Shown here: positions 1-64,000 of the stretch, piece by piece
How positions within the stretch are numbered: position 1 is the first letter of the stretch
Layout: the number at the start of each line of letters is the position of its first letter
Assembly: GCA_963724695.1 (NCBI GenBank)
Contig: CAVRVW010000003.1
Location: 557,767 to 621,766, forward strand
DNA: 64,000 bases
Origin: an uncultured Acidobacteriota bacterium
GTDB lineage: Bacteria; Acidobacteriota; Vicinamibacteria; Vicinamibacterales; CAVVIG01
Direction: 5' to 3'
Position numbers and translations under genes: made by a program
The notes under the pieces: generated by a model
Database searches by the model: none
Told to the model about the DNA's origin: nothing
Seen by the model: only the letters and a program-made list of their open reading frames with translations

Positions 1-431
1 GGAGCCTGGGCGACTGCTGGATCGCACCCGACGAGCGCGAGCGGCCAGGCGGCAGATCCGCAGCCGCGCCGGATACGGCAGCAGCGAGAACAGCACGCGC
101 CGGAACAGCCGATCGCCCGAGCGTTCGTGAGTGGTGGTGCTCGATGGCCGCGCGCGTGTGCTCGATGAGCGGGCGCGTAGCGGACGCCGGACGGGCAGGC
201 GGTTTCGCAGGCCATGCAGCCGAGGCAGGTGTCGAAGTGCTCGACGACCGGCGCCGTCAGCGATGCGCGACCCTCGAGCCCGGCCTTCATCAGTACGATG
301 CGTCCGCGCGGCGAATCCATCTCCTGACCGAGCAGCAGGTAGCTGGGACAGGTGGACAGGCAGAAGCCGCAGTGCACGCACTTGTCCATCAGTGGCGTCA
401 GCGGCTCGAGCTCGGCGAAGGGCGTCGTCAC
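1..431 (-). pseudogene. glcF: Glycolate oxidase iron-sulfur subunit GlcF, 5' part only (runs off the window), frameshifted
   Basis: GTG at 431..429 lies 3 nt after the glcE stop. The translation [51 protein letters not shown]...[21 protein letters not shown] carries two CxxCxxCxxxCP motifs. The frame changes twice between about 170 and 125 (YAP|[13 protein letters not shown]|[23 protein letters not shown]). Confidence 0.8.
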
Positions 432-434
432 GGC

Positions 435-1635
435 TCAGAGGCCTCCGGGACCGCCGCCGGGGTTCAGAGTGCCGTGCGGATCGAACCGCGCCTTGACGGC
501 CTGCATCAGCCCGAATCCGTTGCCCGCGTCGCCCCAGGGACCAGCCAGCTGCATGACCGTCCGGTTCGCCGCGAGGATGACGGCGCTGCCGCGGCGCGGC
601 TCGACAGCCCGGCGAATCGCCGTGATAGTCCCGGCTTGAGCGTCGTCGGGCCGTCGAGGGCCACGTAGAACACACCCAGGACCGCGTGGCCGGCCGCGCG
701 CCACCGGACACTCTGCGCCCGGGCGCAACGACTGACGATGTCGAGCATGGCGGCGACGTCGGTCGGCAGCACCGCGACCCTCAGGACCGCGTGCCCGTCG
801 CCAGAGGTGCTGCTGGCGCCCCAGATGAGTGCTCTGCGATCGCGCCACGCGGCTGCCTGGAGCGGCTCGTCAACGCGTGCGACCTGGAACCCCGCGTCGA
901 GGCAGAACCTGGCAGCCGCCGACGCCTGGCGGTCGGCCGCCGCCGCAGTGGTTTCGAACCGCAGGAGCAGACGGGGCACGGGGGCGTCGAGTTCGACGGC
1001 GGTCGGCGTGAGTGGCTGCGCCGCCAGCGCGAGTGCGGCCCCGGCAAGCCGGCGGATCCCGTCCGATTCTCCGCCCGCCCACGTGACCGCCATCGTGATG
1101 GCGGCGCGGCAGGGGCACCAGCTTGAAGGTCGCGCGCGTCACCACGGCGAGACAGCCGAAGGATCCGCAGACGAGCCGCGCCGAGATCGTAGCCGGCGAC
1201 GTTCTTGACGACGCGCCCGCCCGCCTTGACCAGGCGTCCGTCGGCGAGCGCCAGATCGACGCCGATGATGAGGTCGCGCGGCGCCCCGTAGCGATGGCGC
1301 GCGGGACCGCTCTCGTTGGCGGCAACCATGCCGCCGATCGTCGACGTGTTCCGGCAGAGGGGATCGAGCGGCAGCCACTGGCCGGCCTGGGCCAGCCGCG
1401 CGTTGACTTCGGCGAGCGTGACGCCGGCCGAGAGCGTGGCCGTCAGGTCGCCGCCGCAGTGCTCGATGTCCCGCGGCAGGCCGGCCAGGGAGAGCATCGC
1501 ATCCGCGCGGGCGGGCGGGGCCCCGCGGCCTCGCCTGGTACCGGCCCCCTGCGGCACGACGGCGAGGCGCTCGTTGTCGCCGCGGCGAGCATGGCCGCGA
1601 GCGTGGCGACATCGCCGGGGCTCGAGGACGGTCAT
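435..1635 (-). pseudogene. glcE: Glycolate oxidase FAD-binding subunit GlcE, multiple frameshifts
   Basis: ATG 1635..1633 overlaps the glcD stop (ATGA). Pieces in three frames join into a GlcE-like protein: MTVLEP(GDVATLAAMLAAA)DNERLAVVPQGAGT...AGVTLAEVNARLAQAGQWLPLDP...VVKNVAGYDLG|RLVCGSFGCLAVVTRATFKLVPLP|AAITMAVTWAGG...VLGVFYVALDGP|...GLMQAVKARFDPHGTLNPG. Frame changes fall near 1617, 1575, 1190, 1105 and 655. Confidence 0.8.
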
Positions 1636-3109
1636 CAGAATCGCTCGGCCAGGCCGGCGCGCTCGAGCGGATGCGCGCGATAGGGACCGGGCACCTCGCC
1701 GCAGAGCCGCGGCGTGGGAAACACCTTGCCCGGATTGCAGAGCCCGGACGGATCGAAGGCGCAGCGCACGCAGCTGCATCGTGTCGAGGTCGTCGGCGCT
1801 GAACATCTCGGCCATGTACGCCTTCTTGTCGACACCGACGCCGTGCTCGCCGGTGATGCTGCCGCCCGCCTCGATGCAGTAGGTCAGGATCTCGGACGCG
1901 ACCTCTTCGGCGTGCTCGGCCTGGCCGGGCATCGGACTCGTCGTAGCAGATGAGCGGGTGCAGGTTGCCGTCGCCGGCGTGGAAGACGTTGCCGATGCGC
2001 AGCCCGGACCGTCGCTTCGAGCTCGCGGATTCGGCGCAGCACTTCAGGCAGCCGGGTCCGCGGCACGACGCCGTCCTGCACGTAGTAGTTCGGGGAGACG
2101 CGGCCCATGGCGGCGAAGGCCGCCTTGCGGCCCTTCCAGATCCGCTCGCGCGCGGCCGCGTCGCGCGCGATTTCGATCGTCGACGCGCCAGACTGCCGGC
2201 AGACCGTCTCGACGAGGGCGAAAAGCTCGTCCACTTCCTCGCGCGGACCGTCGAGCTCGACGATCAGGACGGCGTCGGTGCGCGGAAAACCAGGGTGCAC
2301 GGCGGCCTCGGCGGCGTCGATCGTCAGCCGGTCCATCATCTCGACGGCGGCCGGCACGATCCCGCACGCGATGATGGCCGAGACCGCTGCGCCTGCCGCA
2401 TCGATGGTGTCGAATCCCGCCAGCAGCGTCAGGACGGCTTCGGGCCGCCGCAGGATGCGCAGCGTGGCCTTGGTGACGACCGCCAGCGTGCCCTCCGAGC
2501 CGACCAGCACGCCGAGCAGATCGAGCCCGGGCGCATCGAGGGCTCCGCCGCCGAGCTGCACGATCTCGCCGTCGGGCAGCACCGCCTCGACGCCGAGGAC
2601 GTGGTGCACGGTGAAGCCGTACTTCAGGCAGTGCGCGCCGCCGGAGTTCTCGGCGATGTTGCCGCCGATCGAGCAGACGATCTGGCTCGAAGGATCCGGC
2701 GCGTAGTAGCACCCGAAGGGCGCGACCGGCGCGTGATCTCCGAGATTGGTGACGCCGGGCTCGACGGTGATGCGGTAGTTCGGGATGTCGACATCGAGAA
2801 TCCGGTTGAGGCGCGACAGCACGATCAGCACGCCGTCGGGCACGGGCAACGCGCCGCCGGACAGACCGGTGCCGTGGCCGCGCGCGACGAAGGGCACGCG
2901 TTCTGCCGTGGCAGAGCCGGACCACGGCCTGAACCTCGGCGGCCGACGACGGCAGCACGACCGCGCCTGGGATGGCGCGCAGGTGCACGAGCGCGTCGGA
3001 CTCGTAGGTCAGCAGGTCCGCCGTGTCGGTCAGGAGACCACGCGGCCCGACGCAGCTCGCGGAGCCGCTCCAGGAACGCCCGGTCAACGTGGCGGAAGGA
3101 GTCGGTCAT
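1635..3109 (-). pseudogene. glcD: Glycolate oxidase subunit GlcD (FAD-linked oxidase), multiple frameshifts
   Basis: ATG 3109..3107 overlaps the stop of the upstream gene (ATGA). Joined pieces: MTDSFRHVDRAFLERLRE|VGPRGLLTDTADLLTYESDAL..AAEVQAVVRLCHG|VPFVARGHGTGLSGGALP...SIGGNIAENSGGAHCLKYG...LPEVLRRIRELE|GLRIGNVFHAGDGNLHPLICYDES|GQAEHAEEVASEILTYCIEAGGSITGEHGVGVDKKAYMAEMF..DTMQL|CAFDPSGLCNPGKVFP. Frame changes fall near 3055, 2900, 2000, 1932 and 1770. Confidence 0.85.
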
Positions 3110-4347
3110 TCGTTGAGCTGGGGGATGATCCGCAGCCCCGTTGGGGCAAGCGGTGGCCCGACCACGCGAAGAATCGACCCCGCATAGTTCACGATGAACA
3201 GCTCGCCGTCGGAATCGACACCGAACGACGACACGTTGCCGAGGGTCGCGCGGCCGCCGAGCATCGCCGTGTGCTCGATGAGATCCGAGGCCGTGGCCTC
3301 GCCGCCGCCGCCGACCGTGAGGGCAACGGACCAGACGCGACCCGACACGAAGTCCGCGAAGAAGTAACGCCGCGGTAGCCGGCGCCGAGCCCTTGCCCAC
3401 GGTACACGTATCCGCCTGTGACCGACGCGCCCGAAGATCGGTCGTACTCGAACATCGGATCGACCAGCGGGCCGAACGCCGGCCCCGGCGAGGTCACGTT
3501 GTTGTGGGCGCCTTCGCGGTTGGACCATCCGTAGTTGCGGCCGCCGCGGCCGGCGGGCTCGTAGTCGATCTCCTCCCACGCGCCCTGGCCCACGTCGCCG
3601 ATGATCAAGGCGCCGGTGCCGCCGCGCGCCGGGTCGTCGAACGAGTACCGCCACGGATTCCGCAGGCCGAAGCTCCAGATCTCGGGCAGAGTGCCCGCCG
3701 GGCCCGCGTTCACGAACGGATTGCTCGGTGGCACCCAGTACCCGTTGGGATCGTCGACGTTGACGTTGATGTCGATGCGCAGCATCTTGCCGAGCAGCTG
3801 CGTTGGGTTTTGTGCCCGGTGTTGCGGATCGTTGCCGGCGCCGCCGTCGCCGAGGCCGACGTACAGGAAACCGTCCGGGCCAAACGCCAGGTGTCCGCCG
3901 TTGTGGTTGGCGAACGGCTGGTCGATGATCCTCGTCGAACCGCCCCAGCGAAGATCGAGCCTGGACGCCGCGTCGGCGACCAGCGGATTGGCCGAACGCG
4001 TGAACCGGGCGACCACCGTGTCCCCCTGCACGTTGGTGAAGTTGACGTAGCACCAGCCGCTGGACGCGTAGTTGGGGGCGAGGGCCATCCCCAGCAGGCC
4101 CTGCTCCCCGCCCGAGACGGACGGATCCGCGGAGGTCGAGAAAGTCCTGCGCCAGCACCGTGCCCGCCGAAACGACGCGGATGCGCCCGCCCTGCTCGAC
4201 GACGAACTGCACGTTGCGGTTGGTCGGATCCTGCACGATCGCCACGGGCAGCGAGAACCCAGAGGCGTACACCGACGCGCCGATGGGCTGAGCACCGGCT
4301 GCGGAAGGCCATAGCATCGCGACGAGGAGACACGCCAAGGCTCGCAT
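3106..4347 (-). pseudogene. Secreted PQQ-dependent (sorbosone/glucose-type) sugar dehydrogenase, two frameshifts
   Basis: ATG at 4347 is followed by the signal peptide MRALACLLVAMLWPSAAGAQP. Motifs present: EQGLLGMALAPNY, ANHNGGHLAFGPDGFLYVGLGDGG, WSFGLRNPWRYSFD, GGYVYRG and YFFADFVSGRVW. Frame changes fall near 4145 and 3370. Confidence 0.75.
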
Positions 4348-4377
4348 GTCCGCATCGTAACCCAGCGAGGCGGAGGC

Positions 4378-5835
4378 TTGCGCTATCATCGGGGCACCGT
4401 GCCGAGGCGACCCCGATGGACGTTCGTCGCCGCGTGGCTCGCGCTCGCGTGTCTGCCCCTCGTTGCGTGCACCGGAGGCGACGGCCCGCCGTCTGCGCCT
4501 GTGCCTGGACCCGGCGGCGGCGTTCAAGTGAACGGCACCGAGCGGATGGGGTGGGAGCAGCCCGCGCCGAGCTTCGCCGAACTGCAGACCTACGGCTATC
4601 TCGCCTACGTGGACGATGTCCCTGTGGGCCTGCCGGGGGTGACCTGCGAGTCAAGTCCAGGCGTCAACGGCTTTCTCTGTTCGGCGCGCTTGCCGCCGAT
4701 GACGCCAGGTCTCCACATGATCGCGCTGTCGGCCTACGTCGATCGAGGCAGCCGGTGGGAGGGTCCAAAGTCCGCTCCGCTGCAGGTACGGCTCGTGACG
4801 ATGGCCACGAGCGTCGTCCCCACGACAGCCGACGCCGGCACCGGCACCCTGGTTCGACGCCTCACGACGCTCGACGGTGTCTTGCTTCAAGCCCACGTTG
4901 TGGCATCGGGGCTCGTGGACCCCACGGACCTGGTCGTCGTGCCCGATGGCCGCGTGCTGGTCGCCGAGCGCGCCGGACGCGTGCGCGTGTTCCGTGACGG
5001 GCAGCTGGCCGATCGACCGGCGCTGGTCTTGAGCGACGTCGAGGGTCCCGACGCAGGGGAGCTCCTCGCGCTCGCGATCGATCCAGAGTTCCAGGAGACC
5101 GCAGCCGTTTATGCCGTGTACACCACGCCGGCAGGGTTCCGGCTGGCGCGTTTCCACGCGGTGGGCGACGTGCTGCGCGATCGCGCCATCCTTCTCGACG
5201 GTGTCGAGGCCGGCGATGCCCGTCCCGGCGCGGCGCTCAGGGTCGGGCCCGACCGCAAGCTGTACGCCGCCTTCGACGACGGCGGCGATCCACACAAGGC
5301 GGGGGATCTCGGGGCGTTCAGCGGGAAGGTGCTCCGGCTCAATCTCGATGGCACCACGCCCGCTGACCAGCCAGGGAGCACGCCGGTGCTGGCTGCCGAC
5401 ATCAACCGGCCCAACAGCCTCGACTGGAGTCTCGATGGCGCGACCCTGTGGGTCGGCGAACGTGATGCGGATGGCGCGGATCGACTGAACGTGATGGTCG
5501 CGGGAGCCCCCGGGGCTCCAGGCGTTATCGGCCCCGAAGCAAGGCCGGCGATGGCGCGCCGATACACGCTGCCGCAGGGCACCGGCGCCAGGGGTGCGGT
5601 TTTCTACTGGGGGCCGGCGATTCCAGCGTTCCAGGGCGATCTCTTCGTAGCCGCGGACACGGCCCGCGCGCTTCTTCGCGTGAGGTTCGAGAGTCCAGGC
5701 TCGAACACGATTGCAGCCACGGAGTGGATCCTGCGCGACGAGCTCGGCCCGATCCGCGGGGTCGCCGTCGCTCCGGACGGCGGCTTGTACTTCTGCACGG
5801 CGGACGCGCTCCTTCTCATCACGCCAGAACGGTAG
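4378..5835 (+). CDS. Lipoprotein with a PQQ-dependent sugar dehydrogenase-like beta-propeller
   Basis: Intact 485-aa ORF. It has a lipobox-like N-terminus (WLALACLPLVAC). Motifs LVDPTDLVVVPDGRVLVAERAGRVRVF, ELLALAIDPEF and FDDGGDPHKAGDLGAFSGKVLRLNLDGT resemble the SGL/sorbosone dehydrogenase fold. The start is uncertain (TTG 4378 or GTG 4399). Confidence 0.65.
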   Translation: MRYHRGTVPRRPRWTFVAAWLALACLPLVACTGGDGPPSAPVPGPGGGVQVNGTERMGWEQPAPSFAELQTYGYLAYVDDVPVGLPGVTCESSPGVNGFLCSARLPPMTPGLHMIALSAYVDRGSRWEGPKSAPLQVRLVTMATSVVPTTADAGTGTLVRRLTTLDGVLLQAHVVASGLVDPTDLVVVPDGRVLVAERAGRVRVFRDGQLADRPALVLSDVEGPDAGELLALAIDPEFQETAAVYAVYTTPAGFRLARFHAVGDVLRDRAILLDGVEAGDARPGAALRVGPDRKLYAAFDDGGDPHKAGDLGAFSGKVLRLNLDGTTPADQPGSTPVLAADINRPNSLDWSLDGATLWVGERDADGADRLNVMVAGAPGAPGVIGPEARPAMARRYTLPQGTGARGAVFYWGPAIPAFQGDLFVAADTARALLRVRFESPGSNTIAATEWILRDELGPIRGVAVAPDGGLYFCTADALLLITPER

Positions 5836-5855
5836 AATGGCGGATTGGAGGTGAG

Positions 5856-6857
5856 GTGATCGACGCGCAGGACGATCGGCAGACGAGCGGCGTCATCAAC
5901 TGCGCGGCGTACTCGGGCGGCAAGCGCATTGCCGATCTGCCGATTTGCGATGTCAGCGAAGCCCTGCAGGAGCACGATCGTTTCGTCTGGATCGGCCTTT
6001 ACGAGCCTGGCGAAGAGGTGCTGCGGCAGGTCCAGCGCGAGTTCGGCCTGCACGACCTCGCGGTGGAAGACGCCCTCGCGGCCCACCAGCGCCCCAAGCT
6101 CGAGCTCTACGACGGGTCGATCTTCGTGGTGCTCCGCACCGCGCAGCTCGACGGTGACCGGCAGCTGGAGTTCGGCGAGACCCATGTGTTCGTGGGGGAG
6201 CGCTACATCATCTCGGTCCGTCACGGGTCGCTCAAGTCGCACATCGGGCTGCGGGCTCGTTGCGAGGCCTCGCCGCAGCTCCTCGGCAAGGGACCAGGGT
6301 ACGTCCTCTACGCCCTCATGGACTTCATCGTCGACCAGTACCTGCCGATTGTGGAGGCGCTCGAAGAGCAGCTTCAGGAGCTCGAAGACCAGATCTTCAA
6401 ACAGAAATTCACGCGCGACACCACCGAGCACATCTACCGGCTCAAACGCGACCTGCTCGGGCTCAAGCGAACGGTCTCACCGCTCGTGGACGTCTGCAAC
6501 CGCCTGATGCGCTTCGATCTGGACCTCATCCCAGACGACACACGCTTGTACTTCCGCGACATCTACGACCACGTCGTCCGGGTCAACGAGATGATCGACA
6601 ACCTGCGCGAGCTGCTGACGACGGCGCTCGAGGCCAACCTGTCGCTCGTCTCCGTGTCGCAGAACGAAGATACGAAGCGGCTCGCCGCCTGGGCCGCGAT
6701 TATCGCCGTCCCGACGATGATCGCCGGCATCTACGGGATGAACTTCTCCAACATGCCCGAACTCCAGTGGGCGTACGGCTACTACGCCGTGATGGCCGTG
6801 ATGGTCACGACCTGTCTCGGCCTGTGGTTCGGGTTCCGCAGATCCGGCTGGCTTTAG
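5856..6857 (+). CDS. corA: Magnesium/cobalt transporter CorA
   Basis: GTG 5856 follows GGAGGTGAG. The sequence includes LAVEDALAAHQRPKLELY and the signature GIYGMNFSNMPEL, followed by a C-terminal TM helix. Confidence 0.9.
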   Translation: MIDAQDDRQTSGVINCAAYSGGKRIADLPICDVSEALQEHDRFVWIGLYEPGEEVLRQVQREFGLHDLAVEDALAAHQRPKLELYDGSIFVVLRTAQLDGDRQLEFGETHVFVGERYIISVRHGSLKSHIGLRARCEASPQLLGKGPGYVLYALMDFIVDQYLPIVEALEEQLQELEDQIFKQKFTRDTTEHIYRLKRDLLGLKRTVSPLVDVCNRLMRFDLDLIPDDTRLYFRDIYDHVVRVNEMIDNLRELLTTALEANLSLVSVSQNEDTKRLAAWAAIIAVPTMIAGIYGMNFSNMPELQWAYGYYAVMAVMVTTCLGLWFGFRRSGWL

Positions 6858-6867
6858 GCAGACTGGG

Positions 6868-9800
6868 CTATCGGATCGTACCGACGCCGATCGCGTCCTT
6901 GATGAACGCGTGCTCCGCCCGGTGGAGGGTGACGAGGAAGGCTTCGGGCGTCTCGTCGGCCGCGTCCGGGAGGACGCGGACGGCGATGGTGCGGCTGAGC
7001 GCGCCCGCCGGGATGACGAGCGTCAACGGCGGACTCGGGGGGACGCCGATGTAGTCCGCGCCGGCGCGTGCGGTGAGGTTGCTGGTCGAGTAGCTCACCC
7101 GCACATCGCGCTCCGACGGGCTGGACAACCGCACGGTGAAGAGGAAGTCGGCGGTGCCTGCCGGCGGCTCGGACCCTGCGGCGTTGTCGATCGACAGAAA
7201 CGCGAAGTCGTCGTCGAGGATCGTCGCGCGGCCCCTGGGATCGCCGAGCTGGGCGCCGGACGGGTTCGACAGGTCGAGGAAGAACGTCTGGTTGTCCTCG
7301 GCGATGCGATCGCCGCTGATCGGCACGAGCACCGTTCTCTGAATGGTGCCGGCGGGGAAGGACAGCGTTCCGGCGGTCGCCACGTAGTCCGAGGCCGCGA
7401 GTGCTGTTTCGTCAGCCGTGCCGAAGTCCACCTTTACTTCCTGCCCGGACGCGCGCGAGAGCCTGACCGAGAAGACCGCGTTGCGCGTGCCCGATGCGCC
7501 CTCGACGACGACCGTGTCGGAGACGAAGAGGCCCGGGAACGAGTCGTTGTCCACGATGGTGCCCACCGCCTGCCCATCGTCGATGAGGGCATTCGACGCG
7601 CCTGACAGCGTCACGAAGAAGGTCTCTGCCGCTTCGCTGAGCCGGTCCCCGGTTATCGCCAACGAGAGCGTCTGCGTCAGGGTTCCCGGGGGGAAGGTCA
7701 GCACGCTGGGGGGAAGCGGCACGTAGTCCACCTGCGCCGCCGCCGTGCCGCCACTCGACTGCGCCGTCACCGAGACCGTCTCGATCGAAGCGACCGACAG
7801 CGAGACCGTCAAACTCGCGGCGACCGACCCCGCGTCGCCTTCGACGATGCTGACGTCGCCGATCCTGAGTCCGGGCGCGACGCTGTGCGTGAGGCTTCCC
7901 GAGCTGGTCACGAAATCGTCGGCGCCGGTGTAGACCGCCGTGACGAGGTGCTGTCCGAGCGAGAGCGACGAGGTGGCCAGGTTTGCGCGGCCGCCCGCGT
8001 CGAGAGGCACCGGGGCGCCAAGCGCCGCCCCTCCCTCCTCGAATCGCACGGCGCCATCGGTGACGGGTCCGCCGTTGCCGGTCACGAGCGCCGTCAGGGT
8101 CACCGGTTGGCCGAAGGCCGACGGGTTCCGCGACGCCGAGAGCACCGTGGCCGTCGCCGCCGGCGCGGGCAGCGTGAAATAGGCGACGAGCGGGTCGTGA
8201 TCGGACAGCCGCGACGCAGGCGTCGCCGCATTGGTCCGGTTCGACTCCGCGAAGTCCGCGTCGATTCTGGCGAACTGGATGCCGCCCGCGCTCAAGTACG
8301 GCAGGAGCGCCTGGCTCACGAGGGCGTGATCGAGCACCTGGGCGCTCCCCCGGAAGACGTAGGAGTACCGGTCGGAGGGCGGGACCAGATCGACGAGGTT
8401 GACGAGGTCGGGCTCCACGAGATCCGCGCTCGGGAGCATGACGGCCGAAGCCGGTGTCGGCTGCCCCTTGATCGTGCCGATGACGTCGACGTAGCCGTCG
8501 TTGAACTGGAAGGCGTTGTAATCGCCGATCGAGATGATCCGCTCGGCCGGATTGGCGGACTGGCGCGCCTGAAGGAGGTTCGCCAGGAACTCGGCCTGCG
8601 CGCGGCGCTTGGTGCGCACCCTCTGACCATCGACCGGATCGTCCACGCCGCTGAGGGATCGCAGGTGATTGACGATCACGGTGACCGGGAACGGCGCGCC
8701 ACCCGGGCGCGGCGCCGTCGCGCGCAGGACCAGCGGCGGACGGTCGTTGAGCGTCTCGAGGACGCCCGTGCCGGGATTGGCAAACGTCGCCGTCCGACCT
8801 TCCTGCACGACATCGATCACCGATACCCGCGAGGACTTGACGAGGAAGCCCACGTCGATGCCGCCGATGTCGTTGCCCTCCTCGAGGTACGCGACGTACC
8901 CGGGGTTGGGTGCGCCCCCGGCGGCCGTGTCGTCGTTGATGCGATCCGCGAGCGCCTGCAGCGTCGCCAGGTTCTCGACTTCCTGCAGGCCGATGATGTC
9001 CGGCGACCGGAGCATGGCCCGCACGATGAGCGAGGCCTTTCTCAACCGGGCTTCGAAGGCCGCCGGCAACAGGACCGGCTCGCCGCTGCCCACCGCGGGG
9101 TCGTTCGCAGTGTCGAAGAAGCGCTGCAGGTTGAACGACGCGACCGTGAGCTCGTCCTGGCTGGGCGCGCGGACAGCCGACGGCGCCGCCCCGCGTCTCG
9201 CGACGACGAGCGGTGTGACCGGATCCTGGAGGATCGTGTACGTGCGCCCGGCGAAGTCGAGCGGGCCCACCGCGCCATTGACAACGTCGCCGGCCGAGAC
9301 CTCCAGCGTCCCCGCCGGGCCGACCTGGCCGTTGCTGTCCACCGCCAGCCGCTCCGGATTGCCGTCGAATCGCGGGGTGGAGGGGGCTCCTGCGGGCAAC
9401 GGCTCGGGGCGTTCCAGGCCAGGCTCGCGGAACGGGCGCGCCACGCCCGTAATGACCGCGCCGAAGACGCCCGTGCTCGCCACGACGCCGGTCGGCTCGA
9501 CCAGCGAGCCCTGCGTCGCCTGTGTCACGGTCAGCGCGCTCGCCTGGACGCGCATTCCCTCGAACCGCTCGAGCTGTTCCAGCCCGCCGCCCGGTTGTGT
9601 GTTCGCCGCGGTCAGGAGGATCGGTGCCGGCAGCACCAGCCCCGTGGCCAGCCCGGTGACCGTGGCGTTGACCAGCTCGGTCTGCGGCGGGCTGCCGGGA
9701 TCGGATGTCGGCACGAACTCGGCGACCGTGCCGACGACGTCCACGAGATTTCCGACCGCCGCGGCCGATGGAATGGCGTTGGCGCTCGTGAACACGAACA

Positions 9801-11001
9801 GACCTTCGGAGGTCGTCGGGTCGGCGTCCGCGGCGTCATCCGCCGTCTGCAGGAAGAAACCGTTGTTGAATCGTTGCGCCGTGACGATTCCGCTCGTCTT
9901 GACCCGTGTCCCCACGAACGGCGACGCGGGTCCGCTGCCCTGAATCTCGGCGATCGAATAGACCGGCGGCGGGGGCGGCGGCGGAGCGACAACGGTCAGC
10001 AGGATGGACGTGCTCGACGTTCGCAGCTGGTCGTCGCGCACGGTCACCGGCAGCGATCGCGGACCGACTGACGCCCCGGCGGGTATCGTCGCCGAGTGCG
10101 AGAACACGTGGTCACCAGCCGTCGCATCTGGCGGCAACCCGTCGTCGACGAAGGACGTGTTGATGGCGCCACCGATGGTCGAGAGATCGGCTGCGACGGA
10201 CAGCCCCGTGCTGTCCGGCGTGATCCCCGGCACGACGGTGACGGTCAGGAGCGTCGAGCCTCCTGGGAGCACCGACGCCGGGTTGGCAAGGCCGGACGCG
10301 GTCGGATTGGTGGTCGACCCGGCAATCTGGATGTCGTCGATGCCCACCCACTCGTCGTTGCCGACGGCGTTGGTGGTCATCACCCGGAGCTGAACGAGCG
10401 GCTGATCGTCGGCGTCAGCCGGCAGCTGCGCTGAGACCGGGGTGACCTGCAGAGCGCTGGCCGCGGTGGTGGCGTCCGCGACGTACGCGTCCGGGAGATT
10501 CGTAAAGTTCCCGGTGTTACCGATGCGGTAATGCAGCGCCACCTGCTGCGCGGCGTTGTCGGCCGACGCGTCGAGATCCCTGACGCGGTACGACACCTTG
10601 ACACCGGTGTAGTCCGTCGTGCGGAGGCTGATCAGGATGAACGGGGCGTCTGCCGTGCCTGAACCGTTCAGGGCGATTGTGGGATCGGCCAAAGCGAACT
10701 CGGCGACACCACCCGTTGAGAACATGTCCGGGTTGCTCTGGTTCGCGTTGACGTCGGGCGTGGTGGTGTAGTCGCCGAGGAGGGTCTGCGGGTCGACGCC
10801 GGTGCCGCTCGTCGCGTCTTCACCAAGGTAGCCGACAATTCCCGGAACGAGGCTCCACGTATCGTGGGCGAGGATCTGGGCGCCATTGGACCAGTCCTGA
10901 ACGAACGGCAGCGCCTGCGGCGCCGAGTCGGCGCGCGGGCCTGATTGGAGGACGGCCAGAGCAGCCGCCAGAAGACCGATCGCGTGGAGGACGCGCTTCA
11001 T
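6868..11001 (-). CDS. ExeM/NucH-family secreted endonuclease (EEP fold) with Ig-like and three Calx-beta-like C-terminal repeats
   Basis: Intact 1377-aa ORF with the signal peptide MKRVLHAIGLLAAALAVLQS. The EEP core runs from LTVASFNLQRFFDT to SRLSDHDPLVAYF. The C-terminus carries repeats of the type VDYVPLPPSVLTFPPGTLTQTLSLAITGDRLSEAAETFFVTL. Confidence 0.75.
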   Translation of the reverse strand: MKRVLHAIGLLAAALAVLQSGPRADSAPQALPFVQDWSNGAQILAHDTWSLVPGIVGYLGEDATSGTGVDPQTLLGDYTTTPDVNANQSNPDMFSTGGVAEFALADPTIALNGSGTADAPFILISLRTTDYTGVKVSYRVRDLDASADNAAQQVALHYRIGNTGNFTNLPDAYVADATTAASALQVTPVSAQLPADADDQPLVQLRVMTTNAVGNDEWVGIDDIQIAGSTTNPTASGLANPASVLPGGSTLLTVTVVPGITPDSTGLSVAADLSTIGGAINTSFVDDGLPPDATAGDHVFSHSATIPAGASVGPRSLPVTVRDDQLRTSSTSILLTVVAPPPPPPPVYSIAEIQGSGPASPFVGTRVKTSGIVTAQRFNNGFFLQTADDAADADPTTSEGLFVFTSANAIPSAAAVGNLVDVVGTVAEFVPTSDPGSPPQTELVNATVTGLATGLVLPAPILLTAANTQPGGGLEQLERFEGMRVQASALTVTQATQGSLVEPTGVVASTGVFGAVITGVARPFREPGLERPEPLPAGAPSTPRFDGNPERLAVDSNGQVGPAGTLEVSAGDVVNGAVGPLDFAGRTYTILQDPVTPLVVARRGAAPSAVRAPSQDELTVASFNLQRFFDTANDPAVGSGEPVLLPAAFEARLRKASLIVRAMLRSPDIIGLQEVENLATLQALADRINDDTAAGGAPNPGYVAYLEEGNDIGGIDVGFLVKSSRVSVIDVVQEGRTATFANPGTGVLETLNDRPPLVLRATAPRPGGAPFPVTVIVNHLRSLSGVDDPVDGQRVRTKRRAQAEFLANLLQARQSANPAERIISIGDYNAFQFNDGYVDVIGTIKGQPTPASAVMLPSADLVEPDLVNLVDLVPPSDRYSYVFRGSAQVLDHALVSQALLPYLSAGGIQFARIDADFAESNRTNAATPASRLSDHDPLVAYFTLPAPAATATVLSASRNPSAFGQPVTLTALVTGNGGPVTDGAVRFEEGGAALGAPVPLDAGGRANLATSSLSLGQHLVTAVYTGADDFVTSSGSLTHSVAPGLRIGDVSIVEGDAGSVAASLTVSLSVASIETVSVTAQSSGGTAAAQVDYVPLPPSVLTFPPGTLTQTLSLAITGDRLSEAAETFFVTLSGASNALIDDGQAVGTIVDNDSFPGLFVSDTVVVEGASGTRNAVFSVRLSRASGQEVKVDFGTADETALAASDYVATAGTLSFPAGTIQRTVLVPISGDRIAEDNQTFFLDLSNPSGAQLGDPRGRATILDDDFAFLSIDNAAGSEPPAGTADFLFTVRLSSPSERDVRVSYSTSNLTARAGADYIGVPPSPPLTLVIPAGALSRTIAVRVLPDAADETPEAFLVTLHRAEHAFIKDAIGVGTIR

Positions 11002-11093
11002 CCTAGATGAGCCATATTAGCCCGGCCGGGTATTGGATTCTCGCCAAAAGTGTGTCTGCGCGGCCGCCCGGCGTCCGGTATACTTTCCGACAT

Positions 11094-11561
11094 ATGCGTA
11101 ACATTCTTCGTCTTCTTTCGGCGGCGGGCACCATCGGACTCCTGGCCTGGTCCACGACGGCGCGCGCGGCTGACCCGCAGAAATTCGGTGCCGGCGTCTC
11201 GCTCGAAACGACGACGCCGATCGCCAGCCTTGTCGAAGGGCCGGCCGCCTTCGAGGGCCGCACGGTCCGTGTCGAAGGCGTCGTGAACGCGGTTTGTACT
11301 GAAATGGGCTGCTGGATGGCGTTGACCCCGACGGCCGATGCCAAAGGACAGACCCTTCGCATCAAGGTCGACGATGGGGTCATCGTCTTCCCGGTGACGG
11401 CGAAGGGGAAGCGCGCGGTGGCCCAGGGTGTGGTTCAGCGCGTCGGCAACGATCCCGAGAACCGGGAGGCCGCTGCCGAGCACGCCAGAGCCACCGGCGC
11501 GCCGGCCGCTGACCCGCTCAGGAACTGGCAGATCAAGGCGACCGGCGCTCTGGTCTACTAG
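11094..11561 (+). CDS. DUF4920-like secreted protein
   Basis: The signal peptide MRNILRLLSAAGTIGLLAWSTTARA is followed by the motif VEGVVNAVCTEMGCWMAL. The longest ORF starts at 11007, but the internal ATG at 11094 gives the signal peptide. Confidence 0.65.
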   Translation: MRNILRLLSAAGTIGLLAWSTTARAADPQKFGAGVSLETTTPIASLVEGPAAFEGRTVRVEGVVNAVCTEMGCWMALTPTADAKGQTLRIKVDDGVIVFPVTAKGKRAVAQGVVQRVGNDPENREAAAEHARATGAPAADPLRNWQIKATGALVY

Positions 11562-11579
11562 AGCGGAAGCCCCCGGTTC

Positions 11580-12830
11580 CTAACCTGCCAGAGTGACCGC
11601 GAGGTTCGAGAAGGCGCGCGCGAAGCGGGCGAGCGACGGGACGTCGACCGCCGCGGGCCAGCGGTCGTCTCGGCTGTGGAAGAAGGGGCTGCTGCCGAGA
11701 AGCGACACGTAGCGCCCACCGCCCAGGTGGACGTTGCGCGCTTCGCCGCCGGGTGTCGTGCCAATCGGCACACGCTGCTCCACGCCCGTGCCTGCCGCGG
11801 TCATTGCCGCGACGGCCATCGCGCCGATCTCCTCGGCCGAGCATTGCAGCCGCGGCCGGCCGCCGGCGGCGCCGATGTTGGCGCCGAAGTGCATCCACGC
11901 GTGCGCCGCCTTGATGATGCCAGGACGATGCTCGATGAAGGCGTCAAGTCCCTGGTGGCCCAGTTCGTGGCCGCTCGATGCCACAAAGAGCACGGTGCGC
12001 GAGGGCTTCAGGGAAGCCACGTGCCGGATGGTCTCGAGCCAGCAGACCAGCCCGCCGCCGCGTTCGGCTGCGCACTGCCACCATCCGCTCCGCGGCGTCA
12101 TCACAATCACCGGCGCCAGTTCCGCACGCCGGCCCACGACGGTCGCGACGACGTTGACCGCCTCAGCCGGTGTCCTCGTTGCGTGAGCCACGACATGCGC
12201 GGCAACGCTCTCCGCAGCGCGAGCGTCGAGCCAGGCTCCCTGATCCGATCCGACCTGCAGTGCGGGCAACCCGTACGGCGAGGCAAACGCCACGGCGTTG
12301 CTCGGGGTCAGCCCGGGCCGCGCGCCGTCGGTGACGACGATGATGGCGCGGTACGACGTTGATCGCCGGAGGTCGGCGAGGCGCTGGCCCTCGGTCGAAA
12401 TGCCCGCCTGATCCAGGCGCACGAGGGGGAACTCCACGGCCGACCCCTCCCGGCCCAATCGGCCACGCAGGCCCGCCGCATCGGTGAAGCTTCCGTCGAA
12501 GAGGGGCAGGGCTTCGAGGCGCCGGTCGCCGCACTGGACGAATGCCTCGTGAACGTCCACCCGGCCCAGCTTGAAGGTCTCCGTCGCGGCCTGGCCGCCG
12601 GCGCCGGCTGCGAGATCCCGCAGCCACACGGCGGACCGGTTGTCCACGTCCGTGGCGGTCCGATGAATACCCTGTGCGTCGTACGCGCGAACGACGTCAG
12701 CCGCCCGCGCCTCGATACCGTCACCGGCAGTCGGCCCCTGCGCCGCGATCAGGCGGCCAAGGCCGCGGCCCGCCACCAGCCAGCCTGCCGATGCGCCGAC
12801 GGCTGCTCGAAGAAAATCAGCGCGAGTCAT
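11580..12830 (-). CDS. Exported hydrolase-like protein (M28/Zn-exopeptidase-like layout), function unknown
   Basis: Intact 416-aa ORF. The N-terminus MTRADFLRAAVGASAGWLVAG is Tat-like but lacks the twin arginine. The segment VIVMTPRSGWW..ERGGGLVCWLETIRHVASLKPSRTVLFVASSGHELGHQG resembles M28 topology. Confidence 0.4.
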   Translation of the reverse strand: MTRADFLRAAVGASAGWLVAGRGLGRLIAAQGPTAGDGIEARAADVVRAYDAQGIHRTATDVDNRSAVWLRDLAAGAGGQAATETFKLGRVDVHEAFVQCGDRRLEALPLFDGSFTDAAGLRGRLGREGSAVEFPLVRLDQAGISTEGQRLADLRRSTSYRAIIVVTDGARPGLTPSNAVAFASPYGLPALQVGSDQGAWLDARAAESVAAHVVAHATRTPAEAVNVVATVVGRRAELAPVIVMTPRSGWWQCAAERGGGLVCWLETIRHVASLKPSRTVLFVASSGHELGHQGLDAFIEHRPGIIKAAHAWMHFGANIGAAGGRPRLQCSAEEIGAMAVAAMTAAGTGVEQRVPIGTTPGGEARNVHLGGGRYVSLLGSSPFFHSRDDRWPAAVDVPSLARFARAFSNLAVTLAG

Positions 12831-12859
12831 CGTCCCCTCTCATTCACCCGGTCACCCGG

Positions 12860-13897
12860 TCAGATTCCGTCGGTCGGCGCCGCGACGAGCATCAGCCGTC
12901 CCTTCAGTCCCGAAGAAACCAGCACGGTGTTCGTGTCGGTGACGATGACGCCCTCGACACCATCCAGGCGCTCGATGAGCGCCATGCCTTTCTCTGGCCC
13001 CATCACGAACACGCCGGTCGAGAGCGCATCCGCCAGAAGCGCTCGGGCCGTCACGATGGTCACGCTTCGGCATCCGCGGGCCGGCTCGCCCAAATCCGGA
13101 TCGAGCAGATGATGGTAACGCCGGCCCCCGTCCAGGAAGAAGCGCTCGTAGTCGCCAGATGTGCTGAAGGTGCCGTCGGACAGATCCAGGGAGGCAAAGA
13201 TTGCGTCAACAGGGCCTCGGGGATCCCGGATCGCGACGCGCCAAGGACGACCGCCGCGCTGCCCGCCCACGTAGAGGTCGCCACCCGCCTGCATCATGAA
13301 GTCGTCGATCCCGCGGCTGTGGAAAATGGCGACGCCTCGGTCGACCGCATAGCCCTTGCCGATGCCACCGAGGTGCACGCGCGCACCACGCTTCTCGATG
13401 AAGGCCGTGCCCGCGCCGGCATCGATCTGCACCGTTCGGTAGTTCACGAGCGGCAGCCGCGCACGTACCGCCGCGGGGTCGGGAATGCGGTTGTCTTGAT
13501 CGTGATCGAAGCGCCAGAGGTCGGACAAGGCGCCGAACGTGATGTCGAACTTGCCATCGGTCAGGTCGCCGGCCGCACGCGCGGCCTGAAGCACCTCGAT
13601 CACTTCGGGGCTCACGGCGACCGGGGCGACACCGGCGGCCTCGTTCAACCGCTGAACGTCGCTCTTCGGCCGCCAGACGCTCATCAGCCCTTCGAGTCGG
13701 TCGAACTCCGCAAAGACCTGGTCGAAGGCCGAAACGGCGGCGGCCTCGTTCGTTGTCCAGGCAGACAGTCGCAGCTCCGAGCCCATCGTCTGTCGGGTTC
13801 GCTCGACGAGCCTGGCCGTGGGCGCCGGCGACGGCGCGTCCCGGCACGCCGCGGCCAGCAGGGCCAGAGTGAAGACGAGGGGCTTGACGGCGGTCAC
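12860..13897 (-). CDS. apbE: FAD:protein FMN transferase ApbE (lipoprotein)
   Basis: Motifs present: SDVQRLN, GGIGKGYAVD, GGDLYVGG, TSGDYERFF and HHLLDP. The likely start is GTG 13897, giving MTAVKPLVFTLALLAAAC. The longest ORF extends to 14050 and would overlap the divergent sigma gene. Confidence 0.85.
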   Translation of the reverse strand: MTAVKPLVFTLALLAAACRDAPSPAPTARLVERTRQTMGSELRLSAWTTNEAAAVSAFDQVFAEFDRLEGLMSVWRPKSDVQRLNEAAGVAPVAVSPEVIEVLQAARAAGDLTDGKFDITFGALSDLWRFDHDQDNRIPDPAAVRARLPLVNYRTVQIDAGAGTAFIEKRGARVHLGGIGKGYAVDRGVAIFHSRGIDDFMMQAGGDLYVGGQRGGRPWRVAIRDPRGPVDAIFASLDLSDGTFSTSGDYERFFLDGGRRYHHLLDPDLGEPARGCRSVTIVTARALLADALSTGVFVMGPEKGMALIERLDGVEGVIVTDTNTVLVSSGLKGRLMLVAAPTDGI

Positions 13898-13928
13898 GGC
13901 AGCGAGTCGGATGATACCCTGACGGACA

Positions 13929-14864
13929 GTGGGAGAGCCGACGACCCTCGACGAGCGAACCCTCGATCGGCTGTACGCAAAAGGCGAAGGCGAACGCTGG
14001 CAGCTGTCGAGCGCCTCGTTCCGCCGCGCGCTCGACGCGAGCGTCGCCAAGGCGTTTGCCCATGGTCAGCCGTCCGCACGAGAGGTCGAGCAGTACCTGG
14101 CCTCTCTGAACCTGGCCGACCTCGCGTTGGCGTCGGCGTGCATCGACGGCCACGACGCGGCCTGGGAGCACTTCGTGCGCGAGCACCGTCCGGCGCTCTA
14201 TCGGGCCGCCGACGCGATCGATCCGAGCGGGGGAGCCCGGTTGCTCGCCGACGCGATCTACGCTGACCTGTTCGGCCTCGCGAACAGCGACGGCGTGCGC
14301 CAGCCGCTCTTGCGGTTCTTCCACGGGCGCAGTTCCCTGAAGACGTGGCTGCGTGCCGTGCTCGCGCAGCGGCTGGTGGATGCGAAACGCGTGGAGCGCC
14401 GGATGGTGCCGTTGCCGGACGATGACGAGGTGAATCGCGCGCGCAGGCCGGATGCCCCCGGTTCGCCGGGAGCGGCGCCCGACCCGGAGCGCGAGCGATA
14501 CGTGGATCTCGTCGGGCGAGCGCTGGGCCTCGCGGTCGGCAGGCTGACCCCGCGGGATCGGCTCAGGCTGGGCTGCTACTATGCGCAGCGCTTGACGCTC
14601 GCCGAGACCGGCCGCCTGCTGCGCGAGCACGAAGCGACCGTGTCCCGGCAGCTGGCCGGGACGCGCAGGGCTCTCAGAAGGGATGTGGAAACGCAGCTGA
14701 AGCGCGATGCCGGCCTCGGCGATGCCGAGCTGGCGGACTGCCTGCGCTCGGCAGTCGAAGATGCCGGGCCGATCGACCTCGGCGAGATTCTCGAGGTGAG
14801 CAGTTCGGAGCGCGTGCGCAAGAAATCCCCGGCGGATCGTTCTGAGGAAAGAGCCACGCCATGA
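13929..14864 (+). CDS. ECF-like sigma-70 family RNA polymerase sigma factor (long form)
   Basis: Region-2-like segment: AAWEHFVREHRPALYRAA..GRSSLKTWLRAVLAQRLVD. Region-4 HTH: LTLAETGRLLREHEATVSRQLAGTRRALR. The stop overlaps the next ATG (ATGA at 14861). Confidence 0.75.
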   Translation: MGEPTTLDERTLDRLYAKGEGERWQLSSASFRRALDASVAKAFAHGQPSAREVEQYLASLNLADLALASACIDGHDAAWEHFVREHRPALYRAADAIDPSGGARLLADAIYADLFGLANSDGVRQPLLRFFHGRSSLKTWLRAVLAQRLVDAKRVERRMVPLPDDDEVNRARRPDAPGSPGAAPDPERERYVDLVGRALGLAVGRLTPRDRLRLGCYYAQRLTLAETGRLLREHEATVSRQLAGTRRALRRDVETQLKRDAGLGDAELADCLRSAVEDAGPIDLGEILEVSSSERVRKKSPADRSEERATP

Positions 14865-15889
14865 CCGACCCCTGTATCGACGCCGAAGTGCTTGCGGCCT
14901 GGATTGACGGGGCGCTCGACCAACGGGCTGCGGGGGAGGTGGAGCGCCACGCCGCCCAGTGCGCCCGGTGCCAGGCAATGCTCGCGACGTTTGTCCGGAC
15001 CGAGCTGGCGCCATCGCCGTCTCAGGCCAGGCAGGCTCCATGGTGGCAATCCTTCCAGGTTCGGTGGCTCGTGCCGGTCGCCGCGGCGGCCACGGCCGTT
15101 GCGATTCGGATTGCGGTGCCTGGGAGTCCGAGGCCGGAGGGCGAGGTGGCCAGGGCACCGTCGCCTCCCGCTGCTGGACCTCCCGCACAATCGCCCGCAG
15201 CGCCCTTGGCTGCCGCGGAGCCGTCCGGTGCGACCCCCGATGCGAACCAGCGCCAGACGGCGCCGGCGCGCAAGGAGGGGCCGGCTGGTTCGCGTCAGGA
15301 AGCGGCGCCAGGCCCGGCGCCGCAGGAGGAGCGTGCGAACACGCTGGCCGCTGCCGAGCGCCGCGCGGCCGAAGCCGCTTCCTCGACGCGCGCCGACGGG
15401 CTGAGCCGCAGCCGCGAGGCAGCCTTGAGCCCGGCATCGGCCGATGCCGCGATGGTGTTTGCTTCGCGCGACGGAACCGTGCGCTGGCGGCTTGCCGGTC
15501 CCCTCGTCGAGCGGTCGACCGATGGCGGCTCGACATGGGTCGCCGCACCTCTGGGCAGAGCGGCGGAGCAGGACGGCCGGGCAGCGGCGCCTCTGGCGAC
15601 CGCCGCCCCTGCTGCGGCCGCGCCTGCTGACGCGACTCTCGACCTTGGTCCGGCCATCGTCGCTGGCGATGCACCGACCGCTTTGGTGTGCTGGTTCGTC
15701 GGACCGCGCGGCGCTGTGTGGATCACGACTGATGGCGGTCAACAATTCCGCCGAGTCACCGTGACGGGCGAACCCGACCTTCGCACGGTGAGGGCACGCG
15801 ACGCCCGCTCGGCCGACGTGACCACCGTTGACGGCCGCACCTTCCACACTGACGACGGCGGCGCCACCTGGACGATCACTGGTCCTTAG
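14861..15889 (+). CDS. Anti-sigma factor (zf-HC2) with one TM helix and an extracytoplasmic BNR/Asp-box repeat domain
   Basis: The N-terminal motif is HAAQCARCQAML. The TM helix is WLVPVAAAATAVAIRIAV. The C-terminal repeats are TDGGSTW, TDGGQQF and DDGGATW. Confidence 0.75.
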   Translation: MTDPCIDAEVLAAWIDGALDQRAAGEVERHAAQCARCQAMLATFVRTELAPSPSQARQAPWWQSFQVRWLVPVAAAATAVAIRIAVPGSPRPEGEVARAPSPPAAGPPAQSPAAPLAAAEPSGATPDANQRQTAPARKEGPAGSRQEAAPGPAPQEERANTLAAAERRAAEAASSTRADGLSRSREAALSPASADAAMVFASRDGTVRWRLAGPLVERSTDGGSTWVAAPLGRAAEQDGRAAAPLATAAPAAAAPADATLDLGPAIVAGDAPTALVCWFVGPRGAVWITTDGGQQFRRVTVTGEPDLRTVRARDARSADVTTVDGRTFHTDDGGATWTITGP

Positions 15890-15985
15890 TGCTTGGGTCT
15901 TGGTCCTTAGGCGGTCCTTCGTCCTTGGGCGGTCCTTGGGTCCTTAGCTTGGGCGGTCCTTAGTCCTCAGGCCGACTCTTGGTCC
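15881..15985. repeat. Degenerate short tandem array with core GTCCTT (GGTCCTTRG-type units)
   Basis: Seven GTCCTT cores lie in about 100 nt. The first unit supplies the anti-sigma stop (GGTCCTTAG), and several units contain TAG. Confidence 0.85.
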
Positions 15986-16050
15986 CGATCCCCGATCCCT
16001 GTTCTCCGTTCCCCGTTCCCCGTTCCCCGTTTCCTGTTCTCCGTTCCCTG
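15986..16050. repeat. C-tract heptamer array (complement of GGGAACR units)
   Basis: Sequence: GATCCCCGATCCCTGTTCTCCGTTCCCCGTTCCCCGTTCCCCGTTTCCTGTTCTCCGTTCCCTG. It is the inverted counterpart of the array at 17651-17697. Confidence 0.85.
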
Positions 16051-16127
16051 CAAGATTTCCCACCCGGCTCCGTTCTAAGGACAAGCGCCGGCAACGAACC
16101 AGCCGGACAAGAACAGGAGCGATTCTC

Positions 16128-17651
16128 ATGACTGCACGATTCCTCACGGTTCTCGGAGGCTCAGTGATTGCGTTGGGCCTCCTCGCCGCAGGCTCCGGGC
16201 TCCAGGCTTCCGGCTCCGGGGGCCTCAGGCCCGGAGCCCCTGAAGCCGGAAGTCCGAAGCCCGGAGTCGGCGAACAAGCCCAGGACGGCGGGCAGACGAC
16301 CATCGACGATCAAGTGGGTCTCGCGCTGACGGTCTACAACTCGGACATCGCGCTCGTCCGCGACGTCCGCACCCTTCGGATCCCGCGCGGCACGTTCGAC
16401 TTGCGATTCATGGACATCGCGGCCACGGTCAACCCGGCGACCGTGCACTTCCGATCCCTGACCGAGCCGGCGCGCCTCGGTGTGCTCGAACAGAACTATG
16501 AGTACGACCTGCTCGATCCCGAAAAGCTGTTGCGCAAGTATGTCGGCCGCGACGTGACACTCGTGCGGACGCTGCAGCAGAACGGCGCCACGCGCGAAGA
16601 GGCGGTCACGGCGCGGCTCCTCAGCTACAACACGCAGCCGGTGTGGCAGATCAACGGCGAGATCGTCACCGGGTATCGCGCCGACCACATCCGCTTTCCG
16701 TCGCTGCCGGGCAACCTCTACTCGACCCCAACCCTCATCTGGACGCTCGACAACACGGGCGCCTCCGATCATCGCGTCGAGGCGACCTATCTTGCCGGGA
16801 GCCTGAAGTGGAACGCGGACTACGTGCTGACGGTCGGCCGCGACGACAAGGCGGCGGATCTCGACGGCTGGGTGACGCTCGTCAACGGCAGCGGCACCTC
16901 GTTCAGGAACGCGTCGCTGCAGCTCGTCGCCGGCGACCTGAACCGGGTCCGCCAGGCCATGAACCGTGTGCTCGAAGAGGATGGGCGGCGCGAGCGCGTG
17001 GCGGCCGCCGCACCGCTGATGAGCGAGGAGAGCTTCTCCGACTACCACCTCTACACCATGGGCCGGCCGACGACCATCAACAACAGCGAGACCAAGCAGG
17101 TGAGCCTGCTCGAAGGGACCGGCGTGCCCGTGCTCAAGCGCTATGTCGTCAACGGACAGGCGTTCTACTACCGGAACGCGCGCAACCCGGGGGCGCCGCT
17201 GAAGGACGACGTGCAGGTGCTGTATCAGTTCAAGAACGAGGCGAAGGCCGGGCTCGGGATGCCAATGCCGGCCGGCGTGGTCCGGGTGTATCAGGCCGAC
17301 TCCAAGAGCAGCCTGCAGTTTGTCGGCGAAGACCGGATCGTGCATACGCCGAAGGATGAGGTCCTCAACGTCAAGATCGGCCACGCCTTCGACGTCGTGA
17401 GCGAGCGCAGGCAGACCGATTTCCAGAAGATCGCCTCGAACGTCTACGAGATGGAGTTCGAGATCGTGATCAGGAACCACAAGGCGACGCCGGTGACTGT
17501 CGAAGTGAACGAGCCGCTCGGCGGCACGTGGACCATGCTGAGAAGCTCGTACGCGTGGACCAAGACCGACGCCTGGGCGGCGCAGTTCATGGTGCCGGTG
17601 GCGGTCGACGGCACGTCGACGCTGCGATACCGGGTGCGGGTGACGTACTAA
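16128..17651 (+). CDS. DUF4139 domain-containing secreted protein (MuiA-like family)
   Basis: ATG follows ACAGGAG. The signal peptide is followed by LALTVYNSDIALVRDVRTLRIPRGTFDLRFMDIAATVNPATVHF and later WNADYVLTV...DGWVTLVNGSGTSF, which is typical of DUF4139. Confidence 0.8.
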   Translation: MTARFLTVLGGSVIALGLLAAGSGLQASGSGGLRPGAPEAGSPKPGVGEQAQDGGQTTIDDQVGLALTVYNSDIALVRDVRTLRIPRGTFDLRFMDIAATVNPATVHFRSLTEPARLGVLEQNYEYDLLDPEKLLRKYVGRDVTLVRTLQQNGATREEAVTARLLSYNTQPVWQINGEIVTGYRADHIRFPSLPGNLYSTPTLIWTLDNTGASDHRVEATYLAGSLKWNADYVLTVGRDDKAADLDGWVTLVNGSGTSFRNASLQLVAGDLNRVRQAMNRVLEEDGRRERVAAAAPLMSEESFSDYHLYTMGRPTTINNSETKQVSLLEGTGVPVLKRYVVNGQAFYYRNARNPGAPLKDDVQVLYQFKNEAKAGLGMPMPAGVVRVYQADSKSSLQFVGEDRIVHTPKDEVLNVKIGHAFDVVSERRQTDFQKIASNVYEMEFEIVIRNHKATPVTVEVNEPLGGTWTMLRSSYAWTKTDAWAAQFMVPVAVDGTSTLRYRVRVTY

Positions 17652-17697
17652 CAGGGAACAGGGAGCAGGGAACAGGGAACGGGGAACAGGGAACGGA
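17651..17697. repeat. G-tract heptamer array (GGGAACR)n, G-quadruplex-capable on the + strand
   Basis: Sequence: CAGGGAACAGGGAGCAGGGAACAGGGAACGGGGAACAGGGAACGGAG. Six G3-4 tracts are separated by 3-4 nt loops. The array starts at the last base of the DUF4139 stop codon. Confidence 0.85.
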
Positions 17698-17948
17698 GAA
17701 GCCGCCTCCGCGCGAAGCGCTTCGGCGAGCCTGGCCCAAGCTGGCGTGGGAGGTGTGAGCGAGCGAAGGCCGGGGGCGTGCCGTGCAGTTTCTGCACGGC
17801 GCGTCTCGCCGTACGTCACCCCAGCCGTATCCACGGCGGCCTGCCAGAGGTAATGTTCACAGAGAGTTGCTCGGCACTGACCGGTCTGGTCCGGCACGTG
17901 TCTTGCCCTGCGATTGGTCATCTCATGCTTGCCACGAAAGGGGAGCCC

Positions 17949-18515
17949 ATGTTCGAGCTGACCCTGTTCGACCACCTGCGTATGACCTTCGGGCACGTCG
18001 TCTATCGGCACCTGGCGCACGTGCGGTTGAGCGCCTCGAGGGCGAGGGCCAGCCGGTGGCTGCGCGCCGGGGAAGCCGTGCTGATGACGGGGGTGGTGGT
18101 GAGCGCTTCCGGGGCGGCCTTCACCGCCAGTCGCGCCTACGCGATCACCGCTGCGGTGCTCGCCGGGCTCGCGCTCGTCGTCCTGCTCGTGCGCCTCACC
18201 TTCGATCTCGAACGGTCGGCGCAAGTGCACGCGGTGTGCGCGGCAAAGCTCTGGCACATCCGCGAGCAATACCGCGCGGTGCTTGCCGACATGGTGGACG
18301 GCGCCATCGATGTCGACACGGCCCGGCGACAGCGCGATCGGCTGATGGAAGAGCTCCACGACACCTACGAGGCTGCACCCGCGCCAGACCCCCAGGCGTT
18401 CGAACGGGCCGGGCTGTCCGCGGGAGCGGCGACCAACGACGCCGCGCTGCCGGACGAGGCGATCGACGTGTTCCTGCCGGCGTCGCTTCAGAAGACCCGC
18501 CGCCCGGCGGCGTAG
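17949..18515 (+). CDS. Small 2TM protein, SLATT-domain-like (tentative)
   Basis: ATG 17949 follows AAAGGGGAG, giving a 188-aa protein. An N-terminal helix (LTFGHVVYRHLAHVRL) is followed by two hydrophobic helices (AVLMTGVVVSASGAAF and ITAAVLAGLALVVLLVRLTF). A helical tail follows (AKLWHIREQYRAVLADMVDGAIDVDTARRQRDRLMEELHDTYE). The family assignment is from memory of SLATT sequences, not from a search. Confidence 0.5.
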   Translation: MFELTLFDHLRMTFGHVVYRHLAHVRLSASRARASRWLRAGEAVLMTGVVVSASGAAFTASRAYAITAAVLAGLALVVLLVRLTFDLERSAQVHAVCAAKLWHIREQYRAVLADMVDGAIDVDTARRQRDRLMEELHDTYEAAPAPDPQAFERAGLSAGAATNDAALPDEAIDVFLPASLQKTRRPAA

Positions 18516-18634
18516 CGCGGGCCCGCCCTGAGCGGTCTCGAAGGGCCTGCCCTGAGCCAGGCTGAAGGAGCCAGAACGGCGTCGAAGGGGCCGACTTGAC
18601 CTTCTGTGCGGGCGCCGGGAATAATCGGCGCCAC

Positions 18635-19180
18635 ATGCGAAAACTTGCCGTGGCGCTGGGCCTGGCGTGCGCCGCCGGTGCGGGGCTGGCCGCGCAGGTC
18701 GCGCCGCGGACCTACACCAACCCCAAGCCGGACGACCATCTGAAGAAGCTGTTCCCGAACGCGGCGGCCTTTTCGACGCTGTCCGGCCAGCCGCTTCACT
18801 TCACGGTGTTCGGCGTAGACCCCAAGGTCAATCCTGCTGCGCCGCCGATCGGGTACGTGTTCTGGACGACCGACGTCGTTCCCAAGGAACAGGCGTACCA
18901 CGGGCCCATCCACCTGCTCGTCGGCATGGACCTCACGGGCATCCTGACGGGCGTCGTCGTGGACTACCACGCCGAACCGTACGGTTACTTTTCGGTGCAG
19001 CCGCAGGAGTTTGCGGATCAGTTCAAGGGCAAGAGCATTCGCGACCCGTTCCGCGTCGGCGAGGACATCGATGCCGTGTCGCGTGCGACGATCAGTATCA
19101 CGAGCGGCGCCCGTGCCGTGCGTGACAGCGCGCGCGCGATGGCGCGTCAGTTCCTCTCCCCGGACGCGGTGAAGAAGTGA
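18635..19180 (+). CDS. Periplasmic FMN-binding domain protein (NosR/RnfG/NqrC-type)
   Basis: The signal peptide is MRKLAVALGLACAAGAGLAAQ. The flavinylation-type motif is DIDAVSRATISITSGA. The stop overlaps the next gene's GTG (GTGA at 19177). Confidence 0.75.
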   Translation: MRKLAVALGLACAAGAGLAAQVAPRTYTNPKPDDHLKKLFPNAAAFSTLSGQPLHFTVFGVDPKVNPAAPPIGYVFWTTDVVPKEQAYHGPIHLLVGMDLTGILTGVVVDYHAEPYGYFSVQPQEFADQFKGKSIRDPFRVGEDIDAVSRATISITSGARAVRDSARAMARQFLSPDAVKK

Positions 19181-20064
19181 CGCAGGACCCCTGGGGCTTC
19201 GAGGAAGAAGCCGTCGAGACGTGGGCGGACATCCTCGGCCCGCAGTGGCTGGATCTCGGGCTCCTCAGCGTCTTCATCGCCTTCGCGCTGTTCAGCTTCT
19301 TCAGAAAGAGCAAGCCCCTGAAGTACGCGGCGCTGGTCTTCGCCGTGGCGTACATGGGTTTCGCGAAGAGCTATCTCATTTCGATAGTCAACGTCTTCGG
19401 CGTGATGGATCTGAACCTGCCGATCTTCAGGTACAACCTGGCGTGGTACCTGTTTGCGGTGTTCACCGTCGTGTCGACCGTGCTCTGGGGACGCCTCTAC
19501 TGCGGACGCATCTGCGCGTTCGGCGCGCTGACGCAGTTGATGGACGCCGTCATCCCGTCGAAATTGCGCTGGGAGCCCTCGCTCAAGCTCGAACGTCAGC
19601 TGTCGTGGATCAAGTACGCGGTTCTCGGCGCCGTCGTCCTGTACTTCCTCGTGACGCATGACATGTCGATCTATCCCTACGTCGAGCCGTTCTGGATGTT
19701 CGGGCTCTTCGGATCGGCGGGGCTGTGGATTGGCCTGGGCGTCCTGCTCGTTGCCACCGTGTTCGTGCGCAACCTGTACTGCCGGTTCCTGTGTCCGGTC
19801 GGCGCCACGCTCGGCATCCTGTCGCAGCTGACCGTGTTCAAGATCAAGCGCTGGTCCGAGTGCAAGACGTGCAAGATCTGCGAGAAGACGTGCGAGTGGG
19901 GCGCCATCCAGGGCCCGAAGATCGTGATGTCCGAGTGCGTGCGCTGCGACGACTGCGAGCGGCTGTACATGGACCAGCAGAAGTGCCCGCACTGGATCAT
20001 CATCCGGCGCAAGTCCGACTTCGCGGGCAGACCGGCGGTGACGGCGCCATCACCGACAGCATAG
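19177..20064 (+). CDS. NapH/MauN/NosR-type polytopic 4Fe-4S binding membrane protein
   Basis: Two CxxxCP-type motifs (LYCGRICAFGAL and LYCRFLCPVGAT) sit after TM helices. A C-terminal ferredoxin-like cluster is present: CKTCKICEKTCEWGAI..CVRCDDCERLY..CPH. Confidence 0.8.
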   Translation: MTQDPWGFEEEAVETWADILGPQWLDLGLLSVFIAFALFSFFRKSKPLKYAALVFAVAYMGFAKSYLISIVNVFGVMDLNLPIFRYNLAWYLFAVFTVVSTVLWGRLYCGRICAFGALTQLMDAVIPSKLRWEPSLKLERQLSWIKYAVLGAVVLYFLVTHDMSIYPYVEPFWMFGLFGSAGLWIGLGVLLVATVFVRNLYCRFLCPVGATLGILSQLTVFKIKRWSECKTCKICEKTCEWGAIQGPKIVMSECVRCDDCERLYMDQQKCPHWIIIRRKSDFAGRPAVTAPSPTA

Positions 20065-20117
20065 TGCCGGGGGGCGCCCCCCTAAGAGGCCGTTCTTTTC
20101 TCGCCGAGGGCAAGACG

Positions 20118-20852
20118 ATGAACGTCACGCGCCGGCGATTTCTCGGAACGCTCGGCGCGGCGCCGGCGGTGTGGCCGGCGCTGGCGCGCGGGCAGTCGCA
20201 GGCGCTTCCTGCCGACGCGGTGGTTGCGCCAGGCCGGCACCCGCTGAACCTCGAACGCGGCCGGGACGGGTTCGTGTACGTGCCGCGCGGCTACCAGCCG
20301 GCGCGCGCGTTGCCCTTGATGCTCGTGCTGCATGGAGCGGGCGGGTCGTCGGCCTCCGCTGACGGCTGGTTCCCGCTGGCGGATGAGCACGGCGTGCTCC
20401 TTCTGGCGCCCGACTCCAGACAGTGGACGTGGGACGCGATCCTCGGCAGCTTTGGTCCCGACGTCGACTTTCTGTTCCGTGCGCTCAAGTGGACCGTGCA
20501 GCGCTACGCCGTTGACCGGCGTCGGCTGGCCCTGAGCGGCTTCTCGGACGGCGCGTCGTACGCCTTGTCGCTCGGGATTGGCAACGGCGACGTGTTCACG
20601 CACATCATGGCGCTGTCGCCGGGCGTGATGTCGCCGGCCGTTGCGGCCGGGAAGCCGCGGATCTTCATCTCCCACGGCACCGACGATGGTGTCATGCCGA
20701 TCGACGATACGAGCCGTCGCTTCGTGCCGCGGCTCCAGGCGCTCGAGTACGACGTCACCTACAGGGAGTTCGAGGGCCGGCACACGCTCCCGCCGGAGAT
20801 CCGCCGCGCGGCCATGCTGTGGTTCCTCGCAGGAACGGTCAGTGCCGGTTGA
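20118..20852 (+). CDS. Tat-exported alpha/beta hydrolase (phospholipase/carboxylesterase or PHB-depolymerase-type esterase)
   Basis: The twin-arginine signal is MNVTRRRFLGTLGAAPAVWPALARG. The sequence includes LMLVLHGAGGS, the nucleophile elbow GFSDGAS, and HGTDDGVMPI. Confidence 0.7.
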   Translation: MNVTRRRFLGTLGAAPAVWPALARGQSQALPADAVVAPGRHPLNLERGRDGFVYVPRGYQPARALPLMLVLHGAGGSSASADGWFPLADEHGVLLLAPDSRQWTWDAILGSFGPDVDFLFRALKWTVQRYAVDRRRLALSGFSDGASYALSLGIGNGDVFTHIMALSPGVMSPAVAAGKPRIFISHGTDDGVMPIDDTSRRFVPRLQALEYDVTYREFEGRHTLPPEIRRAAMLWFLAGTVSAG

Positions 20853-21667
20853 TGCCGGAGCGCGGATCGGCGCCGTGCATCTCACGGTGGCCGACCTCGA
20901 GCGACAGGTCGCCTTCTACGAGACGTCGGTCGGCCTCACTGTGCGGCTGCGTGACGAGGGGGTCGCCTGGCTGGGGGCCGGCGGCGAAGACCTCCTGGTC
21001 CTCCACGCACATCCCTCGGCTCGACGGTTTTCCGGTACCACCGGCTTGTACCACTTCGCCGTGCTGGTCCCCACGAGGCGTGATCTGGCGCGCGCGCTCA
21101 GACGCCTCGTCGACGCCAGAACGAGCCTGCAGGGCGTCGCGGATCACGGTGTCAGCGAAGCCCTGTACCTGGCCGACCCCGAGGGCAACGGCATCGAGAT
21201 CTACCGCGACCGTCCGCGCGAGGCGTGGCCGACGGTTGGCGGTCAGCTCCAGATGGGGACCGATCCGCTGGACCTCGACGGGCTGCTCTCCGAGCTCGGT
21301 GGCGACGTGCCGCCAGACGAACGCATGGCGCCCGCGACCACAATCGGTCACGTGCACTTGCACGTCGCCGACCTTGCCGCCACCGAGCAGTTCTACACGG
21401 GCGTCCTGGGGTTCGAGCTGACGCAGCGCTTCGGCCGGTCGGCGTCCTTCTTCGCGGCCGGCGGCTACCACCACCACATCGGCGCCAATATCTGGGCGGG
21501 CGCCGGCGCGCCGCCTCCGCCTCCCGGTGCGCTCGGCCTCGACCACTTCGAAATTGCGGGGTCGGGTTTGGTTTTCGATCCCACGTCCGATCGAAAACCA
21601 GAGCCCGACCCCATCCTCGCTGATTCGCGACCCGTCCGGGAATGCCATCCGCCTGGTGGGAAGTTGA
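20842..21667 (+). pseudogene. Two-domain VOC (glyoxalase/extradiol dioxygenase-like) protein, second domain interrupted by a palindromic element
   Basis: Domain 1 is intact (IGAVHLTVADLERQVAFYE...GLYHFAVLVP...LYLADPEGNGIEIY). Domain 2 runs IGHVHLHVADLAATEQFY...GGYHHHIGANIW...GLDHFEI, then the 55-nt element. The C-terminal LIRDPSGNAIRLVGS-stop is in the +1 frame. Confidence 0.75.
21558..21612. repeat. 55-nt imperfect palindromic element inserted in a coding sequence
   Basis: Left arm GGGGTCGGGTTTGGTTTTCGATC, loop CCACGTCC, right arm GATCGAAAACCAGAGCCCGACCCC (one mismatch and one indel). Deleting these 55 nt puts GLDHFEIA back in frame with SSLIRDPSGNAIRLVGS. Confidence 0.8.
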
Positions 21668-22083
21668 TCCGGCAGGCCCTGGTACGCGGCCTGAACAAGC
21701 GCTGCCCGCACTGCGGCCAGGGCCCGCTTTTCGCGGGGTGGGATCACCTCGAGCGCTGCCATGTCTGCGGGCTTGTCTTCGAGCGTAACGCCGGTGACAC
21801 CTGGGCGTTCACGATCCTGGGCGATCGTCTTCCGCTCGGCGTGCTCGTGGCCGTGGTGTACTTCGGCCTGGGGCGCGAACACCCCTGGTTGGGCCTTGCG
21901 GCCTTCGCCGCGATCGGCGCGCTGTTTCTCTGGACCTCGCCGAATCGGTGGGGCGTCGGCATCGCCCTGCACTATCTTTCGCGAGTCCAGTGGCCGGATC
22001 CGGACGACCCCGTTCCCCCTTTCGGGGAAGTCAGAACTGAGAACGAGAATTCGAATCAGAACCTGCACCCGAACGTGAACTGA
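21664..22083 (+). CDS. DUF983 domain-containing membrane protein
   Basis: The zinc-ribbon-like motif is RCPHCGQGPLF...CHVCGL, followed by two TM helices. A TTG start at 21664 after GGTGGGAAG is the only nearby in-frame start. The C-terminal tail ENENSNQNLHPNVN reads through a GAAC-rich low-complexity tract. Confidence 0.65.
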   Translation: MIRQALVRGLNKRCPHCGQGPLFAGWDHLERCHVCGLVFERNAGDTWAFTILGDRLPLGVLVAVVYFGLGREHPWLGLAAFAAIGALFLWTSPNRWGVGIALHYLSRVQWPDPDDPVPPFGEVRTENENSNQNLHPNVN

Positions 22084-22099
22084 ACTCTGAACCGGTGTC

Positions 22100-23523
22100 C
22101 AGCGCACGTCCGTCAGCCTCAACTGCTGCCTGATGCGATCGAAAGCGGCGCGGTACGAGGGCTCTTCGTTCTCCGGAACGATGGTCATGTAGTAGAAGAG
22201 GTTCCCGTCGCTCAGGAAGGTCGTGAACATGTCGATCCGCTCACGCCCGCCGAGTGGGGAAGGGTTCACGAGCGGCGTCGCAATGGCCGAGCGCTGCGAG
22301 ATCCGCGTGGACTGCTGGTCGCCGGCAATGCGCAGGTCCGGGTTGCCTTGACGAAGGTCGTCGAGCCACGCATCGGTGGCGTCGCGGAGGTCGCGCGATG
22401 CGGGACGCGTGATGCCGAACTCGACGCCGTGGGTGAAGACGGACTGTCCGTTCAAGTTGCCGTAGCCGTTCTGGGGCACAGCCTTCACGGACCGGCTCGA
22501 CGACAGGTTGGTCCAGTTGCTGGGAACGACCGTCTCGAAGAGGCCGGCGTTCAGCCGCTTGTACTGCGTGGACGGCTTCGGCACGCGCTCGCCCGGCGTG
22601 CCGACGGAGCTCGGCGTCTCTGCCCTCGCCGTTGGTCCGGCTGGTGACCTCTTTCATGGTCTTCGCGCGAGGCAGCGCGTTGAAGCTTTCCTTGATCGCC
22701 GCAAACCGGCCCGTGTCCCCTCTGGAGGCGATCTGCAGCGACTCGGCTTCCTTGGTGATGTAGGCGGTGCGATTGCCGGGATTCGGGTGGCTGCTCAGCC
22801 ACTCGGGCGACCCTCCGGACTTGCTCTCTTTCTCGATCGTCTCGAACATCCGCGCGAGCGCACGCGGGTCGTAGCCGGCGCGCGCCATGATCTGCGCGCC
22901 GAGAAGGTCGGCCTGCTTCTCGAACTCCCGGCCGTATTTCATCAGCAAGCTGCCCAGCCCGAACTGCGTGCCCTGCATGATGGCCGAGCCCGCCGACCCG
23001 CCGACCACGGCGCCGCCGAGAATGCCCGCGATCTGGCCGATCTGCAGCCAGGGGTTTTGCGCCTTCGAGGCGTTCGCCGTGCCGTGCCTGAAGCAGCACG
23101 TGCGAGAGCTCGTGCGCCATCACGCCCGACGACTTCGCCCTCGCTGGTCGCGGCGTCGAACATGCCGCGATGCACGAACATCGGCCCGCCCGGCAGCGCA
23201 AAGGCGTTGATCTCCTTCACGTTCACCGGCGTAAACGAATATTCGTAGACGGGCTGCTTGAACTCCGCGGGCGCGACGTCCACGAGCCGATCGCCCAGCT
23301 CGGTCAAGTACCTCGTGATGGTGCGGTCCTCGATGACCGGGAACTGCTTCCGAACTTCCGCTGCGCCTTCACGCCCGATCTTGACGTCCTGCTCCGGCGT
23401 GTACTTGTTCTTCGGCAGCTCGATCTTCGTTTGTGCCAGCAGCGAGCCAGCGAGACCGGCGCTCAGCGCGAGCGCCAGCAGCGAAGCCTTTCGGCGGGTC
23501 GTTACGTGAAGAGTTGGCTTCAT
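22100..23523 (-). pseudogene. Secreted M48-family zinc metalloprotease, at least 3 frameshifts, 3' end unresolved
   Basis: ATG at 23523 is followed by the signal peptide MKPTLHVTTRRKASLLALALSAGLAGSLLAQ. The sequence includes INAFALPGGPMFVHRG and GVMAHELSHVLL (HExxH), then GREFEKQADLLGAQIMARAGYDP. A C-terminal domain follows (PKPSTQYKRLNAGLFETVVPSNW...). Frame changes fall near 23090, 23010 and 22610. No in-frame stop occurs before 20839. Confidence 0.75.
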
Positions 23524-23600
23524 CAGCATCCTCGGATTTTCGTCACCCATGCTTATGCATGTTTCGATCCGACTCCTGAGGAGGACAACCCGGCCACGAC

Positions 23601-24464
23601 CTACGGCCCGAAACTCGAGATTGCCTGAACTTTCCACGCGCCGCCACGGTTCGTCACGAGCGCCAGAGCTTCGTAACTCGACATGGCGCTGCCGTCGCGG
23701 CCCCGGCGGGAATACCGGAAGGTAATGTTGACCCCCGCAGTGCTCACCTGAACCGCGTCGGCCTGCTCGAGCCGCGTTTCGAACCACGTACGCTGGCGTC
23801 CGGGCTCCGCGCCGCGAAGAAACTCGGCCGGTGACGCCGACACGTCCACCGTCCCGTCGGCGATGCGCACGTACGGATAGTTGAAGGTCGCCGCCAGCGC
23901 CTCCCCGTTATGGCCGTTCCACGCCGCGAAGTGGGCCTTGAGGGCGGCGAGCGCCGCGGCGCCGTTGGCGGTCGTGGTGGTGGCGTCGATGCCAGTGGGT
24001 CCGGCCGCAAAACGGGAAAGGACCCCCCAGCGTCCCTGGTGCTCCGTGACGATGTAGGTGATGGCGCTGCCCGTCAGGGTCTTGCCCTCGGCGGTGTAGC
24101 GGGTCCACTGGCCCGAGACGTGGACCTTGTCGACACCGACCTGCAGCACTCGGCGCGAGTCCCACTCGCTATGGTGCCACCCGGTCTTCAGCGTCTGCCC
24201 GAAGTCCACCCCTGCGGCGTACTCTTCCGGCGTTTTGCTGATGGCGAACTCGCCCGGCGAAGGCCGCACGTGGGGGAAATGAAGCGATCCGGCCCAGCGC
24301 AGCGGCTCGCGCGAGTTCCATGTCTCGAGGTAGCGGTCGAGCGCCTGCAGCGCGAAATGCGATCGCAGCGCAGTGGCCTCCGGCCCGAGCGGCGTCTGTG
24401 CCGAGATCAGTGTGCCAGTGGCGACGACGAGACAGGCCAGGGAGGTGCGCTTGACGGTGAGCAT
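23601..24464 (-). CDS. Secreted protein with two NTF2/SnoaL-like halves, function unknown
   Basis: Intact 287-aa ORF with the signal peptide MLTVKRTSLACLVVATGTLISAQ. There is an internal two-fold repeat pattern (LDRYLETWNS... and LKAHFAAWNG...). Confidence 0.55.
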   Translation of the reverse strand: MLTVKRTSLACLVVATGTLISAQTPLGPEATALRSHFALQALDRYLETWNSREPLRWAGSLHFPHVRPSPGEFAISKTPEEYAAGVDFGQTLKTGWHHSEWDSRRVLQVGVDKVHVSGQWTRYTAEGKTLTGSAITYIVTEHQGRWGVLSRFAAGPTGIDATTTTANGAAALAALKAHFAAWNGHNGEALAATFNYPYVRIADGTVDVSASPAEFLRGAEPGRQRTWFETRLEQADAVQVSTAGVNITFRYSRRGRDGSAMSSYEALALVTNRGGAWKVQAISSFGP

Positions 24465-24946
24465 GCCGATAGGGTGCCCCCGAATCGGGATTCTCGCAAG
24501 CTGCTGGCCGTAGCCGCGTCGATGAGGACGACGTTGAGCCGGTAGAACAGGGCCTCGAGGAAGTCACCGCGCTCGACCGACCGTGCGAGCGGCGCCGCGG
24601 TGATCGATAGCACCTGCACGCCCAGGCAGCCCGTGGTCATCCAATCGTGCAGCGCCTGCTGCTGCGGCGGCGTGAGGGCCTCAACGTTCTCCAGCAGCAG
24701 CGTGCCCTGCGTCGCGGTGGTGAGGTCAAACGCGCAGGGGAGCTGGTAGCGCCGGTGAGGTTCGCGGCACACGCGCAACAGGGCGCTCGACACGGCGCCG
24801 ACGGCCGTCGAGGCGCACTCGACCAGCACGTTCGGTCGGTGCTCCATGGCCAGCAGCTGCTCGAGCAACGACGCATCGGACATTCCGCCGAAATTATGGT
24901 CTTGCCGGGACTTCATGGGTCGGACCCTCTTGCTGGGATGAGACAT
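24407..24946 (-). CDS. Stand-alone degenerate sigma54-interaction (AAA+) domain remnant
   Basis: It aligns by eye to the NtrC-type central domain: NVLVECASTAVG replaces Walker A GESGTGKE. GTLLLENVEALTPPQQQAL replaces GTLFLDEI..L....Q..L. The block RGDFLEALFYRLNVVLI is retained. The GAFTGA region is absent. The 3' end overlaps the next gene by 58 nt. Confidence 0.5.
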   Translation of the reverse strand: MSHPSKRVRPMKSRQDHNFGGMSDASLLEQLLAMEHRPNVLVECASTAVGAVSSALLRVCREPHRRYQLPCAFDLTTATQGTLLLENVEALTPPQQQALHDWMTTGCLGVQVLSITAAPLARSVERGDFLEALFYRLNVVLIDAATASSLRESRFGGTLSACSPSSAPPWPVSSSPLAH

Positions 24947-25071
24947 CCTGCCACGCTGTGCGCAAACCTAAGATCTAGGTCGATCCCTAGTTCACGAAGA
25001 CGTAGCTTTTTGTCGCGTACTGACAACACTGTTGTGTTTCGGTCGTGCGACGAAGGGGCAAAAAAGTGGGC

Positions 25072-25728
25072 TTACGTGGCGGAGGGGTCAATCAGGCCCT
25101 CCTGCACGGCGTAGCGGGTCAGCTCCGCCACGCTTCTGGCGTTCAACTTCGCCATCAACCGCCCGCGGTGAAACTCCACCGTCTTGACCGAGACCCCCAG
25201 GACCTCCGCCATCTCCTTGTTTTGCCGGCCCTCGGCAACGAGCTGCAGGATCTGGCGCTGACGGTCGGTCAGCACGGTCGCCGCCCGGGTCACCTTGCCG
25301 GCCGAGGCGCGCAGGCTTTCGATGACGTCCGAACCGAACTCCGGCGAGATGTAGATCCGGCCTCGCCTGGCGTGGTCGAGGGCCGTCAGCAGCTCCTCGG
25401 CGGCGCCGGTCTTGAGCACGTATGCCACGGCCCCGGTATCGAGCGCCCGCCGCAAGTACATCGGGCTGGCATGCATCGTCAGGAACACGACGATCACCTC
25501 CGGCCGCGCCTGGCGGATTTGCCGGGCCGCGTCGATACCATTCAGGACCGGCATGCTCACATCGAGCACGATGATATCGGGCCGAAGCCGCTCGGCCGCT
25601 TCGACGATGGCGCGGCCATCCTGCGCGGTTCCGACGATCTCGTACCGCGGCGAGAGAAGGGTCCGGATGCCGTTGAGGATGAGCGGGTGATCGTCACCGA
25701 GCAGGATGCGAGGTGGGCCTGTCATCAT
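25072..25728 (-). CDS. NarL/FixJ-family response regulator (REC + LuxR HTH)
   Basis: The REC domain includes ILLGDDHPL and DIIVLDVSMPVLNG. The HTH is LTDRQRQILQLVAEGRQNKEMAEVLGVSVKTVEFHR. The start overlaps the kinase stop (ATGA). Confidence 0.9.
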   Translation of the reverse strand: MMTGPPRILLGDDHPLILNGIRTLLSPRYEIVGTAQDGRAIVEAAERLRPDIIVLDVSMPVLNGIDAARQIRQARPEVIVVFLTMHASPMYLRRALDTGAVAYVLKTGAAEELLTALDHARRGRIYISPEFGSDVIESLRASAGKVTRAATVLTDRQRQILQLVAEGRQNKEMAEVLGVSVKTVEFHRGRLMAKLNARSVAELTRYAVQEGLIDPSAT

Positions 25729-27617
25729 TCCCTTCCCAATGGCACCGTCGCGACGATTCGGGTGCCGCCGCCCGGGCGCGGCAAGACCCTGAAGGTCCCG
25801 TCTACCAGGCGCATGCGCTCTTCCATGCTGACCAGGCCGAGTCCGGCCGAGCCCCGACTTCCCTGATCGGCGATCCCCACACCATTGTCGTTGACCTCGA
25901 GCTCCAGCGCGTGGGTGGAGCGGCGAAGCGACACCTCCACCGACGAGGCGTGCGCGTGCTTCGCGGCATTGGCGACACTCTCCTGGGCCACACGATACAG
26001 GGCGGATGCCGCCGTCAGCCCGATGCCGGAGTCGTCCACCTGTCCGGAGCCGTCGAACGTGATCGGCAGGCCCCGGGCCCTGCGGAACTCGTCGCAAAAG
26101 CCTTCGAGGGCAACGCTCAGGCCGAGATCCTCGATGAGCGCCGGGTGCAGCCCGTGCGAGACCCGCCGGACGTCGCGGGAGATCTGGACGACACGCTCCT
26201 GAAGCTCGTGCAGGCGTGCGCGCATCGCCTCGGGTGAGGCCGGCAACTCGCCCGCCAGCGTCCCAATCTCGATCGATGCGAGCGCCAGCTGCTGCGTCAC
26301 ATCGTCGTGCAGCTCCCGGGCGAGCCGGCGGCGTTCGTCTTCCTGCGCGGTCAGCAGGCTGGCGCTGAGCGCACGCAGCGCGCGTTCGCTTTCCTGCAAG
26401 GCGCGGGTGCGATCGAGGACGCGTGCTTCGAGCTCATGGTGGGCCCGGCTCAGGGCCTCCTGCGCGTGCCTGCGATCTGTGATGTCGGTCAGGGCGCCGA
26501 CCATGCGCACCGGACGGCCCGAGGCGTCGCGGACCGCTTCGCCACGTGAGAGCACCCACCGGTATCCGCCGTCGCGATGGCGCAGGCGCAGCTCGACCTC
26601 ATACCGTGCGCCTTCCTCGTAATGCCGGCGGAGCGCCTCGTGCACGGCGGCCGCGTCGTCTGGATGGACCCGGTCGAAGAACGAGGACTCGTTGTAGGGC
26701 ACCGCGTCGTCGCGCGACCCGACGATCTCCTTCCAGCGCGGCGACTGGTAATGCTCCCCGGTCCGGATGTTCCAGTCCCAGAGCCCGTCGTTGACGCCCC
26801 GCTCGAACAGCGCGTAGCGCTCTTCGCTGGCGCGGAGCTGGGCTTCGGCATGCTTGCGGCTGTCGATATCGGTGAGCGCGCCGACCATCCGCACGGGGCG
26901 GCCGGCCTCGTCGCGGACGGCCTCGCCGCGAGAGAGCACCCATCGGTAGCCGCCATCACGATGCCGGAGGCGGACTTCGACTTCGTAGCGCGCGCCTTCC
27001 TCGTAGTGCCGGCGGAGCGCCTCCGCCACGGCCGCCGAGTCGTCTGGATGGATCCGGTCGAAGAAGGAAGACTCGGTATTGGGCACCGCGTCGTCGCGCG
27101 AGCCCACGATCTCCTTCCAGCGCGTCGAGTGGTAGTGCTCGCCCGTCTGCACGTTCCAGTCCCAGATGCCGTCGTTGACGCCGCGCTCGAACAGCGTATG
27201 GCGCTCCTCGCTGGCGCGCAGCCGCTCTTCGGCCTCCTTGCGGTCGGTGACATCCAGGATGGTGCCGACGCGCCTGGCGTAACGATGCCCGGCCTGGTCC
27301 TCTTCGAAGAACGTCTGGGCGTTGGTCGTCACCCAGCGGATCCGGCCGTCCGGGAGCAGGAGACGGTGCTCGATCGACAGCAGGCCGTCACCGGCCGGAT
27401 CGTCGGCGCGCCCAATCGAGGCGGCGACCTTGGCGCGATCCCCGGGATGAACACGGTCGAGGAACCCGGGCACCGTCACCGTCTCATCAGCAGACCAGCC
27501 GAAGATTTCACGCAGTCGTGGCGTGACCGTGAGGGTCTGTTCACGGAGGTCGCGTTCGAAGGCGCCGAGCCCGGCGACAGTCAACGCCTGCCGCAGCCGT
27601 TCAGCGCTGCTGATCAC
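25725..27617 (-). CDS. Sensor histidine kinase with three PAS domains, HisKA_3 and HATPase_c
   Basis: The H-box is LARELHDDVTQQL. The ATPase motifs are ESVANAAKHA, DNGVGI and GLGLVSMEERM. The proposed start is GTG 27617 (VISSAERLRQ). The 940-aa ORF in the track continues upstream only as antisense of the aldo-keto reductase. Confidence 0.85.
   Translation of the reverse strand: MISSAERLRQALTVAGLGAFERDLREQTLTVTPRLREIFGWSADETVTVPGFLDRVHPGDRAKVAASIGRADDPAGDGLLSIEHRLLLPDGRIRWVTTNAQTFFEEDQAGHRYARRVGTILDVTDRKEAEERLRASEERHTLFERGVNDGIWDWNVQTGEHYHSTRWKEIVGSRDDAVPNTESSFFDRIHPDDSAAVAEALRRHYEEGARYEVEVRLRHRDGGYRWVLSRGEAVRDEAGRPVRMVGALTDIDSRKHAEAQLRASEERYALFERGVNDGLWDWNIRTGEHYQSPRWKEIVGSRDDAVPYNESSFFDRVHPDDAAAVHEALRRHYEEGARYEVELRLRHRDGGYRWVLSRGEAVRDASGRPVRMVGALTDITDRRHAQEALSRAHHELEARVLDRTRALQESERALRALSASLLTAQEDERRRLARELHDDVTQQLALASIEIGTLAGELPASPEAMRARLHELQERVVQISRDVRRVSHGLHPALIEDLGLSVALEGFCDEFRRARGLPITFDGSGQVDDSGIGLTAASALYRVAQESVANAAKHAHASSVEVSLRRSTHALELEVNDNGVGIADQGSRGSAGLGLVSMEERMRLVDGTFRVLPRPGGGTRIVATVPLGRE
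26481..27248. repeat. Tandem duplication of a 384-nt PAS-domain module inside the kinase gene
   Basis: Two consecutive 128-aa blocks are highly similar: LRASEERHTLFERGVNDGIWDWNVQTGEHYHSTRWKEIVGSRDDAVP... versus LRASEERYALFERGVNDGLWDWNIRTGEHYQSPRWKEIVGSRDDAVP.... Confidence 0.85.
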
Positions 27618-27761
27618 GATCCCTGGCCCGGGCGCCCCGAGCCCGCTGCTCCATGCTGTAAGGGTGCGACGGAATGGCGATTGGTGCAAGATTTGACTTC
27701 TGCTGTGCGGGGTGCAAGGGTCAGGGCCCCCGATGACGGTCTGCGAAACAAGAGGGCGCCG

Positions 27762-28796
27762 ATGAAGTACAGAGTGCTGGCTGATACGGGAGTGTTCGTC
27801 TCCGAGCTCTGTCTCGGCGCGATGACGTTCGGTGGCCGCGGGCAGATGTGGGAAGTGATCGGTGGCCTCGATCAGGCCGGCGCTGACGCCATCATCGGCC
27901 GTGCGCTCGACGCGGGGATCAACTTCATCGATACGGCCGACGTGTACGCGACCGGGGAGTCCGAGACGCTGGTCGGAAAGGCGCTTTCCGGGAAGCGCAG
28001 GCAGGTGGTGCTCGCGACGAAGGTGCGCGGACGCATGGGTTCGGGACCGAACGATGTCGGGCTCTCGCGACTGCATATCGTGGAGGCTGTGGACGCGAGC
28101 CTGAAACGGCTGGGGACCGACTACATCGACTTGTACCAGATTCATCGCGCCGACCCCCTGACGAACATCGAGGACACGCTCCGCGCGCTCGACGATCTGG
28201 TGCGCTCGGGCAAGGTCCGATACATCGGGTGCTCGAACCTGGCGGCCTGGCAGTTGATGAAGGCGCTCGGCATCGCGCGCGCCGAAGGCCTCGAGCGCTT
28301 CAAGTGCACACAGTCGTACTACTCGCTCGCCGGAAGAGAGCTCGAGCGCGAGATGATCCCGCTCCTGCTGGATCAGGGCGTGGGCCTGCTGGTCTGGAGC
28401 CCTCTGGCGGGAGGTTTCCTCTCGGGAAAATTCTCCCGTGGGGGCACCGATGCCACGGGCCGCCGCGCCAGCTTCGACTTTCCGCCGATCGACAAGGATC
28501 GGGCCTACGACATCGTCGACGTGATGCGGACCGTCGCCGGCGCGCACGGCGCGAGCGTCGCCCAGGTCGCCCTCGCGTGGCTGCTCGCGCAGCCTGCGGT
28601 CTCGAGCATCATCATCGGCGCGCGGAAGCCCGAGCAGCTCGACGACAATCTGAAGTCGATCGACCTCGTCCTGTCTCCGGACGAGTTGAAGGCCCTCGAC
28701 GAGGCGAGCCGCCTCAAGGTCGAGTACCCCGTCTGGATGGATGCTTTCCCATCCGACCGCCGGCCGGGGGAGGAGCGCAGGTTCGAGCGCCGGTGA
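27762..28796 (+). CDS. Aldo/keto reductase
   Basis: The sequence starts MKYRVLADTGVFVSELCLGAMTFGG and includes NFIDTADVY, DYIDLYQIHRAD, VRYIGCSN and SIIIGARKPEQL. Confidence 0.9.
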   Translation: MKYRVLADTGVFVSELCLGAMTFGGRGQMWEVIGGLDQAGADAIIGRALDAGINFIDTADVYATGESETLVGKALSGKRRQVVLATKVRGRMGSGPNDVGLSRLHIVEAVDASLKRLGTDYIDLYQIHRADPLTNIEDTLRALDDLVRSGKVRYIGCSNLAAWQLMKALGIARAEGLERFKCTQSYYSLAGRELEREMIPLLLDQGVGLLVWSPLAGGFLSGKFSRGGTDATGRRASFDFPPIDKDRAYDIVDVMRTVAGAHGASVAQVALAWLLAQPAVSSIIIGARKPEQLDDNLKSIDLVLSPDELKALDEASRLKVEYPVWMDAFPSDRRPGEERRFERR

Positions 28797-28799
28797 TTG

Positions 28800-28877
28800 C
28801 CGGGTCCAAAAGGACCCGGCCTACGTTGTCGGACGCGGCAGACGAAGCATCGTAGGGCGGGTCCTTTCGGACCCGCC
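28800..28877. repeat. REP/BIME-like inverted pair (two GTAG-headed hairpin units)
   Basis: On the + strand, CCGGGTCCAAAAGGACCCGG-CCTAC (28800-28824) is followed by 27 nt, then GTAGG-GCGGGTCCTTTCGGACCCGCC (28852-28877). It starts 4 nt after the AKR stop. Confidence 0.85.
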
Positions 28878-28882
28878 GGCAG

Positions 28883-28915
28883 CTGGTGTAACGCGAGGAG
28901 CCCTCGCGTCACCAG
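28883..28915 (+). promoter_or_regulatory. 13-bp interrupted hairpin ending 5 nt before the next ATG
   Basis: CTGGTG-TAA-CGCGAGG-AGC-CCTCGCG-T-CACCAG. The 3' arm runs into the AGAAGG Shine-Dalgarno-like sequence of the 28921 gene. It could equally be a U-less terminator for the AKR gene. Confidence 0.3.
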
Positions 28916-28920
28916 AAGGC

Positions 28921-29979
28921 ATGCCGAGATCCCTCCTGCCGTGCGGATTGGCCATCACCCTTCTTGTTGCCGGCGCGCCGCCGGTCGCCGGCGGCCAGGA
29001 TGCTGGCGACGGCCCTCACCTCAAGCCCGATACGTTGATGGCCGAAGCTCAGGCGCTTTTGGAGTCGGGCCGCCCGCTCGACAGCGAGCGCCTGCTCGAA
29101 AGGGCCGTCGTCAGGCGGCCGCTCGCGGTGCCGGAGTTGCCGGACCGATCGTCCGCGCTGGCAGTGCTGTACTTGCGCGTGCGGGCGCGCGTGCTGCCGG
29201 TGATGGCCGAAACGTTGTACGGCTCCGCGAAGGCGGCGTACGACGAAGGCCGGCTGGATCTCGCCTCGACCCAGTTCGACGAGCTGCGCCGTCTGGTCGA
29301 CAGCGCCGGTCCGCGGATCGACGGAATGAACGATCTCGGCATGCTCGCCGAGGGTTTCTCGAGGCTGATCCGCCGACGGCTCGAGCCCAGGCCCGCGGAG
29401 ATTCCGCTCGAGCACGTCAGCGTCGACGTCGAATCACCCGGGGATGCGCCATCGAACGAGCCGCCCGCGCCACTTCTCGAAGCGACCTCGGAGCCGCAGC
29501 GACTTGGGCCGGACCTCAAGCCCTTCGCGTCCTGGCGCCCGGCCATCTATGGTCCAGACGATGCTGACGTGACACCGCCCGGAACGATCGAGCAGACGCT
29601 GCCACCGTGGGTGGCTCCCGAGGGGTTTGCGCGCCGCACGTTCAAGGGGCTGCTGGCGGTGGTCGTGGGTGAAGACGGCCTTGTGGCGTCGGCTGAGATC
29701 GTCGAACCGACGTTTCCGGCGTACGACGCCGTGCTCCTGACGGTCGCCAGGCGGTGGCGCTACGAGCCTGCGGGCAAGGACGGGCGCGCAGTGCGCTTCC
29801 GGAAGCTCATCGCGACCCGCAGAGCGGCTTTCAGTTCGGGTAGCCGCCGGTCCTTGGTCCTTGGGTCTTCGTCCTTGGGCAGGCCTTGGTCCTTGGCGGC
29901 TTGGTGTGTGGTCGTGGCGCCTGCAGCCCAAGGACGACAGCGGCTTTTCACGTGCTACACGATTGTGAAAAGCGGTTAG
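28921..29979 (+). CDS. Secreted TonB C-terminal-domain-like protein
   Basis: The signal peptide is MPRSLLPCGLAITLLVAGAPPVAG. The C-terminal block FKGLLAVVVGEDGLVASAEIVEPTFPAYDAVLLTVARRWRYEPAGKDGRAVRFR resembles TonB_C. The last ~45 codons read through the GTCCTT array and a hairpin. The true stop may be the TAG at 29841-29843 in another frame. Confidence 0.55.
   Translation: MPRSLLPCGLAITLLVAGAPPVAGGQDAGDGPHLKPDTLMAEAQALLESGRPLDSERLLERAVVRRPLAVPELPDRSSALAVLYLRVRARVLPVMAETLYGSAKAAYDEGRLDLASTQFDELRRLVDSAGPRIDGMNDLGMLAEGFSRLIRRRLEPRPAEIPLEHVSVDVESPGDAPSNEPPAPLLEATSEPQRLGPDLKPFASWRPAIYGPDDADVTPPGTIEQTLPPWVAPEGFARRTFKGLLAVVVGEDGLVASAEIVEPTFPAYDAVLLTVARRWRYEPAGKDGRAVRFRKLIATRRAAFSSGSRRSLVLGSSSLGRPWSLAAWCVVVAPAAQGRQRLFTCYTIVKSG
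29848..29905. repeat. GTCCTT short tandem array (second locus)
   Basis: Sequence: CGGTCCTTGGTCCTTGGGTCTTCGTCCTTGGGCAGGCCTTGGTCCTTGGCGGCTTGGTG. It belongs to the same unit family as 15881-15985. Confidence 0.8.
29943..29973. terminator. Hairpin between convergent genes (possible bidirectional terminator)
   Basis: A 9-bp stem GCTTTTCAC / GTGAAAAGC encloses a 13-nt loop. There is no clear U-tract outside the stem. Confidence 0.3.
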
Positions 29980-31209
29980 CAGACTTCCCGGGAGGGCGAG
30001 GACGACCCGGCGCCGTGTCAGGTCCGCAATCTCCGGCACCAGACGACCCTCGGTCAGCGCCGTCATCGCGGCGCGCGAAACCGTCACCGTCTCGGGCAGA
30101 TATGCGCGGCACGCGCCGAACTCATCTTCGTAGACGGCCGAGGGGAACGTGAGGCGCAGACGCACCTGGTCCCCTTCCGGCTCGGCGACGTAGAGCGGAT
30201 TCAGCGTGAGAACCCCTGGCGTGAGCGACGGCTGAATCGCATGCGGTTGGAAGATCTCGGGGAGCGCGCTGGCCACCACGACGAGCGCCGGGTCGGCGTC
30301 GAGCGTAGCCGCGGAGTCCTGGCGGGCGAGGTCGAGGGGCCCACCGCGCACGACATCGGCGAACAGGCCTGCCTCGCCGAACACGTGCGCTGGCATTGTG
30401 TCGAACAGGTCGGCATACCCGCTGGGTGAGAGCGGTTGTCCGTGCGAAGGGCTCCACACCAGCAGGTTGTGCGCGTGGCTGATCATGGCGGCGCTCGGGG
30501 CGCCGGTGTCCAGCAGGCGAAGCATCTCGGCCACGAACCGCCGCTTGTTCCAGATGAACATGAACGCGTCCGCGCACATGGCGAAGCGAAAGACGCCGCG
30601 GGCGAAGGGCAGCGGATGGTTGCCGTTGCAGCAGACGGCTTCGCATCCAGGCGCGACGAAACGGCGCGCCAGCCACAGCTTGGAGAAATAGACGTCGGCG
30701 AGGAACGGCGCCGAGGGCGTCAGCGCGCTCAACTCCCTGGTCAGATGGCCGGACCCTCCGCAGATGTCGATCGCCCGTCCGCCGCCGGCGAGCGTGGCGG
30801 CGCCGATCGATTGCACCAGCGCCTGCGCCACGACGAAGCTCGGGTCAGAGAAGCGGTGGACGAAGTACGTGCCCTCGAGATCGAGACCGAGCGCGGCGAC
30901 GGCCTCACGATAGGTGGTCGAGTCGCACAGCGCGAGCGCGTCGAACCGCGCCGCCTGGGCCGCATCGAGCGCGAGCAGCGCCCCTCGTGCCAGATCGGGA
31001 CGCCGATTTTCGAGGTGCGCGAGGACCGCCGGGACGGGGTCGGCCAGATGCAGGATGGGGATGCCATCGACGACCGGAAACGCGGAGCACGCGCACCCGA
31101 GCACCCCGCAGGCCATCTCGCGATCGTGCGGGTCGGTCTGGACGTGATGGGGTGTGAGCCGCCCTCCACAGAAGGGACACCGGAGGATCTCGAGCGTGTC
31201 CAGGCGCAT
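29976..31209 (-). CDS. Trm112-like zinc-ribbon plus class I SAM-dependent methyltransferase
   Basis: The N-terminus is MRLDTLEILRCPFCGGRL...GCACSAFPVVDGIPIL. The SAM motif is AIDICGGSGHL. The in-frame ORF has no stop until 29434 and would be antisense to the TonB-like gene. The probable end near the TAA at 29978..29976 needs a frame change, so the 3' end is uncertain. Confidence 0.65.
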
Positions 31210-31257
31210 GTGCCGCCGACATGATACGCGACCCGTATTGATCTACCATCTGCGCGG

Positions 31258-31659
31258 ATGTCATCCGGCGCGCCGACGTCCAGTGAAGGGGGATTCGTGT
31301 TCTGGGACTTGTTCCAGCAGTACCAAATCGGACAACTCGACGAGCAGTTGGCAATGGCGCGCTCGGACGCCGCGGCTCAGGGCGGGACGCGGATGGCGAC
31401 CAGGGCTGTGGACGAACGGGTCGACCGTCTCGTGCTCATGTGCCATGCGCTTTTCGAACTCGTACAGGAGTCGACGGGCATCACCGAGGAGCAACTCAAG
31501 GCGAAGATCGTCGAGGTCGACATGCGGGACGGTACCGCCGACGGCAGGCTGGCGCCCAAGCCCAGGCGGTGCCCGAAATGCGACGCCATGATCTCGCCCA
31601 AATTCGGGCGGTGCCTCTTCTGCGGGCAACAGGACCCTGCGGCGCCCGTTGTTCGCTGA
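31258..31659 (+). CDS. Small protein with a C-terminal zinc ribbon, function unknown
   Basis: The C-terminal motif is CPKCDAMISPKFGRCLFCG. An alternative start GTG 31297 follows GAAGGGGG. Confidence 0.55.
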   Translation: MSSGAPTSSEGGFVFWDLFQQYQIGQLDEQLAMARSDAAAQGGTRMATRAVDERVDRLVLMCHALFELVQESTGITEEQLKAKIVEVDMRDGTADGRLAPKPRRCPKCDAMISPKFGRCLFCGQQDPAAPVVR

Positions 31660-31661
31660 GC

Positions 31662-31778
31662 GGCGGGTCCAAAAGGACCCGCCCTACGCCCAGGCTCGTG
31701 GGCCGGGTCCTACCGGCGGGTCCCAAAGGACCCGCCCTACGCCTGAGGGTTCGTAGGCCGGGTCCTTTCGGACCCGGC
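31662..31778. repeat. REP/BIME-like cluster (three full units plus one truncated)
   Basis: Full units lie at 31662-31687(-), 31715-31740(-) and 31753-31778(+). A truncated head plus left arm, GTGGGCCGGGTCC, lies at about 31698-31710. The cluster starts 3 nt after the stop at 31659. Confidence 0.85.
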
Positions 31779-31925
31779 GGCGGGCGACAGGACGGTAGGA
31801 CTTCGACGTGAGGCCGACAAGGCTGTAGCCGCACGCCCGGTGCAGTGGCGGCTTTTCCTCGCGATCCGGCACCCTCGTCGGGCAGGTTTCTTGCTCATTC
31901 CTTCACCAGTCATCCCGGGAGGCGT

Positions 31926-34583
31926 ATGTCGAGCAGCGCGGACTCCGTCAGCCACGAAGGATCGCACCTCTGGACGCTCGAGGAGATCGGCAGGCTGACG
32001 TCCCACAGCGGCAACCACGCCGACACGCTCTCGAACATCGTCAACCTTATCCAGCAGCGCTTCGGCACCGACGTGTGCTCGGTGTACTTGCTGGAGCCCG
32101 ACCGCGCGAACCTCGTGCTCGCGGCCACCATCGGACTGCGGCCCGAAAGCGTGGGCCGCGTGCGCATGCGCCTCACCGAGGGGCTGGCTGGCCTGGTGGC
32201 CGAACAACTGCGCCCGCAGGTGCTGGCTGACGCGACGACGCATCCGCGTTTCAAGTACTTCCCCGAGGCAGGCGAGGACCCGTACCGGTCGTTTCTGGGT
32301 GTGCCGGTCGTCGATCGCGGCGTCCTGCAGGGCGTCCTCGTCGTGCAGACCGTCGAGCCGCGAGCCTTCGACGCCGACGACGTCCGGATGTTCGTGACGG
32401 CGGGCGCCCAGTTGGCGCCGCTCGTGAGCGAGGCCAGGGCGCTCGGGCAGTTTGTCGCGCCCGCGCATCAGCGGCTGCGCACGCTCGCCCAGAACCTCTG
32501 GTGGAGCTGGGATCACGAGGCGACCAGCCTGTTTCGAGAGCTCGACCCGGTGCTTTGGCGCGAGCTCGACAGCAATCCGATCGCGCTCCTCGATCGGGTC
32601 CCGAGCGACACGCTCGAGGAGCGGGCGTCGCACCTCGCGCTGCACGGCCGCATCAACTACGCCTACCGCCGGATGCACGAGTACTTGCGGTCCAAGCGGA
32701 CCTGGGGCGCACGCCACGCCGGTGTCCTGTGGGCGAGGCCTGTCGCGTACTTCTCGGCCGAGTTCGGCCTCCACGAGTCCATGCCGATCTACTCGGGCGG
32801 GCTGGGCATTCTCGCGGGCGACCACATCAAGGCGGCGTCCGACCTGGGCATCCCGCTCGTCGGCGTGGGTCTCTATTACACCCAGGGCTACTTCCGGCAG
32901 CGGCTGGACCGCGAGGGCTGGCAGCACGAGGAGTACATCGACGTCGACAGCCGGCGGCTGCCGCTCGAGCTCGCGAAAGCCGACGGCGAGCCGATCTCGA
33001 TTGCGATCGACACCCGATCGGGGACGCTGTCGGCGCGCGTCTGGAAGGTGGCGGTCGGCCGCAGCACGCTGCTTCTCCTCGACTCCAACGTCGAGGGGAA
33101 TCAGCCCGAAGATCGCCAGCTCACGTCGCGTCTGTACGGAGGCGACGATCGCGTGCGCATCCGGCAGGAGCTGCTCCTCGGCGTGGGCGGCGTCCGCGCC
33201 CTGCACGCGCTTGGCATCAGGCCCGGTGTGGTGCACCTCAACGAAGGGCATTCGGCGTTCGCCGCGCTGGAGCTCGTGCGGATTCGCATGGAGGAGGAGG
33301 GGCTGGACGCGTTCGAGGCGACGCGGCGCGTGTCGTCGCAGATCGTCTTCACGACGCACACGCCGGTGCCCGCCGGCCACGACCGCTTCAGGTCGCACCT
33401 GGTCGAGGAGCATCTCGGCCCGCTGCGCGAGGCGCTGCACATCAGCCACGACGACCTGATGAACTTCGGACGCGTCAGGGCCAACGACGCGGGCGAGGAC
33501 TTCTGCATGACCGTCCTGGCCCTGAAGCTCTGTCGTCGGGCCAATGCCGTGTCCTCGCTCCACGGCGAAGTGTCGCGCGCGATGTGGACGCCGCTCTTCC
33601 CCGGCTACCGCGAAGACCATGTCCCGATCGGGCACATCACCAACGGCGTGCACGTCCAGACCTGGCTCGCCCCGCAGATGCGGCAGGTGTACGATCGCCA
33701 TCTCGGCGCTGACTGGGCCGGACGCGCGGGGGAGCCGGGCTTCTGGGAAGCGATCGACAGCGTCGACGATGGGGAGTTGTGGGAAACCCATCAGACGCTC
33801 AAGGCCAGGCTGATCGAGTTCGCCAGACGCCGTGCGGTGCATCAAGCCGGGCTCCGGGGCGAATCGGCGGATCACATCGCGCAGCTCCGACGCGCGCTCA
33901 GCCTGGACGCGCTCACGATCGGGTTCGCACGCCGGTTCGCCACCTACAAGCGCGCCAACCTGATCCTGCAGGACCTCGAGACCATCGCCAGCCTGATCAA
34001 CCACGCGCAGATGCCCGTGCAGTTCGTGTTTGCCGGCAAGGCGCACCCGCACGACAGCCCAGGCAAGGAAGTGCTCCAGCAGATCGCGCAGCTGATGCGG
34101 GATCCGCGGTTCGCGGGAAAGCTCGTGTTCATCGAGGACTACGACATCAGCGTCGGCCGGCACCTGGTGCAGGGCGTCGACCTGTGGCTGAACAACCCGA
34201 GGCGCCCGCTCGAGGCCTGCGGCACGAGCGGCCAGAAGGTCGTGCTGAACGGCGGGCTGAACCTGTCGGTGCTCGACGGCTGGTGGGCCGAAGCGTACGA
34301 CGGCTTGAACGGCTTCGCGATCGGCGTTGGACACACGCACCGCGCCACGGACCTGCACGATCGCCGGGACGCCGAGGCGCTGATGCGCGCGCTCAGGGAC
34401 GAAGTGATTCCCCTCTACTACAACCGCGACCGCGACGGCCTGCCGCGCGAGTGGATCGCGCGCATGAAGCGCGCAATCCGGACCTTGGGCTTCCGCTTCA
34501 GCGCGGACCGCATGGTCAAGGATTACGTCCGGCAGTGCTACGTGCCCGCCGCCGGCGGCACGAGCTGCGACCTCAAGGAGTAG
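31926..34583 (+). CDS. glgP: Alpha-glucan family phosphorylase with an N-terminal GAF-like domain
   Basis: ATG 31926 follows GGGAGG. The GAF-like N-terminus is VCSVYLLEPDRANLVLAATIGL...GLAGLVAEQLRP...FLGVPVVDRGVLQGVLVVQT. The DUF3417 motif LWWSWDHEA follows. The phosphorylase core includes AYFSAEFGLHESMPIYSGGLGILAGDHIKAASDLG and EACGTSGQKVVLNGGLNLSVLDGWW. Confidence 0.85.
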   Translation: MSSSADSVSHEGSHLWTLEEIGRLTSHSGNHADTLSNIVNLIQQRFGTDVCSVYLLEPDRANLVLAATIGLRPESVGRVRMRLTEGLAGLVAEQLRPQVLADATTHPRFKYFPEAGEDPYRSFLGVPVVDRGVLQGVLVVQTVEPRAFDADDVRMFVTAGAQLAPLVSEARALGQFVAPAHQRLRTLAQNLWWSWDHEATSLFRELDPVLWRELDSNPIALLDRVPSDTLEERASHLALHGRINYAYRRMHEYLRSKRTWGARHAGVLWARPVAYFSAEFGLHESMPIYSGGLGILAGDHIKAASDLGIPLVGVGLYYTQGYFRQRLDREGWQHEEYIDVDSRRLPLELAKADGEPISIAIDTRSGTLSARVWKVAVGRSTLLLLDSNVEGNQPEDRQLTSRLYGGDDRVRIRQELLLGVGGVRALHALGIRPGVVHLNEGHSAFAALELVRIRMEEEGLDAFEATRRVSSQIVFTTHTPVPAGHDRFRSHLVEEHLGPLREALHISHDDLMNFGRVRANDAGEDFCMTVLALKLCRRANAVSSLHGEVSRAMWTPLFPGYREDHVPIGHITNGVHVQTWLAPQMRQVYDRHLGADWAGRAGEPGFWEAIDSVDDGELWETHQTLKARLIEFARRRAVHQAGLRGESADHIAQLRRALSLDALTIGFARRFATYKRANLILQDLETIASLINHAQMPVQFVFAGKAHPHDSPGKEVLQQIAQLMRDPRFAGKLVFIEDYDISVGRHLVQGVDLWLNNPRRPLEACGTSGQKVVLNGGLNLSVLDGWWAEAYDGLNGFAIGVGHTHRATDLHDRRDAEALMRALRDEVIPLYYNRDRDGLPREWIARMKRAIRTLGFRFSADRMVKDYVRQCYVPAAGGTSCDLKE

Positions 34584-34742
34584 GACCGGGCCAGCCGTGG
34601 GTGCACACTTCTGCACCCTGCTGGCACCGGTTTCGCAGAGACTGCGCTCAGGGCCTCCCCCCCTCGTGGATTCGTGCCAGAATCCGCAACTCGCGCGCCA
34701 GTTCCGTCAGCAGGGAACGCGACGCCCGCGCCTGGAGGCCAC

Positions 34743-37700
34743 ATGCGACTGCCGCCTTTCCGTGTCGCCGCCGTGTTCGCGCTTGCCGGCGTCGTCCTCC
34801 TGTCGGCCTCCGTGGCAACGCAGATGCGACGCCCGCGTGGCCTGTCGATCGAGATGGTCAACGGACGCGAGGCGGCTTCGCGCGAGGTCATCGTCAAGCT
34901 TGCGGAGTGGTCCACTCTGGCGCGGGAGAACCGGCTGACGCAGGATGCCGACGCCGAGCTCGTCGCGCCGATCGGCCGTGCGGGGCTCGTGCTCGTGCGC
35001 TCCCGCTCGCTCGGAGCGGCGGCACTGCTCTCGAGATTGTCGGCCCGGGGGGACGTCGTCTACGCGGAGCCGAACTTCGTCGTCCGCACGTTCGCCGAGC
35101 CGAACGATCCGATGTGGCCGCAGTTGTGGGGTCTTCGCAACATCGGACAGATCGTGAACAACAAGCCCGCCGGCACGGCGGGCGCCGACATCCGAACGCC
35201 TGCCGCCTGGGATCTGACCACCGACGCCGCGTCGACCGTGGTGGCAATCCTCGACACGGGAATCGACTACACCCACCCCGACCTCATCCCGAATCTCTGG
35301 TCCGCCCCGGCGCCGTTCACGGTCATGGTGGGCGGCCAGCCGGTCACGTGCCCCGCGGGCTCCCGCGGCTTCAACGCCCTCGAGATGAACTGTGACCCGA
35401 GGGACGATCACAACCACGGCTCCCACGTCGCGGGCACGATCGGCGCCGCCGGCAACAACGGCATCGGCGTCGCCGGCGTCGCCTGGAGCGCCAAGCTGAT
35501 GGCGCTGAAGTTCATCGACGCCTCGGGCAGCGGCACGGTGGCGGATGCGATCCGGGCCATCCAGTTCGCCATCGAGGCGAAACGAGTGATGGGGGCTGCC
35601 GCCGACATCCGCGTGCTGTCCAACAGCTGGGGCGGGACGGAGTTCTCGCAGGCGCTGCTCGACCAGATTGAGGCTGTGAACGACAACGACATGCTCTTTG
35701 TCGCCGCGGCGGGCAACTACGGCGTGTCCAACGACATCCTGCCGATCTATCCGGCCAGCTTCACGGCGCCGAACGTCGTGTCGGTGGCGGCCACGACGAA
35801 CACAGACGCCCGTGCGTACTTCTCGAACTACGGCGCCGGCTCCGTGCACCTCGGGGCGCCCGGGATGGACATCCTCTCCACCATCAGGGACGGCGCGTAC
35901 GGGTTCTCGAGCGGAACATCGATGGCGACGCCGCATGTCTCCGGCGCCGCCGCGCTCCTCCTGTCGCGGTGCGCCCTGAATACCGCCGATTTGAAGGAGA
36001 CGCTGCTCGGCTCCGTCGACCCGGTCGCGTCCCTCGCCACGACGACCATCACCGGTGGCCGCCTGAATGTTCACAATGCCCTGCACGCATGCATCGCGCC
36101 GCCCGCGGCGCCCGCGGGCCTGACGGCGGCCGGCGGCGACGCCGAGGTCAGGCTCTCGTGGTCTTCGGCCCTTGGGGCGACGAGCTACCGCGTGAAGCGC
36201 AGCACGACACCCGGCGGACCGCACGTGCTCGTCGCGGCAAATGTGAAGCCGAATCAGTTCACGGACGAAGGTCTCCTGAACGGCACGACGTACTACTACG
36301 TGGTGTCGGCGGTGAACATGCTGGGTGAGAGCGCTGACTCCAACGAAGCGTCGGCCACGCCGGCCATTCCATCGGACCTCTCGATTCCGGCGTTCACCGC
36401 GCCGACTGTCGGGGGTGCCGGCACCCCGCTCGCGGTGAGCATCACGACAGCCAACGAGGGCGCCGGACAGGCGCAGCCGACGATGACGCGGTTCTACCTG
36501 TCGGGCAACACGGTCATCGACGCTGGTGACCGCGTGCTGAGCGACGCCCAGACGGTTCCTGCCCTGGCCGCGGGAGCCTCGTCGTCCGCCAGCATGGCCC
36601 TGACGATTCCCGAAGACGTCTCCGTCGGCACGCACTACGTGATCGCGCGGGGCGACGCCGATGATGTCGTGTTCGAGGCCGACGAAGCGAACAACACCCG
36701 GACGCGGGTCGTGCTGATTGGTCCGGACTTGTACGTCTCGACGTTGACGGCGCCCGCGACAGCGGCTCCGGGTGCGGTGATTTCCGTGCTCGACACCACG
36801 GTCAACCAGGGCGGCGCCGGCGCCGGCGGGTCGACGACGCGCTTCTACTTCTCGTCCAACGTGGCGCTGGACGCGGCGGACACGCTGCTGGCGAGCCGGA
36901 CCGTTGTCGCGCTCAATGCCGGGGCCGCCGCATCGTCGTCCACGATGCTGACGATTCCGGCGGGCGTGGCGACCGGGACGTACTACATCATCGCCGAGGC
37001 GGATGGCGCGAAGGCGATCGCCGAGTCCCGGGAGACCAACAACACAACGGCGCGCACGGTGCGAGTCGGCGCCGACCTGGTCGTGTCCGCGTTCACGGTT
37101 CCGGCGAAGAGCGCCGGCGGCGAGTCCGTGACGGTGACCGACACGACGATGAATCAGGGCACCGAGGAGAGCGGGGCATCGACCACCCGGTTCTACCTGT
37201 CGGGCAATTCGACCTTCGATGCCGGCGACGCGCAGCTGCCAGGCAGTCGCGGGGTCGCGGCTCTCGCGCCCGGGATGTCCAGTGTGGGCTCGACGTTGCT
37301 GCCGCTTCCCGGCGGGATCGAGGCCGGCACGTCCTACCTCATCGCCCGGGCCGACGATGGGGGAGCCGTCGGCGAAACGCAGGAGAGCAACAACACGCTC
37401 GCCAGGTCCATCCAGATCGGACCCGACCTGACCGTATCTGGGCTGACGGCGCCGTCGAAGGTCGGGGCCGGCGACGAGTTCCAGGTGACCGAGACCGCGG
37501 CGAACCAGGGCGGCGGGTCCGCTCCGGCATCGACAATGCTGTTCTATCTGTCGACGAATGGGCAGCTGGATGCGGCCGACCTTCTTCTGAGCGGGAATCG
37601 ATCAGTGGCGGCCCTGCCGGCCGGTACAGCCAGCATCGGGTCGACGTCGATTGTGATTCCGGCCGGAACCACCTCAGGCGCGTACTACCTGTTGGCGAAG

Positions 37701-38129
37701 GCGGACGGCCTGAACACCGTGGCTGAGACTGTGGAAGCCAACAACACAGCTGCCCGGCTCGTGTCGATCGGGCCGGACCTGTTCGTCACCGGTGTGGCGG
37801 CCACCTCTCCGGCGATGGCCGGGGCCCAGACGTCGGTGACGGCGACCGTGGTCAATCAGGGCGCCGGCGGGGCGGGCGCATCGACGGTACGTTTCTATCT
37901 TTCCACGAACGTGATGTTCGACGCCGCGGACATCGCCCTCGCCGAAACCCGCGCCGTGCCGGCTCTGGCCGCTGGCGCGTCGAACCAGGGCACCACACTG
38001 GTCACGATACCGGCCGGGACTCCGGCCGGGACGTTCTTCGTTCTGGTCCGGGCCGATGCGGACGGCGGCGTCCCGGAAAGCGTGGAGACGAACAATACCG
38101 GGCTGAGGGCGGTGCAGATTACGAACTAG
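34743..38129 (+). CDS. Secreted subtilisin-like S8 peptidase with an FN3 domain and five CARDB repeats
   Basis: ATG 34743 follows GGAGG. The catalytic motifs are VAILDTGID, HGSHVAGTIGA and GTSMATPHVSGAAALL. The FN3 domain is LSWSSALGATSYRVKRS...GTTYYYVVSAVN. Five ~117-aa repeats follow (TRFYLSGN...DAGD....ESNNT), spanning 36370-38126. Confidence 0.9.
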   Translation: MRLPPFRVAAVFALAGVVLLSASVATQMRRPRGLSIEMVNGREAASREVIVKLAEWSTLARENRLTQDADAELVAPIGRAGLVLVRSRSLGAAALLSRLSARGDVVYAEPNFVVRTFAEPNDPMWPQLWGLRNIGQIVNNKPAGTAGADIRTPAAWDLTTDAASTVVAILDTGIDYTHPDLIPNLWSAPAPFTVMVGGQPVTCPAGSRGFNALEMNCDPRDDHNHGSHVAGTIGAAGNNGIGVAGVAWSAKLMALKFIDASGSGTVADAIRAIQFAIEAKRVMGAAADIRVLSNSWGGTEFSQALLDQIEAVNDNDMLFVAAAGNYGVSNDILPIYPASFTAPNVVSVAATTNTDARAYFSNYGAGSVHLGAPGMDILSTIRDGAYGFSSGTSMATPHVSGAAALLLSRCALNTADLKETLLGSVDPVASLATTTITGGRLNVHNALHACIAPPAAPAGLTAAGGDAEVRLSWSSALGATSYRVKRSTTPGGPHVLVAANVKPNQFTDEGLLNGTTYYYVVSAVNMLGESADSNEASATPAIPSDLSIPAFTAPTVGGAGTPLAVSITTANEGAGQAQPTMTRFYLSGNTVIDAGDRVLSDAQTVPALAAGASSSASMALTIPEDVSVGTHYVIARGDADDVVFEADEANNTRTRVVLIGPDLYVSTLTAPATAAPGAVISVLDTTVNQGGAGAGGSTTRFYFSSNVALDAADTLLASRTVVALNAGAAASSSTMLTIPAGVATGTYYIIAEADGAKAIAESRETNNTTARTVRVGADLVVSAFTVPAKSAGGESVTVTDTTMNQGTEESGASTTRFYLSGNSTFDAGDAQLPGSRGVAALAPGMSSVGSTLLPLPGGIEAGTSYLIARADDGGAVGETQESNNTLARSIQIGPDLTVSGLTAPSKVGAGDEFQVTETAANQGGGSAPASTMLFYLSTNGQLDAADLLLSGNRSVAALPAGTASIGSTSIVIPAGTTSGAYYLLAKADGLNTVAETVEANNTAARLVSIGPDLFVTGVAATSPAMAGAQTSVTATVVNQGAGGAGASTVRFYLSTNVMFDAADIALAETRAVPALAAGASNQGTTLVTIPAGTPAGTFFVLVRADADGGVPESVETNNTGLRAVQITN

Positions 38130-39033
38130 ACGAATAGCGCAGCTCACCGGCCTCGACGCGGACCTTGAGCCGGTTCTGGGGCGGCGGCAGCGGGCACGTG
38201 GTATAGGGGTTGTAGCCGCACGGCGGGTTCTGCGCGTAGTTGAAGTCGAGAGGAAACTCGCCGGCCGCCGGCATTGGCTGATACAGGAACCGCGCTGCCG
38301 GGTACGTCTCCTTGCCGCTCGTCAAGTCTCGAAAGACGAACCAGAGCCGCTGTCCGGACCGCCACGCGACCATCTCGTGCTGAACACCACCCAGGGAGAA
38401 CGCGACGGTCCCGACGACGGTGAAGGGCTCCAGATCGCCGAGGATGTTGGGCATGTCCACGACGGTCGGCGCCGGGTACGGCGTAAACCGGGCCGTGACC
38501 TTGAACGCCGGGTTCGGGGCATACCAGCGGAGCCCCTTGAACTTGGTCCGCAGCGGGCTGTCGAGGTCGCGCACGCGTAGCGCGAGGCGCGGTCCGCTGT
38601 AGTGCACGAAGAAGTTCACGCGGCCAAAGCTCACGATGTCCGCAGGCTTCCCGAGCCCGCTTCGTTGCAGCGGTGCTTCCCGCACCGGCCGATCGTTGAC
38701 CGTCACCGTGCGACCTTCCGGAGCCTTGATGTATGGTTGGTCCCCTTTGAGGATCAGCATGGCGCCCTGATCGGGCACGCCAGGCAGATCGAGCACGACA
38801 TCATTGGTGGGCGCGCGGCCCACGCTGTTCTCGCCCTGGTTCAGGAAGTGCAGGCCGGCGACGGTCAGCCATCCCGTGTCCGTCTGGAGCGAAGCCTCGT
38901 GCTCGCCCCGGAACTTGAGCAGCGCGGCCGTGTCGTAGCCGGCGGTGCGGGCCGGGCTCTGGCCACCGACCGCAGACGAGCAGGCGACGGCCACGACCAG
39001 CGCGAGCAGGGCTCGAGATCGCCACGTACTCAT
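38119..39033 (-). CDS. DUF1684 domain-containing protein
   Basis: The signal peptide is MSTWRSRALLALVVAVACSS. The signature is YPAARFLY...FPLDFNYAQNPPCGYNPYTTCPLPPPQNRLKVRVEAGE. Confidence 0.85.
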   Translation of the reverse strand: MSTWRSRALLALVVAVACSSAVGGQSPARTAGYDTAALLKFRGEHEASLQTDTGWLTVAGLHFLNQGENSVGRAPTNDVVLDLPGVPDQGAMLILKGDQPYIKAPEGRTVTVNDRPVREAPLQRSGLGKPADIVSFGRVNFFVHYSGPRLALRVRDLDSPLRTKFKGLRWYAPNPAFKVTARFTPYPAPTVVDMPNILGDLEPFTVVGTVAFSLGGVQHEMVAWRSGQRLWFVFRDLTSGKETYPAARFLYQPMPAAGEFPLDFNYAQNPPCGYNPYTTCPLPPPQNRLKVRVEAGELRYSSSS

Positions 39034-39160
39034 GGGTGTTCCTTTATCATTCACTGCTCGCGGGGCCCCACCCCCGCTCGCTTGCCGCGCTTCGTTTGTC
39101 GCTCGGCCTCGAGCGTAGACTCTCGGCCTCGCCTGTCACCGCGGTCCCATCCCGCTCGAA

Positions 39161-39598
39161 CTATCGCGGGGGAGTAGGCTGGCTGCCGGGCGGCTGCACT
39201 TCTTCCGTCACACGCCCGCCGACGACAATCGGGCTGCCGTCGGCTCGCGTGATCCGGGCGCAGCACATGCCGTGCGAGCCGGGGGCCTTCGAGGGCTGAC
39301 CCGCGGCCTTGATCACAGTGCCGGGCTTGAGCGTTTCCGGGGTCCACCCGGTCCGCGTCAGGCCCACCGGGGCGCCGAGCTCGATCTGCCACTCGGTCTT
39401 CTGGCCCCCTGGCTCCTCGGCGTCCATGTAGAGGAAGGCGTGCGGGTTTCTGAAGACGAACTTCGTGACGGCGCCCTGAATTTCGACCTTCTTGGTGTTG
39501 TCGTAAAAGGGCGCGCTCGAATGGTGCGCGATGGCGGGAATGGCCGCCATCAGGCCGCCGGCCACCAGCGTCGCCGCAATACATCGCTGAGCGTTCAT
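39161..39598 (-). CDS. Small secreted protein, DUF6152-like
   Basis: The signal peptide is followed by AHHSSAPFYDNTKKVEIQGAVTKFVFRNPHAFLYM. The family call is from memory. Confidence 0.5.
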   Translation of the reverse strand: MNAQRCIAATLVAGGLMAAIPAIAHHSSAPFYDNTKKVEIQGAVTKFVFRNPHAFLYMDAEEPGGQKTEWQIELGAPVGLTRTGWTPETLKPGTVIKAAGQPSKAPGSHGMCCARITRADGSPIVVGGRVTEEVQPPGSQPTPPR

Positions 39599-39626
39599 CG
39601 GTCTCTCCTCGGTGCGATCACGGGCA

Positions 39627-40379
39627 TCATTTGTACTTTGACTCGAAGAACCGTACCGACGCGCGCGCCGACTCGGGGTCGCAGTCGAAGGGCTGGAGCT
39701 TGAAGTCTTTGGGCTGCGGCAGCCAACGGGTCGTGTACCCGGTGGGCTTCCTCAGGAACATCGGGTCCTCGACGGTGAGCGTCACCCGGAGCTCGGCGCC
39801 CTCCCGCCAGTAACGCTCCGTGACCTTCTTCTGGGCCGACGAGGGGATGCCGTTGTAGTCGTCGAATCCCGTGATGTCCCACACGAAATTGGTGGTCACG
39901 ACGTTCAACGCGCCGTTCTCGTACTTGCCGGTCGAGAAGCCCTGGAGCGAGAAGTCCTTGGCCGTGGGCGTGCGGCCGTCCAGCCACACGATGCGCTGCT
40001 GATCGTCCTTTTCGTAGTTGAAGATCACCCGATCTTTCTGCTGGATGACCTCCATGTTGTAGGGGTCGTACTGCAGGGCGGGCGAGGTGGACGGCTGGCA
40101 GTCGTACTTCGGCGAGATGATTTCCTCGAACACCTTCTGGTACGCCAGGCCGCGCTCGTTCAGCTCGGGGAAGTTCTCCTTGCCCCACGGCACGGTCTCG
40201 CTGTTGACGCGGCGGGCCCGCCCCCCGCCGTCCCACTTGCCGGCGAGATCCGGGATGGCCGCGGCCGCCGGGGCCTGCGCGTCGAGCGCCCGGTCCGACT
40301 GCACGAGCATGACCGCCACCAAGCCGGCGATCGCGGCACATACGCCCGCGCGCGCAAAACCGCTTCTCCGCATCGTCAT
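39627..40379 (-). CDS. Secreted hypothetical protein (partner of the DUF6152-like gene)
   Basis: Intact 250-aa ORF with a signal peptide. Its C-terminal block TERYWREGAELRVTLTVEDPMFLRKP..FDCDPES resembles the C-terminus of the gene at 62680-63772. Confidence 0.5.
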   Translation of the reverse strand: MTMRRSGFARAGVCAAIAGLVAVMLVQSDRALDAQAPAAAAIPDLAGKWDGGGRARRVNSETVPWGKENFPELNERGLAYQKVFEEIISPKYDCQPSTSPALQYDPYNMEVIQQKDRVIFNYEKDDQQRIVWLDGRTPTAKDFSLQGFSTGKYENGALNVVTTNFVWDITGFDDYNGIPSSAQKKVTERYWREGAELRVTLTVEDPMFLRKPTGYTTRWLPQPKDFKLQPFDCDPESARASVRFFESKYK

Positions 40380-40512
40380 TGCCTGATTCCTCCTGGGAAG
40401 CGGACCGGGTCCACCAAGGACGAGCTTCGCGAATTGTACATCGGAGACGACTATCCGGCACGAGGTTTGGCCTCCGCCGCGTAGACTGGCGGGCGGCTCG
40501 ACGGAGGAAGCA

Positions 40513-41562
40513 ATGCCCGGAGGCTACGTCCACGATATCGACCCGGTGCTGCCGGTAGTCGGCGCCGTTGCCGGCGTTTACCTCTGGTGGTACGGCCTCG
40601 GCTTCGCCCTGGGGTTCCTCCAGATCCATCGCTTCCTGATGCGCGGCCGGGCGCCGCTCGGCCTGTCGCAGCGCGACGTCTGGTCGTTGTCGATATTGAT
40701 GACGGTCTCGGTGCTCGTGGGCGGCCGTTCGGTCGAGATCGCGCTCGATGAGTGGCCGTTTTATCGCGAGCAGGCCAGTCTCATGCCTGCGTTCTGGCTT
40801 GGCGGCATGGCCACGCACGGCCTGCTCATCGGCGCCGCCGCGGCCACGGCCTTGTACTCGATCGTGTGGCGCAAACCGTTCCTCCAGCTCGCGGACGCGC
40901 TCGTCATTCCTGGGGCGTTCCTGATGGGCGTCGGCCGCATCGGCAACTTCATCGACGGCCAGATCGTGGGCAGCGTCACCGACGTGTGGTGGGGGGTGAA
41001 GTTCCCTTACGCCGACGGCTTTCGCCACCCGGTCGTCCTGTACGACGGCGCGAAGAACCTGCTGCTGATGTGGTTCCTGCTCCGCGTGCGGAACACCAAC
41101 TCGACGCCCGGCGCTATCGCTGCCCGGTTCGTCTTCTGGTATGCCTTCCCTCGGATCTTCATCGATCTCTTCCGGGACTACCCGACGCACCGGTTCGCGC
41201 TCGGCACGGGGCAGACGTTGAATCTGTGCATGGCGGCCATTGGCGTGGCGCTGCTCGTACGCTCGCGCCTCCGGCGTATGGGACGCCTTGCCAACCCGGG
41301 GTCGGTTGCCCTGCCTCTGGCACTCGACGGTGATGTTCCTGCCCATTGGGCGCAGCGCGTAGCCTTCGCGTGCCTGCTCGCGTTCTGCCTGGCGATCCCC
41401 AGCAACTGGACCCAGAACGTTCCGGCCAGGTACGGGGCCCGGCACCCGGGGCTGCGGCACTCCCGACTGTATCCCCCGATCGACTGGGCGCCGCCGGCGG
41501 CGACGCCGGCCCTCCGACGGGCGAGCAGGAACCGAGACCGTAATCGAACCCGACAGTTCTGA
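40513..41562 (+). CDS. lgt: Prolipoprotein diacylglyceryl transferase
   Basis: The sequence includes YGLGFALGF, the signature GRIGNFIDGQIVG, and HPVVLYDGAKNLLL, with a C-terminal extension. Confidence 0.85.
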   Translation: MPGGYVHDIDPVLPVVGAVAGVYLWWYGLGFALGFLQIHRFLMRGRAPLGLSQRDVWSLSILMTVSVLVGGRSVEIALDEWPFYREQASLMPAFWLGGMATHGLLIGAAAATALYSIVWRKPFLQLADALVIPGAFLMGVGRIGNFIDGQIVGSVTDVWWGVKFPYADGFRHPVVLYDGAKNLLLMWFLLRVRNTNSTPGAIAARFVFWYAFPRIFIDLFRDYPTHRFALGTGQTLNLCMAAIGVALLVRSRLRRMGRLANPGSVALPLALDGDVPAHWAQRVAFACLLAFCLAIPSNWTQNVPARYGARHPGLRHSRLYPPIDWAPPAATPALRRASRNRDRNRTRQF

Positions 41563-41654
41563 CCAGGAAGGGGGACCCGCGTGGCCGATCACGACGCGAT
41601 GCTGGGCAATGCCGCCCTTTCGTTCGCGGCAGCGGCTTTGCTCGGTTTGGTCCG

Positions 41655-42929
41655 GTGACCGCCACGTGCAACGTCCGCGGGTTCCGTATCCTCGCAGTTG
41701 CGGCAGGCCTGTGGTGCCTGGCGCTTAGGGCGTTGGCCGGGCCAGCCATTCCGCCCGTACCCCTCCCGCCTCCGTCAGGTCCGGTCGTGAACGTGTCGAC
41801 CGTCGGGCAACTGCAGCAGGCAGTGGCCTCGCTGGGATCGAACATGACGATCGTGATCGCGGCCGGCACGTACCAGCTCACGGCGCCGCTCTACATCAAC
41901 GGCACGTTCACCAACGTGGGCATCCGCGGGGCCACAGGCAACCGGGACGACGTCGTGCTGGTGGGGAAGGGGATGGCGGGCGCGAACGACGGCGGGGTCC
42001 CGTTCGGCATCTGGGTCGGCGGAGACGTGCGGGGCGTGACCATCGCCCACCTGACCATCCGCGACATCTTCAACCACCCGATCATGCTGAACGCCGGGGC
42101 GGAGTCTCCGCTCATTCACAACGTGCGCCTGATCAATGCGGGCCAGCAGTTCGTCAAGGCCAATCCCGATGGCGCCGGAGGCGGCGTCGACAACGGCATC
42201 GTCGAGTACTCGGTCATCGAGTACACGACGACCAGCCGCGACGACTACACCAACGGTGTGGACGTCCACTCGGGGAACAACTGGATCATCCGGCACAACC
42301 TCTTCCGGAATATCCGGGCGCCGCAAGGGCAGCTCGCCGGCCCCGCGATCCTCATGTGGAACCACTCCGTGAACTCAATCGTCGACGGCAATACGTTCGT
42401 CAATTGCCACCGCGAGATCTCGCTCGGGTTGATCCAGCGGACGCCCGACGATCACGTGGGTGGGATCGTGCGGAACAACTTCATCTACCGGAGCGCCGGC
42501 GGGGGCGGGGATGCCGCGGTGCTCGTGGCGGACTCGCCCGGGACGCAGGTGCTGCACAACTCCATGCTGCTCTCGGGGACCTATCCAAACGCCGTCGAGT
42601 ACCGTTTTGCAAACTCCACCGGCGTGCAGGTGGCCTTCAACGCGGCTGACGCAGGCGTGGTCGCGCGGGACGGCGCCACTGGAAACGTGACCAGCAACCA
42701 CACGAGCGCGACCGCGTCGCTGTTCGTGAACGCGCCTGCGGGCGACCTCCACCTCAGGTCAACGGCCACTGCACTGATCGACCGGATCGGTGTTCCTTCC
42801 GCCGCGGCCGGCACGGATTGGGACGGCGAGCCCCGGCCAGCCGGGTCCACCGACATCGGCGCCGACGAGCACCGCGCGGGGACGCCACCGCAGGCCCCGG
42901 CCAACTTCCGGATTGTGTCGTCGCCGTGA
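41655..42929 (+). CDS. Secreted right-handed parallel beta-helix repeat protein
   Basis: A signal peptide is followed by the repeated pattern NVGIRG.., VTIAHLTIRD, IHNVRLIN, NNWIIRHNLFRNI, IVDGNTFVNC and IVRNNFIY. Confidence 0.7.
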   Translation: MTATCNVRGFRILAVAAGLWCLALRALAGPAIPPVPLPPPSGPVVNVSTVGQLQQAVASLGSNMTIVIAAGTYQLTAPLYINGTFTNVGIRGATGNRDDVVLVGKGMAGANDGGVPFGIWVGGDVRGVTIAHLTIRDIFNHPIMLNAGAESPLIHNVRLINAGQQFVKANPDGAGGGVDNGIVEYSVIEYTTTSRDDYTNGVDVHSGNNWIIRHNLFRNIRAPQGQLAGPAILMWNHSVNSIVDGNTFVNCHREISLGLIQRTPDDHVGGIVRNNFIYRSAGGGGDAAVLVADSPGTQVLHNSMLLSGTYPNAVEYRFANSTGVQVAFNAADAGVVARDGATGNVTSNHTSATASLFVNAPAGDLHLRSTATALIDRIGVPSAAAGTDWDGEPRPAGSTDIGADEHRAGTPPQAPANFRIVSSP

Positions 42930-42935
42930 CGCGGC

Positions 42936-43553
42936 CTACGGCGCTGGCTTGATGTCCACGAAGCCGCGCATGGTGTCCTCGATCAGGGCGCGCTCCGAGA
43001 GCGACTTCGAGATCGGCGCCGGCCACTTGACGGTGATGGAGGTGACGGGATCCTGCGCGCCGTCGGGCGAGGTCAGCTGCACGAAGTCGATCTTGACGAC
43101 GTGCTGCTCGAAGCGAACGTTCTTCACGACCAGCTCGACGCCGGCCTCGTACCTCGCGACCAGCAGCGGTTCGACGCGCTGGTAGCTTCGCACCTCGAGG
43201 GGATCGCCGCGGTACATCTCGGTCACCTTCTGCACGACTGCCTGAAGGTCCCGGCCCGCGATGTCGTCGCGGCCCTGCCGGCCGTCGAACTGGAAGTAGG
43301 CGCCCTCGTTCGGGGTGATGACCGTCAGGCCTTCGCGCAGCCCGCTCTTCATCGCGCCGAGCCGGCCGCGCTCGTTGAACACGAGCGAATGCAGGGCCTG
43401 CTTCACGACCACGCTGCGGCCCTTCCAGGTCCTGGCGAACGCCTCCTGCGGGGTCTCAGAGGACACCACGATAGGGGTCAACAGGCCCGCGGCCAGCGCC
43501 AGGGTCCAGAGTGCGGTCTTCACGGGAGCGCTCATGGAGCGTGACCGATGCAT
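42936..43553 (-). CDS. Secreted hypothetical protein
   Basis: Intact 205-aa ORF. The signal peptide is MSAPVKTALWTLALAAGLL (start 43553 or 43535). I recognise no family. Confidence 0.5.
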   Translation of the reverse strand: MHRSRSMSAPVKTALWTLALAAGLLTPIVVSSETPQEAFARTWKGRSVVVKQALHSLVFNERGRLGAMKSGLREGLTVITPNEGAYFQFDGRQGRDDIAGRDLQAVVQKVTEMYRGDPLEVRSYQRVEPLLVARYEAGVELVVKNVRFEQHVVKIDFVQLTSPDGAQDPVTSITVKWPAPISKSLSERALIEDTMRGFVDIKPAP

Positions 43554-43907
43554 CCATCGATCCCCGCGTATTCGCGGGCAGTGGAGGGTTGAAGCGGACC
43601 TGCGCGGCTGACCATCCCGTCAGCGGCATTACGATCTTGTGGGCGCCCGGCGGAAGGCCTGCGCAAACCCGGGCGACTGGTGCCACGAAACCTGGCCTGC
43701 CGGTTGCGTCCCCGGCGAGCGTGATCCCCCGATTCGCTGCCGAGCGCTCCTGGCGCAGCCGCTTGCTGGCCGCCGCGGCCGCGATCTTCGTCGTCGCCAC
43801 CGTGAGCGTGCCGCGGCTTCTGGTGGCGTGCCAGGACCTCCCCCACGCTATCAGGGAGAGCTTCGAGCGCCTTAAGTGACCGGGCGCTTGAAACGATAAG
43901 GCGGGAA

Positions 43908-44810
43908 ATGGTTCCTGACGAACAACGCTGGCTGCAGACACTTGGGCTCGGGCCGGGCGCAACCTGGCACCAGATCGAAGATGCGTACCGCGATCTGGTC
44001 AAGGTCTGGCATCCTGACCGTTTCCAGTCGGATCCCGCGCTCCGTCCGAAGGCGCAGGAGAAGCTTCGGGCGCTGAACGCTGCCTACGAACAGCTTCGGC
44101 GGTTGCCGCGCGCCGACCCTTCGACAGCTTTGGCGCGGCCACCGGCTTCTGCGGACGAACCCTCTCTCACGCCGCCCGAACCGCTCCCTCGCACGAAGAA
44201 CATCGGCATGTTCACGGGCGCCCTGGTGGCGATTGCAGTAGTGGTTGGAACGTTTCTGTTCCTCGACGGGCGACGCGGCGCCGGCACGGCCGACGACGGC
44301 CTGCTTGGGACACAGCGCGACGCCGTGACTGGCACCGAAAGCCCCGTTACGCCCGATCCCGTGCCCCGTCGAGTAGCGCCACAGCCTGCTGAGCGGAGTG
44401 GGACCGAAGCGCCGCTTTCGACCGAACCGCCCGCGCCGCTACCGACGAGCGGCACGCTGGCCGTCTCCTCACAGCCCATCGGCGCGACCGTGTACGTCGA
44501 CGACCGGCCAGTCGGCAAGACCCCGCTGACCCTCTCGACGATTGTGCCGGGCGTGCATCGCATCCGCCTCGAGCTCGACGACTTTCCGGCGTGGCATTCA
44601 TCGGTGCGGATAGAGGCCGGGAGCCGGGAGAAGCTGCTCGCGATCTTCGAGAGAGCTAGGTCTGAGGGCTACTTGACGACGGCCGCGACCTTGAGCACGC
44701 CCTGGTCGGTTGTGAGCGTGAGGCCGACGGTCTCGCCCGGCTTCAGCGGCTTCTTGAGATCCTTCAGCAGCAGATGCATCCCAGCCGGGCCGAGGGCGAG
44801 GCTCTCGTAG
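43908..44810 (+). CDS. J-domain (DnaJ-like) membrane protein with a C-terminal PEGA domain
   Basis: The J domain is WHQIEDAYRDLVKVWHPDRF...LRALNAAYEQL. The TM helix is MFTGALVAIAVVVGTFLFL. The PEGA domain is TLAVSSQPIGATVYVDDRPVGKTPLTLSTIVPGVHRIRL. The last ~50 codons overlap the convergent gene, so the true stop is probably near 44660 in another frame. Confidence 0.7.
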   Translation: MVPDEQRWLQTLGLGPGATWHQIEDAYRDLVKVWHPDRFQSDPALRPKAQEKLRALNAAYEQLRRLPRADPSTALARPPASADEPSLTPPEPLPRTKNIGMFTGALVAIAVVVGTFLFLDGRRGAGTADDGLLGTQRDAVTGTESPVTPDPVPRRVAPQPAERSGTEAPLSTEPPAPLPTSGTLAVSSQPIGATVYVDDRPVGKTPLTLSTIVPGVHRIRLELDDFPAWHSSVRIEAGSREKLLAIFERARSEGYLTTAATLSTPWSVVSVRPTVSPGFSGFLRSFSSRCIPAGPRARLS

Positions 44811-45106
44811 GCCGGTACCGTGATCTCCTTGACGGCTTTCCCCGGGGTGCCGGGCGCCGCCTGGCGCAGCTCGACGCTCCCCGCAGCATCGCTAGCAGCC
44901 GCCGTGACGTAGATGTCGTACATCGTCGGGTTGCGGATAAGCGCGAAGGCTGCAGCGGTCGTCTCGCCGGGTGCGGGCGCCTTGACCCAGCCGTCCGCAG
45001 CGGTCACCGGCTTCTGCTGCGCTGAGACGGTGGTGGGCCCGACTGTCAGGGTCCCAACCACCGCGACCAACGCGACCGCCCGAATACCGTCTCTTCCCCA
45101 GCGCAT
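44669..45106 (-). CDS. Copper chaperone PCu(A)C
   Basis: A signal peptide is followed by GWVKAPAPGETTAAAFALIRN and GPAGMHLLLKDLKKPLKPGETVGLTLT. Confidence 0.75.
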   Translation of the reverse strand: MRWGRDGIRAVALVAVVGTLTVGPTTVSAQQKPVTAADGWVKAPAPGETTAAAFALIRNPTMYDIYVTAAASDAAGSVELRQAAPGTPGKAVKEITVPAYESLALGPAGMHLLLKDLKKPLKPGETVGLTLTTDQGVLKVAAVVK

Positions 45107-45123
45107 GTGTGCCTCGTGATTGG

Positions 45124-45735
45124 TTACTGCTTGGCTTCAGCTGGCCGCCACGCGCTGGCATGCCGCTGCGCCTCGGCGATCTGTTCTGGCGTCATGCGCG
45201 CCGCGAGCGCGTCGCGGGCCTCGGCGAACCTGGTGTGCTCGGCACCCGACGAGCGTGATGCGGCGATGTTGAGCCACATATGAGCGGCGACCAGGTCTTG
45301 TGGAACGCCCTGCCCGGCAGCGTGCAGGACGCTGAGGGCCGCTTGCGCGCCTCTGTGATCCCGATCCGCGGCTTTCCGATACCACGACGCGGCCTGCGCG
45401 TAGTTCTGGGGCACGCCCTGCCCCCTTTCGTACAGCACGGCGAGCGCGAACTGCGCCAGGACAGGGGCGTCGGAGGGCGCCCGTCCCTGTTCAGCGGCCT
45501 TGCGATACCAGACGGCCGCTTGCGCGTAGTCCTGCGGCACCCCTTCGCCGTACTCGTAGCTGACGCCCATCTTGAACTGAGCGGACGGATCGCCAGATTC
45601 CGCCTCGGCACGTGCAGCCGCGGTGGAAGCGCGTCCCGCACCTTGCGGTGCGCGTGCCGCATCCTGCGCGACGGACAGGCGGCTCACCAGCAGGCCACAC
45701 AGGACGGCCAGGACCACCCGTGTCAGCGTGCCCAT
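45124..45735 (-). CDS. Sel1-repeat (SLR/TPR-like) secreted protein
   Basis: The signal peptide is MGTLTRVVLAVLCGLLVSRLSVAQ. Repeats are of the type GVPQDYAQAAVWYRKAAEQG and GVPQNYAQAASWYRKAADRD. Confidence 0.85.
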   Translation of the reverse strand: MGTLTRVVLAVLCGLLVSRLSVAQDAARAPQGAGRASTAAARAEAESGDPSAQFKMGVSYEYGEGVPQDYAQAAVWYRKAAEQGRAPSDAPVLAQFALAVLYERGQGVPQNYAQAASWYRKAADRDHRGAQAALSVLHAAGQGVPQDLVAAHMWLNIAASRSSGAEHTRFAEARDALAARMTPEQIAEAQRHASAWRPAEAKQ

Positions 45736-45884
45736 CGGGTCAAGGGTAGCACGGGTCTCCCGCCGGCCCCGCGAGCGCGCTGACGCGTTACGACCACGCA
45801 GCAAGCCGCCAAGGACACGCCAGGAAAGCCGCTCGACTGGCCGCGCCCGATCACGAGCGCGGCCAGGTTCGAAGAGTCAGCGCG

Positions 45885-46709
45885 CTATCGCGACGCGCGG
45901 CGCCGCCTGGCGGTGAGGCCCAGCCCCGTTGCCAGCGAGGCGAGACCGATGAGGCCCAGAAGGGGCAGGGGGCTCGCGGTCGAGGGCAGCTGCGCGGCGC
46001 CGCCCGATGCCGTCTGGCTCGAAGCGCCCGTTGCCTGGCGCGACGCGGCAGGCGCGCTGCTCGCGGCGCTGCCCGCGCCACCGCCAGCGGCACCGCCCGT
46101 GGCGCCCCTGGCGGCTCCACCCGCGGCACCGCCGCCGGATCCGCCGGCGGCCGCGGCGGCGGGTGCACCGCCTCCACGCGCGAGGGTCGCCTGCACTTCC
46201 TGCTCGGTCATCACCCGCGGCGGCAGCGACGTGATGATGGTCGCCGACAGCTTGTCGTTGGCGCGGAAGTCCGAGACCCGCGCCGGCTTGCCTTCGCGCA
46301 TGATCGTGACACCGCGCTTGTCCACGTCGCTCTGCGTGAACATCTTGATGCCCTCGTCAGTGCGAACGATCATGGCCGATCCCGAGACCTGCGCGACGGT
46401 CCCGTTCTTGACTTCGGTCACCGTGACGGGGACCAGCGTCGTCCTGGTGGTGATGGTCGCCGTGCCGGACATGCCGGGCTTCAGCTCGCGCACCGACAAC
46501 GGCTTACCGTCGACGACGAAGCGGAAGTCGTCGGCCACGGTCATGTCCCTCGTGCCCTCGGGCAGATTGACGATCAGCCGGTTGCCGTCCACCGCGATGA
46601 TCCGGAACTGCTTGGTTTCCGACGCCGTCGACGTTTGCGCAAAGGAGACGGCAGCCGTCAAGCAAACGAGACAACCACCCAGCATCACTTGGAGAATTCT
46701 CCGCGTCAT
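45885..46709 (-). CDS. Sortase-substrate-like secreted protein with a C-terminal LPSTAS + TM + RRRR sorting signal
   Basis: ATG 46709 follows GAGGAG. A signal peptide, a beta-rich domain and a Gly/Ala-rich linker precede the C-terminus QLPSTASPLPLLGLIGLASLATGLGLTARRRRASR-stop. The motif codons lie at 45972-45989. Confidence 0.7.
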   Translation of the reverse strand: MTRRILQVMLGGCLVCLTAAVSFAQTSTASETKQFRIIAVDGNRLIVNLPEGTRDMTVADDFRFVVDGKPLSVRELKPGMSGTATITTRTTLVPVTVTEVKNGTVAQVSGSAMIVRTDEGIKMFTQSDVDKRGVTIMREGKPARVSDFRANDKLSATIITSLPPRVMTEQEVQATLARGGGAPAAAAAGGSGGGAAGGAARGATGGAAGGGAGSAASSAPAASRQATGASSQTASGGAAQLPSTASPLPLLGLIGLASLATGLGLTARRRRASR

Positions 46710-46795
46710 AAAAACTCCTCTCACTTCCGTCTGCAGTTCACCGAATCTCACGGCGTATGCGTCTCGCCGAGTTCTGGGAGCGACGGTCGCCAGGC

Positions 46796-47521
46796 TCAGG
46801 GCAGCGTGCTCGAGGGACCCGGGCGGTCGACGCGCACGGCCCGGACGATGTAGCGCTGCGGCGCCGATCCGACGAAGTAGAACGGGTAGCACGTGACCAG
46901 GGTGAGCGAGCGTACGGGCGTCAGGTCGAGCACCGACACGTCGTCCGGATCGACGACCCAGGCGCGTTCGATGCGGTACGTCTCCTTTCCCTGCAACGTT
47001 TCGACTTCGATCCCGTCGCCGGGACGAACGTCCTTCAGGCCGCGGAAGAATCCGTCTCGATGCCCGGCGATTCCGGAGTTGCCGTCCGTCCCTGGCCGTG
47101 CCGTTCCGTCGATGTGACCAACCGCGCGATTGAGCGTGAAGTCGTCGGTGCCCGGCAGCACTGGCACTTCGAGACGGATCGTCGGGATGCGCAGGACCGC
47201 GAGGGGCGGAGGCGCGGGCTGGTGCAGCGCGCTTCGCCAGGCGCTGATGCGTCCGGGGGACCAGAGCGTCAGGTCGGGGGTGTCGGCCTGCTCGGCCGCT
47301 GCCGCGCGAAGGACACTGAAGCGTTCCAGTTCGTAGCGGGTACCCGTGACGCCGTCAAGGTACAGTGCAGCCCAGACGATCAGACAGAGCAGACCAACCG
47401 CCCAGGCCACTCGTTCCGCAAACAGCAAGGGCGACCGGCGATCGGGTTGGGAACGTTCCACGCGCGGCGCCGTTGGCGTGCGTTGGTGAGCTGACCTGGA
47501 GAAAAGAAATCGGCCCAACAC
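46796..47521 (-). CDS. Sortase family transpeptidase
   Basis: An N-terminal TM anchor (VAWAVGLLCLIVWAALYL) is followed by the catalytic His in SGIAGHRDGFF, the Cys in LTLVTCYPF and the Arg in QRYIVRAV. Confidence 0.85.
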   Translation of the reverse strand: MLGRFLFSRSAHQRTPTAPRVERSQPDRRSPLLFAERVAWAVGLLCLIVWAALYLDGVTGTRYELERFSVLRAAAAEQADTPDLTLWSPGRISAWRSALHQPAPPPLAVLRIPTIRLEVPVLPGTDDFTLNRAVGHIDGTARPGTDGNSGIAGHRDGFFRGLKDVRPGDGIEVETLQGKETYRIERAWVVDPDDVSVLDLTPVRSLTLVTCYPFYFVGSAPQRYIVRAVRVDRPGPSSTLP

Positions 47522-47941
47522 GCCGGGGATTCTAGCAGACGGACATCCCGCATGGCGCTAACTGTCCGCCAAGCTCGTCCGTATCACGTCCTCCAGCCTT
47601 TCCGTGTTTCACTGCGCGGAAGCCTGGGCGAACCAGCGCGGTGGGTCCGATTCCGGCCGTCCCGTTGCAGTCGTCACAGCACCTCGCTACGGTGCCATCG
47701 CTCAGAACGGGCATTTGTTTCCACAGGAGGAAACAGGGGAACAGATCCGGCCGCTTCAACGGCAGGGTTACTTCGATGTCAATTTCGCTCGGGCGCGCCA
47801 GGTAGGGTCGAAGCATCAGCGGCGCCGCCAACGCAACCTCGGAGGAACGACCCGGCCGAGTGAAAGAGGTGCTCGATAGACAGCGTGATACTATGCAGAG
47901 TTGGTTCGTCGCTCGGGACGTGCCGTCAGCGCCCTCCGCCG

Positions 47942-48017
47942 GTCCCCATCGTCCAGAGGCCCAGGACGTGGCCCTTTCAAGGCCAAAACACGGGTTCGAA
48001 TCCCGTTGGGGACGCCA
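47942..48017 (+). tRNA. tRNA-Glu (anticodon TTC)
   Basis: 76 nt. The acceptor stem is GTCCCCA/TGGGGAC and the D arm is GTCC-AGAGGCCCA-GGAC. The anticodon arm is TGGCC-CTTTCAA-GGCCA. The T arm is ACGGG-TTCGAAT-CCCGT, with an encoded G-CCA end. It is very close to E. coli tRNA-Glu. Confidence 0.95.
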
Positions 48018-48117
48018 TACCTCGGGAATCAAACGTCCGCCGAAACAGTCCGTTCAGCATGCCTTCGCCACGCGCACGCCAGCGATGGCGTCCGAGCGGT
48101 TCAAGACTGCGTCTTTA

Positions 48118-48125
48118 TGTATACA
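48118..48125. promoter_or_regulatory. Perfect 8-bp palindrome TGTATACA upstream of the PadR gene (possible operator)
   Basis: It ends 14 nt upstream of the proposed PadR start, in an AT-rich patch. The operator role is inferred only from position. Confidence 0.2.
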
Positions 48126-48139
48126 CTGTAGACACTACG

Positions 48140-48466
48140 GTGGACATTCCGGGCCCGTTTGAACAAGCCGTTCTGGTCGCCCTCCTCCGACTGGGCAAGG
48201 ACGCTTACGGTCGGGCGATTCTGAACGAAGTCCAAGAGCGCCTCGAGCGCGACGTGTCAGCCGGTGCAGTGTACGCGACGCTCGAGCGCCTCGAAGCCAA
48301 GGGGCTAGCCTCCTCAACATTGGCGCCGGGAACGGCGATTCGAGGCGGGCGCGCACGGCGCTATTTTGCTCCTACCGCCGCCGGCATTCGGGCGTTGAAC
48401 CATGCCAAGTCGGCGAACGACACGATGTGGCGCGGTCTCGTCTGGCCGCTGAAGGTGCGAACATGA
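48140..48466 (+). CDS. PadR-family transcriptional regulator
   Basis: The sequence is FEQAVLVALLRLGKDAYGRAILNEVQERLERDVSAGAVYATLERLEAKGLASS. The start GTG 48140 is tentative. The stop overlaps the next ATG (ATGA at 48463). Confidence 0.8.
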   Translation: MDIPGPFEQAVLVALLRLGKDAYGRAILNEVQERLERDVSAGAVYATLERLEAKGLASSTLAPGTAIRGGRARRYFAPTAAGIRALNHAKSANDTMWRGLVWPLKVRT

Positions 48467-49053
48467 GCGACGCTCAAGCGAATCCGCCGCACTGGGCCTC
48501 CACACTCCTCACCGCGCTGTTGAGGCCGTCCGATTCCGAGTCAACTCCGGGCGACCTGCTCGAGGAGTATCGAGACGTCAGGCGCCCGTCCCTTGGGCAG
48601 CTTCGCGCTGACGCTTGGTACATCAAGCAGGTGCTCAGTGTGTTCTGGCGTCTGTTGTGGCCGTGGGTCGTCGTGATTGCCGTGCTGAGGGTTCTCGCGT
48701 TTCCCCTTCCAGGCGCATGGAATCCCAGTCTTGTGCCGGCGCCCGGAGTGTCACTTCTGGATGCCTTGATCCTCCTGGCAGCCGGGTATTACGGCTCACA
48801 ACGGAGCGGACGACTCAGCACCGGTATCGTCATTTCGAGCGCAACAAGCTTCGTCGGCTTCACGACATTTTTCATCTATGCGGCTGCTAGCGCTCCGAGC
48901 CTTCTTCTTGCGCCGTTCGAGAAGCCGTTCATCTTTGTGATCATGTCCATTCTGCTGGCAATGGCACTCGGCTTTAGTCTTGTCCTCGGGACAGTGGGTG
49001 CCGCCGTAGGCTGCTGGCTGCCACCCACTCGACTGAGGGCTCGCCTGTCCTGA
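48463..49053 (+). CDS. PadR-associated membrane protein
   Basis: The N-terminus PGDLLEEYRDVRRPSLGQLRADAWYIKQVL is typical of PadR-linked permease-prefix proteins. Four hydrophobic helices follow. Confidence 0.6.
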   Translation: MSDAQANPPHWASTLLTALLRPSDSESTPGDLLEEYRDVRRPSLGQLRADAWYIKQVLSVFWRLLWPWVVVIAVLRVLAFPLPGAWNPSLVPAPGVSLLDALILLAAGYYGSQRSGRLSTGIVISSATSFVGFTTFFIYAAASAPSLLLAPFEKPFIFVIMSILLAMALGFSLVLGTVGAAVGCWLPPTRLRARLS

Positions 49054-49350
49054 CGTCGACTGCGTTCGCTGGGTAGTGGTTCAGTTTGACCGGGCAGTCC
49101 CCGAGGTTCGCAGTCGCCCTGGTCGAGTTTCTACGGACCAGCTGGCCTGCGAGGCGGTTTCCCGCGCCGGTAGAATCGTCTTCCTCGACAAACCGGAGCC
49201 GTGACGCGGGCATATAATCGCCTTCGTGGCGCGGATGTGCGCCGAAAGTGTGAGGGCAGCGGTGATCGGCACGCCTGATCTGCAAGCCGCCTTACCAGTC
49301 GACGACCAATCCGCGGCACGCGAACAATCCGATGTGATTGGAGGACCGTC

Positions 49351-50985
49351 GTGAACCGACTCTCTGGAACCAATATGTGGATTCGCGATCTCGAGACCCC
49401 CGCAGGTCTCGATGTCAACGATGCGGCACCGGCCGTACGCGACGCGTCTTCCCGCGAAGACGTTCAGCTCGTGAGAACAGCGCTGTCGAACTTTCTGTTT
49501 CCTGATGACGAGGGAAGTTTCCACGACATCATTCGTGACATCGCTCTCGACGAACAGGAACAGGGGACGGGACTCGAGGAGCCCATGACGCCGGTTGAGC
49601 CCGCACCTGGCGAAGCAGGCCGCCGGCTTCTGACTGGCTCGAGCCATCACCTCTCGCAACCGCACTCAGCTGTCGTCGTCTACGATGCGGTCGCGGTCCC
49701 TGACAGGGATTCTCTGGCGTCGGAGGATCTACGCGCGCTGGTCCGCCCGATCCGGATTGCCATCGGGCAAGCGACCAGTGAGACGGACGCCCTTCAGTCC
49801 GACTTGCGCCAGCTTCGCGAGGCCAGCGCACGGCTCGCTGAGGAATACCATCGGATTGACACCGGGTGCCGCGAGACTGAAGAACGCAGCACGATGGTGG
49901 CCGCAGCCATCAACGACCTCGAGCGACGACTCGGCCCGCTTGAGAGGCTTCGCGACGCCAGCGCACAGCTCGCTGAGAATTACCATCGGATTGACACCGG
50001 GTGCCGCGAGACTGAAGAACGCAGCACGATGGTGGCCGCAGCCATCAACGACCTCGAGCGACGACTCGGCCCGCTCGAGAGGCTTCGCGACGCCAGCGCA
50101 CAGCTCGCTGAGGATTACCATCGGATTGACACCGGGTGCCGCGAGACTGAAGAACGCAGCACGATGGTGGCCGCAGCCATCAACGACCTCGAGCGACGAC
50201 TCGGCCCGCTGGTCGCCGCACTGAATCAGCGTCGCCGAAGAGGTGATGCGCCACGCGAACGCCTTCGGCGCTCAGAACGACAGAATCGATCACGTCACCG
50301 AGCGTGTGGCCGCATTGGAGACACGGATCGTGACGCTGACTGAAAAAGACGAGCGGCTCGGGCGAAGACGATCTGAAATTGAGACTTCGATGTCGAAAGC
50401 GCTTGCCGTGACACAGGCATCGGTCGCCCGAACATGGCGCCGCATTCAGATGACGACGCAGCCGATGCGACGTCGGGGAGCGGTTGTTGGCAGCCTCAGC
50501 GTAGTGGCGTTTAGTTGCCGTTATCGCGATGCTGCTCAGTGGACCAGCCTACATCGCCATTTCTGCGCGCATCGACCCGCAGCCGGCGCTGGCGGTCTCG
50601 GATTCTGTCCCGCCCATTGGAACATTGCCCTTCTCCCCAGTTCCGGCAATCCACGCGACCCGGATCGTCAGCACAACGCCGACCAAACAGCCTGTTCAGA
50701 ACGCACAATCTGCGGGGGTGCGGGTCCCCATCGTCAACGTGCGGTCGGCAATGGGCGAGGTCGCAATTCGTTGGAGCGCTCGTCGTGCGATCAGAGCCGG
50801 TCGGCGCAGCCGTCTTCATCAATCAGCGGCTTGTCGGAGAAACACCGCTTCAACTGACGGGACTGCGCGCAGGTTCACACGCCGTTCGTATCGAGCGGGA
50901 GGGATACGAGCGCTGGACAGTCGCCGTGCTCGTCCCGGCGGACAAACAGGCACTTGTGCAAGCCAAGCTTCAGCCACGTCGCTGA
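49351..50985 (+). pseudogene. Coiled-coil repeat protein with a TM helix and a C-terminal PEGA domain, 3 frameshifts
   Basis: GTG 49351 follows GGAGG. Three 45-aa repeats are followed by a heptad-like segment in another frame (VAEEVMRHANAFGAQNDRIDHVTERVAALETRIVTLTEKDERL). A TM helix follows (LVAVIAMLLSGPAYIAI), then PEGA (ALVVRSEPVGAAVFINQRLVGETPLQLTGLRAGSHAVRIEREGYERW). Frame changes fall near 50230, 50500 and 50760. Confidence 0.6.
49812..50210 (+). repeat. Near-identical 135-nt tandem repeat, about 2.95 copies, in frame
   Basis: Unit starts are at 49812, 49947 and 50082. The unit encodes LRDASAQLAE(E/N/D)YHRIDTGCRETEERSTMVAAAINDLERRLGPLER. Only a handful of substitutions separate the copies. 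Confidence 0.95.
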
Positions 50986-51033
50986 AGAGGTCGCGGGTGG
51001 TAGAGGCTGTGGCCAAAACGGCTCGCGCTGCGA

Positions 51034-52265
51034 TTACCGGCTTCCCGTTGCGGTCCCCGCGTTTCCCGGCTCGATGCGCAGCACGCCGCCCGGGTTGGCG
51101 TCGACCACCACGTAGATATTCCCGTCCGGCCCCTGACGCACGTCGCGGATCCGTTGACGCGCTTCGGTGAGGAGCGCCTCCCGGCCGAGCAGTCCGCCCT
51201 TCTCGTTGAAGGCAAGGCGGTGCAGGGACATCCCGACGAGCCCGCCGACGAAGATGTTGCCCTTCCACTGCGGAAACTTGTCCCCCGTGTAGAAGATCAT
51301 CCCGGAGATCCCGATCGAGGGGAGCCACGTCAGGACGGGCTCCTCGACGCCCTCTCTGTTGGGGTGCTGGCTGATGAGCACACCGTTCGGCCCATACTCG
51401 CGCCCGTATGACGCCACGGGCCAGCCGTAGTTCTTCCCGGCCTGCAGGATGTTCAGTTCGTCGCCGCCCTGCGGCCCGTGTTCGTTCGCCCACGCGGCGC
51501 CCGTGTCCGGATGAATCGCGAGCCCCTGCGCGTTCCTGTTGCCGTAGGTGAAGATCTCGGGCTTGTAGCCTTCCTTGCCCACGAAGGGATTGCCTGGCGC
51601 CGGCGCGCCGTCTTCGGTCAACCGCAGAACCTTTCCGCCGTGGATGGCGGTGTTCTGCGCGCGGTCGCGATCGCCGCGCTCTCCGATGGTCATGAACAGG
51701 GACGCCGTCGCGCCCGAACGCGAGCTTCGAACCAAAGTGTGGATTCCCCGTGTTGCAGTTGTCCGCCACGAACAGATCCTTCGTCTCGGTCAGCGCCTTG
51801 CCGTCGAACCGCCCGCGCATCAGCGCCGTCGTCGCCCCCGTGGCGCATGCCTTCGAGTACGTCAGATACAGCCAGCGGTTCTCGCTGAATCGCGGGTGCG
51901 GGCAACACCTCCAGCAACCCGCCCTGTCCGGTGGCCCAGACTTCGGGAGTGCCGGCGATCGGCTGAGGATCCAGCGTGCCGTTGCGGACGATACGAAGGC
52001 GGCCTGGCCGTTCGGTCACGAGCATCTCGCCGTCCGGCAGGAAGGTGAGGCCCCACGGAGTCACCAGGCCCTTGACCACCGGTACCACGCGGTACGCCGT
52101 GCCGCTCAGCTCGAGTTCCCGCGCGGCATCGGGAAACGGAAGCGGTGGAACCCGCTGGAAACTCCCTGGAGGCGGAGGTCCCCCTTGCGCAAGTGTCCCT
52201 GCGACCGCCAGTGTGACGATGGAAGCTGTAAGCATGTCGCGCATGCGGTTTGTCGAGGTGATCAT
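51034..52265 (-). pseudogene. Secreted PQQ-dependent sugar dehydrogenase, 2 frameshifts
   Basis: The signal peptide is [18 protein letters not shown]. Joined pieces: [30 protein letters not shown]|[18 protein letters not shown]...[11 protein letters not shown]|[58 protein letters not shown]. Frame changes fall near 51895 and 51700. Confidence 0.75.
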
Positions 52266-52367
52266 GTTGGATTCTCCTGCAGCACCGTCAATCTAGCACG
52301 CGCAGACCCTGGAAGGGTGAGCCCTGAAGAATCAGCGGTGCCAGTCGTGATTGAATGGTAGAGCCGC

Positions 52368-53012
52368 ATGAAGCAGGCGTTCACGAGGAGACCGCGCAGG
52401 AAGGACCAGGAGCAGGGCCACGACGCCGAAGGTGCTGCGCGCGCCAAGCCGGCCGGGGCCAGGAACTACATCACGCCGGGCGGCTTGCAACGGCTCAAAG
52501 ACGAGCATCGGTTCCTGCTCGTCAGGGAGCGGCCGGCGGTGACGAAGGTCGTCGCCTGGGCGGCCAGCAACGGCGATCGCAGCGAAAACGCCGACTATCA
52601 GTACGGCAAGCGGCGGCTGCGCGAGATCGATCGGCGGATTCGCTTTCTCACGAAGCGGATTGACGCGGCGGAAATCGTAGATCCGGAAGCCCCGCGAAGC
52701 GGCCGGGCGGCAACGCAGGTCTTTTTCGGAGCCACCGTGCGCTACGCCAACGCCGCCGGAACGGAGCGGGTGGTGAGCATCGTCGGTGCCGACGAGGTCG
52801 ATCTGGAGCGCAGCCACATCAGCTGGTTGTCGCCGTTAGCCCGCGCGTTGATGAAGTCCGGAGAAGGCGATCAGGTGGTCCTTCGAGCGCCGGGCCGTAC
52901 GGAGCCGCTCCAGATCCTCGAGGTGCGCTATCAACGCATTCCCGTGGAGCCCTTCGCGGAACCACCCGGAGCCGAGTCCGCGCCGACGGCTCGCCTTCCT
53001 ACCGGCGGCTAG
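52368..53012 (+). CDS. greB: Transcription elongation factor GreB-like
   Basis: The sequence includes NYITPGGLQRLKDEHRFLL..ERPAVTKVVAWAASNGDRSENADYQYGKRRLREIDRRIRFL and ISWLSPLARALM. It has N- and C-terminal extensions. Confidence 0.75.
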   Translation: MKQAFTRRPRRKDQEQGHDAEGAARAKPAGARNYITPGGLQRLKDEHRFLLVRERPAVTKVVAWAASNGDRSENADYQYGKRRLREIDRRIRFLTKRIDAAEIVDPEAPRSGRAATQVFFGATVRYANAAGTERVVSIVGADEVDLERSHISWLSPLARALMKSGEGDQVVLRAPGRTEPLQILEVRYQRIPVEPFAEPPGAESAPTARLPTGG

Positions 53013-53484
53013 GGTGCGCCGCGCTGAAACCGCAGAGATATCGCGATGGCCGCGTGCCAGGCCTTCAGCGACCACGCTGGTGGCCGGATCGAACCCTCGG
53101 TACGTGTTGAGATCCCTGTTGAGTGTGCCGTTACGAAGATCGGTGATGAACAGCGACGCGGTGTCGGTATCGTCGCGGCCGATGATGAAGTGAATCGGAC
53201 TCACCGCATACTCGATCGAACGCACGAGGTCGAACTCGTCGCTCGTGGGATCGAGCTTGGGGAGATTCGGCAGGATCTGGAGGAGGCCGAACGGCAGGCA
53301 CGATCGCCCGATACGGGCCGCTGCTCGTCCACCATGTCCACCGCGACGTTGCTCGTCGAGCCCACGCCGCCGAGTCCGACCATGCGCGCGTCGAAGCTCC
53401 AGTTCTGCGCAAACGCTGGAGCGGACGTCAGAACACCGTGAGGAAACATACAAAGAGCAGGCCCCTGCGAAAGCAGACTCTCAT
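53009..53484 (-). pseudogene. Small secreted hypothetical protein, about 3 frameshifts
   Basis: ATG 53484 follows AGGAAAA. Joined pieces: MRVCFRRGLLFVCFLT|VLTSAPAFAQNWSFDARMVGLGGVG...DEQRP|YRAIVLPFGLLQILPNLPKLDPTSDEFDLVRSIEYAVSPIHFIIGRDD...; a possible end is ...AISLRFQRGAP-stop, sharing CTAG with the greB stop. Confidence 0.35.
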
Positions 53485-53732
53485 ACGCTTTTCCTTTGCT
53501 CAGGTGCTGGAACGCGTCGTTCTGTAAATTGCTGAGCTTGGCTGCTGAGCTTAACACGGGTGTCCCGGCTTTTCCCGAAGGGTCTCGGGAGAACAGGCGG
53601 ACCGCCCGGCCAGGTTTGGAGCTCGTGGAGGAAAGGCGATCCGGCGGGCGGCGCGCGTCAGGACCTCACCCTGCGCAGGGAACCCCTGGCGTGCTGTACA
53701 CAAGTGATGGCGACAGGCCGATACTCGTATTC

Positions 53733-54050
53733 ATGAGGTCTGAACGCCGCAAACACATCCGCGTCCCGGGGCCGTTCGAGGCGCACCGGGCTGGAGCCCC
53801 GCATCTCCCCGTGCACCTCAACGACCTCAGCGAAGGGGGCTGCTTTGTCAACACGCGCGAGGCCGCGCCGAAGGCCGGCGAGCCCTACGCCCTTCAGGTC
53901 ACCTTCCCCGGCAAGGAGACGCTGACGCTGACCGGCGAGACGCTCTACGTCCGCGAAGGACTCGGCTTCGCCGTCCTCTTCACGGATCTGCCAGCCGACA
54001 CCTACGCTCGTCTCGAGCGCGCCATCGCTGCTCTCCGCCAGCGGAAGTAG
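53733..54050 (+). CDS. PilZ domain-containing protein
   Basis: The sequence is MRSERRKHIRVPGPFEA....LNDLSEGGCFVNT (RxxxR ... D/NxSxxG pattern). Confidence 0.7.
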   Translation: MRSERRKHIRVPGPFEAHRAGAPHLPVHLNDLSEGGCFVNTREAAPKAGEPYALQVTFPGKETLTLTGETLYVREGLGFAVLFTDLPADTYARLERAIAALRQRK

Positions 54051-54101
54051 CCCGACTCCGGGTCGGGGCAGGCCGCGACGCGCCCCAATGGACGCGCCGC
54101 G

Positions 54102-55226
54102 TCAGTGCACCGGGACATTGCTGTCGAGTGTCGTCCCGTCCCCCAGTTGTCCTGCCGAATTGTCGCCCCAGCACCAGCGTGCGCCGGCCGCGGTGATGGC
54201 GCAGGTGTGAAAGTGACCCGAGCCCAGCGCTGCGACGGCGCCGATGCCCTGAACCGCGACCAGCGTCGCGCTGTCCACGAACGAGCCGTTTCCGAGCTGC
54301 CCCTGGTTGTTGTCGCCCCAGCAGTACACGCGGGTGGCGCGCGCATTCCGGGCGATGCAGGCATGGTCGGTGCCGGCGCCCAGGCGATACACATGATGGG
54401 TGCCGTTGGCGTCCGCCTGACTGCCCCAGCACTTCACGACCCCATCCAACAGCTGAGCGCACGAACTGCGATTGCCCAGTGACAGACGGCTGACGCCGGC
54501 CGACAGATCTTCGTCGATCGGATCGACCAGCGAGGTCACGACCCCTCCCAGCGTGTGGTCGCCGAGCTGCGCGGTGTCGTTCAGCCCCCAGCACTGCACG
54601 GTGTCGTCCATGAGCCGGATGCACCCGTGGCCGAAGCCGCCGGCCACGTCCTCGACCGTATTGATCTTGAAACGCAGCCCCGGCGTCAGCAGGTTCAACT
54701 GGTCTCCGCCCGCCTGGCCGTATTCGTTGTGGCCCCAGCGGTACAGCGTGTGCGAGCTGAGCACGGCGCACGTGAAGTAGTGGCCCGCGGCGACCCGGAT
54801 CGCCGGCGAGGGCAACGGCACGAGCAACGGGACGGCGCTGTCGGTGGTGGTGCCGTCCCCCAGCTGGCCGTGATCGTTCCGGCCCCAGCAGTACACGCCG
54901 CCGCTGTAGGCGACGACGCAGGTGTGGGCGGCGCCGGCGGTGACGGATGCGGCCGGAGACGGGAGGCCCTTCACTTTGACGGGCTGATGGCGCTCGATGA
55001 AGGTGCCATCACCGAGCTGGCCGTCTGCATTCGCGCCCCAGCATGCGAGAGAGCTCGACGGAGTGATCGCCGGCCCCGGGAACGCCACGACAAGCTGACA
55101 GGTGTGCGCCGCGCCCCCCACGATGGCATAGCGCTTCTGGACCGGCGCTGCCGAGACCGAGGTCGACTGGGGAATTGCGCAGACGGTGAGCAGGACGAGA
55201 CCGCACGCAGCCACGCGACGTGTCAT
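54102..55226 (-). CDS. Secreted RCC1-repeat (beta-propeller) protein
   Basis: The signal peptide is MTRRVAACGLVLLTVCAIPQS. Seven repeats of the type CWGANADGQLGDG / CWGRNDHGQLGDGT / CWGDNNQGQLGNG follow. Confidence 0.85.
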   Translation of the reverse strand: MTRRVAACGLVLLTVCAIPQSTSVSAAPVQKRYAIVGGAAHTCQLVVAFPGPAITPSSSLACWGANADGQLGDGTFIERHQPVKVKGLPSPAASVTAGAAHTCVVAYSGGVYCWGRNDHGQLGDGTTTDSAVPLLVPLPSPAIRVAAGHYFTCAVLSSHTLYRWGHNEYGQAGGDQLNLLTPGLRFKINTVEDVAGGFGHGCIRLMDDTVQCWGLNDTAQLGDHTLGGVVTSLVDPIDEDLSAGVSRLSLGNRSSCAQLLDGVVKCWGSQADANGTHHVYRLGAGTDHACIARNARATRVYCWGDNNQGQLGNGSFVDSATLVAVQGIGAVAALGSGHFHTCAITAAGARWCWGDNSAGQLGDGTTLDSNVPVH

Positions 55227-55668
55227 GGGAGCTCTCCATTCCGGCGGCCTGCTGCCGGCCGAGGGCGGCCGCCTTGCCCGGCTAAGAGAGTAGTGATCGA
55301 TAGCGCTCGATCGTTTCGATCGCGCGGCGGCGCCGAAGCGGTGTCGGATCGAATGCACGTCTGCGCGTCTCGAGCGACTGTTGGCAGGACCTCACGGCTC
55401 ATTCGTCGTCGCATCCAACTCAGGCGTTCAGAGTTACACACCGATTACACGCCTGTGATCGAGCGTTCGCCTGAGACTGAGCACTTCAGGTCGCTTTAGT
55501 CGAGTTGCAAAACCCAACAATCGTCGCGACGCGAGCACACCTCGACGGGAATTCATTCCACATTTCTGCGAAATCGCCGACGGCAATGTCCTTGCCCACT
55601 TCCGCTGTGGTCAGGCGCCCACCGCTCTGCGGCGCCAGCCACCACCACACCACATCAGGGAGGCAGTC

Positions 55669-57074
55669 GTGATATTGAAGAGATCACTGCGGCTCGCAGC
55701 CGCTATGGCGGCGCTCGGCGCGGGCATCGTAATCGTCGGATGGTACGCCGGTTCGGCGACGGTCGAGGGCGCGCTCCAGAGCGCGTCGGCTAGTAACTCC
55801 ATGGCGTTCGGACACTGGACGCCAAGCAAGTGGGACACCTGTTCGAAAGCCTTCCACGACAGCTTCAGCGTCGGTGGGACCCGACAACAAGAACTACCCG
55901 ACCTGGCATCCGCCGAGCGCCGTCGATCCGGCGACCGGCCGGAGCTGTACGTTCGGCCACGAGCACGGCCGCGACCCGTCAGGCTCGAAGCTGCTCACCG
56001 ACCTGCAGCGCATCTACGGCGGCGTGCTCTTCGGTCACGGCAACGAACAGCTCGATGTCCACAATCAGGCCAAGGGCATCACCAACGGCATGCGCCACGA
56101 GGACCACGTCGGGCACAAGATCGAGTGGGAGAACAACGTCAGGCTCAGCGAGTCGGTGAATGTCGGTGGCAGCAGCAGGCGGTACTTCAACGTGACCTGC
56201 GACTTCCTGATGAAGGTGCATCAGGGCACGCACAGCCAGGATGCCTTCACCAACAACATGCACGAGCTCGTCTATGCCATGCAGTGCAACGATGGTCCGA
56301 ACGGCAGCATCGGGACCAAGACCATCGTGACCAAGATGGTGCTGTTCGGCCGGCCCGGAACCTTCAGCGAAGGAGGGTTCGCCGGCGGTTTCAAGACGAT
56401 CGCGGTCCCGGCGGCCCCCAGTCCGCTGAACTCGCCCAACGGCCCCAGCGGCACGTTGCGTTCGCTGCCGACGATTGGGCGCGTGCGCCAGTCGATCTGG
56501 GTGCGCCCGGGCCAGTGGTCGCAGTTCAGCCTTGGGTCTGTACGAGGATTGGGTCTCCGCGAACTACATTTCCAGCGGCGCCAGCCAGATTCTGTACTTC
56601 GACCCGCACTTTGCGGTCTTCAGCCCGTCACGCTACTACGATCCTGCGATGCCGAACGGCGTGGGGCGGTCGATCTCGGTGTGCTGGGGCAGCGAAACCG
56701 TGAACGGCGTGGTCGAAAAGGCGCGCGGAGGCGAATGCGATCGGGCGACCAATTACGGCGCGATCAAGACGCCCGATTCCGTACGACGATCCCCGGTCGC
56801 CGTTCAACGGCCTCCAGCGCGAGTTCTACTTCAACAACACGGTGATCACCAATACCGGCAAGCCGACCAGGATCTACACCGATCCGTTCGGAGGGCAGAC
56901 GAGCGCCAACCGCTTCGTCGGCAGCATCGAGCAGTACGCTGGCGGCGGTCGACAACCGTCGACGGACGGACAGCGGGACGATCTCTTCGAGCGGGCGAGC
57001 GTATTCCCTGGAGTCGAACGCGATCGGCGCCGACCGATACTACGGCGGGCCCGGGCGTGCACGCGCCGAACTGA
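55669..57074 (+). pseudogene. Secreted hypothetical protein of unrecognised family, at least 4 frameshifts
   Basis: GTG 55669 follows AGGGAGG. A signal/TM segment (LRLAAAMAALGAGIVIVGW) is followed by conserved-looking blocks: YPTWHPPSAVDPATGRSCTFGHEHGRDP, MRHEDHVGHKIEWEN, FLMKVHQGTHSQD and YDDPRSPFNGLQREFYFNNTVITNTGKPTRIYTDPFGG. Frame changes fall near 55872, 56535, 56778 and at least once after 56940. Confidence 0.5.
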
Positions 57075-57098
57075 CAAGTAACCTTCCGCGGCAGGACA

Positions 57099-57124
57099 GC
57101 CGGGTCCGAAAGGACCCGGCCTAC
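57099..57124 (-). repeat. REP-like unit (single copy)
   Basis: On the + strand the sequence is GCCGGGTCCGAAAGGACCCGGC-CTAC. It lies 25 nt after the stop at 57074, between convergent genes. Confidence 0.8.
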
Positions 57125-57164
57125 CTGACCGGATGGACTCTTGTATCGGTGCTTGAAACCCCCT

Positions 57165-58489
57165 TTAGTTCGTGCGGTTAGCCCCAAGCGTACCGATCTC
57201 GACAAGCCCGATCTTGTTGACGCCGCTGTTGGCGGTCGCGATGTTGCCGTCCCGGGTGGCCTCGAAGTGGCGGAGCACTCCGCCGCCGGACGGAATCGCG
57301 AAGGTCTGGAACTTCTCGGTCCTGGGGTCGAACCGCACCATCGTGTTCGGCCGGACGCCGGACTCGCTGTACCAGATGATGCCCCCGATCTGGGTGATGG
57401 CGTACGGCTCGAGTCCGGGCCTCCGGGCGAGAGCCATTCCTTGACCTGCTTGGTCTTGGGATCGAAGCGTCCGAGCATGCCGCGCGGGAAGTCCGAGTAA
57501 TAGATCATGTCGTCCGACGTGATCGTCAGGCGGCGTGGGCGTGCGTCCGCATGGGGCAGCGGGAACTCCGTGATCTTCATGGTGGCGGGATCAACGGTGG
57601 CGACGCGGTTGCCTCGGAAGTCGACGTACCACGGCACGCCCGCCGAGTTGAGACGGATGCCGTAGGGATAGGTGTTGTCGCTCGGCGTCTTCGCGATCAC
57701 CATCGCGCCGTCGGCCGTGTTCAGCCGCCCGACATGGCCGGACTGCAGCGTGAAGAACAGCATCCCGCTCTTCGCGTCGTAGATCGGCGTGTGCGGACCG
57801 CGTGACGCCGGCTCGTTGAGCGGGTACTCGCGGACCTGACCGGTTCGCGGGTCCAGCCGGCCGATGACGCCCTTCTGGATGCCCGTGTACCAGATGTTGC
57901 CCTGGCGGTCTTCCGCCAGGCCGTGTGGCTGGCTCTTGGCCGGGAGGTCGAACTCTCGGATCTGGCCCGTCTTCGGGTCCAGGCGTCCGAGCTTGTTCGC
58001 ATACTGGCCGGTCCACCAGATCGACCCGTCGGCCGCGGCGTGCGAGTCGTGCGGGCGAGACCCGAGCGTGGGCGCCGACCACTCTTTGATCGTGACCGTC
58101 GCGGGCCCTGAGATCAGCACGGCGGAAGGCGCGGGCTTTATCGGGTAGTGAGTGGCCAGATAGGACGAAATCGTCTCGAGATCGGCCGCCGGCAGCACCA
58201 CCATCGTCGCGATGCGATCCTGCCAGCCTTCCTTGGTGTAGCCCAACGAGCCGGCGATCAGGTTCACGCCGTGGCACCGCGTGCACGCGGCCTCGAGCTG
58301 CTGACGGCCCGGGCCGTCCGCCAGCTGCACGGCGCCGCGCCCGCCCGGACCACCCTGCCGGCCGGCGCCACCGGGACCGCTCTCGCGTCCCTGCCCCGGC
58401 GCGGCTTGCGGGCCCTGCAGTTGAGCAATTGCGGACGCCGAGAACACGAACACCGTAAGCGCAACGACAGGAAAGCCGCGGTGTGTCAT
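57165..58489 (-). pseudogene. Cytochrome c domain fused to a virginiamycin B lyase-like beta-propeller, 1 frameshift
   Basis: A signal peptide is followed by the heme motif ACTRCHG. Repeats of the type GSIWWTGQYANKLGRLDPKTGQIREF and GNIWYTGIQKGVIGRLDPRTGQVREY follow. A frame change near 57435 joins ...FDPKTKQVKEW to LARRPGLEPYAITQIGGIIWYSE...NKIGLVEI. Confidence 0.7.
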
Positions 58490-58533
58490 AAGGCCTCCAT
58501 TCCCAATCCACGGTTACGGCAGCGCCAACGCGA

Positions 58534-59460
58534 CTACTTGCGGACGAACTTGTGCAGCGCGGGCTTGATCGTGTCCGCCACGTAGATCTCGCCGCCAGGA
58601 CCGATCGTCATGTAATGCGCTTCCCCGAACTCGCCGAGTCCCTTTCCGGGCTGCCCGGTCATGGCGATCGCCTTGCCGTTCGCGTCGAGCTTGAGGATCT
58701 GGCCGGCAAACCCGCTCACGAGGTAGAACGTTCCGTCCCGATCGATGAAGAGCCCGCACGGCAGGCCCGCGAACTTCCACTCCTTGATGTACGTGCCCTC
58801 GGCGTCGAAGATCTGGACGCGCCGGTTCTGTCGGTCGGCCACGTAAAGGAGGCCTTTGGCGTCCACGACGACTGAGTGCGAGGTGTCGAACTTGCCAGGC
58901 GCAGTTCCCAGACCGCCCCAGGACTTGAGGAGCTTTCCAGACGCATCGAACTTCAGCATCCGCGGCTCGCCGCGCCCGTGCCCCTGGAGCAGGTAGATTT
59001 CGCCCGCGGCGCCGAACGCCAGGTCGGTCGGCTCGTTCAGCAACCGCGTGTTGGCAGATTCGCTCCATTCGCCAGGCTGACCCTTGACGCCGAGCGTCAT
59101 CAGCACCTTGCCGTTCGGGTCCATCTTCGTGACGGTGTGTCCGTTCACGTCCGTCACCCACAGATTGCCGGCCTTGTCGATCCGGAAGCCATGCGGGCGA
59201 ACGTACGAGCCTTCGCCGATCTTCCGGACGAACGTCCCGTCCTTGTCGAACTCGAGCAGCGGGAACGGCCCGCGGTTGAACACGATGAGATGCCCGGCCG
59301 CCGTCATCGCGACACCGGAGGGCGCGCCCATCGTGATGCCATCGGGCAGCTTCACAGCGTTGGCGACGGGCACGTAGCCGAGATCCGGCGCCTTTTCCAT
59401 CTGCGCCGGATCGGGCGCGGCGAGCGCCTGAAGCAGCAGGGCAATGACGGCCATTCGCAT
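58534..59460 (-). CDS. Secreted NHL-repeat beta-propeller (peptidylglycine amidating-lyase-like)
   Basis: Intact 308-aa ORF. The repeats include HGFRIDKAGNLWVTD, PTDLAFGAAGEIYL, SHSVVVDAKGLLYVADRQNRRVQIFD and GGEIYVAD. Confidence 0.75.
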   Translation of the reverse strand: MRMAVIALLLQALAAPDPAQMEKAPDLGYVPVANAVKLPDGITMGAPSGVAMTAAGHLIVFNRGPFPLLEFDKDGTFVRKIGEGSYVRPHGFRIDKAGNLWVTDVNGHTVTKMDPNGKVLMTLGVKGQPGEWSESANTRLLNEPTDLAFGAAGEIYLLQGHGRGEPRMLKFDASGKLLKSWGGLGTAPGKFDTSHSVVVDAKGLLYVADRQNRRVQIFDAEGTYIKEWKFAGLPCGLFIDRDGTFYLVSGFAGQILKLDANGKAIAMTGQPGKGLGEFGEAHYMTIGPGGEIYVADTIKPALHKFVRK

Positions 59461-59481
59461 GTTCTTTACCTCTTCGATCCG

Positions 59482-59868
59482 CTAACCCGCATACCGGACC
59501 CAGAACAGGAACCCACTGAGGACCAACGAGAAGACGCCGGCGGCCTGGAACTCCCAGGCGCGTTCAGGTGAGAGGCGCGCCATCATCTTCAGCGCGACCT
59601 CCGGCGCCAGAAAGCGGATGGCGCCTTTGACCACCTGCGCCCATCCAATCAGCGTGAGCACCACAGCCGGACCTTCCCACACATTGTGAAACGCGACGAT
59701 GACGGCCCCGAAATGCAGCACGAGAAAGCCTTCGAGGAACGCCCCGGGAGCGCCCCGCGCGCCAAGATCTTGAAAAAACGCGACCCATGCCCCTGGCCTC
59801 ACCAGGTGCGACAGCCCGATGATCAGAAACGAAACGGCCGCGTAGACCTGGACGGCCTGCTCCATCAA
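59482..59868 (-). CDS. Small integral membrane protein (4 predicted helices), function unknown
   Basis: Intact 128-aa hydrophobic ORF. It is packed 4 nt after the ThuA-like stop and 21 nt before the NHL gene. Confidence 0.55.
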   Translation of the reverse strand: MMEQAVQVYAAVSFLIIGLSHLVRPGAWVAFFQDLGARGAPGAFLEGFLVLHFGAVIVAFHNVWEGPAVVLTLIGWAQVVKGAIRFLAPEVALKMMARLSPERAWEFQAAGVFSLVLSGFLFWVRYAG

Positions 59869-59871
59869 TCT

Positions 59872-60765
59872 CTATTCGAGCCCCAGCGCCCAGCGAATCC
59901 CGCCGGTGATGTGCGCGCGGAACACCGGATCGTTGCTCCAGATGTCCGCGCGGTGGCCCATCGACGTGTAGAACACGCGGCCCTTGCCGAACGTCCGCTC
60001 CCAGGCCTGCGGGTAGTCGCCGCCCTTGACGACCTCCGGCAGGTTCGCGAGGTCGCTGCGCTCGGTGTCGATGCTCAGCAGCACGTGCACGCGATCGCGC
60101 GAGAAGCCCATCGGCGATCTTGAAGTTGCCCGGGCTGCTGACGTTCTCGGTCGGCCGGCTCTCGTCCCACGGCTCCTTGGCGAAGTGGTAGAACTCGTCG
60201 ACCACCGGCCAGGTCAGCCCGCCGAGCATTTTCGTGGCCGGGTGGTTCGGATCTTCGACCTTCAGCACCGACGATCGCGCCCTGCCGCATCGACGCGCCG
60301 GTAGTACGCGCCGAGCATCTCGCCGTACGGCGGATAGTCGTAGAAGGTGACCGTCGCGCAGTGCGCGCCGATGAGCGCCTTGCCGCCGCGGACGAAGTCC
60401 ACCATCGCCTTCTTCTGCGCCTCGGTGAACGGCGGGTTGCCGTTGGTCATCATCATCAGCCCGTCGAACTGGGCGAGGTACTGCCGGCGTGAAGAACGAG
60501 AGGTCCACCTTGTCCGCGCCCTCGAGCGACTTGGGCCGGCCCGGACCGATCGTGACGTCGAAGCCGCCGGTCTTGCCCAGCTCGGTGACCGCCAGCTCGG
60601 CGGGATCGAGGCTCTCGTGGTACGCGACGCCGGGATAGGTCAGGAAGAGCAGCTTCTTCCTGGGCCCGTTTGCGCCGCTTGATCGGTGGCGGTGGACACC
60701 GGCACGTTCACCGAGAACGCCACAACGAGGGCCAGCAGGGCGAGACGAATGATGTGTCTGCGCAT
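59872..60765 (-). pseudogene. ThuA domain-containing protein (trehalose-utilisation-like), about 5 frameshifts
   Basis: Joined pieces: MRRHIIRLALLALVVAFSV..|KKLLFLTYPGVAYHESL..VDLSFFT|QYLAQFDGLMMMTNGNPPFTEAQKKAMVDFVRGGKALIGAHCA..|..VLKVEDPNHPATKMLGGLTWPVVDEFYHF|..VLLSIDTE...WERTFGKGRVFYTSMGHR. Frame changes fall near 60660, 60480, 60300, 60270 and 60115. Confidence 0.7.
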
Positions 60766-60807
60766 GCGCGGAATCATATACTCACGCCTGCAACCGAGGT
60801 GCTGAAT

Positions 60808-61854
60808 ATGTCGAATGTGCATCAACCCTGGCTGACGACGGTCCTGGCGGCCGTTACGCTCAGCGGTTCTGTCGTTCTGGGCCAGTCCCTCCCGAATCCT
60901 TATCGTGCGGTTGACGGCTGGGCCAAGCTACCGGCCGGCCGCCAGATGGGCGCCGTCGGCGACGTCGAGGTGGACCGCGACGGCCGGCATATCTGGGCCA
61001 TCATCCGCTGCGACGCGACCGCCCCCGACCGCTTCGGCAACGAGTGTCTCGACTCCAATCTCGACTCGGTCGTCAAGTTCGCACCCGACGGCTCCGTCGT
61101 CCGGAGCTTCGGCGGCGGCATGTTCATCTGGCCGCACGGGATGGACGTGGATCCGGACGGCAACGTCTGGGTGACCGACGGAGTCAGCCCGCAGCGCACG
61201 CCGGCGGGGAAGCGCGGGCACCAGGTCGTCAAGTTCAGCCCCGACGGCAAGGTCCTGATGACGCTCGGCGTGCCGGGCGTGTCCGGCGGCGGCACGACGC
61301 ACTTCAACGCGCCGAGCGATGTCGTCGTGGCGCCCAACGGCGACGTGTTCATCGCCGATGGCCACGGCCTCGACGGCAACAACCGCGTCGTCAAGTTCTC
61401 GAAGGAAGGGAAGTTCCTGAAGGAGTGGGGGAAGACCGGCTACGGCCCGGGAGAGTTCCGCACACTCCACGCCATCGCCATGGATTCGCGCGGCCGGATC
61501 TTCGTGGGCGATCGGTCGAACAACCGGATTCAGCTCTTCGATCAGGAGGGCAAGTTCCTGACGATGTGGACGCAGTTCGGGCGGCCGAGCGGCATCTTCT
61601 TCGACGAGCGCGATCGGATCTACGTCGCCGACTCGGAGTCCGACGATGTGCAGAACCCGGGGTGGGAGATGGGCATCCGGATCGGCGACGCGAAGACCGG
61701 GTGGATCTCCGAGTTCATCATGTATCTGTGGGGCGATCCGCGGTCGACGGCAGGGAATGGCGCTGAGTTCGTCGCCGTAGATCGCGAAGGCAATCTCTAC
61801 GGCGGCGAACCCAGCCCGAGGAAGCTGCAGAAGTACGTCCGCGTCAGGCCCTAG
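60808..61854 (+). CDS. Secreted NHL-repeat beta-propeller (paralog type of 58534-59460)
   Basis: ATG is at 60808 and a signal peptide follows. The repeats include PHGMDVDPDGNVWVTD, PSDVVVAPNGDVFIADGHG, LHAIAMDSRGRIFVGDRSNNRIQLFD and DRIYVADSE. Confidence 0.75.
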   Translation: MSNVHQPWLTTVLAAVTLSGSVVLGQSLPNPYRAVDGWAKLPAGRQMGAVGDVEVDRDGRHIWAIIRCDATAPDRFGNECLDSNLDSVVKFAPDGSVVRSFGGGMFIWPHGMDVDPDGNVWVTDGVSPQRTPAGKRGHQVVKFSPDGKVLMTLGVPGVSGGGTTHFNAPSDVVVAPNGDVFIADGHGLDGNNRVVKFSKEGKFLKEWGKTGYGPGEFRTLHAIAMDSRGRIFVGDRSNNRIQLFDQEGKFLTMWTQFGRPSGIFFDERDRIYVADSESDDVQNPGWEMGIRIGDAKTGWISEFIMYLWGDPRSTAGNGAEFVAVDREGNLYGGEPSPRKLQKYVRVRP

Positions 61855-61859
61855 AGCCG

Positions 61860-62684
61860 CTACTTGGGATGCCGGATGTCCATGGTGTAAGTCGTCCAGT
61901 CGCGGTTGCCCTTTCGATCTGGAACGTAATCGAACAGCTTGATTTCGTAATTGCACGGTCCTGGAAGGACCACGGGAATCGGAAACGTGGGTAGCTGGGC
62001 AAAGTTGTAGGCAGTTCTCCGTACCCCGGGGCTTATCCGAGCGAGACGCGCCGAGAATGTGACCGCATCGACTTCAGCAATGAGCTGTGCCCCGCATCTC
62101 ATCTCGAATGCAAGAAAACTCGGGTAGTAGTCGCCGACATACTCGAAGTCGATCGACACCATAGCAGTACCTGCGCGGTGAATCGGCAGGAAGTAGTGCG
62201 TCTGCTCCGGCTCGCCGTTGCACCGGATCGGCCCACCCGGGATGTGAGCATAACGAGATGATATGCACACTCGGTCTCGCAGGGTCGTCTGCGCCTCTAC
62301 TTCGTCAGGCTGCAGCTGGAGATCGCGACGGGTCTCCTCGGCTTGAACCGAGATGCTTGCAGTGGTGTACCCACCCCGGGATGCGACCGCGTCGAAACTT
62401 CCAACTACATCGGGCAACACGTACTGTCCGGTTGCGTCCGTCGTGGCACTTCTGCCCTGCAGCGCACCGCTGACGATTTCCACCTTCGCGCCAACGACGG
62501 GCGTCGTCTCGGTCGGCGGTGACTCCATGACCCTGCCGGTCAGGGTGCGCGTGGCAGGGGCGGGTGTTGGTGCGGGTGTAGCGGTAGGCTCTCGGGCCGG
62601 AGTCGGGGCGCTCGCGGAATCCGAGCACCCCGACACCACCGTCAAAATGGCGAGTCCAGTAAAGAGCGATCGGCGGAGATTAAT
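61860..62684 (-). CDS. Lipoprotein with a carboxypeptidase-regulatory-like domain; noncanonical or missing start codon
   Basis: The lipobox is LAILTVVSGCS. The CarboxypepD_reg-like block is LTGRVMES....VVGAKVEIVSGALQGRSATTDATGQYVL. The only in-frame NTG is the TTG at 62645, inside the signal peptide. The full signal peptide would need the ATT at 62684. G+C is visibly lower than in the neighbours. Confidence 0.6.
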   Translation of the reverse strand: MNLRRSLFTGLAILTVVSGCSDSASAPTPAREPTATPAPTPAPATRTLTGRVMESPPTETTPVVGAKVEIVSGALQGRSATTDATGQYVLPDVVGSFDAVASRGGYTTASISVQAEETRRDLQLQPDEVEAQTTLRDRVCISSRYAHIPGGPIRCNGEPEQTHYFLPIHRAGTAMVSIDFEYVGDYYPSFLAFEMRCGAQLIAEVDAVTFSARLARISPGVRRTAYNFAQLPTFPIPVVLPGPCNYEIKLFDYVPDRKGNRDWTTYTMDIRHPK

Positions 62685-63772
62685 CGCGCGAGCCCTTCTT
62701 CGCGCGCTCTGAATCGAGGAGACGCTCGCCCTTCATGATGCCGTGCATGGCGTAGTTGCCCTCGTGGCACGCGTACTCGTACATCGGCTCGTCGGTGGCG
62801 AGCCAGGTGTACTCGCCGCTCCACGGCCGCGCCCACGTGGCCGGGTCCTCGATCGTGAACTGGTAGAGCAGCGTGTCCTTGTCGGTCCGCGTGATGCGCT
62901 CGGTGACCTTCAGGTTCTCCGACGAGCCGCGGAACCGCGTCTTGTTGGTGAAGTTGGTCGTCTCGATCACCAGCGTGTCGCCTTCCCAGTGGCCGATCGA
63001 GTCGCCCATCCACTTGCGGATGGAACTCGGGCAGGTGCTTGGCGTTCATGCGGACGATGCGCGCGTCGTGCACCATCTCGACCTGGATGAGGATCGCGTC
63101 CGGCGTCTGCACGATCTGCTTCAGGTTGTTGTAGAAGTAGTTCGGCATCGTCGGCGGCCCGGACGTCGAGCCGAAGCCGAGGATGCAGCGCTCGCCGAGC
63201 GGACGGAACTCGACGTTGTCGTACGCCCCCGCCGCGCTGGTCACGACGCTTTCGGCGGCGTCCGACGATGGCGCGACCGTGCCGCGCGAGGCGCTGTTGC
63301 GCTTCTGCGCCGCTGCCGTCTGCGGCGGCACCTTGCCGTCGGCCGGATCGACGATGAGGGAGCTGCGGAACTGGCCGTCGATCACTACCACGCGCTGTCC
63401 GCGGTCGATCCAGAAGTTGTTGTAGCCGCCGACGTTGCCGCCCTGCACGGGAGCAGGGCGGTTCGGATCGCTGTTCTGTGCGCGCGCTTCGACGCGCTGT
63501 GACTCGCCGCCGCTGATCCGCCGCGCCTCGGCCTCGGTCAGGATCAGGCGGCCCTTCACGTCGTCGGGCCGTTCGATGGGCGTGAGAGTGGCCGCGTTGA
63601 ATGTCCCTTGCAGGTCCGGCTTGCCGTCCGGCGTGCGTGGGACCTGCGCCCACGGCTTGGGCGTGGTCAAGCTGCCGGCCGGTTGCTGTCCCGAGCCAGA
63701 GACCGTGAGCAGGCAGAACGAGCCGGCGACCGCGGCGAGGAATCCCAGCGCGTGAGCGGAGGGGTTACGCAT
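62680..63772 (-). pseudogene. Secreted hypothetical protein (family shared with 39627-40379), 1 frameshift
   Basis: The signal peptide is MRNPSAHALGFLAAVAGSFCLL. A frame change near 63030 joins ...IVRMNAKHLPE to SIRKWMGDSIGHWEGDTLVIETTNFTNKTRFRGSSENLKVTERITR..EDPATWARPWSGEY..YEYACHEGNYAM. Confidence 0.6.
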
Positions 63773-63911
63773 TGCGCCTCCTGAAATAAACGACGGCCTT
63801 CCCGCGGCACGCGGGCGGCCGGGTCGAAGCTGGACTCAGGAAATACACCCGAACCGGGCCGAAGTCAATCAGTTCGGTCGTGCCGGGTTGGGCCGATGGT
63901 ATCGTGGCGCC

Positions 63912-64000
63912 GTGCGTGGCCTGGTGGTCGTTTTGGCCGTCTTTCTCGCTTGTCATCTGGTCGCGGGACAGGGGCTGAAGCCCGCTCCGGCGTCGGGGGG
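63912..64000 (+). CDS. 5' end of a secreted protein (runs off the window)
   Basis: GTG 63912 gives (M)RGLVVVLAVFLACHLVAGQGLKPAPASG, a signal-peptide-like N-terminus. It is too short for a family call. Confidence 0.3.
   Translation, partial: MRGLVVVLAVFLACHLVAGQGLKPAPASG

Follow-up and report, generated by a model that had tools for sequence, protein, structure and literature searches.

GTAG-footed REP palindromes in a Vicinamibacterales genome and their probable link to a RAYT transposase kept by its relatives

Among the described REP systems, the RAYT-REPIN systems of group 3 or subclass 2.5 in Pseudomonas, Xanthomonas and Stenotrophomonas (GTAG-1-type; PMC3116915, PMC6006769, PMC8266576) have short REPs with a perfect stem and a 5' GTAG, and RAYTs of about 150-160 aa flanked by their cognate REPs. 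Strand-specific loops and GTAG-dependent cleavage have been reported for these perfect-stem "group 3" REPs (PMC8266576). The REP/BIME elements of E. coli and their TnpA-REP enzyme (YafM; PDB 4ER8; PMC3333891, PMC3479197) also have a GTAG foot, hairpins and a REPtron, although in E. coli a bulge makes the palindromes imperfect and the enzyme belongs to RAYT group 2 (DHLH / WE / YIHYNP). Alternation of Y and Z types is known from E. coli BIMEs, and Di Nocera et al. (PMC3733652) speak of "heterodimers". For GTAG REPs, units arranged head-head, tail-tail or as heterodimers have been described, as well as convergent and unidirectional placement (PMC3733652), and so have REPtrons and the co-evolution of REP and RAYT (PMC3333891, PMC6006769, PMC3116915).

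Copies inside genes are also on record. Intragenic GTAG REPs have been reported from Opitutus terrae, Thauera and others (PMC3733652), and together with GTAG/CGTC REPs the palindromic elements of Rickettsia (R. conorii; PMC3733652) provide examples of in-frame gene copies, although the Rickettsia elements have no known dedicated transposase. From Acidobacteria, two published surveys report Y1 systems of atypical kinds only, either class 3 or associated with TIRs (PMC6006769, PMC3733652). These class 3 TnpA-Y1 or "TIRYT" systems, described from Solibacter usitatus and Koribacter versatilis (PMC6006769, PMC3733652), combine a Y1 enzyme with repeated secondary structures, which lie on its flanks and may number in the hundreds, but these structures are atypical (long TIRs or a CnGA foot) and the Y motif of the enzyme is Y----Q. 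A full-text literature search for REP elements in Vicinamibacter gave no match.

Here we describe a palindromic repeat present in 6 full copies at 3 sites of the window, which is the whole 64-kb stretch of DNA analysed (67% G+C). Very probably these repeats belong to a GTAG-tagged REP family specific to Vicinamibacterales (soil Acidobacteriota) that occurs as monomers, as inverted heterodimers of the BIME/REPIN kind and as larger clusters, and that spreads by a RAYT mechanism. Compared with the class 3 systems of the same phylum, the REP is a canonical GTAG REP and the associated enzyme of relatives carries YIVANP.

The repeat has the consensus (Y)GTAGG-S-CGGGTCC-YTTY-GGACCCG-S-C, with a unit of 26 nt that falls within the 20-40 nt palindromic stem-loop expected of a REP. 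An initial annotation of this DNA had listed six full copies and a truncated one, and a pattern search allowing up to 3 mismatches to GTAGGSCGGGTCCYTTYGGACCCGSC recovered exactly the six, against 0 in 100 shuffles that preserved dinucleotides; the truncated copy, GTGGGCCGGGTCC, is present too. Five of the six full copies match the consensus perfectly, and the copy at 31715-31740 has one mismatch. All of them have a perfect 9-bp stem and a 4-nt loop, where the initial annotation had given stems of 8-9 bp and a 3-nt loop at 31715; the loop there keeps its 4 nt and carries one substitution (CAAA/TTTG). The first copy begins at 28799 and not at 28800. The conserved GTAG ahead of each unit stands for the full copies, but the head of the truncated copy is GTGG. 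These dimensions differ slightly from those of the S. maltophilia REP, which has an 8-bp stem and a 3-nt loop, and the stems are perfect, unlike those of E. coli.

Folded as single-stranded DNA, the window units reach -12.3 to -12.7 kcal/mol each (z about -6 versus shuffles), and the doublets can alternatively fold as a single long imperfect hairpin. No further copies, half-copies with a partner or other GTAG-footed hairpins were found in the 64-kb window, and a scan of the whole window at Rfam gathering thresholds returned tRNA only, with nothing at the REPs. The coordinates of the window features, together with those of in-gene copies in relatives, are collected in the table.

Table. Positions of the REP copies, polymorphic segments and neighbouring genes in the window, and of genes with REP-derived inserts in related contigs
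Sequence	Feature	Coordinates	Strand	Remarks
Window	Aldo-keto reductase gene, upstream of doublet 1	27762..28796	+	context
Window	REP copy, stem type C (GTAGGCCGGGTCCTTTTGGACCCGGC)	28799..28824	-	2 nt past the aldo-keto reductase stop codon
Window	78-nt segment, both REPs and spacer	28803..28880	.	exactly missing from L115 and L116
Window	Spacer of doublet 1, 27 nt	28825..28851	.	core GACGCGGCAGACGAAGC, also in the 96%-identical relative L119
Window	REP copy, stem type G (GTAGGGCGGGTCCTTTCGGACCCGCC)	28852..28877	+	GTAG-inward heterodimer with 28799-28824
Window	Small conserved ORF, upstream of cluster 2	31258..31659	+	called as a 120-aa gene in relatives; context
Window	REP copy, type G	31662..31687	-	2 nt past the stop of the conserved 120/133-aa ORF
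Window	53-nt segment	31692..31744	.	in the window and L123; missing in L119, L122 and L124
Window	Truncated REP, head GTGG and type C left arm	31698..31710	+	
Window	REP copy, type G	31715..31740	-	one loop substitution (TTTG), loop 4 nt
Window	REP copy, type C	31753..31778	+	GTAG-inward heterodimer with 31715-31740, spacer 12 nt
Window	GAF-domain glycogen/starch phosphorylase gene, downstream of cluster 2	31926..34583	+	context
Window	Single REP copy, type C	57099..57124	-	convergent intergenic gap
L075	DnaE	1-2085		HHH_6 domain 127 aa vs 90-position profile
L090	M13 peptidase	586-2697		N domain 411 aa vs 381
L077	MCC/PCC alpha	2032-3780		ATP-grasp domain split at residue 280
L062	NadE	2550-4298		insert in linker
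L103	ArgRS	2038-4047		insert between N-terminal and catalytic domains
L003	TreS-Mak	274-3708		interdomain insert
L013	DinG-like helicase			interdomain insert
L100	Glycosyltransferase			interdomain insert
L117	MacB	5083-5184		in-frame REP

The full window copies are all extragenic and lie in three intergenic gaps adjoining gene 3' ends, 2-40 nt from a stop codon. This bears out the earlier placement of the loci close behind stop codons, with the stop at 28796 followed by a REP at 28799 and the stop at 31659 by one at 31662. Site 1 is the gap between the aldo-keto reductase gene and a TonB/TPR-like ORF starting near 28921, and site 2 separates the small conserved ORF from the GAF-domain phosphorylase gene. 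Site 3 is convergent, between a plus-strand gene that stops at 57072-57081, depending on the frame, and a minus-strand Vgb_lyase-like gene ending at 57165.

Several gene calls in these surroundings are irregular. The TonB_C-like ORF (28921-29979, +) and a Trm112/methyltransferase ORF (29434-31209, -) overlap by about 500 nt, so that one of the two genes must be shorter than its ORF or frameshifted; in relatives, several short genes are called in the overlap region. The plus-strand gene beside the third REP (55874-57081) shows at least two frame changes, near 56500 and 56750, and the Vgb_lyase-like gene (57165-58489, -) shows one near 57450, which suggests long-read assembly indels or pseudogenes. 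Gene calls are fragmented in the relatives L118 and L119 as well. Elsewhere in the window, G+C drops to 59-64% and the coding signal is weak over roughly 3 kb behind a tRNA gene at 47942-48014 (region 47942-51000), where an ORF for a PadR-family regulator and a coiled-coil ORF lie at 48-51 kb; a check of this stretch for a mobile element, an integrase or a RAYT found none.

The family extends well beyond the window. When species-representative genomes were scanned with a pattern that did not constrain the loop (GTAGGSCGGGTCCNNNNGGACCCGSC), at least 114 DNA stretches from at least 38 assemblies matched, nearly all of them labelled Vicinamibacterales, Acidobacteriota or Acidobacteria, with one Terriglobia. 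BLAST of the window against the 114 loci retrieved gave no overlap, and hence the window's genome is not among the species representatives returned. Three REP-bearing contigs with 63-65% G+C (L072, L093 and L103) come from two MAGs labelled "uncultured Bifidobacteriaceae" and could be mis-binned or mislabelled contigs of Acidobacteriota.

The sequence of the unit is conserved on one strand in particular. GTAGG occupies positions 1-5 in at least 95% of the 218 copies in the position table, and position -1 is Y in 87% of the copies listed there. Stem positions 6 and 25 (S:S) covary, with G:C in 119 of these 218 copies, C:G in 88 and a non-Watson-Crick combination in 11. Read in the GTAG orientation, about 140 of the 169 exact copies among the matches listed have a YTTY loop; because the loop was unconstrained in the search, the loop must be regarded as strand-specific even though the stem is perfectly palindromic.

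Placement in relatives was assessed with gene calls from a crude home-made codon-log-odds predictor, which called just 71% of the window coding. The relatives' loci amount to 846 kb, 84% of it predicted coding, and carry 196 copies in 114 blocks from at least 38 assemblies. Fully outside predicted CDS lie 145 of these 196 listed copies (74%), against an expectation of 16% (binomial p = 8e-74). Among the matches listed, REPs occur in 31 of 91 convergent gaps (34%), in 55 of 403 tandem, or co-directional, gaps (14%) and in 6 of 95 divergent gaps (6%), so that convergent and tandem gaps are enriched and divergent gaps depleted (chi-square p = 2e-7). The intergenic 3'-end enrichment that had been suggested as a check on the initial annotation is present in these loci of relatives. 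Measured back to the closest stop codon upstream, the listed copies lie at a median of 26 nt. In about 11 of the 196, the preceding gene takes its stop codon from the TAG within GTAG, as does a MacB gene in L125 whose end at 8302 falls within the REP copy at 8299-8324. A bias towards 3' ends would be expected as much from purifying selection that removes insertions in promoters as from a function in RNA.

Neighbouring copies are arranged according to a simple rule. Both inverted pairs in the window have their GTAG heads facing inward, as had been claimed, and combine opposite stem types. This is one of two equally common forms in the family: among the matches listed there are 20 GTAG-inward pairs, with spacers of 4-94 nt, and 21 GTAG-outward pairs, with spacers of mostly 3-7 nt. 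Stem type (G or C) differs in 42 of 45 inverted neighbours and is the same in 28 of 31 direct neighbours (Fisher p = 3e-14, matches listed). The G and C types therefore alternate with orientation as Y and Z do in E. coli, and this heterodimer rule argues that doublets propagate as units. As in BIMEs and REPINs, the REPs of a pair are inverted and separated by a short spacer, and the doublet at 28803-28880 is present or absent as a single piece.

A candidate enzyme is found beside the same repeat in relatives. The 64-kb window itself has no RAYT, as tblastn with the relatives' RAYT confirmed for an earlier claim to this effect. In L048 (JACPZV010000133.1), an ORF of 157 aa (191-664, -) lies between REP clusters. 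It matches Pfam Y1_Tnp (E = 4e-12) and scores 114.7 bits on the NCBIfam model NF047646 REP_Tyr_transpos, "REP-associated tyrosine transposase" (cutoff 80), compared with 37.5 bits on the IS200 model, under the cutoff of 55. In the PDB it is closest to TnpA-REP of E. coli (4ER8), and the alignment places HVH opposite HMH and YIVANPV opposite YIYINPV. The enzyme has 2447 homologues at E <= 1e-5, some of them named RayT by JGI.

This exact REP brackets a RAYT of 157-158 aa on both sides in four related contigs (L048, L117, L125 and L126), which are therefore REPtrons and which supply, for relatives, the Y1 transposase flanked by inverted copies that the initial annotation had proposed to look for. 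The enzymes of L117, L125 and L126 are 74-78% identical to that of L048. Relative to the gene, REPs upstream are mostly in plus and those downstream mostly in minus orientation, with up to 8 copies per side. L117 and L125 share the neighbourhood Sortilin/BNR - RAYT - metallophosphatase - MacB, and in L048 a Sortilin/BNR-like ORF apparently lies beside the RAYT, judged by eye from the translation. Such a pattern fits a single-copy, vertically inherited gene. The RAYT does not fit an IS200/IS605 insertion sequence, a multi-copy element with its own tnpA between unlike left and right subterminal hairpins: it occurs once among the 114 REP-bearing blocks listed, in a conserved host neighbourhood and with an IS200 score below the cutoff.

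RAYTs about 60% identical to the L048 enzyme, in L120 and L121, have another, though related, REP on their flanks, GTAGGSCGGGTKCCGCGMAGCGGAMCCCGSC, whose stem is longer (L120 2790-2950 and 3480-3510; L121 3625-3770); this variant was sought in the window and not found. The pairing of a diverged RAYT with a variant REP indicates that enzyme and repeat diverged together. By its motifs (DHVH / WQ / YIVANP), its 157 aa and its short perfect REP, the RAYT resembles subclass 2.5, which is group 3 of Bertels (Table 1 of PMC6006769), and the resemblance suggests a putative affiliation. The published motifs of subclass 2.5 are DH[LF]H / WQ / YI[VI]ANP, and the Vicinamibacterales enzyme differs in having V as the middle residue of HUH. 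The size of the enzymes and the cognate REPs on their flanks are alike in both, and doublets, clusters, a location at intergenic 3' ends and vertical inheritance are common to both. The hosts differ, as subclass 2.5 has been reported mostly from Xanthomonads and Pseudomonads. A RAYT is presumably present in the window's own genome too.

Some copies lie within genes. None of the six window copies is intragenic. In the relatives, about 15-20% of the listed copies are inside predicted genes, and many of these have a positive coding score on both sides in the same frame. The inserts comprise roughly 9-35 aa and are situated in loops or linkers, with Pfam domains on both sides or within a domain that is stretched (see the table). 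When the L077 protein is compared with MCC alpha of P. aeruginosa (3U9S), a 20-aa insert appears directly before FYFLEMNTRLQVEH. The REP unit is open in 5 of its 6 frames, which read VGRVLSDP, RAGPFGPA, GGSERTRP, AGPKGPAL and RVRKDPPY, and the sixth holds the TAG; peptides of four of the open frames, or close variants, are present among the in-gene copies. In this respect the relatives of the window organism resemble the bacteria with in-frame palindromes mentioned above.

Closely related metagenome contigs show that the window copies are polymorphic. L115 (JGI) and L116 (Logan) encode an aldo-keto reductase protein identical to that of the window and are 99.9% identical to it upstream and 98.7% downstream of doublet 1. 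Both lack exactly the 78-nt segment, with the junction GCCG|AGCTGG and neither a target duplication nor microhomology. In L119 (96% identical) the spacer of doublet 1 is kept between decayed, REP-like flanks, and for this reason doublet 1 is probably ancestral and was probably lost cleanly in L115 and L116. Slippage was rejected as the cause of the loss: acting on the direct repeats GCCGG (at 28799 and 28875), it would have removed 76 nt and left GCCGGCAGCTGG instead of the observed junction. Of the four cut positions that the 78-nt deletion implies, only one comes after CT, the dinucleotide at which characterised TnpA-REP enzymes cut (PMC8266576), and this counts against a RAYT mechanism.

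At locus 2, three and a half copies are present in the window and in L123, compared with two in L119, L122 and L124, and L118 (82% identical) has no REP there. The 53-nt indel (31692-31744) is located between two direct REP(-) copies, and its boundaries can slide within them. Unequal recombination is thus a sufficient explanation at locus 2, where the indel could have arisen through unequal recombination or slippage and without a transposase.

The REP/BIME/RAYT reading of the initial annotation is supported in that all defining features that could be tested were found, namely the hairpin, the GTAG foot, many copies across at least 38 assemblies, the 3' bias, the alternating heterodimers and, in four related contigs, the flanked RAYT. 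Under this reading, one strand, when single-stranded, would form a hairpin whose 9-bp stem is perfect, whose loop is YTTY and whose 5' foot is (Y)GTAGG, and a single-copy, vertically inherited HUH/Y1 enzyme (RAYT/TnpA-REP), its gene bracketed by hairpins of its own type in a REPtron, would recognise the folded strand. By cutting and rejoining beside the hairpin, the RAYT would spread or remove monomers and doublets without target duplications, and we infer that it catalyses the gains and losses seen. Copies would persist where they do little harm, mainly just past stop codons in convergent and co-directional gaps, and occasionally in frame within tolerant protein loops. Those past stop codons would be co-transcribed as stable 3' hairpins and may have a role at the RNA level, such as the protection of mRNA 3' ends.

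A different history for the same elements, in which the REPs were once spread by a RAYT that is now lost or inactive in this genome and change only through host processes (hairpin-stimulated deletion, unequal recombination), would account for the window without a RAYT, for the locus-2 indel sitting between direct repeats, for the decayed look of the locus-1 copies in L119 and for the truncated copy at 31698-31710. We consider it unlikely, because five of the six window copies agree fully with the consensus and the sixth has a single mismatch, the junction left by the 78-nt loss is free of microhomology, and relatives with the identical REP retain an intact, syntenic RAYT. It is far less probable that the hairpins are Rho-independent terminators or 3' mRNA stabilisers that evolved in the host, with a convergent likeness to REPs and no relation to transposition. 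Such an origin would explain stable GC hairpins 2-25 nt past stop codons and the enrichment of convergent gaps, but, reading outward from the stem, neither side has a run of T (positions 27-41 and -15 to -1 in the 218 copies listed), a terminator scan of the window gave no match at the REPs, and near-identical 26-mers across at least 38 species, in both orientations, inside genes and clustered round a transposase gene are not what it predicts. Identity as a Rho-independent terminator was accordingly rejected, as the U/T run after the GC hairpin is missing.

A perfect palindrome of conserved sequence could also be the operator, or binding site, of a dimeric DNA-binding protein that controls a regulon. 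We give this even less credence: divergent gaps, which hold promoters, are depleted (6 of 95 among the matches listed), neither the loop nor the GTAG foot is symmetric, each being tied to one strand, and some copies are found within genes and others in arrays of up to 8 next to the gene for the RAYT. Derivation as a MITE from a classical DDE insertion sequence is the least probable of the readings considered. The repeat is indeed short, multiplied and polymorphic for presence and absence, but empty and filled sites differ by no target-site duplication, there are no terminal inverted repeats besides the hairpin, and the associated gene encodes an HUH/Y1 enzyme and not a DDE transposase. A REP family with a RAYT mechanism is the reading that we retain.

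The features observed have all been described already for GTAG REPs and RAYTs, and the current understanding of REPs is unchanged; the host lineage appears to be new. The results place a canonical GTAG REP and RAYT system in Vicinamibacterales, with the same 26-mer kept across dozens of species-level MAGs. For annotation, it is advisable to mask as REPs both the 26-mers and the clusters that they form, including in-frame copies and TAG stops supplied by a REP, which avoids misreading them as terminators, small ORFs or odd protein insertions.

Whether a REPIN-RAYT system of the Pseudomonas/Xanthomonas type (subclass 2.5-like) is currently active in Acidobacteriota is a more tentative matter, and we put it forward as a possibility somewhat short of an even chance. 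If it is active, whole heterodimers would be excised in natural populations of soil or groundwater, a process suggested by the clean loss of 78 nt among strains of 99.9% identity; a unit open in 5 of 6 frames would colonise loops of essential enzymes as inserts of 9-35 aa; and the GTAG foot would repeatedly supply the stop codon of the upstream gene. Such activity, if true, would carry REPIN biology of the classical kind into a distant phylum that is largely uncultured, and in which population dynamics could be read directly from metagenomes. The strain variants in public metagenomes could serve as a natural data set on the gain and loss of REPINs.
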